Shown here: in pieces, positions 1-56,975 of the stretch
Layout of the letters: each line of letters begins with the position of its first letter
Position numbering within the stretch: position 1 is the first letter of the stretch
Virus record (IMG/VR): IMGVR_UViG_3300020152_000003
Coordinates: 1 to 56,975 of that record
DNA from: a virus
Length of the DNA stretch: 56,975 nucleotides
Strand: one strand, 5' to 3'
Position numbers and translations under genes: made by a program
Notes under the pieces: model-generated
What the model saw: the letters and a program-made list of their open reading frames with translations, nothing else
Told to the model about the DNA's origin: nothing
Database searches by the model: none

Positions 1-127
1 CCTGAAGCCTCGCAGCCTGCTCGGGCTGGGACAGATTGATCATTTCGCGGGCGAGTTCGTCGGCGCGGGTGCTGCGCTTGAACGTTTTCTGCCCTTCCTC
101 GATCTGGTGCAGCAATTCCGAGTGCTC
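1..127. repeat. Terminal direct repeat, left copy (contig-closure overlap or terminal redundancy)
   Basis: Read directly: cctgaagcctcgcagcc...caattccgagtgctc is identical to 56849-56975. Confidence 0.95.
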
Positions 128-1579
128 GGCATAGGTCTGGCGTGCTTTCTGCCAGACCTGACCGGCTGGCGTCTTGTCGATCTCGGCCAGCATCTCGTTT
201 TTCAGGTTCAAGAGCTCGCGCGCAAGGTCCTTGTCCGGCTTGGTCTTGTCCAGAGCCTGGGAAATGCGGCGGTCAAGCCCACGCTTGACGTAGTCCCACG
301 TTTCGGCCGTCGGGAATGCCTTCTGCGGCCCTCCCGTGAAGAAATTCCGGTTGATCGGGTTGCCGGAGATGCCAGAAAGCTCCTCCGCCAGATCGAACGC
401 GCCGGCTTTTTCGAGCCGCGGGATCAGCGCCTTGATTTCCTTGGTCGGCTGCACCGCCATGGTGCGGTACTGCTGATACAGCGGGTCGGCGCCAGTGGCG
501 CGGGCCTGCTCTACGGCCTTGGTGAGGTCGGCAAGGTTCACCTGCGGCACGGTGTTGCGGTTCAGGGACTGCTCGATGCGCTCTGCCTGCCCCGCGGCGC
601 GCTGCCTGTAGGCTTCCCGGACCACCTGCTTGTGAGGGCCGGGGATGTCAGCAAGGCCACCAGCGAGGTCCGTAGTGGCTTGATTGACGTCCGCCAGCAT
701 GCCGGCCGGGCCGAACCTCTTCTGAGCCTCGGCGATGGAGGCGGGAGTCTCACCCTCCACAGCATTGACCAGCATATTGCGGCCAGTTGAATTGACGCCA
801 GCAAGCGGTCCCGACCGTCGGGGCATCCACTCCAGTAGAGCGTTGCCGGCCTTCGAGATGCCTTCGCCGATGACCGGACCAGCCGCGCCGCCAGCCACAG
901 CAAGAGGAACCGGGCCAAAAAATCCCTGATCCAGAAGATTGTTGCCCTTGATGAGTTGGTTGACACCCTCAAGGACTCCCATGCCGCCAGCGCCCTGATA
1001 GACACGAGCACCGAGCGAATTGCCTCGCATGCCGAGCATGCGTTGGCCGATATTGGTCGCCAGTGTGTCAGCGGCTGGGGCTGATTTGTCGAAAATCCTG
1101 GGAGCAAGCCTCGTTGCAGCAGTGCCGACCGACATTCGCGCGCCGCTCATCGGCCCCAACGCCATAGTCGCACCGGTGACATCGGCAACCGGAGCGAGGA
1201 TCGGGTGCTCCTCGCCGTAAAGCTCGTTGCGCGCGTCCTGCATGGCGAGGTTTTCGCTGTAACGCTCGCCGAAGCTCTTCTTACGGGCGTCTTCGCTCAC
1301 CATCGGCTGGATGGCGGCGCCGGCAGCCGCGGCCGCCTTATCGAACAAGGGGCCGACAACGGGGATGCTGGACACCATCCGGTTGTTGAAGCCGGAGGCA
1401 TTGGCAACGTCACCGCGCGGCTTGGCCGGGCTCACATAGAGGCGCTTTTTACCCTCCGGGGCCACAACCACCTCGGCCGGGCGCTCGTAGCGGCTGAAAA
1501 CATCGTAATCCGTCGGCGCCGCGACCATGGCCGGCTTTGCATCGCGCGAATAACGATCAAAAATATCGTCACTGGCCAC
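1..1579 (-). CDS. Large internal virion / DNA-ejection protein (P22 gp16-sized), N-terminal part; the gene wraps across the contig junction to its stop at 56262
   Basis: The minus frame is open from an in-frame TAG at 1594-1592 to the window edge, in phase with ORF 56262-56963 (56963 = 115 + 56848). Candidate starts are GTG 1579 (AGGGGA 8 nt upstream) or ATG 1528. Total length is about 705-721 aa. It is the last of three ejection-protein-sized genes. Confidence 0.6.
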   Translation of the reverse strand, partial: MASDDIFDRYSRDAKPAMVAAPTDYDVFSRYERPAEVVVAPEGKKRLYVSPAKPRGDVANASGFNNRMVSSIPVVGPLFDKAAAAAGAAIQPMVSEDARKKSFGERYSENLAMQDARNELYGEEHPILAPVADVTGATMALGPMSGARMSVGTAATRLAPRIFDKSAPAADTLATNIGQRMLGMRGNSLGARVYQGAGGMGVLEGVNQLIKGNNLLDQGFFGPVPLAVAGGAAGPVIGEGISKAGNALLEWMPRRSGPLAGVNSTGRNMLVNAVEGETPASIAEAQKRFGPAGMLADVNQATTDLAGGLADIPGPHKQVVREAYRQRAAGQAERIEQSLNRNTVPQVNLADLTKAVEQARATGADPLYQQYRTMAVQPTKEIKALIPRLEKAGAFDLAEELSGISGNPINRNFFTGGPQKAFPTAETWDYVKRGLDRRISQALDKTKPDKDLARELLNLKNEMLAEIDKTPAGQVWQKARQTYAEHSELLHQIEEGQKTFKRSTRADELAREMINLSQPEQAARLQ

Positions 1580-3014
1580 GGTGCACGTCCCCTAGAAGTT
1601 TCCACTTCTCTGCGATCCGCATGCCTTCCTTGACCTTTTCGCGCTCGGCCTCGGGGAGCTTGCGGACGGCTTCCTGGCCCTTCTTGTCCATGATGTCATA
1701 GACGAAGGCGCGCGGGTCTTGACGAGTTGCCCATTGCAGCATGAAGCGGTTGAACGTGCCGGGCTGCGCTTTCCCGGCCTGAACGAGGTCGTTGAACTCC
1801 AACGCGGCGGCCTGCTGCATGCGTTCGATGCCAAGCGCCACCTTGGCGAGTTCAGTCGCGGACAGCTTGTCCATGTGCACGTTCGGGTTGGACGTGACCG
1901 CGGTGGCGAGGCCATCGTTGGTCTTAGGCCCGAGCGTGGCGGCAGCCTGTGAGGCGTATTGCGTGAAGTATTTCTTCAGCTCGTTGTAATCCCTAATCTT
2001 TTCTGGGTCTATGCCAGCCAGCTTGCCTGCGCCAAGGGTGACGGCGGTCGACTTGATGTCGTTCCATCGCTCCGATGTCGGGCCGATGTCGGTTTCCTTC
2101 ATCTTTTCGAGCAGAGGAATCGCCTGCCGCAGCGGGTTGACACGGCTGCTGAACTTGCCGGCATTTACCATGGCGTCGTTGTAGGCGACGGCGGCACCTT
2201 GAAGCGCGGTGTCCTCGCCGGGCGCCAGCTTGGTGACGGGCCGAGCCGCGCTGAACCGGTCATTGAAGCTCGGCTCGTAGAGCCCGGAACGGGCCGCCTC
2301 ATCGTCTCCAATCACCTTGGCGCTGGATGGCACCTTCGCGCGGCCGGGAGCGCCTTCTACGGGCGGCATAGCGCCGGAGGGCGCAGGAGCCGGAGCGGCG
2401 CGGGGCGCACGGACGGGCGCCGCTGGGGCCGCGGCGGGCGGTTGAATGGGAGGATTGCCGTAGACCCCCATGGTGGTCTCGCGGCCATAGTTCGGGTCGT
2501 TCGGGTTGGCGTTGATGGTCCGCTCGCCGGGCTGCAGCGTGTTCGGGATATACCCCAGCTCCCGCGGCGGGGCCCCGCCGAACGCCGGCTGCTGGATCAG
2601 CTTGGTGCCGCCACCGGTGCCGACGCCCTCGACCGTGCCGAGATAGGCCTTGCCGCGCTCCCAGGCCCCGAGCGTTTGCGCATGAACGTTCTGGATGGCC
2701 TGGCGCTGTTGCTGCGGGTCGGTCGGGAATTGCTGCATGAACTGGACGGCGTGCTGGGCAGACATGGCGTCGCCCTTAGTCAGGCGGCCGAGCGTGTCCC
2801 AAAGCTTCTTGGTGACGTCGGTCTTGCCAAGCTCTGGATCACTGAGGATGCCTGAGGCGGCGTCGTTGATCGTCTTGAACCGCTCGGTGGCCAGCTTGAT
2901 GTTGTTGGCCTCGACCGACTGCTGCTTCTGCCTGTTTTCCAGAAGCCGGTTCTGAAACTCGAACGGGTCGGCATCCGCCGCCATCTTGTAGATCGACGTA
3001 TCAACCTCGGCCAT
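1569..3014 (-). CDS. Internal virion / ejection protein (P22 gp20-sized, 481 aa)
   Basis: Long ORF with Pro/Ala-rich central linker, overlapping both neighbouring genes. Placement after the tail accessory genes matches P22 genes 7-20-16. Confidence 0.55.
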   Translation of the reverse strand: MAEVDTSIYKMAADADPFEFQNRLLENRQKQQSVEANNIKLATERFKTINDAASGILSDPELGKTDVTKKLWDTLGRLTKGDAMSAQHAVQFMQQFPTDPQQQRQAIQNVHAQTLGAWERGKAYLGTVEGVGTGGGTKLIQQPAFGGAPPRELGYIPNTLQPGERTINANPNDPNYGRETTMGVYGNPPIQPPAAAPAAPVRAPRAAPAPAPSGAMPPVEGAPGRAKVPSSAKVIGDDEAARSGLYEPSFNDRFSAARPVTKLAPGEDTALQGAAVAYNDAMVNAGKFSSRVNPLRQAIPLLEKMKETDIGPTSERWNDIKSTAVTLGAGKLAGIDPEKIRDYNELKKYFTQYASQAAATLGPKTNDGLATAVTSNPNVHMDKLSATELAKVALGIERMQQAAALEFNDLVQAGKAQPGTFNRFMLQWATRQDPRAFVYDIMDKKGQEAVRKLPEAEREKVKEGMRIAEKWKLLGDVHRGQ

Positions 3015-3787
3015 TAGTACAGTCCTCCGGCCTTGGTCGGATCGCCGACGGCGCCATACATGCCGTAATTGCCGAACGGATTGGACCCGCCGCCACCGAA
3101 CATACTGGCCGCCGAGCCGAAGATGTTACCGATCTGCTTGCCGGTGGCGAGATCGGCCGCTGCCTGTGCGTTGCCGGCGCCGATCGTATTGCCGGACAGC
3201 GTGTTGCCGACAGCCTGCGTATTGCCCAATGCGGCATTGCCGGCCGACGTCCCGGCGCTGGCATAGGTGCCGGCCGCGGTCATGCCGGGCTGCGCGGAAT
3301 TGAGCAGAAAGTTGAACGCGTTCTGCTTGTTGATGTTCGCGTTGTTGAATTGGTTCTGATAGGTCGAGTCCGCGAGGCCAGTGGCATAGCGCGCCGCAGC
3401 CTTGGCCTGCGCGCCGGACATGCCCGAGGCCACGCCAGACAGGTTCACGCCGCGGATGCCCTGCTCCAGGTTGAACTGGTAGCCAGGCGTTGCCTCCAAC
3501 GCCTTCTGGTCCATCACGATCGGCTTGACGAGGTCGGGGATGGCCGCGAGCAGGTTGTTGTAGGCGCTCGATCCCTGCCCGGCGATTGACGCCAGATCCT
3601 TAGTGCTGGTGTCGAAATACTGCTTCTGGGTGTCGAGGCCCTTCTGCTGCTGTTGCAGGGCAAGCGCATTGGCCTTCTCGGTGGCTTCCTTCTGCGCCTT
3701 CGCCGCGGACTGGGCGCCGAAGATGTTGGAAGCGGCGCTGCCGATACCGGCAATGCCGGAGACCACTCCGGAGATTGGATCAGGCAT
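3014..3787 (-). CDS. Gly/Ala/Asn/Gln-rich internal virion / ejection protein (P22 gp7-sized, 257 aa)
   Basis: Internal ATG at 3787 (MPDPISGVVSG...) overlaps the upstream stop by 8 nt. The upstream extension of the tracked ORF is Arg/Ser/Pro junk. Confidence 0.55.
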   Translation of the reverse strand: MPDPISGVVSGIAGIGSAASNIFGAQSAAKAQKEATEKANALALQQQQKGLDTQKQYFDTSTKDLASIAGQGSSAYNNLLAAIPDLVKPIVMDQKALEATPGYQFNLEQGIRGVNLSGVASGMSGAQAKAAARYATGLADSTYQNQFNNANINKQNAFNFLLNSAQPGMTAAGTYASAGTSAGNAALGNTQAVGNTLSGNTIGAGNAQAAADLATGKQIGNIFGSAASMFGGGGSNPFGNYGMYGAVGDPTKAGGLY

Positions 3788-4229
3788 CAAAGGACTCCAG
3801 GCTTTCGCCGTAGAAGCGATAAATCTCAGGGCCGATCTGGGCGGCCCAATCCAGCCCGCCGCAGAGCACGGCGCAGGCGTGGAAGAGCTGATAGAGCGAG
3901 GCGCGGAGCATGTAGGCCTTCTCGCGGTCGCCGCTGATCGGGCGGGCCTCCATGGCATTCGCCGACGCCCACTGCCCCCACGCCATCACCATGATGGGGT
4001 GGAGGAAACTGAAGTTGGCGCGATAGAACTCGTTGGCCGGCATCTCGAGCACAGCCTTGCGGCAGATGCGGTCGGCTTCCGTGCTGGACACGGGCTTGTC
4101 GGCGTCCACAAGGTCGTCCCAGAGGTGCGCGATCTCGGTCATGTCGGCGCAGAAGCGTGCTGCGGTCTCGTTGCCCTTGAACCAGCGGCCGAAGGCCTTG
4201 GTGAGCGCGATCTGGTCTTCCTGCGTCAT
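3780..4229 (-). CDS. Hypothetical virion-module protein (149 aa)
   Basis: The start MTQEDQIALTK at 4229 forms an ATGA overlap with the stop of 4226-4579. Confidence 0.55.
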   Translation of the reverse strand: MTQEDQIALTKAFGRWFKGNETAARFCADMTEIAHLWDDLVDADKPVSSTEADRICRKAVLEMPANEFYRANFSFLHPIMVMAWGQWASANAMEARPISGDREKAYMLRASLYQLFHACAVLCGGLDWAAQIGPEIYRFYGESLESFDA

Positions 4230-4579
4230 GCGCGCGCACTCGGGACAAAGGTCATGGTCGGAGCCACCGCGTAGATCACGGTGACGGTGTCGCCGGCCGC
4301 CATCGGAATGAACTGGTCGGGCTGGCATGTGATTGAGACGCCGGAGCGGGTGAGCACGATGCTCGACACCGTCCCGCCTGTGACGAACAGGTTGCCGATG
4401 GTTGTGGCCGTGAACGTGAACGGCGAGGCCCCCACTGCCGGCACAACCATCGGGCTCTCTGCCGTCAATTGCGCGAGGCGCACGAGGAACATGTACCAGG
4501 TGTTGGCCAGCTTCCCAGTCTTGGGGTCCGTAGCCGGCAACACCGGGCTCGGTGGGCCAAATGTCGGGTTTGTGCTCAC
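4226..4579 (-). CDS. Hypothetical tail-associated protein (117 aa)
   Basis: ORF with 4-nt overlaps to both neighbours. It sits immediately after the gp10-like gene. Confidence 0.5.
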   Translation of the reverse strand: MSTNPTFGPPSPVLPATDPKTGKLANTWYMFLVRLAQLTAESPMVVPAVGASPFTFTATTIGNLFVTGGTVSSIVLTRSGVSITCQPDQFIPMAAGDTVTVIYAVAPTMTFVPSARA

Positions 4580-6090
4580 GTCTCAGCCTGTTCCGGCTCG
4601 GGCCACAGGAACGCGCCGTTCAGCGCGGTCTTGCACGGCACCGCCCATTCCAGTTCGAACACGCCATCCCGCGCGATGCCGCAGCTGTCCCACTTCAGGA
4701 TCTGGCCGTACTGGCCGGTGGTGCCGAGCGAGCGCTGCCGCTTGTTGCCAAACGTCTTTCCGCGCGTGTTCGAAAACCGCATGGTGACAATCGGCGTGCC
4801 CTGATCCAGGAACGGGCCGAAGGCGGAGCTGAACCCGGACGCCCATGGGTTGGCCGTTGCCGCGCCGTCATCGTCGATCAGCATGTTGGGCACCTCGCCC
4901 ACGTCCATGTCGGCCATGAACCCGGGATAGGAGACCTCGTTGCCCTGCGCCCCGAGATGCGGGAACCCGCGGATGCAGACGATCGGGAATGTGTTGTCGG
5001 TGAACGTGTCCTGGTCGAGGGCGTAGAGATCGCCTCTCTTCCAGTCGATCATGACGTTGGTGTTGTACATATAGGCCGAGAGGAAGCCGTTCAGCCTGTG
5101 ATGGTTGCCGTTGACGTCAATGGATGAATACTGATTCCATTGGTCATTGCTGAGGTCATAGACCCAGCTCTTGTCGGCCGACGGGAAATCGATCTGGTAG
5201 AAGGTGTGGCCGATGATCTGGTAACAGTAGCCGACGGCGTCCGACCACTTGGTGTATTGCTGGATTTCGTTGTCGATGGCGAAGGTCGAGACCTTCTGCA
5301 CCGAGTAATCGGCTGATCCGCGCGCAATCCACGGCCTGCCGTCCTTGTCCTGGGTCAGCCAGAACAGGAATTTGTCGGTCTGGCCGATCGAATACGTCGC
5401 AGCCACGCCATGCTCAATGATGACGTTTGGCAGTTGCTGCCACGGGAAGTCGACATTGCCGGAATAGTACCAGACCTCGCCCTTCTTGGTGCCGAGCAGC
5501 CAGAGCTGGTCATTGAGTGCGGCTGCCGCCACCAGCGGGTCTGCGCTCGATGTCTTTTGGCCGAAGTCCAGAGCGTCCCACGTGATCGCGTTGGGGCCGG
5601 AAATGTAAAACTGGTTGGTCCCAGGCCTATTGAGGGCGAAAAATGTCCTGATGTAGTTGACCCAGTTCCCGCCGTAGAAAGCTGGATCGCTGATGGTGGA
5701 AAACGCCTTCGACTGGATGTCGATGGTGTATCCGGCTGTGGTGCCGTCGACCAACAGCACGGTTGTGCCATTGTCCGACATCGACACAATCGACGTCCCG
5801 GCCGCAATGGCGCCGATCGCCGTCAGGTTGAAACTCGGGTCGATGTAGTAGACGACCTGCCCGGCCACCATGTAGCCGTTGCCCTGACTGTCGCAGTAGA
5901 CACAGCGGCCGATGCCGAAAGTGGGGGCCTCGATGAGGCGGCGCAGCCCCGGCCGCGGGTACAGGGTGAACGGGACGGGCGGGTTGGCCTCCGGCGGGTT
6001 GGTCTCGCAATAGAGGTTGATCGAGCGCTGCGCGTTGGCGATGATCGATCGCGCCTGGTAGGCGCCGGACGTGAGGGCAATGCGGCTCAC
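4576..6090 (-). CDS. Packaged-DNA stabilisation / tail accessory factor, P22 gp10-like (504 aa)
   Basis: Size, position after the gp4-like gene and a beta-rich repetitive composition resembling the phage stabilisation protein family. GTG start with GTGA overlap. Confidence 0.55.
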   Translation of the reverse strand: MSRIALTSGAYQARSIIANAQRSINLYCETNPPEANPPVPFTLYPRPGLRRLIEAPTFGIGRCVYCDSQGNGYMVAGQVVYYIDPSFNLTAIGAIAAGTSIVSMSDNGTTVLLVDGTTAGYTIDIQSKAFSTISDPAFYGGNWVNYIRTFFALNRPGTNQFYISGPNAITWDALDFGQKTSSADPLVAAAALNDQLWLLGTKKGEVWYYSGNVDFPWQQLPNVIIEHGVAATYSIGQTDKFLFWLTQDKDGRPWIARGSADYSVQKVSTFAIDNEIQQYTKWSDAVGYCYQIIGHTFYQIDFPSADKSWVYDLSNDQWNQYSSIDVNGNHHRLNGFLSAYMYNTNVMIDWKRGDLYALDQDTFTDNTFPIVCIRGFPHLGAQGNEVSYPGFMADMDVGEVPNMLIDDDGAATANPWASGFSSAFGPFLDQGTPIVTMRFSNTRGKTFGNKRQRSLGTTGQYGQILKWDSCGIARDGVFELEWAVPCKTALNGAFLWPEPEQAET

Positions 6091-6692
6091 GCTGCCCTAC
6101 TCTTCGTATAGGCAGAGTTCTGAATGAAAAGCCGCTCTCCGGACCAGCCGGCGCCGACCCGATAGGCCATTGCCCGCCATGTGATGCCGGCAATCTTCGC
6201 GGCATCCTGCATGGTCATGCGCCCGCGGCATGTGTTGATGTAGACGTTTGATTTTTGATTGCGATTCTGCGCGGCCGGTGTTGCCCAGTGGCAATTCCCC
6301 AGCTCATAGTTTCCGTCGTTATCCTCGCGCTCAATGGTCAGGCCAGGCTGATATGTCGGCCCCATATCCGCATAGAAGTTCTCAAATCGGTGCCAGCGCT
6401 CGCAGACCTTGATGCCGCGACCACCATAGCGGTCATAGAATTTGAATTTTGGATTGTAGCAGCGCGACTTCATGCCATTCCAAACGGCGTAGATCGGCGA
6501 ATAGGACATGCCGTGCGCAACACGTGTGGCTCCCGGCCCTTTTTGGCATTTGCAGCTCAACCCGCGCGGCTTGCTTAAGCGATGCTCGGGGAATGAGCGC
6601 TCAACGCCACACTCGCACTTACCGACCCACCGTTTTGAATGGTGGTCATCCGCGCGAACTATGGTCCAGCAATTAAACCTGCGATCAATCAT
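6087..6692 (-). CDS. Degenerate HNH_3/AP2-type homing-endonuclease-like DNA-binding protein (201 aa), paralogue of 55364-56026
   Basis: Motifs YDRYGGRGIKVCERWHRFENFYADMG and EREDNDGNYELGNCHWATPAAQNRN, with a C-terminal HTH-like segment. 4-nt overlaps on both sides. Confidence 0.6.
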   Translation of the reverse strand: MIDRRFNCWTIVRADDHHSKRWVGKCECGVERSFPEHRLSKPRGLSCKCQKGPGATRVAHGMSYSPIYAVWNGMKSRCYNPKFKFYDRYGGRGIKVCERWHRFENFYADMGPTYQPGLTIEREDNDGNYELGNCHWATPAAQNRNQKSNVYINTCRGRMTMQDAAKIAGITWRAMAYRVGAGWSGERLFIQNSAYTKSRAA

Positions 6693-7444
6693 GGCACATT
6701 CGTCGAAGAGTCATTCCACGGGTTGTAGACTCCCTGAGACCCGCCAAGGCCTCCAGGAAGCGCCAGCGATGGCACCTGGACCGCAGCCGAGCGGATTGTC
6801 TTGAGCCCGTCGGCGGCCTTGTCGTCGATGGTCTCTGACTTCGGAAGCCGCCACTCGGCCCGGCACTCGCTCGCCAGATTCCATCGCATCGCGTAGCTGT
6901 ACTGCGGCGGCAGGACGATATTGGTCGCCGGGGTGACAAGCACCGGGAGGATGGTTCGTGTACCGAAATGGAGCTGGTATCTCGTGGCGTCGTTCGGAAT
7001 CGGAACCGGATAGATTTTCCCGAGCGGGAAGCTGGAGTCGTAGAAGAACGCCATGGGCTGGGTTTGCAGCGTCTTCAACGCAACGCCCTTGGCGTAGTCC
7101 TCATACGAGTAGATCTGCTGCAGCGGGATATCGACCGGGAGGTTGCCCGGGCTGCCGCCACCTCCGCCGTTGAGTAGGCGGACATATCCCCACTCGATGC
7201 GGTCGGGGCGCGCGGTCACATCGACGGTCCCACCGGGCCCGATCGTGTAGGACTGTGCCCCCGTCACCGTGATGGAATGATCGATCTCGGCATAGTTCAG
7301 CCAGCGCTTGGCGGACCATAGCGCCAGCAGATCGTTCAGGAGCACCAGGGCACGGCTGATCTGGTCGGCTGAAGGCGGGTTGCCAACACCGAGAACGCCG
7401 GCGCGGATCAGCGCAGACGTGCAGATGTCCGTGCCTGTGGGCAT
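6689..7444 (-). CDS. Head-completion / tail accessory factor, P22 gp4-like (251 aa)
   Basis: The N-terminus ICTSALIRAGVLGVG...ALVLLNDLLALW resembles P22 gp4 LVRAALRKLGVAS...DDLEAMMAEW. Position matches, downstream of the coat gene. Confidence 0.5.
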   Translation of the reverse strand: MPTGTDICTSALIRAGVLGVGNPPSADQISRALVLLNDLLALWSAKRWLNYAEIDHSITVTGAQSYTIGPGGTVDVTARPDRIEWGYVRLLNGGGGGSPGNLPVDIPLQQIYSYEDYAKGVALKTLQTQPMAFFYDSSFPLGKIYPVPIPNDATRYQLHFGTRTILPVLVTPATNIVLPPQYSYAMRWNLASECRAEWRLPKSETIDDKAADGLKTIRSAAVQVPSLALPGGLGGSQGVYNPWNDSSTNVP

Positions 7445-7764
7445 CAGGAGGCCTTGCGGTGGGCGGAGCGGCGCGGCTCGCCAGTAAGGTCATTGACAGG
7501 CTCGGCGGCCTCGATGGCGGCGTGGACCACCTTGTTCTTGAACCAGGCTTCGTCGCGCGGGTTCTGCGCAATGATCTCGTTGCCGCCCTTGTCCTTTCCT
7601 AGGATCTTCGGATAGACGGCGAGCTCCTTCATCCGCTCGAACTCCGCCTTGTCCTTGGCGATCAAGGCCTCGCCGTCGGCGGTCATGCCGACATATTTGG
7701 GCCATGCCTTGTACTCGTAATCGGGAAATTCCTGACCCCAATCGGGGATGGCAGAACGTGGCAT
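7444..7764 (-). CDS. Hypothetical head-module protein (106 aa)
   Basis: ORF with GGAG RBS directly after the coat-gene terminator. Confidence 0.55.
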   Translation of the reverse strand: MPRSAIPDWGQEFPDYEYKAWPKYVGMTADGEALIAKDKAEFERMKELAVYPKILGKDKGGNEIIAQNPRDEAWFKNKVVHAAIEAAEPVNDLTGEPRRSAHRKAS

Positions 7765-7776
7765 AGTAGCTCCATG

Positions 7777-7807
7777 AAAAAACGGGCGGGGACAATCCCC
7801 GCCCGCC
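7777..7807 (-). terminator. Intrinsic terminator downstream of the coat gene
   Basis: On the minus strand CGGGCGGGGA-ttg-TCCCCGCCCG is followed by TTTTTT, 12 nt after the coat stop codon. Confidence 0.8.
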
Positions 7808-7819
7808 GTAGATCAGGCC

Positions 7820-9046
7820 TCAGATGGCGTCGTAGACGCCGACCATCCACTCAGGGCGGATGGCGAGATAGCCGAACAGCACGTCATCGCGGTTGATGGC
7901 CTGGTCCGAGCCCGGCAGGTAGGCCGAGATCGAGCGCATCGAGATGCCGTCGTACTGGGCGCGGGCCGAGTCGATCACGCCCTTGGTGGGCATGTAGAGG
8001 TCGGCCGTGACCATGGTGATGGCTTCCGGAGCATAGGCCAGCGACTTGCGGTAGGTCGCGCTCGCCGCGGTGTAGAGCGAGATCGCCGCGCCGTCGGCCG
8101 GAGCGGAAACCACGGTCTGGTACTGGGTGTCGGAGCCGCCCGCGCCCTGCGCCACGATGGCGGGATAGATCGAGAGCGAGGTGGCGCCCGAGGCCGCATC
8201 CGCCGTCACGACGAACTGGCGCGACATGCCGGTGGACTGCTTGGTGACGCGGTTGACCGCCGTCACGCCGGCGATGGTGATGACGTCACCCTGCTTGAGC
8301 GTGCCGGTGATGGCGTTGGTGACCAGCGTGTTGCCGGACTGGTCGGCGCCGTTGACCGTGCCTGCGGTGAACGTGCCGGCCGTGTGCTTGATCACGGTCT
8401 GGTCGCGCATCCAGGAGAAGCCCAGCGCCTGCTTCATGGAGCCGTAGGCATACTGCTCGCTGATGGCAGGCTGCGGGTTGAACAGGCCAGCCAGCGAGGT
8501 CGAGGTGCGGGCGTCGGTCCACGGGTCGTTGACGATCTTGCGGTCGCCCTTGGTGCCCATCATCGGGGCCGAGTTGTCGTCCAGGATCGCTCCGGCCTGC
8601 ACGAAGGTGGTCGCGTTCGGGGAGATGATCGTGGTGCCGTTGAAGTTGGCGATGGCATTCGCGGCGGACTCGCCGATCGAGGTCATCACGGTCTTGGCGA
8701 CGTTGCCGGCCAGGTTGTTCATCTTCGGCTTGGCGATGCGCTCGGCATAGTCGTCGAGGGACAGGGCCATTTCCGCCGTGGTGAAGCCGGTATCGACGTG
8801 GCGCTGGGTCGCGACCGTGAGCGTGGTCTGCTGCTCGGCGGTGTCCTGCAGCGACAGGCCCGGACCGTCGGTCACGGTGTAGTCGTTGGGCAGGCGGACG
8901 CGCAGAGTGGCGCCGATCTTCGCGCCGGTGACAGCGAACTGGCTGTCATACTGGCGGTCGATGTTCTTGATGAAGGCGTTGGAGTTGATGAACAGGCGGA
9001 TCGACTTGCGGGTGATCTCAAGCCGCGTGAGAAGGGTATTCGACAT
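7820..9046 (-). CDS. Major capsid protein, P22 coat-protein family (408 aa)
   Basis: Size and position after the scaffold gene. Very high third-position GC. Segments GDVITIAGV...FVVTAD and the C-terminal LAIRPEWMVGV parallel P22 gp5 GDKISFAGV...FSVVRV and ...RPEAIGVG. Confidence 0.75.
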   Translation of the reverse strand: MSNTLLTRLEITRKSIRLFINSNAFIKNIDRQYDSQFAVTGAKIGATLRVRLPNDYTVTDGPGLSLQDTAEQQTTLTVATQRHVDTGFTTAEMALSLDDYAERIAKPKMNNLAGNVAKTVMTSIGESAANAIANFNGTTIISPNATTFVQAGAILDDNSAPMMGTKGDRKIVNDPWTDARTSTSLAGLFNPQPAISEQYAYGSMKQALGFSWMRDQTVIKHTAGTFTAGTVNGADQSGNTLVTNAITGTLKQGDVITIAGVTAVNRVTKQSTGMSRQFVVTADAASGATSLSIYPAIVAQGAGGSDTQYQTVVSAPADGAAISLYTAASATYRKSLAYAPEAITMVTADLYMPTKGVIDSARAQYDGISMRSISAYLPGSDQAINRDDVLFGYLAIRPEWMVGVYDAI

Positions 9047-9247
9047 GGAGGAATGCCTCGGGGCATGCGTCTGCGGACGCTTCCGAGCGCCGCCAGACTG
9101 TGAGTTTTGGGGTGATCCTCACTCGCCCGAGCTGTGAGGAATTGGCGGGCGCAAACGCACTTGACCCTAGCGGCGGGGCGGGAGCACGAGGCCCGCGGAT
9201 ACGTGCAACTACGTCGCTTTAAGCCGCGATCGAGGGCTAGATGGCAG

Positions 9248-9454
9248 TTAGGCCGCGCAGAACGCGGACCCGTCAGGCAGAACCACCGGAGCGCTCTCCG
9301 GCTTTAGATGATCGTGCATCGCCATCATCGCGTTGGCGAACCACCCGATCATGGTCTCCTCATCAACATTGGAGTTCGGGTTGCACTCCATGAAGAACCT
9401 CGCCCAAGCCCGAGCGTCCGGGTTGGTGTGTATCGTCAGATCGTAGTAGGCCAT
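9248..9454 (-). CDS. Hypothetical small protein (68 aa) between scaffold and coat
   Basis: Internal ATG 9454 (MAYYDLTIH...) lies 2 nt after the scaffold stop. Confidence 0.5.
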   Translation of the reverse strand: MAYYDLTIHTNPDARAWARFFMECNPNSNVDEETMIGWFANAMMAMHDHLKPESAPVVLPDGSAFCAA

Positions 9455-9456
9455 GC

Positions 9457-10401
9457 TCAGTACCCCCGGCGCCTGCGCTCTTCCGCCAGCTTGCGCTCGC
9501 GGGCCTCTTCCTTCCGATTCCACTCCTCATCGGAGTCGCGGTCAGTGGGCCTGTCATTGCCGCCACCGCGGCCACCCAGCGGCTCCACCGGCGGCGGGGC
9601 CTTGGAGGCCGACGGCGCGACCGGCTTGCTGGAGGCGATCTTGTCCATGGCAATTGCCCTTTTGATCGGGGTCATACCCATGAGTTCGGTGGCCTTCTCG
9701 ATGTCGTTGCCGAGCACGAACAGCACGCGGGCCGGGTCGTCGGTCTCCAGCGCGACGGACAGGATGTCCATCGGGATCCGGCCGTGATCGTCAAGCATGG
9801 CGAGCTCGGACTTGGCACGCGCCCACTTGTCGCCGAATGCCTTGGAGCCCTTCGCCTCGACCTCGTTGCACTTCTTGTTGAACTCCTGGACGGCCAGGCG
9901 CTCGGCGGCCTTCCTCTCGGCCGCGGCTTCCACCGCCGCATCGAACTCGGCCTTCGACTTGAAATCTGAGCGCTGTGGCGCGTCATCGCCCTCGCCGGCC
10001 GCATCGCCATCGTCCTTGGGGACCTCCCGGATGTTCTCCTGGAGCTTGGCGTGCAGCTCGCGCTTGTCCTTGGATAGGGCCGAGATGCGCTTGCCGAGGG
10101 CCTTGTTGGCCTTCCGCAACTGTTCCAACTCGGCCTTCTCGTCGTCGGCGTCGCCTTGCGGCTCTTCCTCGCTTTCGGCCTTCTCGGGCTCCTTGCCGTC
10201 GTCGCCGGCCTTGACCTCTTCGGCGCCGTCTTCGGCCTCGCCGGAGTGGTTAAGGTCGTTCTTGTCGTCGTCCGCCGCGGCTTCCAGCTGTTCGGCGATG
10301 TCACCGGCGCCAGCATCAAGCTCCATTTCGGCCTGACCGCCCTCGCCTTCAGGGGCGTACAGGGGCAGGAAACTTACACCGTTCAGGAAACGGTTCCTCA
10401 T
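9457..10401 (-). CDS. Scaffolding protein (314 aa)
   Basis: Acidic Ala/Glu/Lys/Asp-rich coiled-coil-type sequence located between portal and coat, similar in size to P22 gp8. Confidence 0.65.
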   Translation of the reverse strand: MRNRFLNGVSFLPLYAPEGEGGQAEMELDAGAGDIAEQLEAAADDDKNDLNHSGEAEDGAEEVKAGDDGKEPEKAESEEEPQGDADDEKAELEQLRKANKALGKRISALSKDKRELHAKLQENIREVPKDDGDAAGEGDDAPQRSDFKSKAEFDAAVEAAAERKAAERLAVQEFNKKCNEVEAKGSKAFGDKWARAKSELAMLDDHGRIPMDILSVALETDDPARVLFVLGNDIEKATELMGMTPIKRAIAMDKIASSKPVAPSASKAPPPVEPLGGRGGGNDRPTDRDSDEEWNRKEEARERKLAEERRRRGY

Positions 10402-10544
10402 TTGTGGTCTTTCTCCATGTCTTCAGATTGATCGGCCCTCATGATGAGGGCGCCGATCACAAACCAACCGATGCAGGCCAGCGCAAAGACGAGCGCCGCC
10501 CCATCGTCATAAGCGCCTGCAGCCGCAGCCATCTCCGCGCCCAT
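10398..10544 (-). CDS. Small single-pass membrane peptide (48 aa)
   Basis: Hand-translated as MGAEMAAAAGAYDDGAALVFALACIGWFVIGALIMRADQSEDMEKDHK. TGATG and ATGA overlaps with both neighbours. Confidence 0.45.
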   Translation of the reverse strand: MGAEMAAAAGAYDDGAALVFALACIGWFVIGALIMRADQSEDMEKDHK

Positions 10545-10894
10545 CACATCCCCACGCTTGGAAGCTCGGGGATGCTGTCCACATGCCTGATGTCCTCGCG
10601 CTCGCGGGGCTCAAGCGTGGCCTGCAGCACTTCCCGCGCGCTGGGGCGCTGCGACCGCTCCCAGTGCTCGCAAAGCTCTTCGTAGATGACCTGCTTCTGA
10701 TGCTCTGGCGTCGAGTGATCGTTCAGCAGGTTGGTCAGATTGGCGATCCCCACATCCACGAAATGCGGCCAATTGGCGGCCACATAGGCGTCCTGATCGG
10801 GATTCTCGATGCGAAACCGCAAGGAACGCTGGTTCTCATCGTAGAAGATGCCGGCGATCTCCTTGGCCTGCATGCGGATCAGTTGGGAGGTCAC
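10544..10894 (-). CDS. Hypothetical protein (116 aa) downstream of portal
   Basis: ORF with a 4-nt overlap to the portal stop. Confidence 0.55.
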   Translation of the reverse strand: MTSQLIRMQAKEIAGIFYDENQRSLRFRIENPDQDAYVAANWPHFVDVGIANLTNLLNDHSTPEHQKQVIYEELCEHWERSQRPSAREVLQATLEPREREDIRHVDSIPELPSVGM

Positions 10895-13026
10895 TCTGCC
10901 ATCTCCGTCTCAGCCGGCTCTGGCTGCTCTTGTCGCGACTTGATCGTTGCCGCCAGTTCGTCGTTCATGGCTTCCGCCGTGGCATCGGCCATGATGTTGC
11001 GGATGTCCGGCTCGAGCCCGGCCGCGGCGAAGTTGGCCTGCGCGTTGCCGGCCTCCTTGATGCGGCGGCTTTCGGCGTCCATGCGCCTGGTGACCGAATC
11101 CTCCGCCTTGATCGTGATCTCGTCGTTCTTGTCGTCGAGCTCGCGCTGCTTTTGCGCCAGCGTGTCCATAAGGGACTGCAACAGGCGCTGCATGTTCTGC
11201 ATCTCGCCCTGCATCTTCTGCTCGTTGGGCGACGGCCCCTTGCCGAGGATGGCCGGGTTCATGCCGCGGCGGATGCGCTCAGCCATCTCCTCGGCGCCCG
11301 GGAAATCCAGGTTCTGCGCATAGAAGTCGCCAATGACCTGCCAGAGATCCTTGTTCTGAGCGAGCAGCGTTCCAAGGGCCTCTGCGGTCCATTCCCGCTG
11401 GGTCTGGTAGGACGGGCCCGCCTCGGCCTCGACTTCGTACCGGCCAATCTTGGGATTCCACGTGACCTCGGTGGTGTTCTCTTCGTCCGGCTTGTCCACC
11501 TCCGCATGGGCCTCGGACGCCATCGGGTCGACGTTCACCTCGGACTGCGACATGTCGGCATTGGAGATGCGGATCAGCCGCGGCGTGTCGTAGACCTCAG
11601 GGGCCATGTCCAGGATGATGCGCCCGGTGTGCGCCACGCCCTGCGCCAGCGCGTTCGGGAAGTGGAATGTCGATGTCTCGCCCTGCCCCTGCCTTGCCTG
11701 GATCGCCCGTCCCGACTCCGCGTTGTCCTGCTTGCCGAGCGTGGCTTCGTGCTGGCCCGTGATGTCCTTGAACTGCTGTGACGCGATCTGGATGCCCTGG
11801 ATGTAGGCCGTGGCCATCACCGGGGGCGTCGGACGCGTCGGGGCCGGCAAAATCTCGCCGTCGGCGTCCTTGTGATTGTACGGCAGGTAGGCGTAACGGC
11901 CGCGGTTGGCGTCCTCCCACTGCTTGATGTTCTCGAATGCCTCGGCCGGGCCCACCCACGGAACATTGGTCTGCAGCGCCACCTGCATGGCGCCGGCGGA
12001 GACCCAGTAGTTCATGTTGCGCTGGCTGTCCTTGAGCCCGCGGACGATGCCCTTGCGGTCCAGGTTGCCGTCAATGATGGTCTCCTGACCCACCACCCGC
12101 ACGATCGGGATGAACCGCTTGCCGGGCACCTCCCGGTAATCCACGATCTTGTCGCCGAATATCTTGTACCAGCAGATGCGGGAGCGGGTGACCGGGCGCT
12201 TCTGGGTGCGCGTGTCGGCCAGGATGCGCTGCTTGATCTCGCTGTCCTTGATGTCGCCGAGGAACGCGGTTGAGAACGCCCCGCTTTCAGGGTCAACGAA
12301 CCCAAGCAACTGATCCTGGAACTTCTCTTTCTCGTACCACTCCGCGACGCGGGTATAATCCTCAGTCTTCCAGTCGGAGGCCGCGATGTCGACGGTGATG
12401 GCGTTCTCTGCCCCGACCGCGTCCTTGTATTTCTCGTACTCTTCCTCGAGATATTCGTTCTTCACGTCCTCGAAGATCATGCCCCAATTGGCGTCGGCGC
12501 CGGACGGCTCCTTGGCGTCGGGGTCCATAGCCACGCCAAGCGGGCTGCGGACGCTCCTGATGCGAATGACCTGGTCGAAGCTGTCTTCGGCCTCGTACTC
12601 GGTCAGGACGCGCCAGTAACCGACGCCGCCCTGCACAAGGGTCTCCGATGCCTTGAGGTAGATGTTGATGGCGTCCGATGCCCTGGAAATCTCCCGGATC
12701 AGGCCGCCATAAACCTCGGACGACTTCATCGTGGCGCCGCCGCCGACGGGGCGCACCGTGATGGCCGGCGGGTTCTTCTTGATCTCGTTCTGGACCAGCG
12801 CGCAGTGGATCCATGTCATGTTGATGGTCATGGACGGGCAGTCCTTGCGGGACTGCAGCACGGACCCATCCCACTGCCACTGGTTATCGGCGTCGCCATT
12901 GGCGAAGCGGATATCCTCTTCGAACGACTGCCGGAACGCGCCTTCCCAGTCCATGAAGGACTTGAATTGCTTCTGGGCCCGCTCGATCAGTTTCTCTGTT
13001 TCGGCGGGGGTGAATTTGCGGTCCAC
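10891..13026 (-). CDS. Portal protein (711 aa)
   Basis: Size (P22 portal is about 725 aa) and position immediately downstream of TerL. Confidence 0.75.
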   Translation of the reverse strand: MDRKFTPAETEKLIERAQKQFKSFMDWEGAFRQSFEEDIRFANGDADNQWQWDGSVLQSRKDCPSMTINMTWIHCALVQNEIKKNPPAITVRPVGGGATMKSSEVYGGLIREISRASDAINIYLKASETLVQGGVGYWRVLTEYEAEDSFDQVIRIRSVRSPLGVAMDPDAKEPSGADANWGMIFEDVKNEYLEEEYEKYKDAVGAENAITVDIAASDWKTEDYTRVAEWYEKEKFQDQLLGFVDPESGAFSTAFLGDIKDSEIKQRILADTRTQKRPVTRSRICWYKIFGDKIVDYREVPGKRFIPIVRVVGQETIIDGNLDRKGIVRGLKDSQRNMNYWVSAGAMQVALQTNVPWVGPAEAFENIKQWEDANRGRYAYLPYNHKDADGEILPAPTRPTPPVMATAYIQGIQIASQQFKDITGQHEATLGKQDNAESGRAIQARQGQGETSTFHFPNALAQGVAHTGRIILDMAPEVYDTPRLIRISNADMSQSEVNVDPMASEAHAEVDKPDEENTTEVTWNPKIGRYEVEAEAGPSYQTQREWTAEALGTLLAQNKDLWQVIGDFYAQNLDFPGAEEMAERIRRGMNPAILGKGPSPNEQKMQGEMQNMQRLLQSLMDTLAQKQRELDDKNDEITIKAEDSVTRRMDAESRRIKEAGNAQANFAAAGLEPDIRNIMADATAEAMNDELAATIKSRQEQPEPAETEMAE

Positions 13027-13032
13027 GGAGGC

Positions 13033-14382
13033 TTAGCCCATCCAGCTTTGGGGGGATGCGATCTCCGAGTGAGACGGAGGTGCAGCCGCAGGTTTCTTTG
13101 CCGGCCTCGACAGGACCGGGAACAATTCCGAGATGCCCCAGATCAGCGCGTCCGCGCGATCAGGCGACCGGTCGCCCGTGTAACCGGACGTCGTGAACGC
13201 GCAGAGCTGGTCTTCAAGCTTGGGGAATGTGCCGACATGGCAGACCTTCCCCGGTGAATTTTCGGAGCCGTACAGGACCGAGATCGGCTCGGCTCTCACG
13301 ACCTTGCCGCGGGAGGCCCGGACCAGTTTGAATGGTGTCTTTGGCCTTGCAACGCGAATGATCTCCTGGACCATCGCACCGCCGAAATTGATCTCGGCCA
13401 CGACACAATCGGCGCCCCACCTGTCGAAGGCGTTCGCCACGATCTTGCCCCAGCCGTTTTCGCCGCCTGGTCCATGACGCCCGGACAGGTCTTCAAGCAC
13501 GTAAGCCCGGCCATCGGTGCCAAGGCCGACGACGATAATACCGACCTCGTCGGATCGTTCGTCTTCCGGTCCAGAGCATCCCGATGGGTCCACAGCAATG
13601 ACAATGCGTTGCAGGTCGGGATAGATGCCGTCGAGCACGCGGCCCATGTCCAGCATCTCGAGCGTCCACAGCGCGCCATCGGCTGCGGTCCCGAATAGCC
13701 CCTTGAGAAACCTTCGCCTCAACCGCTCGGGGAGGTTTTCCAGCTCCTTGATGTATTCCGCCGGCAGGTTATCGGCGTTATCCACCGGGTTCATCACCAT
13801 GGCGGTGTAGTTGCCGGGCTCGCGAACTGGCGTCCGGGTATCAGGATCCAACTTGTCGACGAACAGCCGCTTGGTCCAATGGGCCTCTGACGGCGGGTTG
13901 CAGTCGTAATAGGCGCGCAGCCGAAGCTCGGTCTTCTGCGCCAGACGGGTCATGGCGATGTTGCGCGACGACCACGGGATTTGGGAACACTCATTCAGAA
14001 AGATCGTGGCATATTCCTGCCCCAGGATCTTCTCCGTCCGCTCCTTGTCGTCCAAGCCGCCGAACCAGATTTCGGACTGATTGGGCAGCTTGTAGAACCA
14101 GTCCGACTTGTCCATGTGGCTCTTGTCGGCCACCCCAGGGAAGCAAAGCTCCATCACCTTGGGCAGAGTGTCATAAATCACCGAGCCCTTGAGGTGGTTG
14201 AACCTGTACCTCAGGACCGCATGGCGGCTCTTGTAGGCCAACGCCCGGGTGATGAGCGCCCGGACGATGGTGAACGTCTTCCCCGACCTCGAGCCTCCGT
14301 AGAGCATCGTATGGGTGGCCGGAGAGCCGAGGAGCCTTGTTGCCTCAGCCTGCCGCTTGGTCAGCTCAAAGGAGCCCTGCAT
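13033..14382 (-). CDS. terL: Terminase large subunit (449 aa)
   Basis: Walker A LYGGSRSGKTF, Walker-B-like ATIFLNE, and a C-terminal RNaseH-type nuclease region (IVIAVDPSG...). Confidence 0.85.
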   Translation of the reverse strand: MQGSFELTKRQAEATRLLGSPATHTMLYGGSRSGKTFTIVRALITRALAYKSRHAVLRYRFNHLKGSVIYDTLPKVMELCFPGVADKSHMDKSDWFYKLPNQSEIWFGGLDDKERTEKILGQEYATIFLNECSQIPWSSRNIAMTRLAQKTELRLRAYYDCNPPSEAHWTKRLFVDKLDPDTRTPVREPGNYTAMVMNPVDNADNLPAEYIKELENLPERLRRRFLKGLFGTAADGALWTLEMLDMGRVLDGIYPDLQRIVIAVDPSGCSGPEDERSDEVGIIVVGLGTDGRAYVLEDLSGRHGPGGENGWGKIVANAFDRWGADCVVAEINFGGAMVQEIIRVARPKTPFKLVRASRGKVVRAEPISVLYGSENSPGKVCHVGTFPKLEDQLCAFTTSGYTGDRSPDRADALIWGISELFPVLSRPAKKPAAAPPSHSEIASPQSWMG

Positions 14383-14689
14383 CCGGACCCTGGATGATGA
14401 TGTTGATGCCGGCGCCGTCCTCGCCCGTCACCTGCATCGGGAGCACCTTGGCCATCATGGCCATAAACGGGGCGTTATTCTCCTTGGCCGCCTGCACCTT
14501 CAGAAACTCGACGAGGCCCTTCTTGTGCTCCCGCGCCTTCAGGCCATTGCCGACCTGCTCGGCCGCCATGATGACGGCTTCCTTGAGCAGAGCTGTGGTC
14601 TTGTTTGGCGTCCCCTTTGCCCTGCCTTTGCCGGCATTGGGAGGCTTCTTGCTGCCAGCACCTGCCTCTATTTTGCTGGTTTCTGCCAT
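14366..14689 (-). CDS. Putative terminase small subunit (107 aa)
   Basis: Small basic N-terminus. Overlaps the TerL start by 17 nt. Confidence 0.5.
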   Translation of the reverse strand: MAETSKIEAGAGSKKPPNAGKGRAKGTPNKTTALLKEAVIMAAEQVGNGLKAREHKKGLVEFLKVQAAKENNAPFMAMMAKVLPMQVTGEDGAGINIIIQGPDAGLL

Positions 14690-14704
14690 GTTTTTGCCGC
14701 AGTG

Positions 14705-15055
14705 CTAAACGGCGCTAGCCGCCCTCACCGCTTCCCAAATGTGGTCGACCTTGGAAGCCCCCGCAGCCATGTCCTCCAGCAAGTGGCTGGAGCCCCATGC
14801 GGAGACACAGATCCGAGATGCCACGCGGCACTCGATCTCTTGGTTTAGCCGCACGATCTCCGCCACGGCCTCGTCTACCCATTCCTGGGTGACGGGGACG
14901 CGGGTTTTGGTGGAGGGGTCGAAGCGGGTGAGGCCGAGAGAGCCGAGTAAGGAGCCAAGGCCAGAGGCTGACCGTTGGCGAGCTGCACCTTCTAGCGCCT
15001 GCTGATAACAGGACTGAGCGAGGTCGACGCCGCCAAGAATCCCTGACCCTAGCAT
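14705..15055 (-). CDS. Hypothetical protein (116 aa)
   Basis: ORF in the operon upstream of TerS. Confidence 0.45.
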   Translation of the reverse strand: MLGSGILGGVDLAQSCYQQALEGAARQRSASGLGSLLGSLGLTRFDPSTKTRVPVTQEWVDEAVAEIVRLNQEIECRVASRICVSAWGSSHLLEDMAAGASKVDHIWEAVRAASAV

Positions 15056-15067
15056 CCCTCTCTCTCC

Positions 15068-15523
15068 TTACTTCGCGAACCAGGCCCCATCCTTCGCGCA
15101 GCCGAAGAAGTACGGCGTCGCGTCGGACAGGGAGCCCTTGGTGGTGGAGCCGTTGATGGTGTCCTGAGCGCCGGTGACCGGGTTGTTGGCCACGGTGGGA
15201 TAGGCGGTCAGGGTGGCGCCGCTCTTGTTGTAGACCCAGAGGGTGGTTCCAGCCTTGCAAGTCGGGAGGGCAAAGCCGCCGGTGCCGGACTCGATCATGA
15301 CCAGGGCCACAGCACCCGAAAGCTGGGTGGCAGTGGACTGTCCGGAGCCAGCTGCAGCCACGCCGGACTGATAGGTCCGGTTACGACCGCCAGAGAGGTC
15401 ATAGAGCCATCCCTGGTCGATCGTGGCATAACTGCCGCTCTGGAGCGGGCCAGTGGCCAGAGCGCCCGAGGCACAGCCCACGAGCGCAAGGATTGCGAGT
15501 GCAAGTTTGCGGGAGAGTTTCAT
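15068..15523 (-). CDS. Putative lipoprotein (151 aa), C-terminus ...DGAWFAK
   Basis: The start MKLSRKLALAILALVGCASG carries an LVGC lipobox, with an AAGGA RBS upstream. The tracked upstream extension was rejected. Confidence 0.6.
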   Translation of the reverse strand: MKLSRKLALAILALVGCASGALATGPLQSGSYATIDQGWLYDLSGGRNRTYQSGVAAAGSGQSTATQLSGAVALVMIESGTGGFALPTCKAGTTLWVYNKSGATLTAYPTVANNPVTGAQDTINGSTTKGSLSDATPYFFGCAKDGAWFAK

Positions 15524-15539
15524 GGGCTGTGTCCTTGGA

Positions 15540-16139
15540 TCACTGAAGCCTGAACCAGGCGTTGTTGGTCGAGTTGTACATGAACCGGTAGCCATAGGCG
15601 CCGGTGGTCGAGGTGGTGATGCCGGTCGGGTTGTTCTTGATCGTGACGCCGGCGGGCAGATTGGTTGCCGTCAGGGTCAGGGTGGTCACGTTGGCATCGG
15701 CCGAGACTGCGAACTGCTGGCCGTCCACGGGCGCCGTCGGGAAGTTGATGGTGACCGCGGTCATGACGGAGCCGCCGCCATTGTTGCGCAGGAGCACGCC
15801 ACCCGAGGTCGCCGCAGCCGTCACGGTCTGGGGATTGGTCGTGATGGTCGACACGGTGAGCGGGAGTGCGTTCAGGTTGGCCATGCTGAACAGCACGGTC
15901 TGCGGGCTCTGGCCGCTCGAAAGGTTGGTGTCGGCCGGGACTCGCTCGTTGCCGGTGACGGCCGTCGGGCCCGCCGGGACGTACTGAACGCAGGTCGTGC
16001 CGTCGCCCGCATACATGGAGCAGTAGGCCGCGCCTTCGACAACGGGGAGATTACTGAACATGCCGTTGGCGTTGGCCGCCGACAGAGACAGGAGAGAGGC
16101 GACGGCCGCAACGGCGGCGCCGCGAAGCGCTTTCAACAT
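15540..16139 (-). CDS. Exported beta-rich protein (199 aa), C-terminus ...NNAWFRLQ
   Basis: Sec-type signal peptide MLKALRGAAVAAVASLLSLSAANA/NG. Confidence 0.6.
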   Translation of the reverse strand: MLKALRGAAVAAVASLLSLSAANANGMFSNLPVVEGAAYCSMYAGDGTTCVQYVPAGPTAVTGNERVPADTNLSSGQSPQTVLFSMANLNALPLTVSTITTNPQTVTAAATSGGVLLRNNGGGSVMTAVTINFPTAPVDGQQFAVSADANVTTLTLTATNLPAGVTIKNNPTGITTSTTGAYGYRFMYNSTNNAWFRLQ

Positions 16140-16188
16140 GGATCGTTCCTTTTTCAGATGTTGATGCCGTGGACCGGCGGTTTGCCGT

Positions 16189-16593
16189 TTATTCCGGAAC
16201 GGCGCCGGTCTTTACCTTAGCCATCGGGCCGCTGATGCGCGCCAGATAGTCGTACATTGGCGCGTGGGTCGGCTGGCGCCCCAGCGCGACCTCCATGCGC
16301 CTCATATTGAACAGCAGCGCCGGCGACGTCAGGTCACTCTCCAGCGCGTGATAGAGCTCGGCCAGAGCCGCCTCCTTCCATCCCCTATCGGGCTGGATGT
16401 CGGCCACCTTGGACAGATAGAGCGCAGAAGCCTGCCGGAAGTTACGATCACCAGGATACACATCCGCGGCCGACCGCTGGTACATCACCACCTCAGCTGG
16501 CGAGTCGGAGCCAAAGGCGAGAGAATACAGCACCTCGCCACAGACTGAGGCTGTCGCGAACGCCAAGCCGATAGCGATTAGAATGCCCCGCAA
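16189..16593 (-). CDS. TM-anchored helical-repeat domain: either a separate TTG-initiated ORF or the frameshifted C-terminus of the Wzy-like gene
   Basis: The frame is open 16791-16189. The sensible sequence begins LRGILIAIGLAFATASVCGEV... at TTG 16593. It overlaps the 3-prime end of 16493-17515 in the +1 frame. Confidence 0.4.
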   Translation of the reverse strand: MRGILIAIGLAFATASVCGEVLYSLAFGSDSPAEVVMYQRSAADVYPGDRNFRQASALYLSKVADIQPDRGWKEAALAELYHALESDLTSPALLFNMRRMEVALGRQPTHAPMYDYLARISGPMAKVKTGAVPE

Positions 16594-17515
16594 GGATGCC
16601 GCCAAGAACCGCCGTTGCGGCGAGGTGGAGCGGGAAGCCGAAGAAGGCTTCAATGGCGAGCACAGCGAGGATGGTAGACCGTGCGGACCATAGAAATGCC
16701 GAATATAGTACGGTTCCGACAATTCCGAGTTCAAAGGTAAACTCGAGCCAGTCATTGTGCAAATGCTCCGGACGTTGCAGCAACGTGTCAAAGGGCGAAT
16801 AGAGCGGGTACAGCGTGTAGAACGAGCCGATGCCCCTGCCCGCGAATGTCAATTGCGGGAGCACCGCGCCCCACATGTCCAAGCGCTGTTGCGCAGATTC
16901 GCTCGACCCCATCCATGCCGCAGTTGCGACACCGGCCAGAGCCAGAGCAATTGCGCACACCCTGGACCGTGGCCACAACCACATGATGAAAGCGCCGCCA
17001 AGCGCTAGGAACGCCCCGCGGCAGTGCGAGGCTATCAGCGCCGGCGCAATCAGCGGCACGGCCCACAGGATCCGATGCACCAAGGCGCCGACCAGCGCTA
17101 CGGCCGCAATCTCTCCCAGTGCGTTCGAATTGACGAACAGCCCGGCCGGGTAACCGCTGGTCTGCGGCACCGGGATGCCGAGCAGGATAATCGCGCTCGA
17201 TACCCCGAGCCCCAATGCCGCCCCCGCAACAATGGGACGGGTATCATCCATTTGCGAGCCGAGCACGAACGCCTCGGCCAGAACGATCAACTTGAGCATC
17301 GTGTCGATCGCTTCCCACTTGTGGGGCGCCCAGAGCACGGATGCCGCGGCATAGGCAACGAACAGCAAGCCGAACAGATGAGCAGCCGTGAACTCGATGC
17401 GCTCGCGCCGCAGCAGAAGCGGGAGCACGACGGCGGCCAATGCCCATCGCGGAGTGGTGGCCGCGCCGGTCCAGTCCGGCACGAACAGCGCCGTCAGCGC
17501 AAAGCCGAAAAGCAC
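16493..17515 (-). CDS. O-antigen polymerase/ligase-like polytopic membrane protein (Wzy_C family), possibly frameshifted near 16586-16589
   Basis: About 10 hydrophobic segments and the motif RPEHLHNDWLEFTFELGIVG, typical of Wzy_C. GTG start. The last roughly 30 codons (HSNRYRLGVRDSLSLWRGAVFSRLWLRLAS) look out of frame. Confidence 0.65.
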   Translation of the reverse strand: MLFGFALTALFVPDWTGAATTPRWALAAVVLPLLLRRERIEFTAAHLFGLLFVAYAAASVLWAPHKWEAIDTMLKLIVLAEAFVLGSQMDDTRPIVAGAALGLGVSSAIILLGIPVPQTSGYPAGLFVNSNALGEIAAVALVGALVHRILWAVPLIAPALIASHCRGAFLALGGAFIMWLWPRSRVCAIALALAGVATAAWMGSSESAQQRLDMWGAVLPQLTFAGRGIGSFYTLYPLYSPFDTLLQRPEHLHNDWLEFTFELGIVGTVLYSAFLWSARSTILAVLAIEAFFGFPLHLAATAVLGGILAGHSNRYRLGVRDSLSLWRGAVFSRLWLRLAS

Positions 17516-17703
17516 CGGTCTTCCATATAACGAGAGTAACCCTCAAGAAGTTTTACCACAGGCCCGTCGCTCTTTGGCTCGTAAGAGTCCAAAGCCACGT
17601 CATAAGCCTCTTTCGGCGTAAGAACTGCGCTATTCGGGCCAAATCTCAGAATGCTCGGGACCTCTTCCGAGATTATGATCTTGAGGCCACCCATCAACAT
17701 CAT
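17494..17703 (-). CDS. Hypothetical small protein (69 aa)
   Basis: ORF with an ATGA overlap to the upstream gene. Lower GC than its neighbours. Confidence 0.5.
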   Translation of the reverse strand: MMLMGGLKIIISEEVPSILRFGPNSAVLTPKEAYDVALDSYEPKSDGPVVKLLEGYSRYMEDRCFSALR

Positions 17704-17945
17704 TGGACGCCCTCATGAATGTCGTGGATCGGCAGTCCCGGGTCATCCATCACCTCGGCAGTGACCGAGTGGACGATATCGAGGTTGCCTTCCTTGTTGC
17801 GGTCGACGCGGTCCAGATAAACGGAGAGGCGCACCAGGCGCCCGTCGCTCAGCTTAGCCTCCGTCACCCCATGCTTCACCTTGACGATGCTGATGGGCTT
17901 TGGCCCCATCGAGATCATCAAAGGCTGGTCATAGGACCATTTCAT
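17700..17945 (-). CDS. Hypothetical small protein (81 aa)
   Basis: ORF with ATGA overlaps on both sides. Confidence 0.5.
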   Translation of the reverse strand: MKWSYDQPLMISMGPKPISIVKVKHGVTEAKLSDGRLVRLSVYLDRVDRNKEGNLDIVHSVTAEVMDDPGLPIHDIHEGVQ

Positions 17946-18115
17946 GCGGGATCACTTTGAGGGGCCGCATAGGGCGCGCTGCCATTCTTTTGGCAGCATG
18001 ACGGCAGGCTGTACCAAGCCGGAGGCGGCGGGTTCTTTTCGTCAAACTCCGTTTTCTGGCATTGGCGGCGCAGGATGCGGTTGATCACCTTGAAGTCGGT
18101 CACGGCTGATGTCAT
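17942..18115 (-). CDS. Hypothetical micro-protein (57 aa)
   Basis: Hand-translated as MTSAVTDFKVINRILRRQCQKTEFDEKNPPPPAWYSLPSCCQKNGSAPYAAPQSDPA. ATGA overlaps on both sides. Confidence 0.45.
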   Translation of the reverse strand: MTSAVTDFKVINRILRRQCQKTEFDEKNPPPPAWYSLPSCCQKNGSAPYAAPQSDPA

Positions 18116-18276
18116 GCCGGCTCCTTGTCGGGGTTCATCTCCGACGGCGCGGCGGCGAATATCTCGCGCTCGTGAGCGTTCGCCGGCGCCACCACCTGCG
18201 GCACCCTAAACGGGATTACCGGGAAGTCTTCAAGGTAGCGACGATTGCGCGGGATGAACTGGATCACGTCGCCCAT
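18112..18276 (-). CDS. Hypothetical micro-protein (54 aa)
   Basis: Hand-translated as MGDVIQFIPRNRRYLEDFPVIPFRVPQVVAPANAHEREIFAAAPSEMNPDKEPA. GGTGGGA RBS. Confidence 0.45.
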   Translation of the reverse strand: MGDVIQFIPRNRRYLEDFPVIPFRVPQVVAPANAHEREIFAAAPSEMNPDKEPA

Positions 18277-18371
18277 CAATCCCACCATTCGCTCGGGAGC
18301 AACGACAGCGCCACCAGACCGACGATGGCAAGAGCGATCAAACCTTGCGCGGAGGCAACCTGATCAGCCAC
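18276..18371 (-). CDS. Single-pass TM micro-peptide (31 aa)
   Basis: GTG start. Sequence (M)ADQVASAQGLIALAIVGLVALSLLPSEWWD. TGATG overlap downstream and 8-nt overlap upstream. Confidence 0.35.
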   Translation of the reverse strand: MADQVASAQGLIALAIVGLVALSLLPSEWWD

Positions 18372-18486
18372 GGCAACCTCTCGCTATCCATCCGGCCACA
18401 AAAGCGGCGATGACAATCACGCCGCAGACGATAATCTCTAGAGCCGCAACAATCTCAGGTAGAGGCGCCGCAGGGCCGAAGTTCAC
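18364..18486 (-). CDS. Single-pass TM micro-peptide (40 aa)
   Basis: GTG start in a GTGA overlap. Sequence (M)NFGPAAPLPEIVAALEIIVCGVIVIAAFVAGWIARGCRG. Confidence 0.35.
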   Translation of the reverse strand: MNFGPAAPLPEIVAALEIIVCGVIVIAAFVAGWIARGCRG

Positions 18487-18584
18487 AGTTCGCTCACAGC
18501 CCAGAGCTTACCGCCCTTGGAAATGATCTTGGCCTGCCCCTTCACGATCAGGGACGCGATTAGCTTCAAGGTCTCAGGGCTCAT
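18483..18584 (-). CDS. Micro-protein (33 aa), first ORF of the late-side operon
   Basis: Sequence MSPETLKLIASLIVKGQAKIISKGGKLWAVSEL. Strong GAGGAG RBS 8 nt upstream. Confidence 0.45.
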   Translation of the reverse strand: MSPETLKLIASLIVKGQAKIISKGGKLWAVSEL

Positions 18585-18607
18585 ATCGCGATCTCCTCGA
18601 ATGGTCT

Positions 18608-18694
18608 CGGGGCACTCGCCATGTCGGGTCTCGGGCCACGTAGATCGGGCCGCCATGGAGGTGATGCAGACGCCTGGTTAGGCTGAGTGCCCCG
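18608..18694 (-). promoter_or_regulatory. 10-bp perfect inverted repeat enclosing 67 nt in the leader of the micro-ORF/late operon
   Basis: Plus-strand CGGGGCACTC (18608-18617) and GAGTGCCCCG (18685-18694), about 25 nt upstream of the ATG at 18584. Confidence 0.4.
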
Positions 18695-18895
18695 ATTTAG
18701 GTTCTGACTGTTCGGGTTATGACGTTGCCCGCATTTGCTTCCCAATTGGCGGGATCGTACCGAACGGCGCTGGCTTCACCACCATAGGCCGGGGAAACTT
18801 TCGGCCGGCAGTCAGAATTGGAAGCCGCAGGGCCGCGTTGGCGGGTTCCGGCTGTCCGGTGCCGTTCGCACCGCCCTGTGAGGCATTCGCCCCGT

Positions 18896-19579
18896 TTATG
18901 ATGCGAGAGCCCCGATCTTCGCCCGCCGCTTCGCCTCACGCTCCTGCAGCCTTCGCCTGTCGGCGTTCACTGCATCAAGGTGAGACTGAAAGTCCGCAAC
19001 CGCCGCCTCATCCTTGAGGAGGTGCGTGGACTTTTCGGTGCGGAAACCTGGGGTGAACTTGATGGGCTGCGCTGCGTTCGCGCCACGCTCCATCATGGCT
19101 GAAATCTGTACCGGCAACGGGGTTTCGTGTCCAATCCAGAATTGCGACGGCTCCCGCAAGAGTAGCCGGTCATTGTTGAAACGCCACGCAAGCTCCTGCC
19201 AGACGCGGTTCAAGCGGTTGTAGGCGGTCGACTTGACCCACCCGCGCTTCTTGCAGGTCTCCCCGAAATCGCGCTTGTAGGCGCGGCAGAACGCGAAGGC
19301 CCACACCAGCTGGCGGCGCTTTGGATCGGTGATGCGCTCAATCGTCCACGTCAGGCACTCCTGGTAACGAGAAAGCGCGTCTGCCTTGGCCGTTCCACGG
19401 CCCTGCCAAATTTCCATGTGGTCGTCGCGCGCTTGCTGATCCCAACCGGCGCGGTCTTCAGCGTCATAGAAGAACTCGGGCCAATAGCCGCGGGCCTCTG
19501 GCTTACGCAGCCCGGACAGGAATCGCTCGGTGCCAGCGGCTTCGACGAAACGGATTTTGACGATCTCTGGCGTCCACAT
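18896..19579 (-). CDS. Hypothetical protein (227 aa), candidate late-gene regulator by position
   Basis: Last gene of the early-right operon, followed by about 310 nt of non-coding sequence. Basic coiled C-terminus. No recognisable motif. Confidence 0.5.
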   Translation of the reverse strand: MWTPEIVKIRFVEAAGTERFLSGLRKPEARGYWPEFFYDAEDRAGWDQQARDDHMEIWQGRGTAKADALSRYQECLTWTIERITDPKRRQLVWAFAFCRAYKRDFGETCKKRGWVKSTAYNRLNRVWQELAWRFNNDRLLLREPSQFWIGHETPLPVQISAMMERGANAAQPIKFTPGFRTEKSTHLLKDEAAVADFQSHLDAVNADRRRLQEREAKRRAKIGALAS

Positions 19580-19589
19580 GCTTTGTCCC

Positions 19590-19754
19590 TCAACCCATGT
19601 TCACGAGTACATCAATGCCGCCGTATTCGCGGCACCTTTCGCAGAGCCGGTTGCAAGGTCCTTCAGAATCGAAGGTCTCCTTACACCTCAGGCATGGCCG
19701 CTTCACGGTAGCGCCGTCCCCCAGCGGTTTCATGTGCCGTCCCAACCGAGTCAT
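19590..19754 (-). CDS. Zn-ribbon micro-protein (54 aa)
   Basis: Sequence MTRLGRHMKPLGDGATVKRPCLRCKETFDSEGPCNRLCERCREYG..., with CxxC...CxxC. ATGA overlap. The 200-aa tracked ORF extension is Arg-rich shadow. Confidence 0.5.
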   Translation of the reverse strand: MTRLGRHMKPLGDGATVKRPCLRCKETFDSEGPCNRLCERCREYGGIDVLVNMG

Positions 19755-20158
19755 ATCAGTCTCTCCTGCTCCACCACCTGAAACCTCTTGCTCATCACCT
19801 CGAAAAGCATCGTGGCTATCGCTTGCCGGGGCTGAGCGGCCCGCCTGTTGGCCTTCGCGCGCTCGTGCATCTCGGCAAGGTCGATCTTGTCCATCGCATC
19901 CAGCCAGTCCCCTCCGAACCATGTGGGGTGCGCAAGCAGGATGTCCGACACGGCCCACACCACTGGCGCCACCAGCATGCGCTTGTTGTTGGTGGTCTCG
20001 ACAATCGAGATCAGAACCGAGCGCAGGTGTTCTGCACCGTGCTCCCGCCTGATCCTCTCCAGCGTGTTGCCGGCGCACGTCTCCATCACGTCTCGCTGCT
20101 TGGTGACGGGGACGATCGTGATCCCGAGCTCTGAGAGGATCGCGGGAAGGTCGGTCAC
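19751..20158 (-). CDS. Hypothetical replication-module protein (135 aa)
   Basis: GTG start in a GTGA overlap with the helicase stop. Confidence 0.55.
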   Translation of the reverse strand: MTDLPAILSELGITIVPVTKQRDVMETCAGNTLERIRREHGAEHLRSVLISIVETTNNKRMLVAPVVWAVSDILLAHPTWFGGDWLDAMDKIDLAEMHERAKANRRAAQPRQAIATMLFEVMSKRFQVVEQERLI

Positions 20159-21501
20159 TTGCCCTCCGAAAAACGCATTGTGGCCCCTTCAAAGTGCATC
20201 CGGCATTGCCGGAACGCCTTGCGCCGTCGGTGCTTCAGGGTGATGGCCTCGGCCAGTCCACGGCAGGCGTTCAGCTCGGTCTCCCACCGCGCCTTGGCTT
20301 CCTCGCCGCCGCGGTGATCCGGCCGGTTCATCTGCATGAAGTTTTCCTTGCGCCAGAGGCCGATGATCCAGTCCGCATCGCGTTCGATGCTGGGAATATC
20401 AGCGTCCAGCACATGCGGCGTCGGATCGTCCCGGCGCTGTGCCGAGCGCGTGCGCTGTGCCAGCGTAATGCAGGGGATGCCAAGACCCTTGCTCATGCGC
20501 TTGAGATCCCGGGTGACCTCCTTGTAGGCTTCGAAGCGGTCCCGGTACTTGCCCTCAGGCTTCAGCTTGTCGAGCTGGTCGATGATGACGAGACCGAGCC
20601 CGCCGTTGCGCTGCATGGAAAGGCACTGAGCCCTCACCTGACGAACGGTCGCCTCCTCCATGTCGAGGACGTAGAACGGGACGGTGTTGAGCGAGCGCTG
20701 GGCCGCCACCAGGCTATCGAACTGGTAGGCATCCATGGCGCCCTCGTTGATCTGAGCGACGGAGATTCCAGAGAGCTTTGCGAGCTCGCGCGCCCCCATC
20801 TGCTCGGCCGCCATCTCCATCTGGATAAAAAGAACCGGGACACCATGCGTTGCCGCGTGCATGCCGATCTGTGCCGACAGCGCCGACTTGCCGTCCGCTT
20901 GGCTGGCGATGATGAAACCGAGATCGCCGGGGAGCAGCACGCCAAGGATTTCGTCGAGGCTCGATATGCCCGACATGATCCCCTCGGGTGCATCCGCCAT
21001 CTGTGCGTTGTTGGCCTGCTGCGTGACCTTCTCTGCAATCTCTCCGATGGCGCGCGGCCTCTGTGTCGTGGCAGCGGTCAAAATGGCATTGAGCCTCAAC
21101 CCGGCTTCCGCCGAAACATCCTCCGCCGTCTTGTCGGTCTTGCGGGTTTCCTTCTTGAGCCAGTCCGATAGCGCGTCGAGCTTGCGCATAGCGGAGCGCT
21201 CGGCAAGGAACGGCGCGTAATCCGTCGCACTCCCCGCCTCCAATGCGCTCTCTTTGAGAGCCATCAGGATGGCGATGGTCGGCCCGGCTTCCGGATACTC
21301 CTCGGGCAGGTTGGCTTGCAGCGCTGTGATGGACACGGTTCCCCGTGCCGCAAGTTTGATCACCGCGTTGTAGATGTCGCGGTGATAGGCCAGCGTGAGG
21401 CAGTCGGGGGTAACCGACTCATGGACTTGCCAGACGTCGTGCGGCGAGCGCAGCAACGCGCCTACAAAATTGCGTTCGTTTGCGAGGGAGTCATGGATCA
21501 T
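20155..21501 (-). CDS. Replicative DNA helicase, DnaB family (448 aa)
   Basis: Walker A FIIASQADGKSAL, Walker B LGLVIIDQLDKL, and a DnaB-like N-terminal domain. Confidence 0.8.
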   Translation of the reverse strand: MIHDSLANERNFVGALLRSPHDVWQVHESVTPDCLTLAYHRDIYNAVIKLAARGTVSITALQANLPEEYPEAGPTIAILMALKESALEAGSATDYAPFLAERSAMRKLDALSDWLKKETRKTDKTAEDVSAEAGLRLNAILTAATTQRPRAIGEIAEKVTQQANNAQMADAPEGIMSGISSLDEILGVLLPGDLGFIIASQADGKSALSAQIGMHAATHGVPVLFIQMEMAAEQMGARELAKLSGISVAQINEGAMDAYQFDSLVAAQRSLNTVPFYVLDMEEATVRQVRAQCLSMQRNGGLGLVIIDQLDKLKPEGKYRDRFEAYKEVTRDLKRMSKGLGIPCITLAQRTRSAQRRDDPTPHVLDADIPSIERDADWIIGLWRKENFMQMNRPDHRGGEEAKARWETELNACRGLAEAITLKHRRRKAFRQCRMHFEGATMRFSEGK

Positions 21502-21953
21502 GCGCCGCGAAACCCAGCCAACGCTTCTTGCAGTTCCAAATAGAACTCGTGGTAGCGGATCATCCGGACGATGTCCTTGGACGTAACGCCTTTGAGCCGG
21601 CGGATGTCGCTGTTGTGGCGAAGGTCTTCGATCTTGACGCGGATCGCATCAACGTTCGATTTGACCTTCTTGCGATATCCTTCCTCGGTCTCGCCGATGT
21701 CTTTCGTGAGACGCAAAATGCCGACCACAACCCTATCGCTAAAGCCTAGACGGTCTAGATCGCCGGGGGTCGTGATCGTGTCCTCAATCAGGTCATGCCC
21801 AACCGCTATGCATTGAAGTTCCTCATCGTCCGTCCGGAGCCGATGCATGACCGTGAGCGGGTGAAGGATGTACGGCCTGCCACCCTTGTCGAATTGGCCG
21901 GCGTGACGCTCGGTCGCCAGCGAGATCATCTTCGAAAGCATTTCGCCTTTCAT
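21498..21953 (-). CDS. Small alarmone hydrolase: SpoT/RelA-type HD-domain (p)ppGpp hydrolase (151 aa)
   Basis: Motifs ERHAGQFDKGGRPYILHPLTV, AVGHDLIEDT, LTK and VKIEDLRHN. Start at ATG 21953 (TGATG overlap with the primase stop). Confidence 0.75.
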   Translation of the reverse strand: MKGEMLSKMISLATERHAGQFDKGGRPYILHPLTVMHRLRTDDEELQCIAVGHDLIEDTITTPGDLDRLGFSDRVVVGILRLTKDIGETEEGYRKKVKSNVDAIRVKIEDLRHNSDIRRLKGVTSKDIVRMIRYHEFYLELQEALAGFRGA

Positions 21954-22993
21954 CACGCCACCTCCCTCTGCATCTCGAGCCACAGGTCATTGAAGTCGCG
22001 CCCCGCCGGCGGATAAGCCGCAATCGCGCAAGCAACTCCCTCCTCTAGCAGCCGGCCACGCAATGCCTCGGCCGCCTTCCGTCCCGCCGGAATGGCTGGC
22101 ACATACTCGTCCCCCTGCTTCTTGATCGGGGCGTCCCCGTCGGGAGCGATCACGACTTGCTCGACACCAAGAGGGGTTTCGAAGCCGATAAGCCCGCTCG
22201 TGCTCAATGCCGCCCAGCACGGTTGCTTGCGCCCCATCAGGCACCAATAGCCGAGAGCAGACTCGACGCCTTCCCCGATCGAAATCTTGCCGGACAGCCC
22301 GCCGATGCGGACGGCGCCGCCTCCGGCCGGACCAAGCCCCAGCTTCGCGTTCGGAACGTCCGCCTTGCGCCCGTCCTCGCGCAAATAGATGCGCCAGATG
22401 GCGGTGAACTCGCCCATCATGTCGTCAACCCGGCAGATCAGGGCCGGATAGCGCTTCTCCTTGCCGGGGTATGGCAGCGAGGGATGGAAGCGAAAGACCG
22501 GCTCCACCACCCCGATGAACCCGCGCTTGACCAGATAGGTATCCGCAAGCGTGCCCTGGATCGGCTTGGACGCATCCCAGATGCGCCGCGCTGCGTCTCG
22601 CGTGTTCTCTTCCTGCTGCATTTGCCGCGCCTCCCGGGCTCTCTGAGTGGCTTCCATTTCAAGCCGCCGTCTGTTGCGTTCTGCTTTCTCCGCCTCGCTC
22701 ATGGGCCGCGCTGGGCCGCTGGGGCATGGTCCAGCAAGCTGCTCTGCGGCTGCCTTCCAAGGCAGGTTGCCGATGTGGGACGCCAGCGCGATGGAGGAGC
22801 GCCCGCCAGCACCGCCGCGGCATACCCACTTCGCTTTTGAGGGGTTGATGGAGAATCTATCCCTGCCGCCGCAGTACGGGCACGGCCCGGTCCACTCGGT
22901 GCCGTTTCGCTTCAACTTGGCGCCGAACATTTGCGCCACGGTGAGCAGCGGAGATGCTTCGGCCCGCTCTTTCCAGTCCTCGTATGGCGTCAT
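21953..22993 (-). CDS. DNA primase: Zn-binding N-terminus plus Toprim domain (346 aa)
   Basis: Motifs CPYCGGRDRFSI and VVIAPDGD. The start MTPYEDW at 22993 forms an ATGA overlap. The tracked 135-codon N-terminal extension was rejected. Confidence 0.7.
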   Translation of the reverse strand: MTPYEDWKERAEASPLLTVAQMFGAKLKRNGTEWTGPCPYCGGRDRFSINPSKAKWVCRGGAGGRSSIALASHIGNLPWKAAAEQLAGPCPSGPARPMSEAEKAERNRRRLEMEATQRAREARQMQQEENTRDAARRIWDASKPIQGTLADTYLVKRGFIGVVEPVFRFHPSLPYPGKEKRYPALICRVDDMMGEFTAIWRIYLREDGRKADVPNAKLGLGPAGGGAVRIGGLSGKISIGEGVESALGYWCLMGRKQPCWAALSTSGLIGFETPLGVEQVVIAPDGDAPIKKQGDEYVPAIPAGRKAAEALRGRLLEEGVACAIAAYPPAGRDFNDLWLEMQREVA

Positions 22994-23520
22994 GCGACCT
23001 CCTGCGTAAACAGATCGCGCTTGCTCAGCTCGCCGTTCAGCGCCCAAGCCACACCGAGCGCTTCCGCGGCGTCCTTTGATTTCAGGTTGGGATAGATGCG
23101 GCGGGCGAGCGCCAGAGTGTCCTCCTTGCTCGCCCTGCCGTTGCCTGTGAACGCCTTGCGCCATGTCGACTGATGCAACTCCCGGCATTCGATGTTGAGA
23201 GCGTTGCAAATCTGCACGGCATGCCCACGCAGCCCATACAGGCGCAGATAGGTCTTCATGGTCACTGGATTGCGGAGTTGGCCAGGCTTGGCGTTCGGCC
23301 GCTTGTCTGGAGCCTTGATGTCGGTCACCAGCGGCGCTTCGATTGCCGCCACCTCGACTTGATGCGAGATCAGGATCGCTCGGAACCATGCCCGCCAACT
23401 GGTGAAAATCGACGCGTCATCCTCGCCCTTGGCGCGGAAGGCTTCGATATGCACGACGTCGCTGCCGTTGAGGATGCAACAGCCCGTAGTCGTCGCGATG
23501 TCGAAGCCTGCCACGATCAC
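22990..23520 (-). CDS. RuvC-like Holliday junction resolvase (176 aa)
   Basis: Motifs VAGFDIATTTG, AIEAP and KDAAEALGVAW, matching the RuvC acidic residues. Confidence 0.7.
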   Translation of the reverse strand: MIVAGFDIATTTGCCILNGSDVVHIEAFRAKGEDDASIFTSWRAWFRAILISHQVEVAAIEAPLVTDIKAPDKRPNAKPGQLRNPVTMKTYLRLYGLRGHAVQICNALNIECRELHQSTWRKAFTGNGRASKEDTLALARRIYPNLKSKDAAEALGVAWALNGELSKRDLFTQEVA

Positions 23521-23613
23521 CGCCCGCCTCCCGTCGACAGCAGCTCGCGCGTCCCAGCCACAACGATCCCTGCCAACTGCTCGCGGCTGATCTGAACGCG
23601 CATGAACTGCCCC

Positions 23614-24015
23614 TCAATCTGCAAGTTCAGCAACAGCACCGCCGGCTCCGGAATTGTCAGGTACGCGAGGCTGGCCCGTTTCGGCTCCGGCACTCCCTTC
23701 GGCCTGCGCGATGATGTCCAGAAGCTGGCCAATAGGGCCCGACGGAGTGCCATCAGCATTTCGCGTGATCGCCTTCTGCATGGTTGCGATGGGGGTGCCG
23801 TGCTGTAGCGCGAGGCTGAGCAGCACCGCAGAGTCGCGAGCAAGCGTCTGAGCCTGCTCGCCGCTCTTGCCTGAGTTCAGGAAGATTTCAGTGATCGGCG
23901 CGTCTTCCGTCGCGCGGCCGAGCCCGACGATGTAGGACAGGCCCCAATGGCGAAACTTGAAGACCTCATGGGCGCGGCGGTTGGGGAGGCTTGCACGTGT
24001 CATGTCATTCCTCAT
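23614..24015 (-). CDS. Hypothetical protein (133 aa)
   Basis: ORF. The segment EIFLNSGKSGEQAQTLARDSAVLLSLALQHGTP loosely resembles a C-terminal segment of class II ribonucleotide reductases (recollection only). Confidence 0.45.
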   Translation of the reverse strand: MRNDMTRASLPNRRAHEVFKFRHWGLSYIVGLGRATEDAPITEIFLNSGKSGEQAQTLARDSAVLLSLALQHGTPIATMQKAITRNADGTPSGPIGQLLDIIAQAEGSAGAETGQPRVPDNSGAGGAVAELAD

Positions 24016-24365
24016 TGCATCAACTCGCGGACCTTGGCCTTGTGCTCGCTCTTGAGCATCCAGCCTTGCCCATAGACGGCTTCGACATTGATGCCGGTCC
24101 CTTCCAAGCGTCGTCTAAGCAGCACGATATGCTTGCGTAGGTTCGCCTCGCTCCAAGGCTGATCGGCTTCTGGTCGGTCGCCGTAGAGGACGAAGTGCAT
24201 GGCATCCCATGAGACAATTTCGCGCTTCACCAGGATGCCGAGCATCTTGGCTTGGCACTTCGTCAAACCGAGCTTCAGCCGGATTTTGAGTGTGGTATCT
24301 GGACTGATGCCAAGCATCTCTTCCAACTGCTCGACACGATCCCGAAGGCGTTGCACTTCGCTCAT
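24012..24365 (-). CDS. Winged-helix transcriptional regulator (OmpR/PhoB C-terminal type, 117 aa)
   Basis: The motif LTKCQAKMLGILVKR...VSWDAM...LRKHIVLLRRRLEGTGINVEAVYGQGWML fits the Trans_reg_C pattern. Confidence 0.6.
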   Translation of the reverse strand: MSEVQRLRDRVEQLEEMLGISPDTTLKIRLKLGLTKCQAKMLGILVKREIVSWDAMHFVLYGDRPEADQPWSEANLRKHIVLLRRRLEGTGINVEAVYGQGWMLKSEHKAKVRELMQ

Positions 24366-24514
24366 GCTGCCTCCAATCCATCCCGGATCAACTGCCTCGC
24401 CGCCAGATCCCGCGTGATGCCTTCCGCTTTGGCGTAGGCGTCCAGCATGTCGGCGACCTCAGCGGATAGCGTTACCGTTCGCTTTTTGTCCTCTGGCAAA
24501 TTTTTTTCGATCAC
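24362..24514 (-). CDS. Ribbon-helix-helix (CopG/Arc-type) protein (50 aa)
   Basis: Hand-translated as (M)IEKNLPEDKKRTVTLSAEVADMLDAYAKAEGITRDLAARQLIRDGLEAA. GTGA and ATGA overlaps. Confidence 0.55.
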   Translation of the reverse strand: MIEKNLPEDKKRTVTLSAEVADMLDAYAKAEGITRDLAARQLIRDGLEAA

Positions 24515-24777
24515 GCGCGCGCCCTCCGCAGAGCCATTTCCTGCCCTGTCCTGTTCGGTGTGACGTGATCAGGAGACACTGTGCAGATGCGGTTGCCGTC
24601 GATTTCAAACCGGAGACCTTCCGCGCGCACGCAGACCGCTCCGAATGCCGCGGCATCCCCGCAGATAGAAAGGATGTGCTCGCGCACAAGCTCGACATTC
24701 AAGCCCATCGCGCGCTCGAGATACCTAACCACGGCATGGTCGGTGACAACCACAGGGACCTTCGATGATTGGATCAT
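24511..24777 (-). CDS. Hypothetical protein (88 aa)
   Basis: The start MIQSSKVPVVV at 24777 forms an ATGA overlap. Confidence 0.5.
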   Translation of the reverse strand: MIQSSKVPVVVTDHAVVRYLERAMGLNVELVREHILSICGDAAAFGAVCVRAEGLRFEIDGNRICTVSPDHVTPNRTGQEMALRRARA

Positions 24778-25202
24778 GCCGCCTCCCTCATGGAATTGCA
24801 GGACTCCAACTTCCCGCGCTCGATGAGCCATTCCCGCACGATGGTGTACGGATGCACCCCCTTGGCTTCTGCCGCCCTTGTGATGGCGGCGCGCGTGTCC
24901 TCAGGAACCGCCTCGATAAGTTTGGCAGTCCTTACCCGATTCAATTTGCGCAATACTGTCTTTTCCGAGAAATATTGGCAGATCGTCGTGTGGTCACGTC
25001 TAAGGATTTTCCCGATCCTGCGCGTGTTGAAGCCGGCATGTCGCAGACGATGCGCGGCATCGCGGCGCGCTTCCATCAAGCCGCCGTAGCGACGGCTGCC
25101 GAGCAATTCCTCGCGCGTGATATCGTAGTCGTCCAGGATCTGGCTGATGATGCGCTTGCGCGCCTCGACCATCTTCGGATCCTTGATCTCTGGAGGCGTC
25201 AT
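24774..25202 (-). CDS. DnaA domain-IV-like HTH protein (142 aa)
   Basis: The segment RRYGGLMEARRDAAHRLRHAGFNTRRIGKILRRDHTTICQY matches the Bac_DnaA_C pattern. ATGA overlap at the start. Confidence 0.55.
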   Translation of the reverse strand: MTPPEIKDPKMVEARKRIISQILDDYDITREELLGSRRYGGLMEARRDAAHRLRHAGFNTRRIGKILRRDHTTICQYFSEKTVLRKLNRVRTAKLIEAVPEDTRAAITRAAEAKGVHPYTIVREWLIERGKLESCNSMREAA

Positions 25203-25447
25203 GCCACCACCTCCCCGACGGCGACCGCCCTGGCCCATCTCGGGTCAGACGCCGACCTGGTCGACGTCTTGGTGCCGTTGTTCTTGTGTCGGTGCAGACC
25301 CATCGATGCGGCAAGGTTAGCGGCATACTTTGGTGACACGCCGAGGCCCACGCAGATCTCTTCAACGGCCTTCTGGCCACCAGCCAGATACAATTGAACA
25401 AGCGCGCTGCGCCGGTCCTCCGGAATCTTGAAGCAGCTCTTGTTCAT
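25199..25447 (-). CDS. Hypothetical protein (82 aa)
   Basis: ORF coupled on both sides by 4-nt overlaps. Confidence 0.5.
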   Translation of the reverse strand: MNKSCFKIPEDRRSALVQLYLAGGQKAVEEICVGLGVSPKYAANLAASMGLHRHKNNGTKTSTRSASDPRWARAVAVGEVVA

Positions 25448-25926
25448 CGCCTGCCCATCCTGTCGTCGTGGGCCTGATAGACGAACGCGCGATGGTGGTT
25501 GCAGTAGCTGCCGCGCTGGACGGTGTGGCCGCAGTAGAGTGGTTCGGCCGCATCCTCATTGGCGATAAAGCGGCAGTGGTGTGCTTCCAGCGCATCAAGC
25601 CCCACGATGCCGACGATCTGGAAATTCGCATCCACGGGCTCCGCAGCGCGATTAAGCGGCTTGCCAGCGCGGGCCTTGTTGCTGATGGCGACTTGCTTCA
25701 ACCGATAGCCTGGGGGGACCACAACAGCGCCCGCCTTTTTGAGCCGGTTGATCCTGCTGGATACGGCAGAGCGGTTCTTCCCCATCTCAGCCGCGATGGC
25801 GCCCCAGCTCTTCTCAGCTTCAATTGCCTGAATCAGCTCCCGGTCGCGCTCAGGCGTCCAAAAGGAGTTCTTGAGAGACCTGACGTGGACTGGTGGACTA
25901 AGGCCCACAGCAACTTGCTGCGTCAT
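25444..25926 (-). CDS. GcrA-like cell-cycle regulator homologue (160 aa)
   Basis: N-terminal WTPERDRELIQAIEAEKSWGAIAAEMGKNRSAVSSRINRLK and C-terminal HCRFI...YCGHTVQRGSYCNHHRAFVYQ, as in GcrA. Confidence 0.65.
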   Translation of the reverse strand: MTQQVAVGLSPPVHVRSLKNSFWTPERDRELIQAIEAEKSWGAIAAEMGKNRSAVSSRINRLKKAGAVVVPPGYRLKQVAISNKARAGKPLNRAAEPVDANFQIVGIVGLDALEAHHCRFIANEDAAEPLYCGHTVQRGSYCNHHRAFVYQAHDDRMGRR

Positions 25927-26165
25927 GATGCACGCTCCTTTGCTTTGCGGTTGTCCCAAATGCCTGACGCCTCATCGGCCCCGGAAAGAAACTGGCTATT
26001 GTCGTTGAATGGGCGGAAGCGGTCGACGAACCAGCAAGACCGGCCGGTCTCAACAAGGCGGAAGTAGTCGCCATCCTGATCGGAGATGATCTCGCAGACC
26101 TCGTAGACGGCGCCCTTGGCGAGCTTGCCGCCGGTCACGGTGGCGTCCTCGCAAACTACGAGCAT
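25923..26165 (-). CDS. Hypothetical protein (80 aa)
   Basis: ORF with an ATGA overlap downstream. Confidence 0.5.
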   Translation of the reverse strand: MLVVCEDATVTGGKLAKGAVYEVCEIISDQDGDYFRLVETGRSCWFVDRFRPFNDNSQFLSGADEASGIWDNRKAKERAS

Positions 26166-26361
26166 TCGCCGTCCTCCCCGCGCTTCCGGATCTCAGCAAA
26201 TGAGCGCCCCGTGCTCAGCCATTCGGCGACGTCATTCCAGAACGTCGCACGCGCCGTATGCCACTCAGCGAGCCGCAATGCGGCCCGCACCAAGAGAATT
26301 TTCACGATATGTCCTGCCCGACAGAACGGCCGATTGCGCGCGGCCTCGCGACTTGGTGATG

Positions 26362-26778
26362 CTACTGGTCGAAAAGGTTGATCTGGTCCTGCAGCGCCCG
26401 AAGCTCTGCGGTGCGCTTCATTTCACGCGCGACGGCGCGCTTGGATTCGCGGAGCCCTTGGGCGAGCTGGGCGTTCACCCACCACGCGGGTCGCGCGTCT
26501 CCCATGATAGCCGAAAGAATTTCGTATCCGGCGTCGGTCTTGAGCAGCGCGGCCACGTTCTCCAGTGACATGCGCGTTTCGCCGGCAATCCAGAACTGAA
26601 CTGATCGCTCGGAAACTCCGGTGACGTAGGCCACATGAGCGGCAGTCTTCCGCGGCCAAGCACGCTTAATGATCTCAACGATTTGGCCGCAAAAATCTGA
26701 AGTGGTCTTCGTTTTTGTGAAGGCCTCCTCACCCCCCATTTTTGCGTTTTTCCTGGTTGTGATGCTGAATGTGCTCAT
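26362..26778 (-). CDS. HTH regulatory protein (cII-position, 138 aa)
   Basis: Start MSTFSITTRK at 26778. HTH-like segment AAHVAYVTGVSERSVQFWIAG. The tracked upstream extension is Ser/Arg junk. Confidence 0.5.
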   Translation of the reverse strand: MSTFSITTRKNAKMGGEEAFTKTKTTSDFCGQIVEIIKRAWPRKTAAHVAYVTGVSERSVQFWIAGETRMSLENVAALLKTDAGYEILSAIMGDARPAWWVNAQLAQGLRESKRAVAREMKRTAELRALQDQINLFDQ

Positions 26779-27019
26779 GACGAACTTCCCAGGTGATGCC
26801 GTGAAACTGGAAACCGAAATTCTCTTGAACCGCTTCCGCTGCGCAGCGGAGATCGCGCGCCTATCGAACGTTGCTGAGCATGAGGAAGCCGGCGCCGACG
26901 ATCGCAGCCGCCGTGCCGACAACCGGGAGCGCGTCGAGCAACAGAAACTGGAGGAGATCGAACGCCGAGTCGCGGAGGCGATTGCACGCCACCGGGCGTT
27001 GATTGCCGAAAACCGATAA
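26777..27019 (+). CDS. Candidate antisense-oriented coiled-coil protein (80 aa); mutually exclusive with 26861-27028(-)
   Basis: Sequence MTNFPGDAVKLETEILLNRFRCAAEIARL...EEIERRVAEAIARHRALIAENR. Its codon boundaries match those of the minus ORF, so the two cannot be separated by eye. Confidence 0.3.
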   Translation: MTNFPGDAVKLETEILLNRFRCAAEIARLSNVAEHEEAGADDRSRRADNRERVEQQKLEEIERRVAEAIARHRALIAENR

Positions 27020-27028
27020 TTCATTCAT
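26861..27028 (-). CDS. Candidate TM micro-protein (55 aa); mutually exclusive with 26777-27019(+)
   Basis: Sequence MNELSVFGNQRPVACNRLRDSAFDLLQFLLLDALPVVGTAAAIVGAGFLMLSNVR. Co-directional with the operon. Confidence 0.3.
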   Translation of the reverse strand: MNELSVFGNQRPVACNRLRDSAFDLLQFLLLDALPVVGTAAAIVGAGFLMLSNVR

Positions 27029-27108
27029 GCGTACCCCCCCAAAGTTGTATACCAAAGTGATGCATCCTGTGAGTTCCACACGCGGAACGTTCAATTTTAA
27101 CCGTAGGA

Positions 27109-27477
27109 TTACGGCGATCCTTCTTTGTCACTTGCTTGATTGCTGGAACCGGTTGCATGATTCTCCCGCGCGAAATCCGCGCCAACGAAGGCGGGAGGAT
27201 TGGAATGGGAATTGTTGTCGGGGAAAAATTCGACGACTACGGCACTGCAACCGAGTACACGGCCGGAGATATCCGGGCCTACGAGCGGCTGAGTGGAGAT
27301 CGTGTCCGGCTCTACGTCACCGAAGAACGCGGCGAGCGCCACGTGCTGCTCTACACGGTCGTTTGCCCTCGATCGGCGTTCACCAAGTTCGGGAAACTCT
27401 GCTTCGAGATTGCCGAACAAGCCGTTGTTCTGCCGGACTGGGCAACCGAACCGATTCGATTTGCCAGCTGACAGCAT
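27109..27477 (-). CDS. Candidate protein (122 aa) coupled to cro; mutually exclusive with 27136-27471(+)
   Basis: ATG 27477 overlaps the cro stop (TGATG). Co-directional with the operon. The C-terminus is low-complexity. Confidence 0.35.
   Translation of the reverse strand: MLSAGKSNRFGCPVRQNNGLFGNLEAEFPELGERRSRANDRVEQHVALAAFFGDVEPDTISTQPLVGPDISGRVLGCSAVVVEFFPDNNSHSNPPAFVGADFARENHATGSSNQASDKEGSP
27136..27471 (+). CDS. Candidate antisense-oriented protein (111 aa; alternative ATG at 27157); mutually exclusive with 27109-27477(-)
   Basis: Globular-looking sequence (...RVRLYVTEERGERHVLLYTVVCPRSAFTKFG...). By hand count GC3 slightly exceeds GC1 in this frame. Confidence 0.35.
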   Translation: MIAGTGCMILPREIRANEGGRIGMGIVVGEKFDDYGTATEYTAGDIRAYERLSGDRVRLYVTEERGERHVLLYTVVCPRSAFTKFGKLCFEIAEQAVVLPDWATEPIRFAS

Positions 27478-27680
27478 CAACCCACCGCCAGGAAATCGTT
27501 GGGCGTAACCTCGCCCTTGGTATATTCGCTGATGCGTTGGGCGAGCGCGAAGGACGGCTTGCGCTCGCCACGCTCCAGCCGGCAGATCATGGATTTCTTG
27601 CAGTCGACGGCCTCGGCAAATTTCGCCTGAGAGATTCCACTGCGTTCCCGGTATTCACGAAGCTTGCTCATGTTCTTCAT
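27477..27680 (-). CDS. Cro-like XRE-family HTH regulator (67 aa; alternative starts 27671 and 27707)
   Basis: The segment LREYRERSGISQAKFAEAVDCKKSMICRLERGERKPS is a typical HTH_3 motif. Divergent from the cI-like gene. Confidence 0.75.
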   Translation of the reverse strand: MKNMSKLREYRERSGISQAKFAEAVDCKKSMICRLERGERKPSFALAQRISEYTKGEVTPNDFLAVG

Positions 27681-27696
27681 GTTGCCACGACGGAAA

Positions 27697-27711
27697 CCTC
27701 TTGGCAAGAGG
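27697..27711. promoter_or_regulatory. Perfect 15-bp palindrome in the cI/cro intergenic region (candidate operator)
   Basis: CCTCTTG-G-CAAGAGG. Flanked by TTGCCA at 27682-27687 and 27716-21, with TGGCAA at 27702-07. Confidence 0.55.
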
Positions 27712-27766
27712 CTTGTTGCCAGTCTGGCCGACGACCGGCCCGGCGAAGCCGCCTATAGTTTCCTGT

Positions 27767-28087
27767 ATGGTTACAAGAATCGGCCCCAGGCTACCGCCCA
27801 AGCTCTACATTGCTGAATGGCGAGAGAACCGACGTCTGACCCAGCAACAGCTGGCGGACCGCATTGATTCGACCAAGGGGACCATATCGAGGTGGGAGAA
27901 CGGCGAGCGCGACGTGACGGTGAGTGCACTTGCCGCTCTGGCCGATGCGCTGGATTGTGAGATCACGGATCTGTACCGGTCGCCGGACCGGCCAACAGCC
28001 GATGACCTCTTGCGTGACCTCGACGACCGGGCCAGAGCACAGGCGATTCGTGTCATTCAAGCGTTGAGAACCGGAACCGGCGATTAA
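27767..28087 (+). CDS. CI-like XRE-family repressor without peptidase domain (106 aa)
   Basis: The segment RRLTQQQLADRIDSTKGTISRWENGERDVTVSALAALADAL is an HTH_3 motif. ATG 27767 lies 7 nt after TATAGT (27754-59), suggesting a leaderless mRNA. Confidence 0.7.
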   Translation: MVTRIGPRLPPKLYIAEWRENRRLTQQQLADRIDSTKGTISRWENGERDVTVSALAALADALDCEITDLYRSPDRPTADDLLRDLDDRARAQAIRVIQALRTGTGD

Positions 28088-28131
28088 ATCAGGGCTTGCG
28101 AACAAAGCAAGAACCGCCTAGATGCGAGGCG

Positions 28132-28159
28132 CCCGGCCGATTTTGCGGAACCGGCCGGG
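28132..28159 (+). terminator. GC-rich hairpin 45 nt after the cI stop (no U-tract)
   Basis: CCCGGCCG-12 nt-CGGCCGGG. Confidence 0.3.
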
Positions 28160-28666
28160 CCAATCTGGGTGGACTTGATGCACAAAGGCCCAGATGCGTT
28201 CGCCACCTACATATATAACGATTTCTGTAGGATGCAACGTGAATTTTGTGCGGCCCGGTACAAAATTGCACCGCCTGAGCTGTCCCCCTTGCCCGCAGTG
28301 GCCCGGCACAACCCCCGGGGACGAGGCGACGCCGGAGCGCATCACCCTCCGGAATCAAAATACCGGGCTACGCTGTGGCCATTGCGACCCGGACCGAGAG
28401 AAGCATCGGGCAACCCCCGAACGGTTCAAGCTCCGAAGGCTTTGGCATGAAGCTGGACGAGGTGCGCGCCGAAAAATGTCGCACGGAGACGCCATCCAAA
28501 AGGTGGTGAAGCCTTCCCCCAAGAGGGCTTAAGGGAAACGAGTATCCGGTGGCGCTGCCACCTCCCTCATGCCGGGACGGGACGTAAGGGCGGGCGCCCA
28601 TACTCTCGGGAGAAAGGCCAGACCTATGCCTGGATGCCAGCGAGAGACCACCCCCCTTAAATAAAA

Positions 28667-28696
28667 TTGCCATGTAGGCAACATTCCTATTGCAAT
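28667..28696 (+). promoter_or_regulatory. Candidate early-left promoter with overlapping inverted repeat
   Basis: TTGCCA (28667-72), an 18-nt spacer, then TGCAAT (28691-96). TTGCC-N5-GGCAA at 28667-81 and CATGGCAA at 28708-15. AT-rich context, 53 nt upstream of the first ORF. Confidence 0.4.
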
Positions 28697-28748
28697 CTGG
28701 TTTCCGTCATGGCAACCTCTGCGCATCCCAAGCACGACGGGGCGCACG

Positions 28749-29042
28749 ATGACCAAGCCGACCGACCTCCGCATCGCGATCAACAAGAATCTGTACGGCT
28801 CTTGCTCGAGCATCGTCGCCTATCTCGACAATCAGGAAGCCGGCCGCGCGTCGATGTTTCACCGCGATGGCAAGCTGGTCTGGGACATCGGCCCGAGCGG
28901 CTTTGAGGGTGCCGACGATTTCGATCTGACGCTCGAGTTCCCCCCCGGACAATTCATTCAGGAAGACATGCTCAGCCGGGTTGAGACCGCGTTGCGGTTT
29001 TCGATCAGCGCGGCGCGGGCGTTTGGAAAGGAAGCTGCGTGA
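28749..29042 (+). CDS. Hypothetical early protein (97 aa)
   Basis: First ORF of the tightly coupled plus-strand operon. Confidence 0.55.
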   Translation: MTKPTDLRIAINKNLYGSCSSIVAYLDNQEAGRASMFHRDGKLVWDIGPSGFEGADDFDLTLEFPPGQFIQEDMLSRVETALRFSISAARAFGKEAA

Positions 29043-29320
29043 TGCTCTGGCAACCGGTCACCCCCGACGAGAAGCTTTCTCACGCCTTGGCCCAAGCGAA
29101 GATCCGTGGCCCCGAGATATCGGCTCTCCTCCACAGCGCATTCCACGACGGCGCGTATCTCCCGGAAGGCCGCGCGGCTGAGCGCATCAGGGACGCCCGT
29201 GAGAACGTGGAGAGGTTGCTGGTGGCAGTTCTGGCCGCTGAGCAGGCCATCGCATCAGCGGCGCCCGCAGCACCGGCAAACGATGTTCTGGAGCCATTCC
29301 CTTTGGGGTTTGCAACATGA
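29039..29320 (+). CDS. Hypothetical early protein (93 aa)
   Basis: GTGA/ATG overlap with the upstream stop. Confidence 0.5.
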   Translation: MMLWQPVTPDEKLSHALAQAKIRGPEISALLHSAFHDGAYLPEGRAAERIRDARENVERLLVAVLAAEQAIASAAPAAPANDVLEPFPLGFAT

Positions 29321-29466
29321 CCGAGCGCCACCACGAACCAGCACCCACCTTCGCCGGCCTCGTTGCGGTCGAGTTGGTCGTGACGCTCGCCATATTCGTC
29401 ATCGCGATTGTCTTGGTGAAGGCCAACGCGGTCAGCCTTCAAGACCTGCAGGAGTATTTCGGATGA
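29317..29466 (+). CDS. Single-pass TM micro-protein (49 aa)
   Basis: Sequence MTERHHEPAPTFAGLVAVELVVTLAIFVIAIVLVKANAVSLQDLQEYFG. ATGA overlaps on both sides. Confidence 0.45.
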   Translation: MTERHHEPAPTFAGLVAVELVVTLAIFVIAIVLVKANAVSLQDLQEYFG

Positions 29467-29690
29467 CTGGCCTCCGCCACAGGAATCGGGATTGGGAACT
29501 GCCTGAGAAGATGACTTGGGAGTTGGTCGCGGTCGCTGTCCTTTTGGACATTCGCGGAGAACTGAGAACCATCCGCAGCCTTGCCCAATGTTACCGCGTC
29601 CCGCGCGCCCTTGACGCAATGATTGAGCTTGGCGCCGAAGCGCGCCGCAAGAAGCGGGCTGCGGCCAAGCGCAGAAAGGCCAAAGCATGA
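29463..29690 (+). CDS. Hypothetical basic protein (75 aa)
   Basis: Sequence MTGLRHRNRDWELPEKMTWELV...KRRKAKA. ATGA overlaps. Confidence 0.45.
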   Translation: MTGLRHRNRDWELPEKMTWELVAVAVLLDIRGELRTIRSLAQCYRVPRALDAMIELGAEARRKKRAAAKRRKAKA

Positions 29691-29950
29691 CCGCCGCAGA
29701 GCAAATCCAAAATCAGTCCGAGCCGGACTTCTACTCCAACACCGGATGGATGATCGGCGAGATCGTGCTTGCCCATCAGATCCTCAACCGGAAGATCGCC
29801 ACCCTCCGAGGCGCCAACCAAGGCAAGAGCTCGGTCAGCCAGAAGCTGGCGGCCGAGGAAGTCAGCAAGATTGCCGAACAGCTCAAGGCCTGCGCCGACA
29901 TCATCGTGCGCAAGAGCACTGAGCATTTGAACCGGAGGCCGAGGCCGTGA
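29687..29950 (+). CDS. Hypothetical protein (87 aa)
   Basis: ORF coupled on both sides. Confidence 0.5.
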   Translation: MTAAEQIQNQSEPDFYSNTGWMIGEIVLAHQILNRKIATLRGANQGKSSVSQKLAAEEVSKIAEQLKACADIIVRKSTEHLNRRPRP

Positions 29951-30864
29951 AGATCAAGCAATACACCGGCGGCAAGATCAGTGAGCCTGGATGCTATGCC
30001 GGCCTGCCGATCGAGCTTTACCACGGCGACTGCACCGAAGGCCCCGGCATCTCGTCATCTGGCCTGCGCACCATCGAGTCCAAGACGCCGCTTCATTATT
30101 GGAGCAACAGCTATCTCAACCCCGACCGGCTGCCGCAGGAAGCCAAGGAGCACTTCGCGTTCGGACACGCCGCGCACACGCTCCTGCTCTCGGAGGCCGG
30201 GTTCAAGGATAAATTCGTTGTCCGCCCAGACCAGTGGAAGGACTGGCGCAAGGATGCCGCTAAGGTTTGGCGCGATGAACAGGTGGCCGCCGGCAAGACC
30301 GTGCTGGTGCCGGAAGACCTGAAGGTGATCCGCCACATTGCGGCACAGCTCGCGGCCGACCCACTGGTGGCCTCCGGCATTCTCAGCGGCGCCGTCGAGC
30401 ACTCCATGCTTTGGAAGGATGCAAAGACCGGTGTGTGGCTCCGGGCCCGCCCCGACGTCATCCCGTCCGCAGATGGCGTGCTGGTCGACCTCAAGACCAC
30501 CACGGATGCCTCCCCGGAGGCGGTGCAGCGCGCGGTGCTGAACTTCAATTATGCCATGCAGGGCGCCTTGGCTGGCCTCGGCATGGAAGCAACGCTCGGC
30601 GCCAAGATGACCGACTTTGTCTTGGTATGGATGGAGAAGAAGCCTCCCTATGCGGTGCGAGTCTCGCCGGTGGACCCAGAGTGGATCTATTGGGCCCAGC
30701 GCCAGCTGCGGCGCGCGATCGACACCTTCGCCAAGTGCATCGAGACCGGGCAATGGCCTGGCTATGAGGGCGAGGAGACCATTCACATGCCTCAGTGGCT
30801 TCGGACTCGGTTTGAAGACGAGGACAAGCACGGGCTTATCCCCGAGATGGAGACTGCGGCGTGA
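29947..30864 (+). CDS. PD-(D/E)XK exonuclease, RecE/exodeoxyribonuclease-VIII-like (305 aa)
   Basis: Motif ARPDVIPSADGVLVDLKTT (D...D-x-K) followed by NFNYAMQGA. Immediately upstream of the annealase-like gene. Confidence 0.65.
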   Translation: MKIKQYTGGKISEPGCYAGLPIELYHGDCTEGPGISSSGLRTIESKTPLHYWSNSYLNPDRLPQEAKEHFAFGHAAHTLLLSEAGFKDKFVVRPDQWKDWRKDAAKVWRDEQVAAGKTVLVPEDLKVIRHIAAQLAADPLVASGILSGAVEHSMLWKDAKTGVWLRARPDVIPSADGVLVDLKTTTDASPEAVQRAVLNFNYAMQGALAGLGMEATLGAKMTDFVLVWMEKKPPYAVRVSPVDPEWIYWAQRQLRRAIDTFAKCIETGQWPGYEGEETIHMPQWLRTRFEDEDKHGLIPEMETAA

Positions 30865-31964
30865 ACGTTCCAGCCAAGCAATCCTATCGAGACGTCCCGA
30901 TCGCCAGCCATGGCGGCGGCGGCATGCTGATGCCGCAGACGTTCGGCGAGGTCGTTTCCTTCTCCGAGATCATGGCGCGGTCGCAGCACGCCATCCCGAA
31001 GCACCTGCGGGACGTGCCTGGCGCCTGCCTCGCGGTGGCCATGCAGGCCATGCGCTGGTCAATGGACCCCTTTGCGGTCGCCTCCAAGTCCTACAACGTC
31101 AAGGACATCATCGCCTACGAGGCCCAGCTGATAGCGGCCGTGGTCCATACGCGCGCCCCGCTCAAGACGCGGCCTGATTACCACTACACGGGCGAAGGCG
31201 CCGACCGCCGCTGCACCGTATCCGCGACCTTTGACGACGGCGTGACTCGTTCCTACGAGAGCCCGCGCATCGGCGACATCGCCATCAAGAACTCGCCGCT
31301 CTGGAAGGCCGACCCGGATCAGCAGCTCGGATACTACTCCATCCGCGCCTTTGCCCGCCGGTACTGCCCGGAAGTCATCCTTGGCGTCTATACGCCAGAG
31401 GAGGCGGAGACATTCCGCGGTCCAGAGAACGCTCGCGATGTGACGCCGAAGCCTAGCTTGGCCGACCGTCTCGCCTCGGCTCCGAACAGCAACGCTGCAA
31501 CTGCAGGGTTCTCACAGCAGCACGTCATCAGCGAAATCGGCGGAGAGGCCGAGGAGCAATTCATTTCCAATTCGGCTGAACCGCCCTCCCAGGCACAGCC
31601 GGATACGCCAGCGGGCGAAGCGCCCCCCACGCCTCACTCGCCCGCTGGCGACCAATTCGAAGATTCGCCCGCTGGTCGTGCGTCGGGCGAATGCGGCGGG
31701 GATGATGCGGCGAGTACGGCCGGCGATACATCATCCCCGCCTCTGCCTGAAGGTTGGTCTATTGCCTACGCCGGGGCGCTGCGGAGGGCCCAGAAAAAGG
31801 AAAGCCTACCCAAGTACGCCAAGGCTTATTGGGACCAGTACGGCGGCTGGTTGGCCCATAGGAACGGGCCGAATGGCGAATCCGCTACGGCGATTTATGA
31901 CGCCTTTGACCAGAACTTCGGCGACAGGGATGCCATTGAGGCATTGCTGCGGGAGATCATCTAG
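30861..31964 (+). CDS. Putative single-strand annealing protein (RecT-like, 367 aa) with an acidic/Pro-rich C-terminal extension
   Basis: Gene order exonuclease then annealase. The conserved-looking core spans roughly residues 20-190. The call rests mainly on context. Confidence 0.5.
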   Translation: MNVPAKQSYRDVPIASHGGGGMLMPQTFGEVVSFSEIMARSQHAIPKHLRDVPGACLAVAMQAMRWSMDPFAVASKSYNVKDIIAYEAQLIAAVVHTRAPLKTRPDYHYTGEGADRRCTVSATFDDGVTRSYESPRIGDIAIKNSPLWKADPDQQLGYYSIRAFARRYCPEVILGVYTPEEAETFRGPENARDVTPKPSLADRLASAPNSNAATAGFSQQHVISEIGGEAEEQFISNSAEPPSQAQPDTPAGEAPPTPHSPAGDQFEDSPAGRASGECGGDDAASTAGDTSSPPLPEGWSIAYAGALRRAQKKESLPKYAKAYWDQYGGWLAHRNGPNGESATAIYDAFDQNFGDRDAIEALLREII

Positions 31965-31966
31965 CC

Positions 31967-32578
31967 ATGTATCTCTTTGTCGACACAGAGACGAGCGGCC
32001 TACTCAAGAAGAACCTCCCGCTGGATGACGCAAGCCAGCCATGGGTGGTGAGCCTCGCCGCCCAGCTCACTGACGGCGCCGGCAACGAGCTCGCAGCGAT
32101 CCGCACCGGCATCAGGGCCGGCGACCGCAAAGTTTCCGAAGGCGCTCAAAAGGTGCATGGCATTTCCAGCCAATTAGCGAGCCGGACGGGTGTGTCAGAG
32201 TTGGCCGCCCTTGGTGTGCTGTGCGGGCGGGAAAGCCTCGCCAGCCAGGCCCGCTATGTCGTAGGGCACGGTTTGGACTTCGACCGGGATATCATCACTT
32301 CGGTTCTGGCGCGCAACGGCAGAGACGCCAAGACGTGGACGCGGCCAGGGCTACAGTTCATAGACACCATGACGGCCGCGGCGCCGTTCTGCAAGCTCAC
32401 CAGCGAGCATGAGTCTGGCTCCTATCGCTGGCCGAGCCTGGACGATGCCTGCCGGATCCTGCTCGGCGAGGATCCGCGCGCTGGCGCCCATAACGCATGG
32501 GACGACCTGCGCCGCTGTAAGGCGTTGTTCTTCTGGCTGCGGGAGCGCGGGGCCTTTGATCTCGAGGCTGCGGCATGA
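31967..32578 (+). CDS. DnaQ-like 3-prime-5-prime exonuclease, DEDDh type (203 aa)
   Basis: ExoI LFVDTETSG, ExoII VVGHGLDFD, ExoIII HNAWDD. Confidence 0.7.
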   Translation: MYLFVDTETSGLLKKNLPLDDASQPWVVSLAAQLTDGAGNELAAIRTGIRAGDRKVSEGAQKVHGISSQLASRTGVSELAALGVLCGRESLASQARYVVGHGLDFDRDIITSVLARNGRDAKTWTRPGLQFIDTMTAAAPFCKLTSEHESGSYRWPSLDDACRILLGEDPRAGAHNAWDDLRRCKALFFWLRERGAFDLEAAA

Positions 32579-32928
32579 GGCGCGAGTTCTCCAAGGAGGT
32601 CAAGCGCCAAGCGCTCAAACGTGCTGCCGGCAAGTGCGAGGCAGCAGGGTGCGGCGCTGTGCACGGCGTCAAGTTTCACTTCGACCACATCATTGCCGAT
32701 GGTCTCGGAGGCGAACCGACCTTGGAAAACTGCGCCGTGCTCTGCCACGTCTGTCACGACGAGAAGACACGCAAGCACGACGTGCCGCGCATCGCGAAGA
32801 TGAAGCGCGTCAGAGACAAGCACGACGGCATCACGGAGCCCCGTGGCAAGATCCAGAGCAGAGGCTTTGCCAAGGCGCCCCCGCAACGGAAGGCATCAGC
32901 GCCGATCGAGAAGTGGAGAGGCTTCTGA
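32575..32928 (+). CDS. HNH endonuclease (117 aa)
   Basis: CEAAGCG...HFDHIIADGLGGEPTLENCAVLCHVCHDEKT. Confidence 0.75.
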   Translation: MRREFSKEVKRQALKRAAGKCEAAGCGAVHGVKFHFDHIIADGLGGEPTLENCAVLCHVCHDEKTRKHDVPRIAKMKRVRDKHDGITEPRGKIQSRGFAKAPPQRKASAPIEKWRGF

Positions 32929-33041
32929 TGACCCCCGCCCTCGCCCCATATCTCTGGCTTGGCGGCGTGTTCGTCTTCTGCGTTGGAGCGCTGGAGATCC
33001 TGCGAGCTGCCGCCAGAGTTGTCCGGAGGATGTTTCGATGA
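32928..33041 (+). CDS. TM micro-peptide (37 aa)
   Basis: Sequence MTPALAPYLWLGGVFVFCVGALEILRAAARVVRRMFR. TGATG and ATGA overlaps. Confidence 0.4.
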   Translation: MTPALAPYLWLGGVFVFCVGALEILRAAARVVRRMFR

Positions 33042-33175
33042 TCGTTCGCCTTGCGCTCTTTGCCGTAGCCATCGCAGCCGCAGCGGACGGTTTGTACTTC
33101 GTCTCTGGCGCGCTTGTGCTGTGTGCGATCGGGCGGCGGTACTCGGGCGCTAGCACTTCAGGAGGATGCTCATGA
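33038..33175 (+). CDS. TM micro-peptide (45 aa)
   Basis: Sequence MIVRLALFAVAIAAAADGLYFVSGALVLCAIGRR... Coupled on both sides. Confidence 0.4.
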   Translation: MIVRLALFAVAIAAAADGLYFVSGALVLCAIGRRYSGASTSGGCS

Positions 33176-33696
33176 CTGATACTGTCAAACATATGTGGGA
33201 CCAAGTCGAGAAGGCCCGCGCTGATGGCACGTTCTCGTCTGAACATGCTGCCGTACCTGCCCAAGATGCGTCAAAGCGGCTGAAACTCGCGGAGAAATAC
33301 GCCCGCATTCTCGATCGGGCCAAGACGATGCGCCGGTCAAGCATGCAAATGCGCGTGTTCGAAGATGATATGGAATGCATCATCGCCGCGCTTCGCGCGC
33401 CAGTTCCAATCGTTCCGACAGGAAACCCCAGCGAGATCGCCGAGCGGCTTCGCTGGGAAGCCCTGGAATCCTCCGGGAGCACTAAGGGCGCACGCAAGGT
33501 AATGCTCGCTGGCGCCGATGAGATCGATCGTCTGGCCGTAGCCCCTCGCACTCCGGCAGGATGTGCGGACGAGGCCGACCAAGAAGCCGTTTACGACCTC
33601 CTCTACGCGAACGTCTACGCCGACGATGATGGCGTCGCCGGTTTGTCTGCATTCGTTGAAGAACTCTTCAAAAAGTACGATGTGAGGCCGAAATGA
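33172..33696 (+). CDS. Hypothetical protein (174 aa)
   Basis: ATG 33172 preceded by a GGAGGA RBS. Confidence 0.55.
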   Translation: MTDTVKHMWDQVEKARADGTFSSEHAAVPAQDASKRLKLAEKYARILDRAKTMRRSSMQMRVFEDDMECIIAALRAPVPIVPTGNPSEIAERLRWEALESSGSTKGARKVMLAGADEIDRLAVAPRTPAGCADEADQEAVYDLLYANVYADDDGVAGLSAFVEELFKKYDVRPK

Positions 33697-34190
33697 TTCA
33701 GTGCGAATGGTGCGGCAAAGATAGCGATACCTACTTGTGCAGCAAATGCGCTGAAGGCGCCGGCATCGAACCCGACCCCGTCGTCTTGGAGGTTTGCGCA
33801 GCGCTCGAAAGCATTGGCAAACCGGCATCTCAAGAAGCCAAGTACGCAGAGAACATCGCGTACTATGTCAACGAGGTCGAGCGGCTACAGGCGGAACTGG
33901 CGCAGGCCCGCGCACAGGTCGAGAATGAGAAGTGGCGCCCGATCGAGACCGCGCCGCAAGACGGCACCGTTATCGACATCTGGATCGATGACCGCATCGC
34001 GGATGTCTATTGGGGCAAGCCTCACCATGAGTGTGGAGAGGCCGGACAGTATTGCGATAGCTGCCCGTCCTACGACGCCTGGTGCGACTGTTTCGGCTAT
34101 GTGACAGGCCCCGAGGGATCGATTGAGGGCGAACCGACGCATTGGAAGCCTAGGCCGTCTCACCCATCGACGGAGCGGCAAGATGGCTGA
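33693..34190 (+). CDS. DUF551-like protein (165 aa)
   Basis: WRPIETAPQDGTVIDIW...PTHWKPRP, the characteristic DUF551 pattern. Confidence 0.5.
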   Translation: MIQCEWCGKDSDTYLCSKCAEGAGIEPDPVVLEVCAALESIGKPASQEAKYAENIAYYVNEVERLQAELAQARAQVENEKWRPIETAPQDGTVIDIWIDDRIADVYWGKPHHECGEAGQYCDSCPSYDAWCDCFGYVTGPEGSIEGEPTHWKPRPSHPSTERQDG

Positions 34191-34428
34191 GCTGAAGATA
34201 GCTATCGCCAACGGCCCGCAATGCCCGTTCTGCGGCTGCGACGGATTTGATGATTGGTGGCATACGGACACGATCCGGTCGGGGCACAGCTTTATCGTCG
34301 AGCTTTACGCCGATCTGACCTGTCACGATTGCGGCGAAGAATTCCAAATCACACGTTATTGGGGCGGAGAGACGCATTCTACTTCGACGATCTCTCCGCA
34401 TGTGCTTCAACCTGAGGACAAGACATGA
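34183..34428 (+). CDS. Zn-ribbon protein (81 aa)
   Basis: MAELKIAIANGPQCPFCGC...CHDCGEEF. Confidence 0.5.
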   Translation: MAELKIAIANGPQCPFCGCDGFDDWWHTDTIRSGHSFIVELYADLTCHDCGEEFQITRYWGGETHSTSTISPHVLQPEDKT

Positions 34429-34568
34429 AGCGAGATATTCGCCGACGATGGGGCTTCAAATCCAAAAAACAGCTCCCGCTTTTTATGATCTGGGATGAAG
34501 AATGGCACGAGGGAGAGGTCGTCTTCGCCTGGGTCATCTTCAACAGTCGCGATTGGATCGGGCTTTGA
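34425..34568 (+). CDS. Hypothetical micro-protein (47 aa)
   Basis: MKRDIRRRWGFKSKKQLPLFMIWDEEWHEGEVVFAWVIFNSRDWIGL. ATGA overlap. Confidence 0.4.
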   Translation: MKRDIRRRWGFKSKKQLPLFMIWDEEWHEGEVVFAWVIFNSRDWIGL

Positions 34569-34583
34569 AACATATCCCACAGG

Positions 34584-34835
34584 ATGGAGCGGCTAATGGC
34601 TGACTTCTGCCCTCATTGTTCCGCTGATCTCTGGGGCGGCCCAATCCCGGAAGAAATCCGGCAACACTATTCGCCGCCGTATCGCTGGCGTCGGGACATC
34701 AGCATTTATGATCGCGCGTCGGATCGCACCATCGCGTTTGAATGCCCCGATTGCCACAAGCGATGGTCTGCCAGCTCGACGGTCTCCGACGCCGCTGTGC
34801 AGCACATTTCCCAAGTACGAGAGGCTGACCAATGA
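34584..34835 (+). CDS. Zn-ribbon protein (83 aa)
   Basis: CPHC...CPDC motif pair. Confidence 0.5.
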   Translation: MERLMADFCPHCSADLWGGPIPEEIRQHYSPPYRWRRDISIYDRASDRTIAFECPDCHKRWSASSTVSDAAVQHISQVREADQ

Positions 34836-35644
34836 AGGCGAAAAAGCCCTTCGCGACAGAGGCCGATCTTTGCGCGCGGTTCATCGGCGCGATCGATAAG
34901 GGCTGGACTGCATACGCGGAAACGGCCGGTTGGGACATCCTATTGGTCCGCAACGAAGACGGATTTCAGATCGGCATCGAGGCCAAGCTGAAGCTGAACC
35001 TGCATGTCATTAACCAGGCTCTGGAGGATTCCATTCATTGGGTCGGACATGCGGGGCCGGACTGCCGCGCCGTGCTGGTCCCCGACAACGAAGCCGGATT
35101 CGAAAAGATTGCGGCCTATATCGGTCTCACGATTATCAGGGTCCGGCCGCCCTATGAACGCGGCGTCTCCGGCCCGACCTTCACGCCATATCTCCCGAGA
35201 ATAAAGGACGGCTGGTCTCACTCGGAATGGCATGAATGGTGCCCGACGAAGCGCCACACGCTGCCTGATTATGTCCCAGATGTCGCCGCCGGTTCGTCAG
35301 CGCCGATCCAGTTGACGGCGTGGAAGATTGCCGCGATCAAGATTGCCGTCACGCTGGAGCAGCGCGGCTACGTCACACGTGACGACTTCAAGGCTCACAA
35401 GATCGATCACCGCCGCTGGCTGACGCCGAACGGATGGCTTCGCAATGAGGGCGGTCGATACGTTGCCGCGGCCATGCCGGATTTTCGCGCGCAGCATCCG
35501 AGGGTCTTTGAGGAGGTCGCGGCTGATGCAGCGAAATGGCTACCCCAGATCACGCCGCCGCTTCTGGCGCCGAAGCAGGCCGACGCCTTCGCACACCTTC
35601 ACGATGTGCTGCGTTCAGACGAAAACACCGCACAAAAAACGTGA
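34832..35644 (+). CDS. Putative PD-(D/E)XK-fold nuclease-like protein (270 aa)
   Basis: N-terminal GWDILLVRNEDGFQIGIEAKLKLN fits the D...E-x-K pattern. Inference only. Confidence 0.4.
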   Translation: MKAKKPFATEADLCARFIGAIDKGWTAYAETAGWDILLVRNEDGFQIGIEAKLKLNLHVINQALEDSIHWVGHAGPDCRAVLVPDNEAGFEKIAAYIGLTIIRVRPPYERGVSGPTFTPYLPRIKDGWSHSEWHEWCPTKRHTLPDYVPDVAAGSSAPIQLTAWKIAAIKIAVTLEQRGYVTRDDFKAHKIDHRRWLTPNGWLRNEGGRYVAAAMPDFRAQHPRVFEEVAADAAKWLPQITPPLLAPKQADAFAHLHDVLRSDENTAQKT

Positions 35645-35666
35645 GTGGCGTTTTTCCGAAATCGAT

Positions 35667-35695
35667 TTGATGAGCAGTTAGAAATCTGGTAGATT
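35667..35695 (+). promoter_or_regulatory. Candidate sigma70-type promoter for the xis-like/int pair, predicting a leaderless mRNA
   Basis: TTGATG, a 17-nt spacer, then TAGATT. The -10 element ends 6 nt before ATG 35702. Confidence 0.45.
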
Positions 35696-35701
35696 GTAGC
35701 A

Positions 35702-35887
35702 ATGAGCCGCACCCCCGCACGCATCACGCAAGCCGACGTCGCTCGAGCCATTCGAGCGGCGCAGCAATGTGGCGCGGGGCAGGTTCGCGTGCTCCCGGAC
35801 GGCTCCATTGCCATCGACCTGACCACTGGGAAGACCGTGGACAATCGGGCTCTCGAGGTTGAAGATGACGAGGAGGTCGTACTTTGA
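35702..35887 (+). CDS. Small protein upstream of int (61 aa), possible excisionase or directionality factor by position
   Basis: ORF overlapping the int start (TGATG). Confidence 0.45.
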   Translation: MSRTPARITQADVARAIRAAQQCGAGQVRVLPDGSIAIDLTTGKTVDNRALEVEDDEEVVL

Positions 35888-36963
35888 TGGACGACATGCC
35901 CCGTCCCCGCCCGCCGCATCTACATCGTGAGCACAACCGCCACGGCAAACCCGTCTGGTATGTCCGGAAGGGCAAGGGCGAGCGCATCAGGATCAAGCAC
36001 GAATACGGCACGCCAGAGTTCACCGAAGCCTATGAGGCGGCGATAGCCGGCCAGACCGTGAAGCCTGCTGAGAGGGCCGCCAAGGGCTCGCTCGAGTGGC
36101 TGTGGATGCTCTACCGGCAGACCAGCGCATGGACCGACCTTTCCATGGCGACCCGCCGCCAGCGCGAGAACATCATGCGCGGCGTCCTCAAGACCGGCGG
36201 CAACCAGCCTCTATCCAAGATCACCGGGAAGGTGATCAAGGCCGGCATCGATCGCCGCAAGGGGCACGCGGCCAGGCATTTCCTCGACACCATGAAGGGC
36301 CTCTACAAGTGGGCTCTCGAGGCCGAGCATGTGAAGCTGGACCCGACCGCTGGCAAAGCCGTAGCGAAGCCGAAAACCAAGGGCTTCCCGGTTTGGGAGG
36401 AGGAGGAGATCATCCAATTTGAGAAGCGCTGGCCTCGAGGCACGCGCGAGCGGGTGATGTTTGACATCTACTGCTACACCGGCCTGCGCCGTGGCGATGC
36501 GGCGGCACTCGGAAAGCAGCACATCAAGAACGGCGTGATCAGCATCGACACCGAGAAAACCGGAACCCGCGTCACCATTCCTGTGCTCGATGTATTGAGG
36601 CAGACGCTCGATGCTGGACCAACCGGGGATCTGGCGTTCATCGCTACTAAGAAAGGCGATCGGCTGACCAAGGAGAGCGTCGGGAATGCCTTCCGGGATG
36701 CCTGCCGCGCCGCCGGCATCAAGAAATCAGCCCATGGCCTGCGTAAGGCCGCGGCGACCAGGGCGGCGAACAACGGCGCCACGGAAGCTCAGCTCGAGGC
36801 GATCTTCGGCTGGGAGGGCGGGAAGATGGCCTCGCTCTACACCCGGACGGCCAACCGGCAGAAGCTGGCTACGGGCGCCATGAACACGCTCGAGAGAACC
36901 GAACCGGAAACTTCTATTCCCGCACCTCAGGGGCAGGTGCGGGCCTCAGGCCAAAAAGAGTAA
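35887..36963 (+). CDS. int: Tyrosine integrase (358 aa)
   Basis: Box I YTGLRRGD; HGLRKAAATRAAN (H-x-x-R); nucleophile in MASLYTRTA. Confidence 0.85.
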   Translation: MDDMPRPRPPHLHREHNRHGKPVWYVRKGKGERIRIKHEYGTPEFTEAYEAAIAGQTVKPAERAAKGSLEWLWMLYRQTSAWTDLSMATRRQRENIMRGVLKTGGNQPLSKITGKVIKAGIDRRKGHAARHFLDTMKGLYKWALEAEHVKLDPTAGKAVAKPKTKGFPVWEEEEIIQFEKRWPRGTRERVMFDIYCYTGLRRGDAAALGKQHIKNGVISIDTEKTGTRVTIPVLDVLRQTLDAGPTGDLAFIATKKGDRLTKESVGNAFRDACRAAGIKKSAHGLRKAAATRAANNGATEAQLEAIFGWEGGKMASLYTRTANRQKLATGAMNTLERTEPETSIPAPQGQVRASGQKE

Positions 36964-36982
36964 CAATATCAACGTCAAAATT

Positions 36983-37027
36983 TGAAGATGGTGGGGGAGG
37001 CAGATGTGGAACTCCCAAGCATCTTCA
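36983..37027 (+). other. Compound hairpin 20 nt after the int stop (terminator-like or attP-core candidate)
   Basis: TGAAGATG...CATCTTCA encloses GGGAG...CTCCC. No U-tract. Confidence 0.3.
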
Positions 37028-37052
37028 GCAACATAGCGGAAGGTGCGGGCAA

Positions 37053-37604
37053 ATGGACGACATTGAAGCCAAAAAGGAATTTTCAGAGGCGCCCGCACCT
37101 AGCGGGCATCCGGGCTGGGTCTACTTTGTGCGCGCCGGCAGGGCGATCAAGATCGGATACAGCATCGGGGTTCCCAGCCGACTTTCGACTCTTCAGACGG
37201 GCCATTACCAGGAGCTCGAGCTGCTCGTGCAGGTCCCTGGATCACTGCGCGACGAGCGCCGATACCACTTCCTCTTCCGGGCCTTCAAAATCAGGCGCGA
37301 GTGGTTCCGCTCTTGCGACCCGATCTTGGCTGAAGTCGAGCACCTGAAGCGCTACGGGAAACCATCCAAGAAGCCGATCGACGCATTCAAGCCCGAACCG
37401 AAGCCTGAGCGTAGCCCGCTTCTCTATTCGTTGGACTGCAAGTCGCGTCGTGCGCCGAACAAGACTGAACGGATGAAGATCGAACTGCGGATGGCGATGA
37501 TCCGTGACGGCACCGCCGCCGCCTTCGCGGCTCGGCAAGATGCTCTGTTGGGGGTAAAGCCGCGTATTCGGGTGCAGGCGATTACGAGCGAACGCCACAC
37601 CTGA
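37053..37604 (+). CDS. T5orf172 / GIY-YIG-superfamily domain protein (183 aa)
   Basis: GWVYFVRAGRAIKIGYSIGVPSRLSTLQTGHYQELELL...ERRYHFLFRAFKIRREWF. Confidence 0.65.
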   Translation: MDDIEAKKEFSEAPAPSGHPGWVYFVRAGRAIKIGYSIGVPSRLSTLQTGHYQELELLVQVPGSLRDERRYHFLFRAFKIRREWFRSCDPILAEVEHLKRYGKPSKKPIDAFKPEPKPERSPLLYSLDCKSRRAPNKTERMKIELRMAMIRDGTAAAFAARQDALLGVKPRIRVQAITSERHT

Positions 37605-37695
37605 GGAAATACCGGCGTGCCTTTGAAATCATTGGGTTTGTCCAGTCATCAGTTGAGGATTTGGGCATCTAGGGAATTTATCGGAGGACTGTCAA

Positions 37696-37926
37696 TTGAC
37701 CCACGTTTGCACCACGTTTCCATGCCGCCGGACGGCCGGAGGGTGCCCGCTGTGCGACCCCCACCAGGGGCCGTTTCTGACGTTGCCACCGACCCCGGTA
37801 TTCCATCCGCCCGGCTGCATTTGCCCACCGACGTCTGAGAAGACTTGCGAGAACCCGACGTGCCCGCGGAAGGGTATCCGGATCAGCGCGTCAGGGGTGG
37901 CCCCCAAGACGGAGGTGGCGCTGTGA
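37696..37926 (+). CDS. Cys/Pro-rich small protein (76 aa)
   Basis: TTG start 7 nt after GGAGGA (37683-88). The stop forms a GTGA overlap with the next gene. 9 Cys residues. Confidence 0.35.
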   Translation: MTHVCTTFPCRRTAGGCPLCDPHQGPFLTLPPTPVFHPPGCICPPTSEKTCENPTCPRKGIRISASGVAPKTEVAL

Positions 37927-38201
37927 GCGAGCACGATCTTCTCATGAAATCGCTTATCGCATCTGGTGCCGTCGTCGAGACGCTGGGCGGCTGGCAAAAG
38001 ATGGGAACGGCGCCAACTGATCGCCCGTTCCTCGGATACCAGGCAACACCGGGCGACTTCGAAGGGCAGATGCAGGTTTGCTGGGCCGTGAAGACCCCCA
38101 GTGGAAACTTCTACTGGATTGGCGCTGGTGGCCTCATGCCCACCCACTGGATGCCCCTCCCCGCCCCTCCCGTCGAGGCCAAGAGCGAGGTGGTGGGATG
38201 A
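37923..38201 (+). CDS. DUF551-like protein (92 aa; alternative ATG at 37944)
   Basis: WQKMGTAPTDRPFLGY...PTHWMPLPAPP. Confidence 0.5.
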   Translation: MSEHDLLMKSLIASGAVVETLGGWQKMGTAPTDRPFLGYQATPGDFEGQMQVCWAVKTPSGNFYWIGAGGLMPTHWMPLPAPPVEAKSEVVG

Positions 38202-38347
38202 GCCACGCAGTCGCCGTTCTAGCCACCATCATCATCTCCGCGCTCGTCTTCAGCGGCTTGGATCTGGAGGTGAAGAAGGACTACGCCAAGGCAGGGTACA
38301 TCGTGATCGACAAGCAGGCTTACCGCCTGGTGCCGGTCGCGCCCTAA
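38198..38347 (+). CDS. TM micro-protein (49 aa)
   Basis: MSHAVAVLATIIISALVFSGLDLEVKKDY... ATGA overlap. Confidence 0.45.
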   Translation: MSHAVAVLATIIISALVFSGLDLEVKKDYAKAGYIVIDKQAYRLVPVAP

Positions 38348-38372
38348 CGCCGCACCAACCGGAGGTACGAAG

Positions 38373-38591
38373 ATGAAAGACGAAGACGACGAAACAGCGG
38401 AATTCGTGGAGAAGATGATGCGCGACGTGATGAAGAAGCCTGAGATCGTAGCTGAGACTGTTGCCAAGGCAATCCGAGAGGCGGAGCACGCCGAAGGCCA
38501 TTGCGACGATAGCGACACCTACGTGAGCTATCTGCCGGCGGCCAGAGCGGCACTCGCCGCCTACCACGACTACATACGCCGCCATTCATGA
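38373..38591 (+). CDS. Hypothetical acidic protein (72 aa)
   Basis: ORF with a GGAGG RBS. Confidence 0.5.
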   Translation: MKDEDDETAEFVEKMMRDVMKKPEIVAETVAKAIREAEHAEGHCDDSDTYVSYLPAARAALAAYHDYIRRHS

Positions 38592-38606
38592 ACCGGATGG
38601 ACGAAG

Positions 38607-38774
38607 ATGAGAGAACAGCCGCCTATCGGTTTTTGGTTTGATTCCGACGAGATCGAACAGAAGGCAATGGCCGAGTTGAAGGACGAGCACTTTCGCCGGA
38701 TAGTAAACGAGCGAAAGGCTTACCTGAATGGCAAGGAACCATCCTGGTGGCGCAAGCTGCTTCGACTCACATGA
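38607..38774 (+). CDS. Hypothetical micro-protein (55 aa)
   Basis: MREQPPIGFWFDSDEIEQKAMAELKDEHFRRIVNERKAYLNGKEPSWWRKLLRLT. Confidence 0.4.
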   Translation: MREQPPIGFWFDSDEIEQKAMAELKDEHFRRIVNERKAYLNGKEPSWWRKLLRLT

Positions 38775-38971
38775 AAGTGATGGAGAGACAAATGGCAGAT
38801 CGCAAAGGTGACGAAGCCAAGCGGCCGGTGGAGTGCGGACGACGCGAGGGGCTGTATGGCGTTTGCCAGCACCTCAAGGAGACAAGCAGCAATTCCGACA
38901 TGGACGGCGAGACCTACGATTGTGCCGTCTGCGGTGAGCACTACCGCCTGCACTACGAAGACATGGCCTAG
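38771..38971 (+). CDS. Zn-ribbon-like protein (66 aa)
   Basis: MKVMERQ...CGRREGLYGVCQH...YDCAVCGEHY. ATGA overlap. Confidence 0.45.
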   Translation: MKVMERQMADRKGDEAKRPVECGRREGLYGVCQHLKETSSNSDMDGETYDCAVCGEHYRLHYEDMA

Positions 38972-39000
38972 CCACCCGCATCTGGAATGGGAGCGAAGAG

Positions 39001-39426
39001 ATGAATACCGAAAATATCGTAGAGCTTGAGAGCTTGGTCGGCGAGCACGTTTTGGACGGGGTCGATCTGTTTTCCGACAACATCAAGGCGACTTGGGGTG
39101 ATTCATTCGAGCATTGCGAGATGATCCGCTTTCGCCTTGACGGCAAAGTCTATACGGCGATCGAGAACCCGGACGACGGCTACCGCAGCTCGATGCGGGG
39201 CCTCTACCTCACCGACGACGCCGTGAAGAACGCCTTCCCGCCGGTCAAGGTGCTTGCGCGGATGAAGAACCAGGGCGAGTACGGTCAGTCCAACGACACG
39301 CTACAGCTCGTCGATATGGTGACGGGCAAGATCGTTCTCGAAGCCGGGACCGACAACACCGACGACTATTATCCGTGGTTCGTTGGCGCCTTCTTCCCGG
39401 AGTGCATGGCGACTAACGCAGCCTGA
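39001..39426 (+). CDS. Hypothetical protein (141 aa)
   Basis: Clean ORF with globular composition. Confidence 0.55.
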   Translation: MNTENIVELESLVGEHVLDGVDLFSDNIKATWGDSFEHCEMIRFRLDGKVYTAIENPDDGYRSSMRGLYLTDDAVKNAFPPVKVLARMKNQGEYGQSNDTLQLVDMVTGKIVLEAGTDNTDDYYPWFVGAFFPECMATNAA

Positions 39427-39446
39427 CTCACATATAGGAGGGGCGA

Positions 39447-39650
39447 ATGCCCGCAAAGACCTACGTTTTGAAGGCCGCCACCGATGATCCGCAACTACTG
39501 ATGCGGGATCTGATCGCGATCGAGATGCGCGCAAACGCCCTTGGCCTGTACCCGGCCGCGCGGGCGCTGAACAACGCCAAGAACGCGATCGGCTGGCAGC
39601 TCGCCGGCAATCTTGAGCAGGCCGACCGAGCATCAACCCACCGCGACTAG
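39447..39650 (+). CDS. Hypothetical protein (67 aa)
   Basis: ORF with an AGGAGG RBS. Confidence 0.5.
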   Translation: MPAKTYVLKAATDDPQLLMRDLIAIEMRANALGLYPAARALNNAKNAIGWQLAGNLEQADRASTHRD

Positions 39651-39681
39651 GTTGTCGCCCATTGGAAGGAAGTATCTGACG

Positions 39682-39864
39682 GTGAGCTACATAATCCTGA
39701 CCCGCAATCCACGCAGCAAAAAGCTGATACCCGTGGTCAATGACGACGGCCAGACAGTGGCCGAGTTCAAGTCTGAAGCGGAGGCGCTAGATGCAGCTTC
39801 TGACACGACCGTCTGCAGGGCGTGGGGTTACGACGTGATCGAAGTTCCGACGCCCACAGACTGA
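39682..39864 (+). CDS. Hypothetical protein (60 aa)
   Basis: GTG start after GGAAGGA. Sequence VSYIILTRNPRSKKLIPVVNDDGQTVAEF... Confidence 0.4.
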   Translation: MSYIILTRNPRSKKLIPVVNDDGQTVAEFKSEAEALDAASDTTVCRAWGYDVIEVPTPTD

Positions 39865-39891
39865 CTCACATGAAAGATATTGGAGAGACCG

Positions 39892-40095
39892 ATGAGTTTG
39901 ATCGATGACATTCCCCAGCTCCGTCGCGGTCGCGTGTGGTGCACTGAGTGCGGCAGGACCATGAAGGTCAACAGCGGGCTTTGCATGGAGTCCGGATGGC
40001 CAAAATGCTGCGGCTACACCATGACGATCGATAGCCCGGCAGAGCGAGAGCGCGGGCCGACTCACTCGAATGGTGTGAGGCAGTCCGATGGGTAA
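39892..40095 (+). CDS. Zn-finger protein (67 aa)
   Basis: MSLIDDIPQLRRGRVWCTECGRTMKV...WPKCCGYTM. GGAGAGA RBS. Confidence 0.5.
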   Translation: MSLIDDIPQLRRGRVWCTECGRTMKVNSGLCMESGWPKCCGYTMTIDSPAERERGPTHSNGVRQSDG

Positions 40096-40348
40096 CGTAA
40101 CCGCCGAATGGCACCGAATGATGATTGAGATTTGCCCCTTCCGCGTCGGCCAGCGAGTGACCGTTTCTCCGACATGTCAGTACGCGGCAGAATGGCCGGA
40201 TCAATACGTCATCACAGGCATCCGATGGGAGTACAAAGACGGGGCCAAGATCAACATCTCGATTGCGCATGATGATGAGATTATCAAGCGCTATGGCGAC
40301 ACCGACGGGTGGCGTCCGGTGGACCTGTTGCCAGTCACCCGCACATGA
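40088..40348 (+). CDS. Hypothetical protein (86 aa)
   Basis: ORF overlapping the upstream stop. Confidence 0.5.
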   Translation: MGNVTAEWHRMMIEICPFRVGQRVTVSPTCQYAAEWPDQYVITGIRWEYKDGAKINISIAHDDEIIKRYGDTDGWRPVDLLPVTRT

Positions 40349-40527
40349 GCAGTCACGGAGCCAGCCATATGGAAGCGAACCAGTTGAAAGACCCGCGAGA
40401 CGTGATTCTAGACCTAGTCGAGGGCGGCTTGCTACTGCTGCTTGACGCGGTGAAGGCTGGTGATCCGCAGCGCGAGATCATATGGCGCATCGAGGAAGAA
40501 TTGCGCCAGGTACGTCGGCGCAGCTAA
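40345..40527 (+). CDS. Hypothetical protein (60 aa)
   Basis: ATGA overlap. Sequence MSSHGASHMEANQLKDPRDVILDLVEGG... Confidence 0.45.
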   Translation: MSSHGASHMEANQLKDPRDVILDLVEGGLLLLLDAVKAGDPQREIIWRIEEELRQVRRRS

Positions 40528-40683
40528 GCGAACATCGAGACTGGGTTTGTACCAGAAGCCGCAAGGCTCCCACGCTCCCAGCCGTGAGACTCCCGAGCAA
40601 GACGGGCGTTGAAGGTCGGCGACAAAGGCGGGTTGGTGACAGCCGGAAAGACGGTACCACACAGTTGGGCAAGGAGTGAGGAA

Positions 40684-40938
40684 GTGAAACAGGCGATAAT
40701 GCTAACTGACATGAAAACAGGCCAGCTTTATCCGGCTGGCGATTGGCCCCCTGGGAGTATCGATTCAGCTATGAGCACTCAAGAAAAGCTGGCCCTGATC
40801 CAGCACCACGCGCGCATGATAGCGTCGCTTGAAGCCAACGGCTTGCCAGATCGCAAGCAGCTGACTGATAGCGCGATCCGTATTGTCGAACTGCTGAATT
40901 CGATCCCGAAGGGGCAGCTGTCGGAGCACGACTCCTAA
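40684..40938 (+). CDS. Hypothetical protein (84 aa; the tracked ORF begins at 40609)
   Basis: GTG 40684 lies 7 nt after AAGGAG. Confidence 0.45.
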   Translation: MKQAIMLTDMKTGQLYPAGDWPPGSIDSAMSTQEKLALIQHHARMIASLEANGLPDRKQLTDSAIRIVELLNSIPKGQLSEHDS

Positions 40939-41090
40939 TGCACTGGATATACCTAGCCGGGTTGACGGCGGCGGTTATGATCACTGTCGGATTAGGCGTG
41001 CACCTCGGGGAGCGCTTGATAGATAGGATGCTTGGCGCGTCTCAAGAGAGCAACAAGCCGGTCGTCAAGCCACCTCCCCGGTCTCCCTGA
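40938..41090 (+). CDS. TM micro-protein (50 aa)
   Basis: MHWIYLAGLTAAVMITVGLGVHLGERLIDRM... TAATG overlap. Confidence 0.4.
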   Translation: MHWIYLAGLTAAVMITVGLGVHLGERLIDRMLGASQESNKPVVKPPPRSP

Positions 41091-41153
41091 GCCACCACCG
41101 TTAACCCTCTTTAGGGGCTAGGCGGGAGGGGCAACGTGGGGTAGTGGTGGGGG

Positions 41154-42194
41154 ATGTTTCAGCCGCGCAATATTATTGGCGCCGAGACGGCGACAAAACC
41201 GTATTACCCCGCGTTCGATTTCCTGAGAGCCGGCGCTGCGCTTGGCGTATTCCTGAGTCATGCTCAATTTCGCGATCTGCTCCCGCACGAATTCGGCAAC
41301 GCCTGCGTCCAAGTGTTCTTCGCGCTGAGCGGTTTCCTGATCGGTGGGATTCTTCTAGAAACCCGCCCGAAGGACCTGCCGAAGTTCTACTTCAACCGCA
41401 CTATGCGGATCTGGATCCCGTACTGGGTCGCGTTCACGATCATCTTTGCCCTCACCGCCGCAAAGCAAGGACTAGGTGACTCGAAGTTTTTCGAGTTCTT
41501 CTTTTACGATTTGACCTTCGTCTACAATTGGTTCGGACCGCCTCAGCTTGCCGAATTCCGGCACCGGATGCCTCTTGAGGGGACTGGTAATCACTTCTGG
41601 TCGATTTGCGTAGAGGAACAGTTCTATCTTTTAGCTCCGCTCTTTTTGATTTTCCTACCGCGCGTCGCGGCTGCTGTTGGCTTGCTCGCGCTGGTCGCTG
41701 TTAACTTCTGGCAACCCCACCACTTCGCCGCAATCTCTCTTGGTGTCATCGTTGCGCTCGCGGGTGAACGACGGTTAGTGGCTGGAGTTATGATGGCGTG
41801 CGCCGGATTGGTGGGCGCCCTCTTCTTCAGCTACGAGCAGTGGATGCCGTTCCTGTCCGCAGCAATCGTAGCGGCGTGCTCATGGCGAGGGCCGCAGTTG
41901 CCAGGAGGCGCGCTCTTAGGTGGCGCATCCTACGCGTTTTACCTGAATGGCTGGATAGGGTTGTTCATCGCCTCATCTCTTGAGCGCCGGATGGGCCTTC
42001 CCTCAACGGTCGGTTTTATGCTGGCGATTTCCGTGAGCTCGTTGATTGCCCTATCCCACTATCAGTTCATCGATCGCGAGATCATGAAACGACGCGGTCG
42101 ATATTTTTCTGATCGAGTCGGCTTGGTGTGTTGTGCCGCAGGCTTTTTGCTCGTGGCCTCCGGAGTCATGGGAGGCGTTTACTTCTTTAGATAG
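41154..42194 (+). CDS. Acyltransferase family 3 membrane protein (O-antigen/polysaccharide O-acetylase-like, 346 aa)
   Basis: FDFLRAGAALGVFLSH, VQVFFALSGFLIG and HFWSICVEEQFYLLAPL, with about 10 TM segments. Confidence 0.8.
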   Translation: MFQPRNIIGAETATKPYYPAFDFLRAGAALGVFLSHAQFRDLLPHEFGNACVQVFFALSGFLIGGILLETRPKDLPKFYFNRTMRIWIPYWVAFTIIFALTAAKQGLGDSKFFEFFFYDLTFVYNWFGPPQLAEFRHRMPLEGTGNHFWSICVEEQFYLLAPLFLIFLPRVAAAVGLLALVAVNFWQPHHFAAISLGVIVALAGERRLVAGVMMACAGLVGALFFSYEQWMPFLSAAIVAACSWRGPQLPGGALLGGASYAFYLNGWIGLFIASSLERRMGLPSTVGFMLAISVSSLIALSHYQFIDREIMKRRGRYFSDRVGLVCCAAGFLLVASGVMGGVYFFR

Positions 42195-42198
42195 ATCA

Positions 42199-44703
42199 TC
42201 AATTTGCGCTGTAGGCTTGGAAGCCGTAATAGGTCTGGTACGGCGATTGCGCCAGCCCACAGCCAGACACGATCGCGTATATCGATGAGCACCCCAGCAC
42301 GAACTGGGACGGCGTCTGGGAGTGGGTCATGATCCCAAACGTGGCCTGCATGGCAGCGTCCGTGCCCATAAACCACTTGAAGAAAGCAACCTGCGTCGCG
42401 TTGGCGAGCGCAGAGTTTTTCCAGTTCTCGATGGCAGTCGCCACGTCAGCCGCGCACTGTGCATTGCTAACGCCCGTTACCCCGATGGTCGCACACTGTG
42501 CAGCGCTTGGACCAACTGACTCCAGGTTGGCTTCGTAGTGCTCCACCCTCAGAGGCGCCAAACTGCCGCGGGTTGGGTCGAACGCCGCAGCGACCGGCTC
42601 CCATTTTGCTGCGATCTGATTCGTCACCCAGAGCATGCTGGAGAACGGGGCCGACCCGACCGAAACCGTTCCGCTTCCTTGGGTGCCAGCGTTCACGTTT
42701 GAGCCGGCTGGGGAGCCCTGACTGTAGGCCTTGATCGTGAACGTGCTCGTGGTCGGCGTGCTTGAGACTTGATAGAGCATTCCGGGCACAAGTCCGCTAT
42801 AGCTTGTGCCGCCCGTCACCGAGAAGATCACGTTGGTAGAGTTGGCGGTGAACCCGTGCGCGGTTGGGGTGGCGAATGTCGTCCCGGACGTGTTGGCCGT
42901 ATCAAGATTTTGAACCAGTTGACGACCTTGCCGCAGGTCGTCATCAACCAAGGCGTTCGCTGTCGCCGTGTCCCCTGCCTCGACGGCATTTACCAGCGCC
43001 TGATAGAACGGCAACATGTTAGAGTTGACTGCGCAGCCCGTGTAGGAATCCGGCCCGAAGCAGATGTTGTTGCCGGTCACATAAGGGGCGTAGCCAATCG
43101 ATTCTGCGTAATCGACAGGTCGGTTGCCGACCTGGGTATAGTCGGCGCCACCCGAACATGCGCTGCCGTTCCACGTGCCACCGGTGTACGTGCAGTAGAG
43201 AGAGTTCCCCGTGCCGGTGCTAGTTCCCGACGGCGCCAGATCAGCGCCTGCAAGTCGGTACGTCTGAATCTGCGATACTGGCGCAGCGCCTTGGAACATC
43301 AGGCTCCGCCTGAGCCTGCTCGTCCCCCCAAACACCGCTGTCACATTGCCCATGATCTGCCGCGACCGGAGCGCGTAGTAGCTGTACATCGGCCGGGTCG
43401 CGAAACTCGCAGGGAAGCCTAAAGCAGTCCCGCGGAGTGTCGCCCAGTTCGTGACATTATAGCCATTGTTCCAAATCTCATTTCCCCACTCGAAATAGGA
43501 CAAGAGATCGCTGCGGAGCCCTGCCAGAACTTTTTGCGCTAGGTTCGTCACATAGTCATCGTCTGCCCATTGTGGGACGACAACCCACGGGTGGCATCCG
43601 ACCAGATTCGCGAATTGCACCTGCGCCTCGACCGGCACAGATCCAAAAATTCCACCGCCGGCGCCACTTAAAGCCCCCGCGTAGATGAACTTGTCCAGAA
43701 GCTCGTCGTACACGAATGTCGCCAGTTGCCCCGCGACCATGTTGCCAGCGGTCATCGTTGCGGCGTTGATCTTTACAATCGTTTTCGCGGGCCAAGACCC
43801 GGCCTGCAATGTCGGAGTCGTGGAGGTGTTGGTGTTGGTGAGCAAACCAACGATGGTGGCACCATCAGTGGGTGAGGATGGGAAATCCGTTGACGCTGCT
43901 ATCGTGTAGGTATCCGTGCCGGAGATCGTTCCTCCCCAAGCTCCCGGCGGCACAGTCCCTTCACCGTTGCCCCACATCAGAGACGTTGGACTGACACGGT
44001 AGCGCCACTGGACCTCACTGCTGAAGCTGGCCGGGGCTTTCTGCACCCATCCCATGAAGCGGCACGTTCGTGGTCTCAGGGCGCTTACAAGCGAAATCGC
44101 TTCCGGAGTGAAATACCTTCCCGCTTGATATGCGACCTCGTCGCTGACGCGGTACATCGCTATCTCAGTGCCGAGCGTATGCGAATAGGTGCCGCTGTTC
44201 AGGAAGGTGATGTTGGGCTGCGCGTCCGTGAACTGAAATGTGACCGACCCACCTGCGCTGCCTGCCGTCGTGAACGTTGCACTTCCGCCAGAACAACCTG
44301 ACACTGTTACGTTGGTGGCGCCGGTGCAGTTGCTTACGGTCATATTCAACCGCATGGTGAACTGCGTCCCGGCAGGCCAGACCAGCTTATAGGGGACGTT
44401 TGTGAACGCGCTCGGCGCACTCGTCGTGCCGGGGAACGCCAGCAGAATGTTTGCCGCTGGCGTCGATGTGAAATAGCCCTCAGCGTCCAGCTTGCTGATG
44501 TCGGCAGCGGACATACTGTTGACGGTCATGCGACCGGCCTTCAGGATATTGATAAAGTTTCCTGGGCCGATATCGCTGCCGTTAAGGCCAATTTGCGCTT
44601 TGCCTGGCTGAAGGTTGGCAGCGCCACGAACCCAACTCAGTGCCGGCTGAGACCATGAAAGTATGGCAGCGAGAATTAGAGCGCACGATAAGCGGACTCG
44701 CAT
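42199..44703 (-). CDS. Exported large protein with a clan-GH-A-like glycosidase motif (834 aa): candidate polysaccharide depolymerase
   Basis: Signal peptide MRVRLSCALILAAILSWSQPALS/W. The motif SYFEWGNEIWN (Asn-Glu acid/base type) follows a beta-rich N-terminal region. TGATG-coupled start at 44703. Confidence 0.55.
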   Translation of the reverse strand: MRVRLSCALILAAILSWSQPALSWVRGAANLQPGKAQIGLNGSDIGPGNFINILKAGRMTVNSMSAADISKLDAEGYFTSTPAANILLAFPGTTSAPSAFTNVPYKLVWPAGTQFTMRLNMTVSNCTGATNVTVSGCSGGSATFTTAGSAGGSVTFQFTDAQPNITFLNSGTYSHTLGTEIAMYRVSDEVAYQAGRYFTPEAISLVSALRPRTCRFMGWVQKAPASFSSEVQWRYRVSPTSLMWGNGEGTVPPGAWGGTISGTDTYTIAASTDFPSSPTDGATIVGLLTNTNTSTTPTLQAGSWPAKTIVKINAATMTAGNMVAGQLATFVYDELLDKFIYAGALSGAGGGIFGSVPVEAQVQFANLVGCHPWVVVPQWADDDYVTNLAQKVLAGLRSDLLSYFEWGNEIWNNGYNVTNWATLRGTALGFPASFATRPMYSYYALRSRQIMGNVTAVFGGTSRLRRSLMFQGAAPVSQIQTYRLAGADLAPSGTSTGTGNSLYCTYTGGTWNGSACSGGADYTQVGNRPVDYAESIGYAPYVTGNNICFGPDSYTGCAVNSNMLPFYQALVNAVEAGDTATANALVDDDLRQGRQLVQNLDTANTSGTTFATPTAHGFTANSTNVIFSVTGGTSYSGLVPGMLYQVSSTPTTSTFTIKAYSQGSPAGSNVNAGTQGSGTVSVGSAPFSSMLWVTNQIAAKWEPVAAAFDPTRGSLAPLRVEHYEANLESVGPSAAQCATIGVTGVSNAQCAADVATAIENWKNSALANATQVAFFKWFMGTDAAMQATFGIMTHSQTPSQFVLGCSSIYAIVSGCGLAQSPYQTYYGFQAYSAN

Positions 44704-45644
44704 CAAAACGGTCCCCAGAACGAGAGTTGGTTGGAATTCAGGGCCGATCGCACGCTGGTGTTGTCCGCTGACCATACCCCGGACTCATTCCATTGATACG
44801 TTGGGCCAGCACCGCCCCCGCTGATATTTATCTGGGCGCCCCCAATGGCTCCCGTCCCAGGATTAATTGTCGTGCTGGTGCCGCCATTCGAACAGCTCGC
44901 TCCGACTGATCCGCCGCAAAAGAACGTACTACTTGCGCCGTTTAATACCACATTGAACGCATGCCACGATCCGTCGGTGACGTTACCGATGCTGGCACCC
45001 GCGCCGGAAAATACGCGGGCCGTGTTGGCCGACGAACTAAAGCCAAACTGCGCGGTCGAAGAGATGAAACTTACAGTTTGCCCGCCGACAACGCTCCGAG
45101 ACCCTACATACGACACTGAGTATATCTGGTTGACGGCGGTGAAGTTTCCTGTGGCTGCGAACATCGTCTGGGTAGACGTAAAAACAAGGCATGGCAACGA
45201 ATTGATGCAATTCCACGTCAGGGTCGGCCGATTTGAGTTTGTCCCCTGCGTAAGATTGCAGGCCGCTCCAGTGCAATTAAGCGCCCCGCTTTGGTCGTAG
45301 AGCGTCGCCACCCTGCAAGTGTTGCTGGTCGTGCAGTCGTTTGAGCCAAGCGTTCCTGGACTGTTGAGGCGCCCGGTCGTTGCGTTTGTCAGGATGTCTG
45401 TGCAATTGGCGCCGGTATCGTCGCAGAGGTTGATGGCTCGCGTGCCGGCTGTGGCAGCGCTCATCGCCCGCAGGCCCCACCAGACCTTGGGTGAAGCCGC
45501 GATGTCTGCGGGGCCGACGTAGGTCGCGGCCGCCCCCGCGCTCCCCGCCCCCAGCAGCGTCATAGACCCCGCCCACGCCTTCACAGGCGCCAGCGCAATC
45601 CAGACCGCCAGGAACAGGCTGGCGGTTCTTTGAAAGAAGCGCAT
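44703..45644 (-). CDS. Exported Cys-rich beta-sandwich (LamG/ConA-like?) protein (313 aa)
   Basis: Signal peptide MRFFQRTASLFLAVWIALAPVKAWA/G. ATLYDQSG...RPT motif. ATG 45644 lies 6 nt after GAGGTG. Confidence 0.5.
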   Translation of the reverse strand: MRFFQRTASLFLAVWIALAPVKAWAGSMTLLGAGSAGAAATYVGPADIAASPKVWWGLRAMSAATAGTRAINLCDDTGANCTDILTNATTGRLNSPGTLGSNDCTTSNTCRVATLYDQSGALNCTGAACNLTQGTNSNRPTLTWNCINSLPCLVFTSTQTMFAATGNFTAVNQIYSVSYVGSRSVVGGQTVSFISSTAQFGFSSSANTARVFSGAGASIGNVTDGSWHAFNVVLNGASSTFFCGGSVGASCSNGGTSTTINPGTGAIGGAQINISGGGAGPTYQWNESGVWSADNTSVRSALNSNQLSFWGPF

Positions 45645-45654
45645 GGGCATCACC

Positions 45655-47004
45655 TCAGAATTGCTGATAGCTGACGGAGCCGGACATCTGCACCGCGGCC
45701 GAGGTCGTGACGCACAGGGCATTGCCGGCGGGGACTACGAGGACGGCCCCGACGCCGTTGCCCTTGGCGATGCCGGCCTGTGCCGTGAGATTGTAGGCAC
45801 CGGTCAGCGAGGTTGTGCCCGTGCCGCAGTTCGATCCCGTGCCATAGACGAAGGTGATGTTGCCCGTGCCGCCGGCGATCACGTCGAACGAGGTCACGTA
45901 AATCTTGGTGGTGCCGGACAGCGCGACTAGCTGGGTGGTGGTGGCCGTCGAGACGTTGATTGCGACGGAGGCCGGGGTGGCGCCGCCCTTGGAGGGATCG
46001 GCTCCAACCGTACCGATGGAATTGCTGCCGGCCGGAATCGACGCCTGCACGTTGGTGTTGATGCTCGTGGCATTCTGGTTGCCGCGCTTGATCAGGGCGA
46101 TGGCCGAACAGGTGCCGGTATCCGTGCCGCAAGCTGCGTCCGCCTGACTACCGAGGTCGACCATCGCGCCGGACGCGATCGAGCCTGAGGCGTAGGCACC
46201 TGAGGCAACCGATCCGGAGACCATCGTCGGCGCCGTCGTCAGCCGGTTCGAGGCGTCGACATTAGCCCCGCGCGCGTTGCCGGCGGCGTCCCGGATGATG
46301 CTGAACGCGCCACTGGTCGAGCCCCGGGCGCGATCATAGGTCGACCCGTTCCAAAGCCACGACGCCACCGCCGCCGTGTTGTTGCCGTTGACGCCGTCCG
46401 CCAGCGCGATTGCGGCCAGCCACGCCTTCATGTTCGTGCCGTCGGAGATACCGATGGCCGTGCCATTTGCCGGGAAGGCCGCGTCGAAGGCGGAGGATGT
46501 GCCACCACCGCCGCCAGAGCCACCACCGCCGCCACCCGTGCCTGTCGGCAGGCCGGAGCCGCCCACCATGTTCACGGTGGTGGTCGAGCTCGAGGTGATG
46601 CAGGTCAGCTGGGTGTTGGCGCCGACAGTGAACGCGAACCAGCCGCCATGCGGGGCGATATACTGGTCGCTCGTGGTGGCACTTGCGCCGAGCTTGCAGT
46701 AGGCGCCGTTGGTGGTGCCGACGTTGGTGGCCACGACCACCGCCCCAGCCGGGAGCGAACCCGTCACGCCGCCTGTGGTAGCGGTAATCGGCGTGCCGGT
46801 CGTCGCAGGTGCAAACCCAGAGATCGACGCGGAGACCGACGCTGCGGTGCAGAGCGTTCCGGTCGCGTCAACGGTCAGGAACGGCACGTTGTAGTCGCCG
46901 GAGCCGCAGCTTGTGACCTTGATCAGGTTAAGAGACTGTGCGTTCGCATTTCCGACCATGCCCGCAAAGCAAAGCAAGGCCGTCGCAAGCAGTTTGCGCA
47001 GCAT
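45655..47004 (-). CDS. Exported two-domain beta-rich protein with a poly-Gly linker (449 aa)
   Basis: Signal peptide MLRKLLATALLCFAGMVGNANA/Q. Central GTGGGGGGSGGGGGTS linker. The C-terminus ends ...SGSVSYQQF. Confidence 0.55.
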   Translation of the reverse strand: MLRKLLATALLCFAGMVGNANAQSLNLIKVTSCGSGDYNVPFLTVDATGTLCTAASVSASISGFAPATTGTPITATTGGVTGSLPAGAVVVATNVGTTNGAYCKLGASATTSDQYIAPHGGWFAFTVGANTQLTCITSSSTTTVNMVGGSGLPTGTGGGGGGSGGGGGTSSAFDAAFPANGTAIGISDGTNMKAWLAAIALADGVNGNNTAAVASWLWNGSTYDRARGSTSGAFSIIRDAAGNARGANVDASNRLTTAPTMVSGSVASGAYASGSIASGAMVDLGSQADAACGTDTGTCSAIALIKRGNQNATSINTNVQASIPAGSNSIGTVGADPSKGGATPASVAINVSTATTTQLVALSGTTKIYVTSFDVIAGGTGNITFVYGTGSNCGTGTTSLTGAYNLTAQAGIAKGNGVGAVLVVPAGNALCVTTSAAVQMSGSVSYQQF

Positions 47005-47027
47005 GGTAGTTCTCCAGGTGACAATAG

Positions 47028-47462
47028 TTAGAGGGACTTTTTCCAGTACAGACTGGCCTCGAAGGCCCAGCGCACTTCAGGCTCAAAGAGCCGGTATCCG
47101 GCGCGGATAAAGTTGTTTGCCGAATAGACAGTGTTGGTGGTTTCGCTAATCAGGTGCGTCCAGCCGATTGCCCGCGCCTTGCGCTCGCGCACCTTGAAAA
47201 ACTTTAGTTGCAGCCCATGGCCGCGATGACCTGCCGTCACCCCCGCCCGCTTCAGATATCCGGTGCTCTTGTATCGCTGCGACGGCACCATGCCGGCAAA
47301 GCCGACCGGCTCCTTGTCGAGATAGGCCAGCCACCAATAGCAGTGAAAGCCGTCGAGCTCGCTGTCGGCAAGATCAGGGAAATCCCCGGTCTCGCGGTTG
47401 AACGCGCGGATGATGTCAGCGACTTCGTCATCGCTCGCATCCACCTCGCGGATTCGATACAC
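47028..47462 (-). CDS. GNAT-family N-acetyltransferase (144 aa)
   Basis: GVTAGHRGHGLQLKFFKVRERKARAIGW (the R/Q-x-x-G-x-G/A acetyl-CoA motif region), plus NNFIRAGY. Confidence 0.7.
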   Translation of the reverse strand: MYRIREVDASDDEVADIIRAFNRETGDFPDLADSELDGFHCYWWLAYLDKEPVGFAGMVPSQRYKSTGYLKRAGVTAGHRGHGLQLKFFKVRERKARAIGWTHLISETTNTVYSANNFIRAGYRLFEPEVRWAFEASLYWKKSL

Positions 47463-47463
47463 G

Positions 47464-48513
47464 CTACGCCCTCGCCCGTTTCCAGGTTAGAAACTCCGAA
47501 GCCTCTTCCAGATCGGCAAAGCACCGGATGCGGCCGACGTCCTCGCGCGCTGGATCGATCACCGCCGTGATGGAGGCACCAAACTTCTGGCTCGGATAGC
47601 CAAGTTGGTCCGCGTAGGAGTCGATGAACTTGTATCCGCGCGCCCGGATCAGGTGATAGACGAATCCGCGCTGAGCGTTTTCGCTCTGGTTGATCGCCCA
47701 TTCGTGCTTGTGGCCGCAGGCGAAGATGTCGGCCTGCTCAAGCAGCATGGATGCCTTCTGCGGCCCATGCATCTTGTTCCAGATCGATGAGCCGGGGAAA
47801 TCGTGAGCCGCATGGATGCGGACACGCTGTCCGTTCGGGAACGCGATCTGAAAGCGCGATTGCCAGTCCTCAACCGGGACCGTCGGCCGCGCATTGGCTT
47901 TGATCAGGTACGGGCCATCGTTCCAAGCGTCGTGGTTGCCGAGGATGTGGCAGAGCCATTTGATGTCGCAGTCTTTCAGCAGGTATTTGGCGAGCTTCCA
48001 CGCCTGCTTCTTGGACATTTCCTGGTCGGCATAGAGACGGACGAGGCGTCCAACCCAGTTGTCGGTCAGGTCGCCGATATTCACGGCGTAGAGGCCTTCC
48101 GTGCGCTCCAAGATGCCGATGTCCCGGCGGAGGAGCGGCCAGTTGCAGCCGTTGTTGTCGATGTGCGGGTCACCCATGAAGCAGATAGCCATGGGTTTGT
48201 TGGACTTGACCTTGATCTCCATCCAGCGCCGCGCATCCCGCGCGCTCAGATGGCTCTCAAATCGTTTGCAGGCCTGTTCTATGAGGTCTTCCGCGGGCAG
48301 CTCACTAGACGGCAGGTCCGGGAAAACGATCTCATCGGCCTCTAGAGCCGGCCTCTCGGATAGCCTGCGGTCGTTGTAGAGTTTAGCGCGGTGCTTGAGC
48401 TGCGGCACGGTGATCCCAATCGCCGCGGCGGCCTCCGTCTGGGTCTTGTGCTGCCCCTTCGCCATGAAGGCGTCGCGGCATTGGTCGTCGGTAGGGGTGT
48501 CAAAGAACGCCAT
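47464..48513 (-). CDS. Calcineurin-like metallophosphoesterase with an N-terminal HTH-like segment (349 aa)
   Basis: FMGDPHIDN, NIGDLTDNW, LGNHD and ACGHKHE. N-terminal TQTEAAAAIGITVPQLKHRAKLYN. ATG 48513 lies 2 nt after the upstream stop. Confidence 0.75.
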   Translation of the reverse strand: MAFFDTPTDDQCRDAFMAKGQHKTQTEAAAAIGITVPQLKHRAKLYNDRRLSERPALEADEIVFPDLPSSELPAEDLIEQACKRFESHLSARDARRWMEIKVKSNKPMAICFMGDPHIDNNGCNWPLLRRDIGILERTEGLYAVNIGDLTDNWVGRLVRLYADQEMSKKQAWKLAKYLLKDCDIKWLCHILGNHDAWNDGPYLIKANARPTVPVEDWQSRFQIAFPNGQRVRIHAAHDFPGSSIWNKMHGPQKASMLLEQADIFACGHKHEWAINQSENAQRGFVYHLIRARGYKFIDSYADQLGYPSQKFGASITAVIDPAREDVGRIRCFADLEEASEFLTWKRARA

Positions 48514-48515
48514 TC

Positions 48516-48875
48516 TCAGCCCATCGTCCCGGGCATGAAGCAGCGAATGGCGTAGCCTTCCTCGCCGCCCATCCATTGCGGATAGGTCCAGACCACGGCG
48601 TGACCTGCGCGATTGTGGCCTTCCACGAGCGCTTCAGGCGGGACGTCGTACCATTTGCCTTCGAGGCGGACCCGATAGCGCCCGCCGTCCATGCTCCAGT
48701 CCGGGTCATCAAGCGATGTCCCGTCCTTGCCGTCGCAGCACGCCACTCCGTTCTTGCTGCGCAGGCTCTCAAACCATGGCGTCAGGTCCGGCCTGTTGTG
48801 ATCGTGAGCCTTGACGTTGCCGAGCGTCAGCCCAGCCAGAATCCCCAGCGCGATGCCGGTTGCGGCAATCTTCAC
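48516..48875 (-). CDS. Exported small protein (119 aa) at the distal end of the lysis cassette
   Basis: Signal peptide MKIAATGIALGILAGLTLGNVKA/H. Function unknown. Confidence 0.55.
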   Translation of the reverse strand: MKIAATGIALGILAGLTLGNVKAHDHNRPDLTPWFESLRSKNGVACCDGKDGTSLDDPDWSMDGGRYRVRLEGKWYDVPPEALVEGHNRAGHAVVWTYPQWMGGEEGYAIRCFMPGTMG

Positions 48876-48895
48876 TCATCACCTCTTGGGTTGAT

Positions 48896-49123
48896 TTACT
48901 TGGAGTCGCGAAGCGCTTTGCGGGTCACCAGGATTTTGGCGACGATCTGGATAACGAGATAGAGAAGGCCTGCCGGGGCAAGGAGGAGCGCCGAGTCCTC
49001 CGATGCGGCCTTCAGGTACGGCAGCCACCATGGGCTGGCGACCGCGGAAACAGCGGCCACGTCTGCAACTGTTTCCATCTTGCTCTGCGGTACGATGTTG
49101 GAGAGGTAACCGAAGTGGCTCAT
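48896..49123 (-). CDS. Holin-like membrane protein (75 aa)
   Basis: MSHFGYLSN... with two hydrophobic segments and a basic C-terminus. ATGA overlap. Confidence 0.5.
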   Translation of the reverse strand: MSHFGYLSNIVPQSKMETVADVAAVSAVASPWWLPYLKAASEDSALLLAPAGLLYLVIQIVAKILVTRKALRDSK

Positions 49124-49497
49124 CGGCGGAGCCTCGAGATGATCTCTCCGCCGGCCTTCCCGACGAAGAGTGAGCCAATGATTGCGCCACCGACCCATCC
49201 GTCAAGCGGCGGAGGAAGAGCGGCGATGGTCCATGGCTGCGAGAAGACGCAATCCCTGCACCAGAACACGGAATAGACGCAGACCGAGGCAAACCAGAAC
49301 CCGGCCGGCGCTACGAAGAACAGCGGAAACCACCATCCTCGTCCAGTCAGGACCGAGACTTGCGCGGAGAGAAAGGTTTTCACCAATTCAGACTTGATCT
49401 GCTCTCGCGTCGTCTCGTTGTCGACCGCGCTGTCAACGCTCTTGAGCATGCGGTCGAGCGGCCCGGACAGGAGCCAGTTGAGGATGGCAGAAAGCAT
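49120..49497 (-). CDS. Holin-like polytopic membrane protein (125 aa)
   Basis: 3-4 hydrophobic segments with Trp/Phe-rich TMs, inside the lysis cluster. Confidence 0.5.
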   Translation of the reverse strand: MLSAILNWLLSGPLDRMLKSVDSAVDNETTREQIKSELVKTFLSAQVSVLTGRGWWFPLFFVAPAGFWFASVCVYSVFWCRDCVFSQPWTIAALPPPLDGWVGGAIIGSLFVGKAGGEIISRLRR

Positions 49498-49694
49498 CAG
49501 CGTTCCCAGCCCTTCCGGCGAGCCATCGCATACCAGCCCTCGGTTGCGACACCGAGCAGACCGGCGATCACGAAGTTTGCGACCTCGAAAACGTTCGGGT
49601 CGTTAACATCCAGATTGAGCCCGGCTTTTGTCACCCAAGCTCCGATGACATACCGGAGCAGAACCCGCGTGAGCGGCGCTGCAACGGGGAGCAT
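49497..49694 (-). CDS. Small two-TM membrane protein (65 aa), holin/antiholin candidate
   Basis: Coupled to both neighbours. Basic C-terminus RRKGWER. Confidence 0.5.
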   Translation of the reverse strand: MLPVAAPLTRVLLRYVIGAWVTKAGLNLDVNDPNVFEVANFVIAGLLGVATEGWYAMARRKGWER

Positions 49695-49843
49695 CAGAGA
49701 TTCGCCTTCAGCTTCTGGACGCGGTCATTGAGCGCGCCGATGTAATTTTCGGCGCCCTTGTACCAGAGCGTGACGGGCTCCTTGCAAAACCAGATGAGCG
49801 CGCCGCCGCCGACGAAGCCGACAATGAGGCTGACGATTTCCAT
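49694..49843 (-). CDS. N-terminally anchored small protein with a helical C-terminus (49 aa)
   Basis: MEIVSLIVGFVGGGALIWFCKEPVTLWYKGAENYIGALNDRVQKLKANL. ATG 49843 sits directly after the endolysin stop. Confidence 0.45.
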   Translation of the reverse strand: MEIVSLIVGFVGGGALIWFCKEPVTLWYKGAENYIGALNDRVQKLKANL

Positions 49844-49844
49844 T

Positions 49845-50540
49845 TTACTTCCTCCTGAACAGTGAAACGATCGCGGCAAAGAAAGAGCCCCAGGCTGAGG
49901 GCGCTGGGGCTGTGGTGGTCTTGGTCGGCTCCGGAGTGGCCGGAGGTGGTTTTGGCGTATCGGCGGGCTTCCCTGCCCCGGGAAACGCTATGGTCGGGTC
50001 GATCGCCATCATTGACTTGAGCATGGCGGCGCAGCCGAGCTGCTGATCGACGTGGTTGGGGTCGTACTTCCCGTCAGCAACGTACTTGCCGGCCCTGTAC
50101 TGGTCTGTTCCGGCCCACAGGTACGGGCTCGGCACGCCACGGTTGGCGTAGCCCATGCCGTTGTACAGCTCGAGCCCGATCAGGACGCCGGCCAGGCTCC
50201 AGTCCTTGCGCTTGCCGAGGAACGGATGGCAGTACAGCAGCGCGTCGATCGCTGCCTCTTCCCAGCTCCTGAACGGGCCACGGCCGGCCGGGACTCGGAC
50301 AGAGACCTCGTTCCACGGGTCGCCTTGAGCGAGCGATCGGCTCCAGTTCTGCGACGATTCCCGCTGATGGATGACAGCGATCACGGCCCACGGAACGCCG
50401 GTCTTGGCCTCGACTGCCTGATACCGCTTCTTGGCGGCCACAAGCGATTGTGCGACCTTGTCGCTCAAAGACTTGCGGGTGAGCTCGGCGTTTTGCCAGC
50501 GCTGTAGGCCCGCCCGAGTGAGGGCGTCGAAGTCCACCAT
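49845..50540 (-). CDS. Putative endolysin (lysozyme/lytic-transglycosylase-like) with a Pro/Thr linker and a C-terminal hydrophobic-cationic helix (231 aa)
   Basis: VIAVIHQRESSQNW (Glu-Ser catalytic-type motif)...GDPW...GRGPF. C-terminus PKPPPATPEPTKTTTAPAPSAWGSFFAAIVSLFRRK. GGAG RBS before ATG 50540. Confidence 0.55.
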   Translation of the reverse strand: MVDFDALTRAGLQRWQNAELTRKSLSDKVAQSLVAAKKRYQAVEAKTGVPWAVIAVIHQRESSQNWSRSLAQGDPWNEVSVRVPAGRGPFRSWEEAAIDALLYCHPFLGKRKDWSLAGVLIGLELYNGMGYANRGVPSPYLWAGTDQYRAGKYVADGKYDPNHVDQQLGCAAMLKSMMAIDPTIAFPGAGKPADTPKPPPATPEPTKTTTAPAPSAWGSFFAAIVSLFRRK

Positions 50541-50577
50541 GACTGCTCCAATGAAAAGGCCGCCCAAAGGCGCCCAG

Positions 50578-50608
50578 TTGACTCGCGGCTAAATTGTGGT
50601 GTTAGATT
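50578..50608 (+). promoter_or_regulatory. Candidate promoter with an extended -10 for the antisense moron
   Basis: TTGACT (50578-83), then TGT-TAGATT (-10 hexamer at 50603-08). The spacer is 19 nt. Confidence 0.4.
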
Positions 50609-50625
50609 TTTCCCGGCAGGAAAGC

Positions 50626-51147
50626 ATGGAATATTCCGACCGAGAGTTAGAGGCGATCTGTCTTGCTCTGGCGAAGGATGCAGACCCGCTGGAGGCGGCG
50701 GCGTTGCGCGAGATAGCAGAGAATTACCGCACCGCCGCCAAGGCCCGGCCGCAAAGCCGCTTTGGCGTCCCCCATATTCTCGCTATCGCAGCGGCCTTTT
50801 ACGTTGTTTGGACGCCCTTCTATTTCCTGATGCCGCAGTCTGATCCCTCGCCATTCCCGAGCGGCGAAGTTGAACAGCTTACCGGGTTTGTGGTGACGGA
50901 CGACGGCAGGTATCGCACCAGAACCTACATCTTCGGCCCTCGGCAGGTATTCGAGGACGGTAGACGCAAGTGGGACTACTCGGATCGCCCGCTGCTTCTG
51001 TACAAGGACACGACGCCTCTCCCCAGAGAGGCTTACGAAATTCAAGAGCTAAACCCACTCAACGCCTGGAGGTATGTGACGATCAGGACGCCAAGCGGCG
51101 AAAATCCAAACAAGGACGGCGCCAGGTACTACCTCGTAGCGCCGTAG
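50626..51147 (+). CDS. Moron: single-pass membrane protein (173 aa) antisense to the late operon
   Basis: ATG after AGGAAA. TM segment HILAIAAAFYVVWTPFYFLM. Convergent with the tailspike gene. Confidence 0.55.
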   Translation: MEYSDRELEAICLALAKDADPLEAAALREIAENYRTAAKARPQSRFGVPHILAIAAAFYVVWTPFYFLMPQSDPSPFPSGEVEQLTGFVVTDDGRYRTRTYIFGPRQVFEDGRRKWDYSDRPLLLYKDTTPLPREAYEIQELNPLNAWRYVTIRTPSGENPNKDGARYYLVAP

Positions 51148-51157
51148 TTCAACTAAC

Positions 51158-53734
51158 TCACCATGCCTTGTTCGATCCGGAGAGGAAAACAACGTCGGTT
51201 GCTGACGCAGCGGTGAAGTTTCCTGCCCCCCCGGCCATGTTGTTGACGACCATGTGGGTGCAGCCATTCTGCGCCATCGGTGGTGACAGCATGAAATTGC
51301 CGAAGGTATTGCCGTTGGGCAGGGTGAAGAGGCCGACGCAATCGACGCCGCCAATCGCGTTGCGCGCGCGAACCATCCCGTTGGCAACGCCGCCGGCGAT
51401 GTTGATTGTGGCTGGGTTGATCACCTGCTCGGAATGGAATCCGCGGATGTCGACGAAGCCGCCGTTGATCGAAAGTCCGTTGGTCCTCGGCCCTCCGATT
51501 CCTGCGGAATATCCGGATACGTTCAAGTTGTCGACGATGACCTGCGTGCTGCCGAAGTTGATGAAGACCTGCGCACCGGCGGCACCGCCGCAGTTCGCAT
51601 CGGACTTGCCGCCCTTGAACTCGGTGCTGTCGAGCAGGATATAGGTGGCGCCCCCATATCCCTGCTCATAGGTCAGTCCGCGCCCGCAGCCGCCGGGATA
51701 GATCACCATCCGCCGCACTCCAGCCTCGTGCTGGGCGTTGTTGGTGTAGACCACGGATCGGCCAGATGAGCCGTTGGTCGCGATCACGTTGAAGATCTGA
51801 AAATCTTCCAGCAGCGTTCCAAAGCACGCCAGGTGCGAGAAGGAATTGCAAAGCTCCCACTGGTTCGAGCTGGTCGGGAATGTGTCGCACATCTTGATCG
51901 TGCTGGCGTAGTTGCCCTGCCCCTTCACCTTCACGCCATAGGGCACGACGATCGCATTTGACGCGGCACACCCGATCATCGCGGTCTGCTTGGCCAGAAG
52001 CACCTGCCCACCCTGCGTGCCGCCAAGGTCAACGCTCGTGCTGGTCTTGTACCAGGCGAAGCTGAACGCGTTCTGCAGCGTCGTGAAGTTGTCGGTCGCC
52101 GCGCCGTCAGTACCGTCCCAATCGAACTTCACGCCCATCGAACGGGCATCGAGGCCGGCGGCGGGGAACGTGATCTGCCACTTGTTGCCGGCCGAGTCCG
52201 TGAACGATCCGGTTGGCGTTGAGACGCTGGAGACCGTCCAGGTCACGGTTGATGCGCAGCCCGGCACCGTCACAGACAGCACGTCGCCTGCAACGTAGCC
52301 GACCGCCATCGCGCCGTTGTAGCCGCCGACGTTGGCGATCGATGTGACGATGTTGCCCGCAACCGTGATCACCCCAGTGGTGCCACCGAGTTCGCCGCGG
52401 CCATTGCCCCCCGTGAAATCGAGCGTGTAATAGGTTCCGTCGGTGCAGCCAGACGTTCCGTTGTTGGTGAGCGTCCCGCCCGTGATGCGGGTGTCGATGA
52501 AATTCCCGGCCGTCTTCTGGAAGATCGCGCCGCCGCCGTCGCCGGCCGCGGAATACCCGAGCGTCTGGATGGAGGAAAAAGCGGACAGGTCCTGCGTCTC
52601 GGCGAAGGTGCGGGAAGACAGCACGTTGCCGGACAATGTCGAGCCGACGACCTTGAAGCTGCCAGCCTGAGCCGAGATCGCGCCGGTAGCGCCGTCGAGC
52701 GAGCTGACGCCTGACGCGACGGTCGCGCCGACGGCTTGTGCGGTCCATTTTGACGCGCCGTCCGACACCAGCAGGAAGCCGCCATTGGCCGAACTGATCG
52801 TAACGCTGGTGCCGCCGTTGATGGTGTCGGATCCGGCTCTGGCGATGACCAGCGTATTGCTGCCTGTGACGGTGCCTTGGAAGTCCGCAACGAGAATGGA
52901 CTGGCCTGGATTTACGGCATTTGCCGCAGGCAGCGTCCATGTCCGCGATGCGGTGAACGCGGCATTGGTGCCGACGACGCGGTCAGTCGCCGCGATGCTG
53001 TAGATGGAGTCGCCGTGACCGGTGAAGCTATCGATGTTGAGCAGCGAGCTCGAGCGCGCCGCGGCGGGTGCCACGTCCGTCGGGACTGCAGACCCACCTG
53101 TCGCGTTGCCCTTGACCGTGTTGGCTGCCATCGTCGCCATCTTGGCATTAGTGACGGCGTTGGCCGCAATCGACGTCGCGTAACTTCCGCCAGACGTCGT
53201 CACGTCACCAGTCAGCGCTCCAAAATTTGATGCCTGAAGCGTTCCGCTGAGTAGCGTGGTCGGCAAGGTGCCTGCGCCTGAAGCCGTGCCGGAAAAGGTC
53301 GGAGACGCGATGGTTGGAGTGTCAATGGCCGCTCCAGACGACATGACGACACTGCCGGTCCCCGTTATGGCATATTCAGCCACTTTCCCGGCGTTGTTGT
53401 AGAGAACGCGCGAGCTTGTCCCGCTGGCGACGTTTGTGATGCCGATGGTGATGGTGTCGGGAGCCGCGCCGCAATCCTGAAGCAGGCCGGTGGTGCCATT
53501 GAAGCAGGCCAGGTTGCCTGACACCACCGGAGCCGTCGGCATGATCGAGTTGATGAGGTCGTTCTGAAACGTGCGGACGCCGGAAGGCGTAATCAGGCCA
53601 GATGTATTATCCGGAAATGTCGTGCTGACTTCTGCGGTAAGCTCTGCCTTGGTTTTCTGCGCGAACGCTGGAGCACCCATAAAAAAAGCCCCGCAGAGCG
53701 GGGCCAGAATAAGCGCCAAAGCAAGTTTTCTCAT
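51158..53734 (-). CDS. Tailspike-like beta-helix protein (pectate-lyase-3-like region, 858 aa) with a signal-peptide-like N-terminus
   Basis: N-terminus MRKLALALILAPLCGAFFMGAPAFA/QKTKAELTAEV...FPDNTSGLITP. Middle LDARSMGVKFDWDGTDGAATDNFTTLQNAF. ATGA overlap with the tail-fibre stop. Confidence 0.6.
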   Translation of the reverse strand: MRKLALALILAPLCGAFFMGAPAFAQKTKAELTAEVSTTFPDNTSGLITPSGVRTFQNDLINSIMPTAPVVSGNLACFNGTTGLLQDCGAAPDTITIGITNVASGTSSRVLYNNAGKVAEYAITGTGSVVMSSGAAIDTPTIASPTFSGTASGAGTLPTTLLSGTLQASNFGALTGDVTTSGGSYATSIAANAVTNAKMATMAANTVKGNATGGSAVPTDVAPAAARSSSLLNIDSFTGHGDSIYSIAATDRVVGTNAAFTASRTWTLPAANAVNPGQSILVADFQGTVTGSNTLVIARAGSDTINGGTSVTISSANGGFLLVSDGASKWTAQAVGATVASGVSSLDGATGAISAQAGSFKVVGSTLSGNVLSSRTFAETQDLSAFSSIQTLGYSAAGDGGGAIFQKTAGNFIDTRITGGTLTNNGTSGCTDGTYYTLDFTGGNGRGELGGTTGVITVAGNIVTSIANVGGYNGAMAVGYVAGDVLSVTVPGCASTVTWTVSSVSTPTGSFTDSAGNKWQITFPAAGLDARSMGVKFDWDGTDGAATDNFTTLQNAFSFAWYKTSTSVDLGGTQGGQVLLAKQTAMIGCAASNAIVVPYGVKVKGQGNYASTIKMCDTFPTSSNQWELCNSFSHLACFGTLLEDFQIFNVIATNGSSGRSVVYTNNAQHEAGVRRMVIYPGGCGRGLTYEQGYGGATYILLDSTEFKGGKSDANCGGAAGAQVFINFGSTQVIVDNLNVSGYSAGIGGPRTNGLSINGGFVDIRGFHSEQVINPATINIAGGVANGMVRARNAIGGVDCVGLFTLPNGNTFGNFMLSPPMAQNGCTHMVVNNMAGGAGNFTAASATDVVFLSGSNKAW

Positions 53735-55353
53735 GGGGTGAGCCTCACAGCGTAGTTCAAGACAATTGACGGCTGGAAAAACGAGGATGGAAGCCCGCCG
53801 GTATTGTTTGAAGTGACGCTGATGGAATTGTTGCCAGTCATCGAGGAGCTACCGTTCCAGCTGCTGAGGGACCTCGGCAGATTGGCGTTGACGCCGCCGC
53901 CCCACGAATCGCTTGAGATGGAGTTGTTGGTGTAGGGATAGTTCCCGCTTGGCGGAGCAACAGTAATCGAATTGGTCCCCGACGATGTAATCCCGGTCGG
54001 AAGTTCGCCGAGAACAATTGCCTTGCTCTGAGCGCCGCCGGCGATACCGAGCCCCTGCGCATCCGGGAAAACAGAGAACCGCGTCGAGACGCCGGATTGC
54101 GTTCCAGTTGCGTTCGCCGACAGCGTGATGGTCGTGCCGGAGATTGCGCTGATCGTGGTGCCGGGAGCAACGTTGGAGTTGCCAGAGATCGTCATGCCGA
54201 TCGAAAGATTCGCTGCGGAGCCGACAGTCGCGGAGGCGGAGGCCGCGGTTGTCGTCAGGGTAGTGCTGACTTGAGATACGTTGTCAGCTGCTCCGCCCAT
54301 GTTGTCGCGCGCAACAATGGTCTTGCCTCGCAAATTCGGCAGGTTGAACGTGGTCGATCCATCGCCGTTCCCATAAGGGAAAACTGTTACCGTCCCGGTG
54401 CGCGTTGCCGTCGCATTGGCAGAGAGGGTGCAGGCCGTGGACGCGCAGCTTTGAATGGTTGCGCCAGCTGGGATGCCGACCGATTCGATTGCCTGCCCGC
54501 GGGCGAATTGGGTGGTGTCGGCCAGCCCAGTAATGGTAGGGCTCCCAGACGACAGGGATGCGGTCTGACCTGACGTAAGCGCCGTCATCAGGTTGGCATA
54601 GGTCGTGCGGCTGACGGCCTGCCCATAGGCAAAGGCATACCCCGTCGGGGCGGTGAACCCAGCTACCGAGATGATCGCCCCAACCGGAACACCTGCCGTG
54701 TTCGGCCAATTGACCGGGGAGAGAATATGAAATGTGCCGGCGGTTGCATCATAGATGACCGATACCGCGTTGGTCGCGACCAGCTCGCCGCCCGTTAGGG
54801 GCTGCGGTCCGGTAGACGAGTCCCGCATGATCTGGATCGCGCCAAAGCCGGACGGGTTGAGCGTGGCGGCGCCCGTGTTTGTGTTCGTCGAGATGTAGTT
54901 GATGACCTGACCGTCGGCGCCCGAGAAGGCCGGAGCGTTGACGGTGATGGCATTGGGCGTGCCGGAGCTGGCCCCCGCAAAGATCGTGGTCGACGAATCT
55001 GTGCTTGCCGTCAGCTGGTCCCATACCTGATCACCGGCCGGTGAGCACGGCAGGGCCGGGTTGGGCCCGGTCTTCTTGACAACCTGACGATAGGTTCCGG
55101 TGCCATAGATGATCGCCCGGCCGGCGGCGTCCAGCTGTACCGGGTTGGTGTTGGCGACGGTCTGGCCCGAGTTCTGATAGGTGGCCTTGGGGCTGGTGGT
55201 TCCTGGTGTGTAGAAATACACGCACCCGGCTGCCAAGGGGTTCCCGTTCTCATCGGCAAAATATTGCATGCCATTAGGCAAGAGGGTGCCAGAATACGCG
55301 GGATGGCTTGTCAAGAACAAAGCAAGAACCATATGGGGGAAGAGATTCCGCAT
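53731..55353 (-). CDS. Tail fibre with a phage tail-collar domain (540 aa; alternative start at 55332)
   Basis: Conserved fibre N-terminal motif LPNGMQYFADENGNPLAAGCVYFYTPGTTSPKATYQ...NPVQLDAAGRA. Collar motif GDGSTTFNLPNLRGKTIVARDNMGG. Confidence 0.7.
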   Translation of the reverse strand: MRNLFPHMVLALFLTSHPAYSGTLLPNGMQYFADENGNPLAAGCVYFYTPGTTSPKATYQNSGQTVANTNPVQLDAAGRAIIYGTGTYRQVVKKTGPNPALPCSPAGDQVWDQLTASTDSSTTIFAGASSGTPNAITVNAPAFSGADGQVINYISTNTNTGAATLNPSGFGAIQIMRDSSTGPQPLTGGELVATNAVSVIYDATAGTFHILSPVNWPNTAGVPVGAIISVAGFTAPTGYAFAYGQAVSRTTYANLMTALTSGQTASLSSGSPTITGLADTTQFARGQAIESVGIPAGATIQSCASTACTLSANATATRTGTVTVFPYGNGDGSTTFNLPNLRGKTIVARDNMGGAADNVSQVSTTLTTTAASASATVGSAANLSIGMTISGNSNVAPGTTISAISGTTITLSANATGTQSGVSTRFSVFPDAQGLGIAGGAQSKAIVLGELPTGITSSGTNSITVAPPSGNYPYTNNSISSDSWGGGVNANLPRSLSSWNGSSSMTGNNSISVTSNNTGGLPSSFFQPSIVLNYAVRLTP

Positions 55354-55363
55354 GGAGTAAGCA

Positions 55364-56026
55364 ATGTCCACAGCAAGACGCCCCATCCAACTTGGCGAGG
55401 TTTTTGAGCGGTTGACGGTCATTGGAGCGGCCGAGCCAAAATTGAAGGGGAATGGGTACAAGATCTATCGCGTGGAGTGCCGCTGCTCGTGTGGCCAAGT
55501 TGTCGTGGTTTACGAATCAAAGCTCCGCTACGGCAGCACCAGGTCATGCGGATGCCTCCAACGAGAGGCTTCGATTTCGAATTTGCCAAAGGCCACTCAC
55601 GGCCATACCCGGAGAGGGCAGCCTAGATCCCGCACCTACGCGTGCTGGGTATCCATGAAGCGCCGGTGTGAGAACCCGATCAGCGAAAACTACCGCTGGT
55701 ACGGCGCCAAGGGCGTGCGCGTCTGTGAGCGGTGGCAAAGGTTCGAAAACTTCTTGGCCGATATGGGCGAAATGCCGCCCGGTCTGAGTCTGGATCGCAT
55801 CAGAAGTGATGGGGACTACGAACCCAGCAACTGCCGCTGGGCTGATTGGCCGACGCAAGAACGAAATAGGCGCAACAACCGCCGCGTTGTCCTTAAGGGA
55901 GTTAATATGACGGTCGCCGAGGCTAGCCGTGCCCTGAATATTGACGGATCCTCTATCGGCAACCGAGCAAAAAGGCTCGGCATTTCCTACCAAGAGGCCG
56001 CCAACTTCTACGCCCATGGCAACTGA
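55364..56026 (+). CDS. Degenerate HNH_3/AP2-type homing-endonuclease-like protein (220 aa), paralogue of 6087-6692, antisense to the late operon
   Basis: YRWYGAKGVRVCERWQRFENFLADMG, LSLDRIRSDGDYEPSNCRWADWPTQERNRRNN and a C-terminal HTH. GGAG RBS 6 nt upstream. Confidence 0.65.
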   Translation: MSTARRPIQLGEVFERLTVIGAAEPKLKGNGYKIYRVECRCSCGQVVVVYESKLRYGSTRSCGCLQREASISNLPKATHGHTRRGQPRSRTYACWVSMKRRCENPISENYRWYGAKGVRVCERWQRFENFLADMGEMPPGLSLDRIRSDGDYEPSNCRWADWPTQERNRRNNRRVVLKGVNMTVAEASRALNIDGSSIGNRAKRLGISYQEAANFYAHGN

Positions 56027-56113
56027 ACCTGCATTCAGGTACAGTAGACCAAAGGTTGCGAGTGCCGCGGCGATGCGGCTCCTGACTTTCATCATGAGTG
56101 CTTTGGGCCCTGG

Positions 56114-56437
56114 ATGGCGAGAGAACCGATATTCAAGCCTGGAGGATTGCTAGTCCTCGGCTCTTCGGTGGCGTCTATCGTGATCGTGGTGGCGGCCAGC
56201 GCCCTTGGCTGGCACGCCAGTGTTCTTGGGGTAGTCGGCGTCTTCGTCGCAACGCACGTCGTCAGCGGCGTAATGCGGGCTCTTCTGTCCTGGCGGGCGG
56301 CTCGAGAAGCCGGTTTCGAAGCGAGGGAGCAAGCGCGCCGGTGGCAAGAGTCGCACCCCGACCCATTTGGTCAAAGCGAGCCCCTTGAGCAGCTGCCATG
56401 GCCCTCTCGTCCAAGAGAGTCTGGACCAGCTGATTGA
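56114..56437 (+). CDS. Possible two-TM membrane protein (107 aa) overlapping the 3-prime end of the convergent ejection-protein gene
   Basis: GLLVLGSSVASIVIVVAASALGW and VLGVVGVFVATHVVSGV. Weak RBS. The 176-nt convergent overlap makes the 3-prime part doubtful. Confidence 0.25.
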   Translation: MAREPIFKPGGLLVLGSSVASIVIVVAASALGWHASVLGVVGVFVATHVVSGVMRALLSWRAAREAGFEAREQARRWQESHPDPFGQSEPLEQLPWPSRPRESGPAD

Positions 56438-56975
56438 ACTCAGGGGCGCCCATTTTGGTCGTGAGGAGCGGCGCAATCTGTTGGTAGGCGTTCCCGTACC
56501 GCTGCGCCCTCGCCCCCTCCATGATCGTCTGCGGCTTCATCCATTCGGGGATGAACGAGGCTGGTTTCGTCAGATCCAGCCCCTGGAAGTAGCCCATCTC
56601 GCTCGGGGCCGGCAGCATGGCGTTGACGCGCTCCTTTTTCGGAGTGGTCTGGCTGCCACCGATGACGTTTTCCACCTTCTGCTTGCCGAAAACTTCCGCC
56701 TCGAGGTCGCGCACAAGGCGATCGGCGCGTTGTTTGCCGAACAATAGCTCGAGCTTGGCCCTGCCGGACTTGCTGAGCAGCATGTTGCGGGCCGTGGTGT
56801 CGCCCCTGACGCTGCTGTCGATGACCTCCTGGATGGCATCGCGTGCCCCCTGAAGCCTCGCAGCCTGCTCGGGCTGGGACAGATTGATCATTTCGCGGGC
56901 GAGTTCGTCGGCGCGGGTGCTGCGCTTGAACGTTTTCTGCCCTTCCTCGATCTGGTGCAGCAATTCCGAGTGCTC
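56262..56975 (-). CDS. C-terminal part of the wrapped ~705-721-aa internal virion / ejection protein (continues from 1-1579)
   Basis: Same frame across the circular junction. Stop at 56262. Confidence 0.6.
   Translation of the reverse strand, partial: EHSELLHQIEEGQKTFKRSTRADELAREMINLSQPEQAARLQGARDAIQEVIDSSVRGDTTARNMLLSKSGRAKLELLFGKQRADRLVRDLEAEVFGKQKVENVIGGSQTTPKKERVNAMLPAPSEMGYFQGLDLTKPASFIPEWMKPQTIMEGARAQRYGNAYQQIAPLLTTKMGAPEFNQLVQTLLDERAMAAAQGARFDQMGRGATLATGALAPSLRNRLLEPPARTEEPALRR
56849..56975. repeat. Terminal direct repeat, right copy
   Basis: Identical to 1-127. Confidence 0.95.

What the first reader, a model, noticed from the sequence alone, without database searches (positions are those of the whole stretch)
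16189..18584. Candidate phage-D3-style O-antigen conversion set: TM micro-peptides plus a Wzy-like polymerase, with an O-acetylase elsewhere
Seven small ORFs (33, 40, 31, 54, 57, 81 and 69 aa) are chained by overlapping stop/start codons (GTGA, ATGA, TGATG) and lead directly into a Wzy_C-type polytopic membrane protein (HLHNDWLEFTFELGIVG). Two of the peptides (40 and 31 aa) are essentially single transmembrane helices. Serotype conversion by Pseudomonas phage D3 uses three parts: a hydrophobic peptide of about 30 residues that inhibits the host polymerase (Iap), a phage Wzy-beta polymerase, and an O-acetylase. This genome also carries an acyltransferase-3 gene at 41154-42194. The placement is unusual, because the module lies inside the late-side operon between the putative late regulator and the terminase genes rather than near att or the tail fibre. 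The micro-ORFs are below the 60-aa cutoff of the supplied track and would be missed by routine annotation.
Basis: partly seen in the sequence, partly recalled or inferred. Interest (0 to 1): 0.75.

Follow-up and report, generated by a model that had tools for sequence, protein, structure and literature searches.

The report
Phage-borne surface-sugar transferase cassette
A temperate phage of a Bradyrhizobium-like soil bacterium carries, inside its late operon, a real membrane enzyme of the O-antigen ligase/polymerase superfamily that probably rewires the host's surface sugars, but the proposed three-part system modelled on phage D3 is only partly borne out.

Summary
Seven stop/start-coupled small ORFs on the minus strand lead into a 340-aa ORF that passes Pfam Wzy_C (41.5 bits, cut-off 31.7). 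That ORF models onto the WaaL ligase 7TPG and keeps the Arg/Arg/His triad. The 40- and 31-aa ORFs are single TM helices under purifying selection.

The D3-style reading is only partly supported.
- The enzyme is not related to D3 Wzy-beta beyond the superfamily motif (BLASTP E=1.1, hhalign 2%).
- The AT3 gene is 24 kb away, lacks D3's SGNH domain, and forms a separate cassette with a signal-peptide protein.
- The TM peptides recur only within one sub-lineage. One Wzy_C-positive relative lacks them, and a Wzy_C-negative relative carries a different small membrane protein.
- Three of the seven ORFs have no homologue in four close relatives.

The Wzy_C gene plus an overlapping, out-of-frame, TM-anchored 138-aa ORF form an accessory cassette, absent from syntenic relatives. 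It sits next to a gene for an exported protein resembling a tail-fibre tip. Wzy_C genes lie beside signal-peptide genes in at least 24 of 37 loci.

Most likely this is receptor or surface-glycan conversion with an unresolved acceptor. A protein O-glycosylase role is not excluded. It is a new variant of a known kind.

The parts
16493..17515 (-). Wzy_C-superfamily polytopic membrane glycan transferase, 340 aa, GTG start. Candidate catalytic triad R166/R211/H253.
   Evidence: Pfam PF04932: 41.5 bits against gathering score 31.7. Profile hit to WaaL 7TPG aligning R166/R211/H253 with R191/R265/H313. AlphaFold2 model pLDDT 83, pTM 0.84. Foldseek 7TPG E=1e-4, TMq 0.59. R211 and H253 invariant and R166 near-invariant in 70 diverse members. 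pN/pS 0.27.
16189..16605 (-). Out-of-frame ORF overlapping the 3' end of the Wzy_C gene. It encodes a protein of about 138 aa with an N-terminal TM helix (TTG start inferred; gene callers usually give the 98-aa ATG form). It is co-inherited with Wzy_C as a cassette. No family match.
   Evidence: tblastn hits that include the overlapped TM segment in L001, L002, L004, L005, L076, L078, L082, L087, L100, L131-L133. pN/pS about 0.3. Frame comparison in the overlap is ambiguous. One source calls a 138-aa form at 75% identity, P0134, and the window's own protein is called at 98 aa, P0135. No Pfam or PDB match.
18364..18486 (-). o40: 40-aa single-TM micro-protein, GTG start.
   Evidence: Kyte-Doolittle 19-residue maximum 2.94. 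Conserved in L001 (82%), L131 and L133. pN/pS 0.23-0.50.
18276..18371 (-). o31: 31-aa single-TM micro-protein with an acidic/aromatic tail (SEWWD), GTG start.
   Evidence: Kyte-Doolittle maximum 2.18. Against L001: 10 synonymous and 0 non-synonymous changes.
18112..18276 (-). o54: conserved small soluble protein (MGDVIQF... motif).
   Evidence: pN/pS 0.09-0.19 in three relatives. Recognisable in L002, L004 and L098 by eye.
17700..17945 (-). o81: conserved 81-aa soluble protein, a core gene of this phage group. It is also present where Wzy_C is absent.
   Evidence: tblastn hits in L001, L002, L004, L098, L105, L131, L133. pN/pS 0.19-0.31.
18483..18584 (-). o33: 33-aa ORF in a variable slot. Coding status not shown.
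   Evidence: GC3 0.82 and a GAGGAG site upstream. No homologue in four close relatives. A T5orf172 endonuclease gene sits in this region of L001, between DUF6362 and the TM micro-ORFs.
17942..18115 (-). o57b: 57-aa ORF in a variable slot. Relatives hold unrelated ORFs of 57-66 aa at this position.
   Evidence: AAGGAG site upstream.
17494..17703 (-). o69: 69-aa ORF, an insertion specific to this genome between o81 and Wzy_C.
   Evidence: Absent from L001, L131 and L133, where Wzy_C starts 4 nt after o81. Local GC dip to 0.53. GC3 0.59.
15540..16139 (-). sec199: exported protein with a Sec-type signal peptide and two invariant Cys. Its C-terminal beta domain resembles the tips of tail fibres and depolymerases (C1q-like). 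It is the most frequent neighbour of the Wzy_C gene.
   Evidence: Alignment of 30 homologues. Model pLDDT about 90 for residues 90-199. BFVD hits to a Klebsiella phage EPS-depolymerase C-terminus (E=4e-8), a C1q-domain protein and tail fibres. Lies beside Wzy_C, on either side, in 18 loci besides the window, and 1.5 kb away in a 19th, L123.
15068..15523 (-). lipo151: predicted lipoprotein (lipobox LVGC), possibly related to the sec199 beta domain (by eye only).
   Evidence: Sequence. Conserved in L001 at 96% and L132 at 91%.
41154..42194 (+). AT3-only acyltransferase. It belongs to a separate cassette, not to the Wzy_C module.
   Evidence: PF01757 E=3.6e-16, no SGNH domain. Convergent pairing with a signal-peptide protein is conserved in L134.

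Best explanation
The 340-aa ORF is a functional enzyme of the Wzy_C (WaaL/Wzy/PglL-fold) superfamily. Such enzymes take an undecaprenyl-pyrophosphate-linked glycan on the periplasmic face of the inner membrane and transfer it to an acceptor. Together with an overlapping, TM-anchored 138-aa partner it forms a two-gene accessory cassette. The cassette has been inserted into the late operon of a temperate, P22-like phage of an alphaproteobacterial host, probably Bradyrhizobium-like. It lies directly next to a gene for an exported, glycan-binding protein that resembles a fibre tip.

I infer that the most likely job is conversion of the host's surface polysaccharide (O-antigen or EPS/CPS). The enzyme would re-link or re-attach repeat units so that the infected or lysogenic cell no longer displays the glycan that the phage's own receptor-binding proteins recognise. 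That would exclude superinfection and spare progeny from adsorbing to debris. The same logic links wzy genes to tailspike or depolymerase genes in D3, epsilon15 and Acinetobacter prophages.

The two TM micro-proteins are real genes at the head of the same operon. An Iap-like inhibitory role is possible but not indicated by the comparative data. The AT3 acyltransferase is an independent second cassette.

Shown: family membership, fold, conserved triad, cassette behaviour, gene linkage, purifying selection. Inferred: the donor, the acceptor, the biological purpose and the timing of expression.
For: Enzyme identity:
- Pfam Wzy_C above the gathering score.
- Profile and fold match to WaaL 7TPG only.
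- R166/R211/H253 align with the WaaL triad and are invariant or near-invariant in 70 diverse members.
- The family is large: 1085 cluster representatives at E<=1e-30.

Cassette behaviour:
- Syntenic phages L098 and L105 go straight from o81 to sec199 without the Wzy_C gene or the 138-aa ORF.
- The pair is present in L001, L002, L004, L005, L076, L078, L082, L100 and L131-L133.
- Relatives also occur in other phage backbones (L003, L006).

Linkage to exported, fibre-like proteins:
- sec199 is adjacent on either side.
- Genes with signal peptides lie within two genes of Wzy_C in 24 of 37 loci by a strict heuristic, 29% of neighbours against 11% background, Fisher P=1.4e-5.
- sec199 resembles the tips of depolymerases and tail fibres.

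Precedents for phage-borne Wzy_C enzymes that change O-antigen or CPS linkage and sit near tail-fibre or depolymerase genes:
- D3: orf27 tail fibre, iap, oac, wzy-beta.
- VarioGold (PMC9658991).
- A. baumannii Wzy2Ph of the Wzy_C family (PMC13228068).

Host: a GcrA-like gene, a Bradyrhizobium-binned relative, and a putative peptidoglycan-binding protein 58% identical to one of a Bradyrhizobium phage.
Against: - The gene is translationally coupled inside a late operon, with no promoter-like or terminator-like site of its own on the coding strand. Expression in a lysogen, the classic requirement for seroconversion, is not indicated.
- No close homologue was found in 185,579 GTDB species-representative genomes. 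Lysogens carrying it have therefore not been seen.
- Neither sequence nor structure discriminates polymerase from ligase from protein O-glycosylase.
- The host, and so its glycan pathway, is unknown.
- Adjacency to signal-peptide protein genes is equally what a dedicated O-oligosaccharyltransferase and its substrate would show.
- The loci compared are phylogenetically related, so the enrichment statistic overstates independence.
Confidence: 0.5

Rival explanations
1. D3-style three-component serotype conversion. One or both TM micro-peptides (o40, o31) inhibit the host's own polymerase, the phage Wzy_C enzyme polymerises O-units with a new linkage, and the AT3 enzyme O-acetylates the product.
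For: - o40 and o31 are conserved, selected single-TM peptides of Iap size, with aromatic or acidic tails like Iap.
- Unrelated pairs of TM micro-ORFs of about 30 aa recur upstream of Wzy_C in L004, L005 (overlapping the Wzy_C start), L076, L078, L100 and L095.
- AT3 is present in the same genome.
- A. baumannii work also postulates an unidentified phage inhibitor of the host Wzy (PMC13228068).
Against: - No specific similarity to D3 Wzy-beta.
- L002 has Wzy_C but no TM micro-ORF.
- Most other Wzy_C loci have none within 2.5 kb upstream.
- L098 lacks Wzy_C yet has a small membrane protein in the same slot.
- The peptides are separated from Wzy_C by 3-4 genes.
- AT3 is an independent cassette without SGNH, and its relatives were not found on Wzy_C-bearing contigs.
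- Co-occurrence within one sub-lineage is confounded by shared ancestry.
Confidence: 0.15
2. The enzyme is a phage-encoded protein O-oligosaccharyltransferase (PilO/TfpO/PglL-like). It transfers host Und-PP-linked glycans onto phage-encoded exported proteins such as sec199, lipo151 or the larger fibre-like proteins that carry signal peptides.
For: - Dedicated O-OTases of this superfamily are typically encoded next to, and co-oriented with, their exported substrate (21 of 31 pglL genes, PMC3643930).
- Here the Wzy_C gene abuts a signal-peptide gene in both gene orders and across phage backbones.
- It is co-transcribed late with those genes.
- Some sec199 orthologues from Wzy_C-positive contigs carry Gly/Ser/Thr-rich low-complexity loops.
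- The genome is unusually rich in signal-peptide proteins.
Against: - None of 70 family members match PglL_A or Wzy_C_2, although PilO also lacks those motifs.
- sec199 occurs without Wzy_C in about half of related phages.
- About a third of Wzy_C loci show no signal-peptide neighbour.
- No sequon or glycosylated residue can be identified.
- No phage O-OTase was found in the literature searched.
Confidence: 0.2
3. The small TM proteins and their neighbours form the lysis cassette (holin/antiholin, spanins), which is what normally occupies this position in P22- and lambda-like phages.
For: - The position between the replication/regulator genes and the terminase is the canonical lysis slot.
- The region holds small TM proteins, a signal-anchored protein and a lipoprotein.
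- No endolysin, holin or spanin family was recognised anywhere in the window by Pfam or PHROGs.
Against: - There is no muralytic domain in the region.
- sec199 is a beta-rich fibre-tip-like fold, not a coiled-coil spanin or a lysozyme.
- Peptides of 31-40 aa are smaller than known holins (own knowledge).
- A better lysis candidate exists elsewhere. The 240-aa ORF at 49845-50567 is 58% identical to a Bradyrhizobium phage 'peptidoglycan-binding protein'. It lies next to a 125-aa ORF at 49120-49497 whose sequence, by eye, has hydrophobic stretches.
Confidence: 0.07

Closest known systems
Pseudomonas phage D3 serotype-conversion locus (iap, oac, wzy-beta; Newton et al. 2001, as annotated in AF165214)
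   Same: A temperate phage carrying a polytopic enzyme with the Wzy_C motif, hydrophobic peptides of about 31 aa, and an AT3 acyltransferase. The genes are linked to tail-fibre-like genes.
   Different: - No specific sequence relationship (E=1.1; hhalign 2%). D3 Wzy-beta itself scores below the Pfam threshold (21.9 bits).
- The D3 genes form one compact, partly divergent locus beside the tail fibre and attP. Here the enzyme is coupled inside the late operon.
- Here the AT3 is 24 kb away and lacks SGNH.
- The peptides are not consistently linked to the enzyme.
WaaL O-antigen ligase (Cupriavidus metallidurans, PDB 7TPG)
   Same: It is the only solved structure matched by profile (E=3.6e-4) and by fold (E=1e-4, TMq 0.59). 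The Arg191/Arg265/His313 triad is conserved as R166/R211/H253.
   Different: The phage protein is shorter (340 aa against 413 aa), shares 17% identity and is not in an LPS-core locus. The acceptor, lipid A-core, is not implied.
Prophage-encoded Wzy polymerases of Acinetobacter baumannii (Wzy2Ph, Wzy_C family; PMC13228068) and VarioGold VG_p25 (PMC9658991)
   Same: Phage-borne Wzy_C proteins of about 350-410 aa that change, or are proposed to change, the linkage between repeat units. They lie near depolymerase or tail genes and next to small TM or signal-peptide ORFs.
   Different: - Those genes sit in moron-like positions, oppositely oriented or near the integrase.
- tblastn of the window protein found no match in the 50,697 INPHARED phage records at E<=1e-3.
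PilO/TfpO/PglL protein O-oligosaccharyltransferases
   Same: They belong to the same superfamily and share the triad. Their genes are adjacent to and co-oriented with a gene for an exported substrate.
   Different: The PglL_A motif is absent. The neighbours are not pilins. No glycosylation evidence exists.

Membership tests
Pfam Wzy_C (PF04932) / WaaL-Wzy-PglL superfamily | Profile score above the curated gathering threshold | tested here: met
   41.5 bits against 31.7, E=1.5e-10. 68 of 70 family members also match.
Pfam Wzy_C (PF04932) / WaaL-Wzy-PglL superfamily | Polytopic inner-membrane protein with a WaaL-like fold | tested here: met
   AlphaFold2 model of all-helical bundle, pLDDT 83, pTM 0.84. 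Foldseek top and only significant hit is 7TPG, E=1e-4, TMq 0.59.
Pfam Wzy_C (PF04932) / WaaL-Wzy-PglL superfamily | Conserved Arg/Arg/His triad (E. coli WaaL R215/R288/H338; PglL R224/R298/H349) | tested here: met
   R166/R211/H253 align with 7TPG R191/R265/H313. R211 and H253 are invariant and R166 is at least 90% conserved in 70 sequences. Residue roles are taken from PMC3643930.
D3-type three-component serotype conversion | Polymerase related to D3 Wzy-beta | tested here: not met
   BLASTP E=1.1. hhalign probability 2%, with only the motif aligned.
D3-type three-component serotype conversion | Short hydrophobic inhibitor peptide genetically linked to the polymerase | tested here: inconclusive
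   Two selected TM peptides lie 0.8-1 kb upstream. Analogous pairs occur in 5-6 diverged loci, but none in L002 or in most other Wzy_C loci. L098 has a different small membrane protein without Wzy_C.
D3-type three-component serotype conversion | O-acetylase (AT3-SGNH) in the same locus | tested here: not met
   AT3-only, 24 kb away, in its own conserved convergent pair with a signal-peptide protein.
D3-type three-component serotype conversion | Change of O-antigen linkage, chain length or acetylation on lysogeny | not testable with these tools
   Needs LPS gels or NMR of lysogen against non-lysogen. The host is unknown.
PglL-type O-oligosaccharyltransferase | PglL_A (PF15864) / Wzy_C_2 motifs flanking Wzy_C | tested here: not met
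   No hit at E<=0.1 for the window protein. 0 of 70 family members hit at E<=0.01.
PglL/PilO/TfpO-type O-oligosaccharyltransferase | Gene adjacent to and co-oriented with a gene for an exported substrate protein | tested here: inconclusive
   Adjacency to signal-peptide genes is enriched, 24 of 37 loci, P=1.4e-5. Whether these proteins are substrates is unknown.
WaaL O-antigen ligase proper | Encoded in the LPS core/O-antigen locus and ligates to lipid A-core | tested here: not met
   Encoded in a phage late operon. Close homologues are absent from GTDB representative genomes. The activity itself is not testable here.
Holin / lysis cassette (for the TM micro-ORFs) | Adjacent muralytic enzyme and spanin genes | tested here: not met
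   No lysozyme, amidase or transglycosylase family in 14.7-18.9 kb. A peptidoglycan-binding-protein homologue lies at 49845-50567 instead.

The most novel reading that the evidence does not exclude
The Wzy_C enzyme is a phage-encoded protein O-glycosylase. The phage exports fibre-tip-like proteins (sec199, lipo151 and the 858-aa fibre-like protein, all with Sec signal peptides) into the periplasm, where they acquire disulfides and host-derived glycans. These proteins would then act at the cell surface, or join or assist virions only after lysis. That would be a periplasmic maturation route for phage receptor-binding or decoy proteins, which has not been described.
Probability: 0.15. Interest if true: 0.85.

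Novelty: new variant of a known kind. Interest (0 to 1): 0.45.

Why it matters
- Phage-borne Wzy_C enzymes are known to rewrite O-antigen and capsule structures. This changes serotype, phage host range, and vaccine or therapy targets.
- This locus defines a large, unannotated and so far mostly metagenomic family: more than 1000 clusters at 50% identity, none in the curated phage collection searched.
- The family has an unusual set-up. The gene is coupled into the late operon, overlaps a TM-anchored partner gene, and is linked to exported fibre-tip-like proteins.
- If it converts the surface glycan of rhizobia-like hosts, it bears on symbiosis-relevant LPS/EPS and on phage-host matching in soil.
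- If it instead glycosylates phage-exported proteins, it would be a new kind of phage biology.
- It also shows that an Iap-like reading of small TM ORFs needs co-occurrence controls before it is accepted.

Tried and rejected
- **C-terminal fusion or programmed frameshift joining Wzy_C to the downstream ORF.** Rejected. The longer homologues (P0017, P0026 and others) are longer because of insertions or N-terminal extensions, not an in-frame C-terminal domain.
- **'TPR' label for the 138-aa partner.** This came only from reading the sequence. Pfam and PDB sequence searches give nothing, so the label is dropped.
- **Cellular relatives as Wzy_C-TPR fusions.** The remote homologues in Bryobacterales and Verrucomicrobia are mostly plain proteins of about 400 aa.
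- **Finding prophage copies and a host in GTDB genomes.** Only remote, motif-level matches turned up.
- **tblastn against INPHARED phages.** No match for Wzy_C or sec199.
- **NCBIfam and PHROGs.** No family for Wzy_C, the partner or sec199.
- **sec199 as a SAR or secreted endolysin or a spanin.** Rejected. The fold is a beta fibre-tip-like domain.
- **AT3 co-occurrence with Wzy_C contigs.** The single-protein scan found only one unrelated contig, so this was a weak test.
- **Which frame is selected in the Wzy_C/partner overlap.** Ambiguous.
- **Rfam scan of the window.** Nothing found.
- **tRNA scan for attP.** None found.
- **The two 858-aa ORFs as paralogues.** They are unrelated.

Full report
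**What the window is**

The 56,975-bp window (61% GC) looks like a whole, circularly permuted genome of a temperate podophage with P22-type head genes.
- On the minus strand, in order, run primase (23398-21953), DnaB (21501-20155) and a DUF6362/phrog_6836 protein (19579-18896).
- The region of the finding follows.
- After it come TerS, TerL (14382-13033), a P22-type portal (13026-10891), scaffold, major capsid protein, head-closure protein and ejection proteins.
- The plus strand carries RecT/exonuclease genes and a tyrosine integrase at 35884-36963.
- A GcrA-like regulator at 25444-25959 points to an alphaproteobacterial host.
- A relative binned with a Bradyrhizobium MAG points to a Bradyrhizobium-like host. 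So does a protein 58% identical to one of Bradyrhizobium phage ppBjS10J-1.
- No tRNA and no Rfam family is present.

**Check of the observation**

All seven small ORFs and the 340-aa ORF exist on the minus strand with the stated overlaps: GTGA, an 8-nt overlap, TGATG, three ATGA junctions and a 22-nt overlap.
- o40 and o31 each consist essentially of one hydrophobic helix (Kyte-Doolittle 2.94 and 2.18). The other five small ORFs are not hydrophobic.
- The 340-aa ORF passes Pfam Wzy_C, 41.5 bits against a cut-off of 31.7.
- The ORF at 41154-42194 is an Acyl_transf_3 protein.

Four of the small ORFs are real by comparative criteria against three relatives at about 80% identity:
- o31 shows 10 synonymous and 0 non-synonymous changes.
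- o40 has pN/pS 0.23-0.50, o54 0.09-0.19 and o81 0.19-0.31.

The other three (o33, o57b, o69) have no homologue in those relatives.
- Their positions hold unrelated ORFs, or a T5orf172 endonuclease gene nearby, in the relatives.
- o69 lies in a GC dip.

**The enzyme**

- A profile of 17 homologues matches only one solved structure, the WaaL O-antigen ligase 7TPG (E=3.6e-4). The alignment places R166, R211 and H253 on WaaL R191, R265 and H313.
- These correspond to the Arg/Arg/His residues that are essential in E. coli WaaL and conserved in PglL (PMC3643930).
- An AlphaFold2 model (pLDDT 83, pTM 0.84) finds 7TPG as its only significant fold match (E=1e-4, TMq 0.59).
- An exhaustive HMMER search shows a large family: 6558 representatives at E<=1e-3 and 1085 at E<=1e-30, with the best 150 nearly all full-length at about 330-490 aa.
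- In 70 diverse members, R211 and H253 are invariant and R166 is near-invariant.
- 68 of the 70 match Wzy_C. None matches PglL_A, Wzy_C_2 or any extra domain.
- The protein is not specifically related to D3 Wzy-beta (BLASTP E=1.1; hhalign probability 2%). D3 Wzy-beta itself scores below the Pfam cut-off at 21.9 bits.
- No match exists in 50,697 deposited phage genomes or, closely, in 185,579 GTDB representative genomes.

Superfamily membership is therefore firm. The sub-type (polymerase, ligase or protein O-glycosylase) cannot be read from sequence or fold.

**What travels with it**

1. *An overlapping partner gene.* A second ORF in another frame overlaps the last ~110 nt of the Wzy_C gene.
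   - From a TTG at 16605 it would encode a 138-aa protein with an N-terminal TM helix.
   - tblastn recovers it, including the overlapped TM part, wherever the gene order is Wzy_C then sec199. In L002 an ATG precedes the TM segment.
   - Its pN/pS is about 0.3. The frame test within the overlap is ambiguous.
   - It has no family or PDB match.
2. *The pair behaves as a cassette.*
   - The syntenic phages L098 and L105 have DUF6362, o54-like and o81 genes, then go directly to sec199 with no Wzy_C gene.
   - Relatives of the enzyme also occur in other backbones, for example a Pa193/E217-like phage (L003) and next to ejection or tail genes (L006).
3. *The exported neighbour sec199 (16139-15540).*
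   - It carries a canonical Sec signal peptide, variable in sequence but constant in form across 30 homologues.
   - It has two invariant cysteines and a conserved motif VPAGPxxxTGNExIPADT.
   - Its confidently modelled C-terminal beta domain resembles the distal domains of phage depolymerases, C1q-like proteins and tail fibres (BFVD best E=4e-8; PDB best a phage capsid spike, E=1.5e-3).
   - sec199 homologues lie 2-4 kb upstream of P22-type portals in many phages.
   - In 18 loci besides the window the Wzy_C gene lies beside it, either as Wzy_C, partner, sec199 or as sec199, Wzy_C. In one further locus (L123) it is 1.5 kb away. In about 24 loci it is absent.
4. *Signal-peptide neighbours in general.* Wzy_C genes lie within two genes of a signal-peptide protein gene in at least 24 of 37 loci by a deliberately strict heuristic. 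That is 29% of neighbours against 11% of other genes, Fisher P=1.4e-5. The loci are not phylogenetically independent.

**The TM micro-peptides**

They are real, and superficially Iap-like. D3 Iap is VHLKFSIIVIKAVGITAFMALVLIATYYQDI.
- Unrelated pairs of TM micro-ORFs of about 30 aa precede Wzy_C in L004, L005, L076, L078, L100 and L095.
- They are missing from L002, which has Wzy_C at 55% identity.
- They are missing from the loci with the order sec199 then Wzy_C, and from most loci that lack sec199.
- L098 has a DUF3309 membrane protein in the same slot without any Wzy_C gene.
- Within the one sub-lineage where they co-occur, shared gene order confounds the association.

An inhibitor role is neither supported nor excluded.

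**The acyltransferase**

- It is AT3-only, whereas D3 Oac is AT3-SGNH.
- It lies 24 kb away and is convergent with an 858-aa ORF (42199-44775) that has a signal peptide.
- In L134 the same convergent pair recurs at 50% identity in a different phage backbone.
- It is therefore a separate cassette.
- A 50-aa TM ORF sits 64 bp upstream of it in the window but not in L134.

**Alternative: a lysis cassette**

The region occupies the canonical lysis slot, and no lysis family was recognised anywhere in the window.
- sec199 is not muralytic or spanin-like by fold.
- A better candidate exists at 49845-50567, a homologue of a Bradyrhizobium phage 'peptidoglycan-binding protein'. It lies beside a 125-aa ORF at 49120-49497 whose sequence, by eye, has hydrophobic stretches.

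**Conclusion**

- The best-supported reading (confidence about 0.5) is an accessory Wzy_C-superfamily Und-PP-glycan transferase cassette. It would remodel the host's surface polysaccharide in step with the phage's glycan-recognising proteins.
- This matches the logic known from D3 (tail fibre orf27 next to iap/oac/wzy-beta), VarioGold and Acinetobacter prophages.
- It differs from those cases in four ways: a distinct family, coupling into the late operon, an overlapping TM partner, and linkage to exported fibre-tip-like proteins.
- The D3-style three-part scheme is a minority possibility (about 0.15).
- A protein O-glycosylase acting on the exported neighbours (about 0.2) is the most interesting reading not excluded.
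- Donor, acceptor, timing and host all remain to be shown experimentally.

Noticed in passing
window 16493-16605 (overlap) and 16189-16605: A conserved ORF in a different frame overlaps the last ~110 nt of the Wzy_C gene and would add an N-terminal TM helix to the downstream protein. Most gene callers start it at the later ATG (98 aa), so the TM anchor is missed.
   Followed up: partly
window 15540-16139 (-): sec199 combines a Sec signal peptide and two invariant Cys with a domain that resembles a tail-fibre or depolymerase tip (C1q-like). Homologues lie 2-4 kb upstream of P22-type portals in dozens of uncultured phages. Its function is unknown.
   Followed up: partly
window 42199-56095 (-): The genome holds an unusual number of ORFs that begin with canonical signal peptides. 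Among them is the fibre-like 858-aa ORF 51158-53734 (MRKLALALILAPLCGAFFMGAPAFAQ, then a motif that looks by eye like a tail-fibre N-terminus, KAELTAEVSTTFPDNTSG). It is start-coupled (ATGA) to the upstream tail-fibre gene. The others are 42199-44775, 44703-45722, 45655-47004, 48516-48875 and 55544-56095. Exported fibre-like proteins in a phage are unexplained.
   Followed up: partly
window 41154-44775; L134 4350-8059: The AT3 acyltransferase is convergent with a signal-peptide protein of 858-903 aa (motif EWGNEIWN / YEGPNEAWN, reminiscent of clan GH-A hydrolases by eye only). The pair recurs in an unrelated phage backbone, so it looks like a mobile two-gene cassette.
   Followed up: partly
window 40938-41090 (+): A 50-aa ORF with an N-terminal TM helix lies 64 bp upstream of the AT3 gene. 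By position it is as good an Iap-like candidate as o40 or o31, but it is not conserved in L134.
   Followed up: partly
window 49120-50567 (-): Candidate lysis genes lie away from the canonical slot. The 240-aa ORF is 58% identical to a 'peptidoglycan-binding protein' of Bradyrhizobium phage ppBjS10J-1. The adjacent 125-aa ORF has hydrophobic stretches by eye. Neither matches a Pfam or PHROG lysis family.
   Followed up: partly
window 25444-25959 (-): A GcrA-like cell-cycle regulator homologue (PF07750, E=7e-10) is encoded by the phage. This suggests an alphaproteobacterial host and possible manipulation of the host cell cycle.
   Followed up: no
window 6087-6692 (-), 37053-37604 (+); L001 4434-4916: Homing-endonuclease-like genes are scattered through the genome: an HNH gene between head-closure and adaptor genes, and a T5orf172/MUG113 gene after the integrase. 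L001 has a T5orf172 gene between DUF6362 and the TM micro-ORFs, roughly where the window has its 310-bp intergenic region and o33.
   Followed up: no
window 13033-14382 vs L001: The packaging module is mosaic. The portal is 96% identical to that of L001, but TerL is only 44% identical, and L001 uses a Terminase_2-type TerS. L002 and L098 share the window's TerL at 80%.
   Followed up: no
window 18585-18895: The 310-bp intergenic region between the DUF6362 gene and the first small ORF folds somewhat better than shuffled controls (z = -2.3). It may hold the late promoter or a regulatory RNA. No sigma-70-like promoter was found in 14-20.5 kb.
   Followed up: partly

What the first reader, a model, noticed from the sequence alone, without database searches (positions are those of the whole stretch)
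42199..47004. Three consecutive large late-strand proteins all carry textbook Sec signal peptides, including a glycosidase-like enzyme
The 449-, 313- and 834-aa proteins begin MLRKLLATALLCFAGMVGNANA/Q, MRFFQRTASLFLAVWIALAPVKAWA/G and MRVRLSCALILAAILSWSQPALS/W. Each has a positive n-region, a hydrophobic core and an AxA-type cleavage site. The largest contains SYFEWGNEIWN, which resembles the Asn-Glu acid/base strand of clan GH-A TIM-barrel glycosidases. The middle one is Cys-rich with a LamG/ConA-like feel (ATLYDQSG). The first has two beta-rich domains joined by a poly-Gly linker. They sit downstream of the lysis cassette, the metallophosphoesterase and the GNAT, on the late strand, where receptor-binding or depolymerase proteins would be expected. 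Virion proteins assemble in the cytoplasm and normally lack cleavable signal peptides. The trio is therefore either a secreted polysaccharide-degrading or polysaccharide-binding module released during infection or by lysogens, or it points to an unconventional route for tail-appendage assembly.
Basis: partly seen in the sequence, partly recalled or inferred. Interest (0 to 1): 0.7.

Follow-up and report, generated by a model that had tools for sequence, protein, structure and literature searches.

The report
Phage exports three sugar-cutting-type proteins
A temperate P22-like phage ends its late operon with three genes whose products carry real export signals and look built to bind or cut surface polysaccharide, so its "depolymerase"-type proteins probably go into the cell envelope rather than onto the virus particle.

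Summary
Three tightly packed minus-strand genes each start with a textbook Sec signal peptide behind a ribosome-binding site: A 45655-47004, B 44703-45644, C 42199-44703. The signals are conserved across each protein family. Cysteines come and go in pairs. Family members without a signal are cysteine-poor (B: median 10 versus 1 Cys). These are independent arguments for export and disulfide folding.

- **C** is modelled as alternating strands and helices, consistent with a TIM barrel. Asn408-Glu409 and Tyr541 are invariant and Glu724 is near-invariant, as in clan GH-A. It carries a phage tail-fibre-type insert. Its core is homologous to a gene inside a bacterial exopolysaccharide locus.
- **B** is a GH54/LamG-like beta-sandwich.
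- **A** has two jelly-roll domains joined by a flexible linker.

A sister phage replaces half of A plus B and C with a signal-bearing SGNH esterase. In 19 viral contigs, proteins with A's C-terminal domain almost always carry signals and usually precede large signal-bearing proteins, at least four of them with beta-helix-type N-termini.

Best reading (about 0.55): a late-expressed, Sec-exported, non-virion glycan-degrading and glycan-binding module. Activity, substrate, timing and absence from virions are untested. I rate it a new variant of phage depolymerases.

The parts
45655..47004 (-). Gene A, 449 aa. Exported two-domain jelly-roll protein, the first gene of the trio.
   Evidence: ORF and RBS. 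More than 950 homologues. AF2 model.
46939..47004 (-). A signal peptide, aa 1-22 (MLRKLLATALLCFAGMVGNANA/Q).
   Evidence: Translation. 76/80 homologues are flagged as signal-bearing.
46555..46827 (-). A N-terminal jelly-roll domain, aa ~60-150. It is 75-90% identical across many phage contigs.
   Evidence: pLDDT >95. Coverage/identity map. Weak Foldseek hits to viral jelly rolls, CBM4/16 and the BC2L-C lectin.
45973..46554 (-). A Gly-rich, low-confidence linker, aa ~151-344. It contains the recombination breakpoint with the sister phage at about aa 228.
   Evidence: pLDDT <50 for 159-271. blastn similarity to L004 ends at window 46321.
45658..45972 (-). A C-terminal jelly-roll domain, aa 345-449. 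It is a mobile module that also occurs alone as ~135-160-aa signal-bearing proteins.
   Evidence: pLDDT >94. 66% identical to a 138-aa protein of Synechococcus phage Yong-M4-211. Found in 19 IMG/VR loci. The C393/C431 pair co-varies 71/3/6.
44703..45644 (-). Gene B, 313 aa. Exported, disulfide-rich GH54/LamG-like beta-sandwich.
   Evidence: ORF and RBS. 52 homologues. Pfam hits on homologues and a PDB profile hit.
45570..45644 (-). B signal peptide, aa 1-25 (…APVKAWA/G), followed by the mature N-terminal motif GSMTLLGAG.
   Evidence: The signal plus motif is shared at 76% identity with an otherwise unrelated 255-aa protein in L006.
45261..45530 (-). B region homologous to the N-terminal part of the GH54 alpha-L-arabinofuranosidase B catalytic domain. 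It includes YDQSG.
   Evidence: Family profile versus PDB 1WD3/6SXR, E=1.2e-6.
42199..44703 (-). Gene C, 834 aa. Exported GH-A-like TIM-barrel protein with an N-terminal beta-sandwich and tail-fibre-type inserts. It is the last gene of the late operon.
   Evidence: ORF and TGATG coupling. Family data. AF2 model, pLDDT 76.
44635..44703 (-). C signal peptide, aa 1-23 (MRVRLSCALILAAILSWSQPALS/W).
   Evidence: Other family members carry Sec- or Tat-type signals.
43675..43938 (-). C aa 256-343: tail-fibre-type beta domain (…SGTDTYT…TNTNTSTTPTL…AKTIV…FVYD…) inserted in the enzyme.
   Evidence: The same motif occurs in tail-fibre proteins of IMG/VR loci L011-L015. 42 BFVD matches at E<=1e-3 are mostly ~90-100-residue local alignments to tail-fibre and uncharacterised phage proteins, many at rmsd ~2 A; which part of C they cover was not reported. 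PDB 9b45 tail fibre.
43477..43482 (-). C Asn408-Glu409: candidate acid/base pair at the end of predicted strand 402-405 (SYFEWGNEIWN).
   Evidence: Invariant in 65 sequences, including the distant relatives. Strand position. Translation check.
42649..42921 (-). C aa 595-685: second inserted beta domain (SGTTFATPTAHGF…TGGTSYSGL…YQVSSTPT…FTIKAY).
   Evidence: AF2 strands 595-684 with pLDDT ~90. Conserved in the family.
42532..42534 (-). C Glu724: candidate nucleophile after predicted strand 719-722 (RVEHYE; YEGG in the distant relatives).
   Evidence: >=90% conserved. Strand position. Motif in P0014-P0016.
41154..42194 (+). Acyl_transf_3 O-acetyltransferase-like membrane protein. It is convergent with C, with a 4-nt gap.
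   Evidence: Pfam E=3.6e-16. PHROG O-acetyltransferase / O-antigen acetylase.
47028..48576 (-). GNAT acetyltransferase (47028-47462) and a metallophosphoesterase-like protein (47464-48576). They lie directly upstream of A in the same gene string, with only 23 nt before A.
51158..53734 (-). 858-aa protein directly after the tail-fibre gene. It also has a textbook signal peptide (MRKLALALILAPLCGAFFMGAPAFA/Q), 12 Cys and tail-spike-type domains. It is probably a fourth member of the exported set.
   Evidence: aa 235-338 are 44% identical to the Pam5 tail spike. 98% identical in sister phage L004.

Best explanation
The trio is a phage-encoded, Sec-exported module that acts on host surface polysaccharide and is not part of the virion.

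**Proposed sequence of events.**
1. The genes are transcribed as the tail end of the late operon, after the tail-fibre, putative lysis, metallophosphoesterase and GNAT genes.
2. Each product crosses the inner membrane by the Sec pathway.
3. Signal peptidase I removes the signal.
4. The proteins fold in the periplasm with several disulfide bonds.

**Proposed roles.**
- C is a retaining glycosidase of the clan GH-A type, with Asn408-Glu409 as acid/base and Glu724 as nucleophile. Its catalytic core is related to hydrolase-like genes that sit inside bacterial Wzx/Wzy exopolysaccharide loci. Tail-fibre-type domains grafted onto it probably bind glycan.
- B is a GH54/LamG-type beta-sandwich. It could be a second glycosidase or a lectin.
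- A has two jelly-roll domains on a flexible tether. I read it as an accessory binding or adaptor subunit whose C-terminal domain travels with the enzymes.

**Proposed purpose.** In the envelope, and after lysis in the surroundings, the module would cut or strip O-antigen, capsule or EPS. That would free progeny, help spread through the matrix, and destroy receptors on debris.

**Shown:** gene structure, signal features, their family-wide conservation, cysteine-pair co-variation, fold and motif similarities, and cassette exchange.

**Inferred:** actual export and cleavage, disulfides, enzyme activity, substrate, timing, absence from virions, and the role of A.
For: **Gene structure.** Starts with RBS and TGATG coupling, and only 23 nt between GNAT and A. 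No promoter-like or convincing terminator-like site separates the trio from upstream late genes.

**Export.**
- Signals are conserved in the families: A 76/80, B 45/52, C 40/65, with two C members carrying Tat-type signals.
- Mature A, B and C have 8, 10 and 12 Cys in close pairs, whereas the capsid protein has none.
- Cys pairs appear and vanish together. B 124/129: 38 both, 0 one, 14 none. A 103/135: 66/0/14. C 504/516: 12/0/53.
- Signal-bearing members are Cys-rich and signal-less members Cys-poor. B: median 10 versus 1, p=1.7e-4. C: 11 versus 6, p=1.3e-3.

**Enzyme character.**
- N408, E409 and Y541 are invariant, and R215 and E724 are >=90% conserved, across 65 sequences.
- Their positions after predicted strands fit a (beta/alpha)8 layout.
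- hhalign gives 98.3% probability to Ideonella P0015. That gene lies between EpsH/EpsI exosortase genes and the GT, Wzx and Wzy genes.
- The B family matches the GH54 catalytic domain and Laminin_G_3.

**Not virion-like.**
- A cleavable signal stands where a particle-binding domain would be.
- Sister phage L004 keeps the tail-fibre and 858-aa genes at 94% nucleotide identity, but swaps A's C-terminal half plus B and C for a signal-bearing SGNH/GDSL esterase.
- C homologues are again the last late gene next to glycan morons (GT4, TupA ATP-grasp), with a PAP2 gene further upstream in L001.

**Generality.**
- 18 of 19 IMG/VR proteins with A's C-terminal domain have signals.
- Most are followed by large signal-bearing proteins. 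At least four of these have beta-helix-type N-termini, and one has a weak Pfam Beta_helix hit.
- A cultured cyanophage shows the same pair.

**Context.** The phage also carries Wzy_C and O-acetyltransferase genes.
Against: - No library places C in a glycosidase family. PDB Foldseek gave only weak TIM-barrel hits, with E>0.01. The active-site geometry could not be inspected.
- B itself has no Pfam hit, and its catalytic residues could not be mapped onto GH54.
- C and the 858-aa neighbour contain true tail-fibre or tail-spike domains.
- The exchange pattern, a conserved N-terminal half of A with a variable C-terminal half and downstream genes, is the pattern seen in tail-fibre loci.
- Some phages have signal-less B and C (L017). 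Periplasmic residence is therefore not essential to the families' function.
- Expression timing is inferred only from gene order.
- Signal prediction used a home-made heuristic, not SignalP.
Confidence: 0.55

Rival explanations
1. Lysogenic conversion or superinfection exclusion. The trio would be expressed from the prophage and, together with the adjacent O-acetyltransferase and the Wzy_C-like protein, trim or remodel O-antigen or EPS from the periplasmic side. The lysogen would then no longer display the receptor.
For: - The phage is temperate, with an integrase at 35884-36963.
- C is convergent with an Acyl_transf_3 gene, and a Wzy_C gene is present.
- C homologues sit beside glycosyltransferase and ATP-grasp morons, close to the integrase-bearing arm.
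- B, C and the acetyltransferase share a lower GC3 (0.66-0.70) than A and the structural genes.
- The bacterial relative P0015 is an EPS-locus gene.
Against: - The genes are translationally coupled to a string of late-strand genes.
- No promoter-like site was found upstream. The only minus-strand match is at 49205-49178, and the count is below shuffle expectation.
- In other phages the module sits just upstream of the terminase (L007, L017), which is a late position.
Confidence: 0.2
2. Virion appendages assembled by an unconventional route. The signal-bearing proteins, including the 858-aa tail-spike-like one, would be receptor-binding or depolymerase fibres that fold in the periplasm and join particles at or after lysis. 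Alternatively, the hydrophobic N-terminus would be an uncleaved anchor.
For: - C has tail-fibre-type domains.
- The 858-aa protein has a tail-spike-type domain and directly follows the Collar-domain tail fibre with an ATGA overlap.
- L001 has a signal-bearing 479-aa protein with tail-fibre repeat motifs.
- The exchange of A's C-terminal half plus downstream genes mimics host-range cassettes.
- Jelly-roll hits include phage cement and turret proteins.
Against: - To my knowledge, no precedent exists for tailed-phage fibres crossing the membrane before assembly.
- A 576-aa signal-less tail fibre is already present.
- A's modules are 75-90% identical across phages with unrelated structural genes. 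A virion-docking domain would not be expected to behave that way.
- The SGNH replacement in L004 also has a signal.
Confidence: 0.08
3. Auxiliary metabolic genes. The enzymes would be secreted to degrade environmental polysaccharide and feed the infected cell or lysogen, not to act on the host's own surface.
For: - C is a glycosidase-like, signal-bearing protein from a very large environmental family: 9,083 cluster representatives at E<=1e-3.
- The GH54 relatives of B act on plant arabinans (molecule names).
Against: - Sec export alone reaches only the periplasm of a diderm host.
- The tail-fibre-type domains, the co-location with O-antigen/EPS-modifying genes, the relative inside an EPS locus, and the replacement by esterase or beta-helix proteins typical of tailspikes all point to host surface glycans.
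Confidence: 0.07
4. Annotation artefact. The true starts would lie downstream and the hydrophobic N-termini would not be translated or would not work as signals.
For: The public gene call for the identical protein starts at M59 of C (P0001, 776 aa). About a third of C-family entries lack a signal.
Against: - Residues upstream of M59 are conserved in homologues.
- RBS or stop-start coupling sits at the long starts.
- Signals are conserved in character across hundreds of divergent homologues.
- Signal presence tracks cysteine content.
Confidence: 0.03

Closest known systems
Virion-bound phage depolymerases (P22/Sf6/HK620 tailspike endoglycosidases; G7C gp63.1 SGNH esterase tailspike) - from general knowledge and review PMC6116005
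   Same: - The enzyme classes match those found here and in sister loci: glycosidase, SGNH esterase and beta-helix.
- Tail-fibre-type domains are present.
- The module is exchanged between related phages.
- It is encoded at the end of the structural/late region of a P22-like phage.
   Different: - Tailspikes have an N-terminal particle-binding domain and fold in the cytoplasm.
- These proteins instead have cleavable Sec signals and paired cysteines.
- They lie beyond the putative lysis genes.
Free (non-virion) phage depolymerases that give plaque halos (PMC6116005, section 3.1: halos result from 'virions and/or free enzymes')
   Same: A soluble enzyme released from the infected cell that acts on capsule or EPS around the plaque is the function proposed here.
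   Different: The review discusses signal peptides only for endolysins. I found no description of export of depolymerase-type proteins through Sec, with disulfide folding and an accompanying jelly-roll protein.
Sec-exported and SAR endolysins (fOg44 Lys44; SAR lysozymes) - PMC6116005, section 4.2
   Same: These are late phage proteins that use the host Sec system and wait in the envelope before lysis.
   Different: Those are peptidoglycan hydrolases of the lysis pathway. A, B and C show no muramidase or amidase similarity and look polysaccharide-directed.
Periplasmic hydrolases or lyases encoded inside exopolysaccharide loci (PslG, a clan GH-A GH39 enzyme; BcsZ; AlgL) - general knowledge
   Same: - They are envelope-located glycan-cleaving enzymes.
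- C's catalytic core is homologous to a gene embedded in an exosortase/Wzx-Wzy EPS locus.
- C has the Asn-Glu / Glu signature of clan GH-A.
   Different: No sequence link to GH39 or any named family. C is phage-borne and carries tail-fibre-type inserts and an extra N-terminal beta-sandwich.
Serotype-converting phage modules (P22 gtrABC, Sf6 Oac, Pseudomonas D3 Oac/Wzy-beta/Iap) - general knowledge
   Same: The phage is temperate, has an O-acetyltransferase-like and a Wzy_C-like gene, and the trio abuts the acetyltransferase.
   Different: Known conversion modules are membrane transferases, polymerases or inhibitors. They are not soluble exported glycosidase-like or lectin-like proteins.
GH54 alpha-L-arabinofuranosidase B catalytic domain (PDB 1WD3; Pfam PF09206) and the LamG/ConA-like superfamily (PF13385)
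   Same: The B-family profile aligns over ~90 residues, including the YDQSG motif, at E=1.2e-6. 8 of 52 homologues hit PF09206 and 12 of 52 hit PF13385.
   Different: B itself falls below Pfam detection. The rest of the domain aligns insignificantly. Catalytic residues could not be matched, and there is no arabinose-binding domain.

Membership tests
Sec-type (signal peptidase I) signal peptide | Positively charged n-region, a 7-15-residue hydrophobic core, and small uncharged residues at -3/-1 | tested here: met
   A: K/R then LLATALLCFAGMV, ANA/Q. B: R..R then ASLFLAVWIALAPV, AWA/G. C: R.R then LSCALILAAIL, ALS/W. This used a heuristic, not SignalP.
Sec-type (signal peptidase I) signal peptide | Not a lipoprotein signal (no lipobox Cys at +1) and not a Tat signal (no twin-arginine motif) | tested here: met
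   None of the three has L-x-[GA]-C before the cleavage site or an RR-x-F-L motif. By contrast, the protein at 15068-15523 has LVGC, and C relatives P0223 and P0229 have SRREFVK and TRRKFL.
Sec-type (signal peptidase I) signal peptide | The feature is conserved in homologues although the sequence drifts | tested here: met
   A 76/80, B 45/52, C 40/65. 18/19 IMG/VR carriers of A's C-terminal domain.
Sec-type (signal peptidase I) signal peptide | Actual translocation and cleavage | not testable with these tools
   Needs PhoA/Bla fusions or N-terminal sequencing. Indirect support comes from co-varying Cys pairs and the signal/Cys correlation.
Clan GH-A glycoside hydrolase (C) | (beta/alpha)8 barrel fold | tested here: inconclusive
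   The AF2 model (pLDDT 76) shows alternating strands and helices through residues ~210-830. PDB Foldseek returned only weak TIM-barrel, GH1, GH26 and GH66 hits, with E>0.01.
Clan GH-A glycoside hydrolase (C) | Asn-Glu (acid/base) at the C-terminal end of strand 4 | tested here: met
   N408-E409 follow predicted strand 402-405. They are invariant in 65 sequences, including the distant P0014-P0016.
Clan GH-A glycoside hydrolase (C) | Nucleophile Glu at the end of strand 7, plus conserved Arg (strand 2) and Tyr (strand 6) | tested here: met
   E724 follows strand 719-722 and is >=90% conserved. Y541 is invariant and R215 is >=90% conserved. Strand numbering is inferred from the model.
Clan GH-A glycoside hydrolase (C) | Sequence membership in a named GH family | tested here: not met
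   No hit in Pfam, PHROGs, NCBIfam or PDB sequences, by single sequence or by profile. The only name is a UniRef automatic label, 'GH5 domain-containing', on the distant relative P0015.
Clan GH-A glycoside hydrolase (C) | Glycosidase activity | not testable with these tools
   Needs recombinant mature protein and host polysaccharide.
GH54 / ConA-LamG-like beta-sandwich (B) | Significant match to PF09206 or PF13385, or to a solved member | tested here: inconclusive
   B alone has no Pfam hit at E<=0.1. The family profile hits 1WD3 at E=1.2e-6 over B 39-128. 12/52 homologues hit PF13385 and 8/52 hit PF09206.
GH54 / ConA-LamG-like beta-sandwich (B) | GH54 catalytic Glu/Asp pair | tested here: inconclusive
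   The second alignment stretch is insignificant (score -2.8), so the residues cannot be mapped. The family's own near-invariant polar residues are D47, R59, D117, Q118, H228 and E287.
Virion tailspike / tail-fibre depolymerase | N-terminal particle-binding domain and cytoplasmic folding | tested here: not met
   The N-termini are signal peptides, and the mature proteins carry co-varying Cys pairs. No PHROG tail family matches A, B or C.
Virion tailspike / tail-fibre depolymerase | Shares domains with bona fide tail fibres | tested here: met
   C aa 256-343. This shows ancestry or a shared binding module, not virion membership.
Moron / lysogenic-conversion gene | Own promoter and terminator, expressed from the prophage | tested here: inconclusive
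   No promoter-like site lies directly upstream and no clear terminator brackets the trio. A consensus scan cannot exclude non-sigma70 or internal promoters.

The most novel reading that the evidence does not exclude
A, B and C may be one example of a widespread, undescribed phage system. In it, a small exported jelly-roll protein (A's C-terminal domain) would capture the conserved mature N-terminal strand ('x-M-T-L-L-G-A-G') of exported, tail-fibre-derived depolymerases. The resulting extracytoplasmic complex would be built in the periplasm. It would either load onto particles at lysis or act as a free 'second set of spikes'. Part of the phage receptor-binding and depolymerase arsenal would then be assembled outside the cytoplasm.
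Probability: 0.12. Interest if true: 0.9.

Novelty: new variant of a known kind. Interest (0 to 1): 0.65.

Why it matters
Phage depolymerases are usually treated as virion parts, or as cytoplasmic enzymes spilled at lysis. Signal peptides in tailed phages are discussed mainly for endolysins, spanins and exclusion lipoproteins.

This phage spends about 4.8 kb on depolymerase-type proteins built for Sec export and disulfide folding. With the 858-aa neighbour the total is about 7.4 kb, or 13% of the genome.

The same layout recurs in sister phages, IMG/VR contigs and a cultured cyanophage. The families involved are very large and unnamed.

If the reading is right:
- It adds an envelope-located stage to how temperate phages handle host surface glycans, covering release, spread, receptor destruction or conversion.
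- It explains some 'hypothetical' late genes.
- It offers naturally secretion-competent, disulfide-stabilised glycan-degrading enzymes for antibiofilm use.
- The contrast between signal-bearing Cys-rich and signal-less Cys-poor members is a ready-made test of compartment switching.

Tried and rejected
**Searches that found nothing.**
- Pfam, PHROGs, NCBIfam and PADLOC on A, B and C gave no hits.
- PDB sequence search with single sequences and with the C profile gave only spurious low-complexity or antibody hits.
- megablast and tblastn against 50,697 phage records found nothing for the locus, B or C. A matched only through its C-terminal domain.
- The genome-contig scan with the C alignment gave one weak hit, so host taxonomy stayed unresolved.
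- The search for related loci with the 80-sequence A alignment failed for lack of a conserved stretch. A 12-sequence alignment worked.
- PDB searches with P0015 and P0016 found no solved relative of the catalytic core.
- Five literature searches on exported phage depolymerases, signal-bearing tail fibres and the two cyanophages found nothing on point.

**Searches that gave only weak or partial answers.**
- Foldseek of the whole C model against PDB gave no hit at E<=1e-3, probably because the barrel is interrupted by inserts. Against BFVD only the ~95-aa tail-fibre domain matched.
- Foldseek of A gave only generic jelly-roll similarities.

**Ideas considered and dropped.**
- The two 858-aa ORFs (42199-44775 and 51158-53734) are not paralogues. 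BLASTP gave E=0.78, so the equal length is coincidence.
- A lipoprotein signal for A is unlikely: Cys12 lacks a lipobox.
- A type IV prepilin-like reading of 'G/YMTLLGAG' does not fit: there is no Glu at +5 and the hydrophobic stretch is too short.
- A defence-system reading has no PADLOC support.

Full report
**What the window is.** The 56,975-bp window is essentially a complete temperate P22-like phage genome.
- The proteins identical to A, B and C come from a 56,989-bp metagenome contig.
- PHROG matches identify the large terminase (13033-14382), portal (10891-13026), major head protein (7820-9046), head-closure protein Hc3 (4576-6090), an ejection protein (3014-3958), DnaB-like helicase, primase and an integrase (35884-36963, plus strand).
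- The portal's relatives in cultured phages are P22-type portals of proteobacterial phages.
- Read as a circle, the minus-strand late operon runs from about 23.4 kb down to 1. It then continues from 56,975 down to 42,199.
- The order there is: Collar-domain tail fibre (53731-55461), an 858-aa protein (51158-53734), a run of small membrane proteins and a 240-aa protein (the putative lysis region, not confirmed by any library), a metallophosphoesterase-like protein, a GNAT, and then the three genes of the finding.
- The last gene, C, is convergent with an Acyl_transf_3 / O-antigen-acetylase-like gene, with a 4-nt gap.

- A (47004->45655, 449 aa) starts at an ATG 7 nt after GGAGA.
- B (45644->44703, 313 aa) starts 8 nt after GAGG, just past A's stop.
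- C (44703->42199, 834 aa) starts at an ATG overlapping B's stop (TGATG).
- The N-termini are exactly as quoted. Each has the n/h/c layout of a signal peptidase I substrate, with no lipobox and no twin arginine.
- SignalP was not available, so I used a simple hydrophobicity/charge/-3,-1 rule and leaned on comparative evidence.

**Evidence that the signals are functional.** Four lines point the same way.
1. *Family-wide conservation.* 76/80 A homologues, 45/52 B homologues and 40/65 C-family members are flagged. The four A 'misses' are visibly signals just under my threshold. Two C relatives carry Tat-type motifs (SRREFVK, TRRKFL). The sequences drift while the physical pattern stays.
2. *Start site of C.* Residues 24-58 are conserved in homologues. 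The public gene call that begins at M59 is therefore wrong, and the hydrophobic N-terminus is translated.
3. *Cysteine pattern.* Mature A, B and C have 8, 10 and 12 cysteines, arranged in close pairs. The capsid and two ejection-region proteins have none. Across the alignments the pairs appear and disappear together. B 74/81: 34 both, 1 one, 17 none. B 124/129: 38/0/14. A 103/135: 66/0/14. A 393/431: 71/3/6. C 126/137: 29/1/35. C 504/516: 12/0/53. That is the expected signature of structural disulfides.
4. *Signal presence predicts cysteine content.* B family: median 10 Cys with a signal versus 1 without (p=1.7e-4). C family: 11 versus 6 (p=1.3e-3).

The families therefore exist in an exported, disulfide-rich form and a cytoplasmic, Cys-poor form. 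This phage has the exported form.

**What C looks like.** C has 13 close relatives in the word-indexed search. A profile search found 9,083 cluster representatives at E<=1e-3 and 538 at E<=1e-30. No Pfam, PHROG, NCBIfam or PDB sequence match exists.

The AlphaFold model (pLDDT 76, pTM 0.77) shows:
- an N-terminal beta-sandwich;
- alternating strands and helices from about residue 210 to the end;
- two inserted beta domains, 256-343 and 595-685.

In a 65-sequence alignment that includes three distant relatives, the only invariant columns are N408, E409 and Y541. R215 and E724 are >=90% conserved. N408-E409 follow predicted strand 402-405, and E724 follows strand 719-722. Arg on an early strand, Asn-Glu after strand 4, Tyr on strand 6 and Glu after strand 7 is the clan GH-A pattern (established knowledge).

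The distant relatives share 'EY(A/S)NE(P/V)WN' and a later 'YEGG'. One of them, Ideonella P0015, aligns to the C profile with 98.3% probability. It lies inside an exosortase-type exopolysaccharide locus: Poly_export, Wzz, a tyrosine-kinase-like ATPase, EpsH, EpsI, then P0015, then GT4, GT2, a Wzx-like flippase and Wzy_C.

Whole-chain Foldseek against PDB gave only weak TIM-barrel hits. C works like, and probably is, a GH-A-type glycosidase. Membership in a named family is not shown.

**Tail-fibre ancestry in C.** Residues 256-343 (…SGTDTYT…TNTNTSTTPTL…AKTIV…FVYD…) form a module that recurs, sometimes in tandem, in tail-fibre proteins on IMG/VR contigs. The C model also gives 42 BFVD matches at E<=1e-3, most of them ~90-100-residue local alignments to tail-fibre and uncharacterised phage proteins, many at rmsd ~2 A. 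Its best PDB hit is the Pa193 tail fibre. The tool does not report which part of C these structural matches cover. C is thus a chimera of an EPS-hydrolase-like barrel and phage receptor-binding-type domains.

**What B looks like.** B alone is below Pfam detection. Of its 52 homologues, 12 hit Laminin_G_3 and 8 hit ArabFuran-catal. The catalytic pair could not be mapped, so B may be an enzyme or a lectin.

**What A looks like.**
- A has more than 950 relatives. It is modular: an N-terminal domain (~43-147) and a C-terminal domain (~345-449) are each 75-90% identical in many otherwise different proteins.
- AlphaFold gives two confident beta-sandwiches (pLDDT >95) separated by ~190 low-confidence residues that begin with the Gly run.
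- Foldseek finds only generic jelly rolls: birnavirus VP2, PirA, phage cement and turret proteins, CBM4/16 and the BC2L-C lectin.

**Comparative genomics.**
- *Sister phage L004.* It is 94% identical at the nucleotide level across the tail-fibre and 858-aa genes. It is 87% identical through GNAT and the first ~228 codons of A, and then similarity stops. In place of A's C-terminal half, B and C, it has a different A C-terminus followed by a 427-aa Lipase_GDSL_2 (SGNH) protein that also has a signal peptide.
- *Contig L006.* This unrelated phage contig shares only A, from about codon 62, and the first 40 codons of B. That is B's signal plus 'GSMTLLGAG', after which a different mature domain follows. 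A C-like protein lies downstream.
- *C homologues elsewhere.* In two other phage-like contigs, one of them ~57 kb, C is again the last late gene, convergent with the arm that carries the integrase. Elsewhere C homologues lie beside a GT4 gene or directly upstream of the terminase.
- *IMG/VR.* In 19 loci containing A's C-terminal domain, 18 carriers have signals. The exception is cut by the contig end. Many carriers are just signal plus domain (133-160 aa). The next gene is usually a large signal-bearing protein. At least four of these begin with the 'YYV..G.D.N.GT' motif that I recognise as a right-handed beta-helix N-terminal cap, and one has a weak Pfam Beta_helix hit.
- *Cultured phage.* Synechococcus phage Yong-M4-211 has the same pair. 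A 138-aa signal-bearing protein is 66% identical to A's C-terminal domain. It is followed by a 786-aa signal-bearing protein with no Pfam match, upstream of the endolysin and integrase.

The partner enzymes are therefore the classes known from tailspikes: glycosidase, SGNH esterase and probably beta-helix. Here they carry export signals.

**Other exported and glycan-related genes in the window.**
- The 858-aa protein after the tail fibre starts MRKLALALILAPLCGAFFMGAPAFA/Q and has 12 Cys. Residues 235-338 are 44% identical to the (signal-less) tail spike of Pseudanabaena phage Pam5.
- A 119-aa signal-bearing protein lies in the putative lysis region.
- A 199-aa signal-bearing protein, a lipoprotein (LVGC lipobox) and a Wzy_C-like membrane protein cluster upstream of the terminase.

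**Interpretation.** The best-supported reading is a late-expressed, Sec-exported, disulfide-stabilised, non-virion module that binds and cleaves host surface polysaccharide in the envelope and after lysis.
- Late expression is inferred from the tight packing and the lack of promoter-like or terminator-like sites.
- Signal-less, Cys-poor versions in other phages (L017) suggest the final site of action is outside the cell. Export would then be a variant strategy, giving oxidative folding or early access to envelope glycans.
- The main rival is prophage-expressed surface conversion or exclusion, together with the acetyltransferase and Wzy-like genes.
- A virion role through an unconventional assembly route has no direct support. 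It is kept alive by the tail-fibre domains and by the tail-fibre-like exchange pattern.

**Comparison with the literature.** A 2018 review of phage cell-barrier enzymes attributes plaque halos to 'virions and/or free enzymes'. It treats signal peptides only in the context of exported and SAR endolysins (PMC6116005). My searches found no description of Sec-exported depolymerase-type modules. I therefore rate this as a new variant of a known kind, phage polysaccharide depolymerases, involving three large unnamed families.

**Unexplained.**
- Why A's two jelly-roll modules are so strongly conserved across unrelated phages.
- What the conserved mature N-terminal motif (x-[ML]-T-L-L-G-A-G) of many partner proteins does.
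- What the substrate is.

Noticed in passing
window 51158-53734 (-): The 858-aa protein directly after the Collar-domain tail fibre (ATGA overlap) also has a textbook signal peptide (MRKLALALILAPLCGAFFMGAPAFA/Q), 12 Cys and a domain 44% identical to the Pam5 tail spike. It is 98% identical in sister phage L004. L001 has a signal-bearing 853-aa protein in its late gene string; BLAST detected no similarity to the 858-aa protein.
   Followed up: partly
window 15068-17515 (-): A surface-related gene cluster lies upstream of the terminase. It holds a Wzy_C (O-antigen ligase/polymerase-like) membrane protein (16493-17515), a 199-aa signal-bearing protein (15540-16139) and a probable lipoprotein starting at M25 of ORF 15068-15595 (MKLSRKLALAILALVGC, LVGC lipobox).
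   Followed up: partly
window 48516-48875 (-): A 119-aa protein with a signal peptide (…LTLGNVKA/HD) sits between the small membrane proteins and the metallophosphoesterase gene. It has no family match. Its stop region overlaps the longest metallophosphoesterase ORF, whose true start is probably M22 (48513).
   Followed up: no
window 44527-44703 (-); protein P0001: The public gene call for the identical protein starts at M59 (776 aa). That drops the signal peptide and 35 conserved mature residues. Such miscalls may hide signals in part of the C family.
   Followed up: yes
window 45543-45569 (-) and partners in L006, L018, L026, L028, L030, L031, L037: Many proteins encoded right after an A-type gene start their mature chain with a short hydrophobic, Gly-rich motif (GSMTLLGAG, GYMTLLGAG, SLLLTGVGG, YLLLTAAG), whatever fold follows. 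The recombination breakpoint between the window and L006 lies just after it. It may be a docking or sorting motif.
   Followed up: partly
L017 1854-5059; B-family P0172, P0174, P0175, P0179, P0184, P0185: Signal-less versions of B and C exist. In L017 both lie directly upstream of the terminase. They are strikingly Cys-poor (0-3 Cys versus ~10). This indicates that family members have switched between the exported and the cytoplasmic form.
   Followed up: yes
C-family proteins P0005, P0193, P0201, P0204, P0213, P0214, P0222: Several C-family members end with a conserved extra tail, 'NWLLKRDLDPASNDNDPMWLEKAA'. The window protein lacks it. It might be a C-terminal sorting or interaction tag.
   Followed up: no
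L004 8682-10645 versus window 42199-46320: The sister phage replaces A's C-terminal half plus B and C with a different A C-terminus plus a signal-bearing SGNH/GDSL esterase. It also lacks the O-acetyltransferase found next to C here. An acetyl-adding gene in one phage corresponds to an acetyl-removing-type gene in the other.
   Followed up: partly
L003 (contig ERZ25039537 contig_47926), gene 8001-10133: A 710-aa protein with A-type domains lies in a non-phage, IS-rich chromosomal region near EpsG, an asparagine-synthase-like gene and type II secretion pseudopilin genes. A-type domains are therefore not restricted to phages.
   Followed up: no
window 42199-44775 and 51158-53734: The two longest stop-to-stop ORFs on this arm have exactly the same length (858 codons) but are unrelated (BLASTP E=0.78). 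This is coincidence.
   Followed up: yes
window 41154-45644: B, C and the convergent acetyltransferase have lower third-position GC (0.66-0.70) than A (0.82-0.84) and the structural genes (up to 0.93). This hints at a more recent or foreign origin for this block.
   Followed up: partly
window 37053-37604 (+): A T5orf172/MUG113-domain protein is encoded just downstream of the integrase.
   Followed up: no
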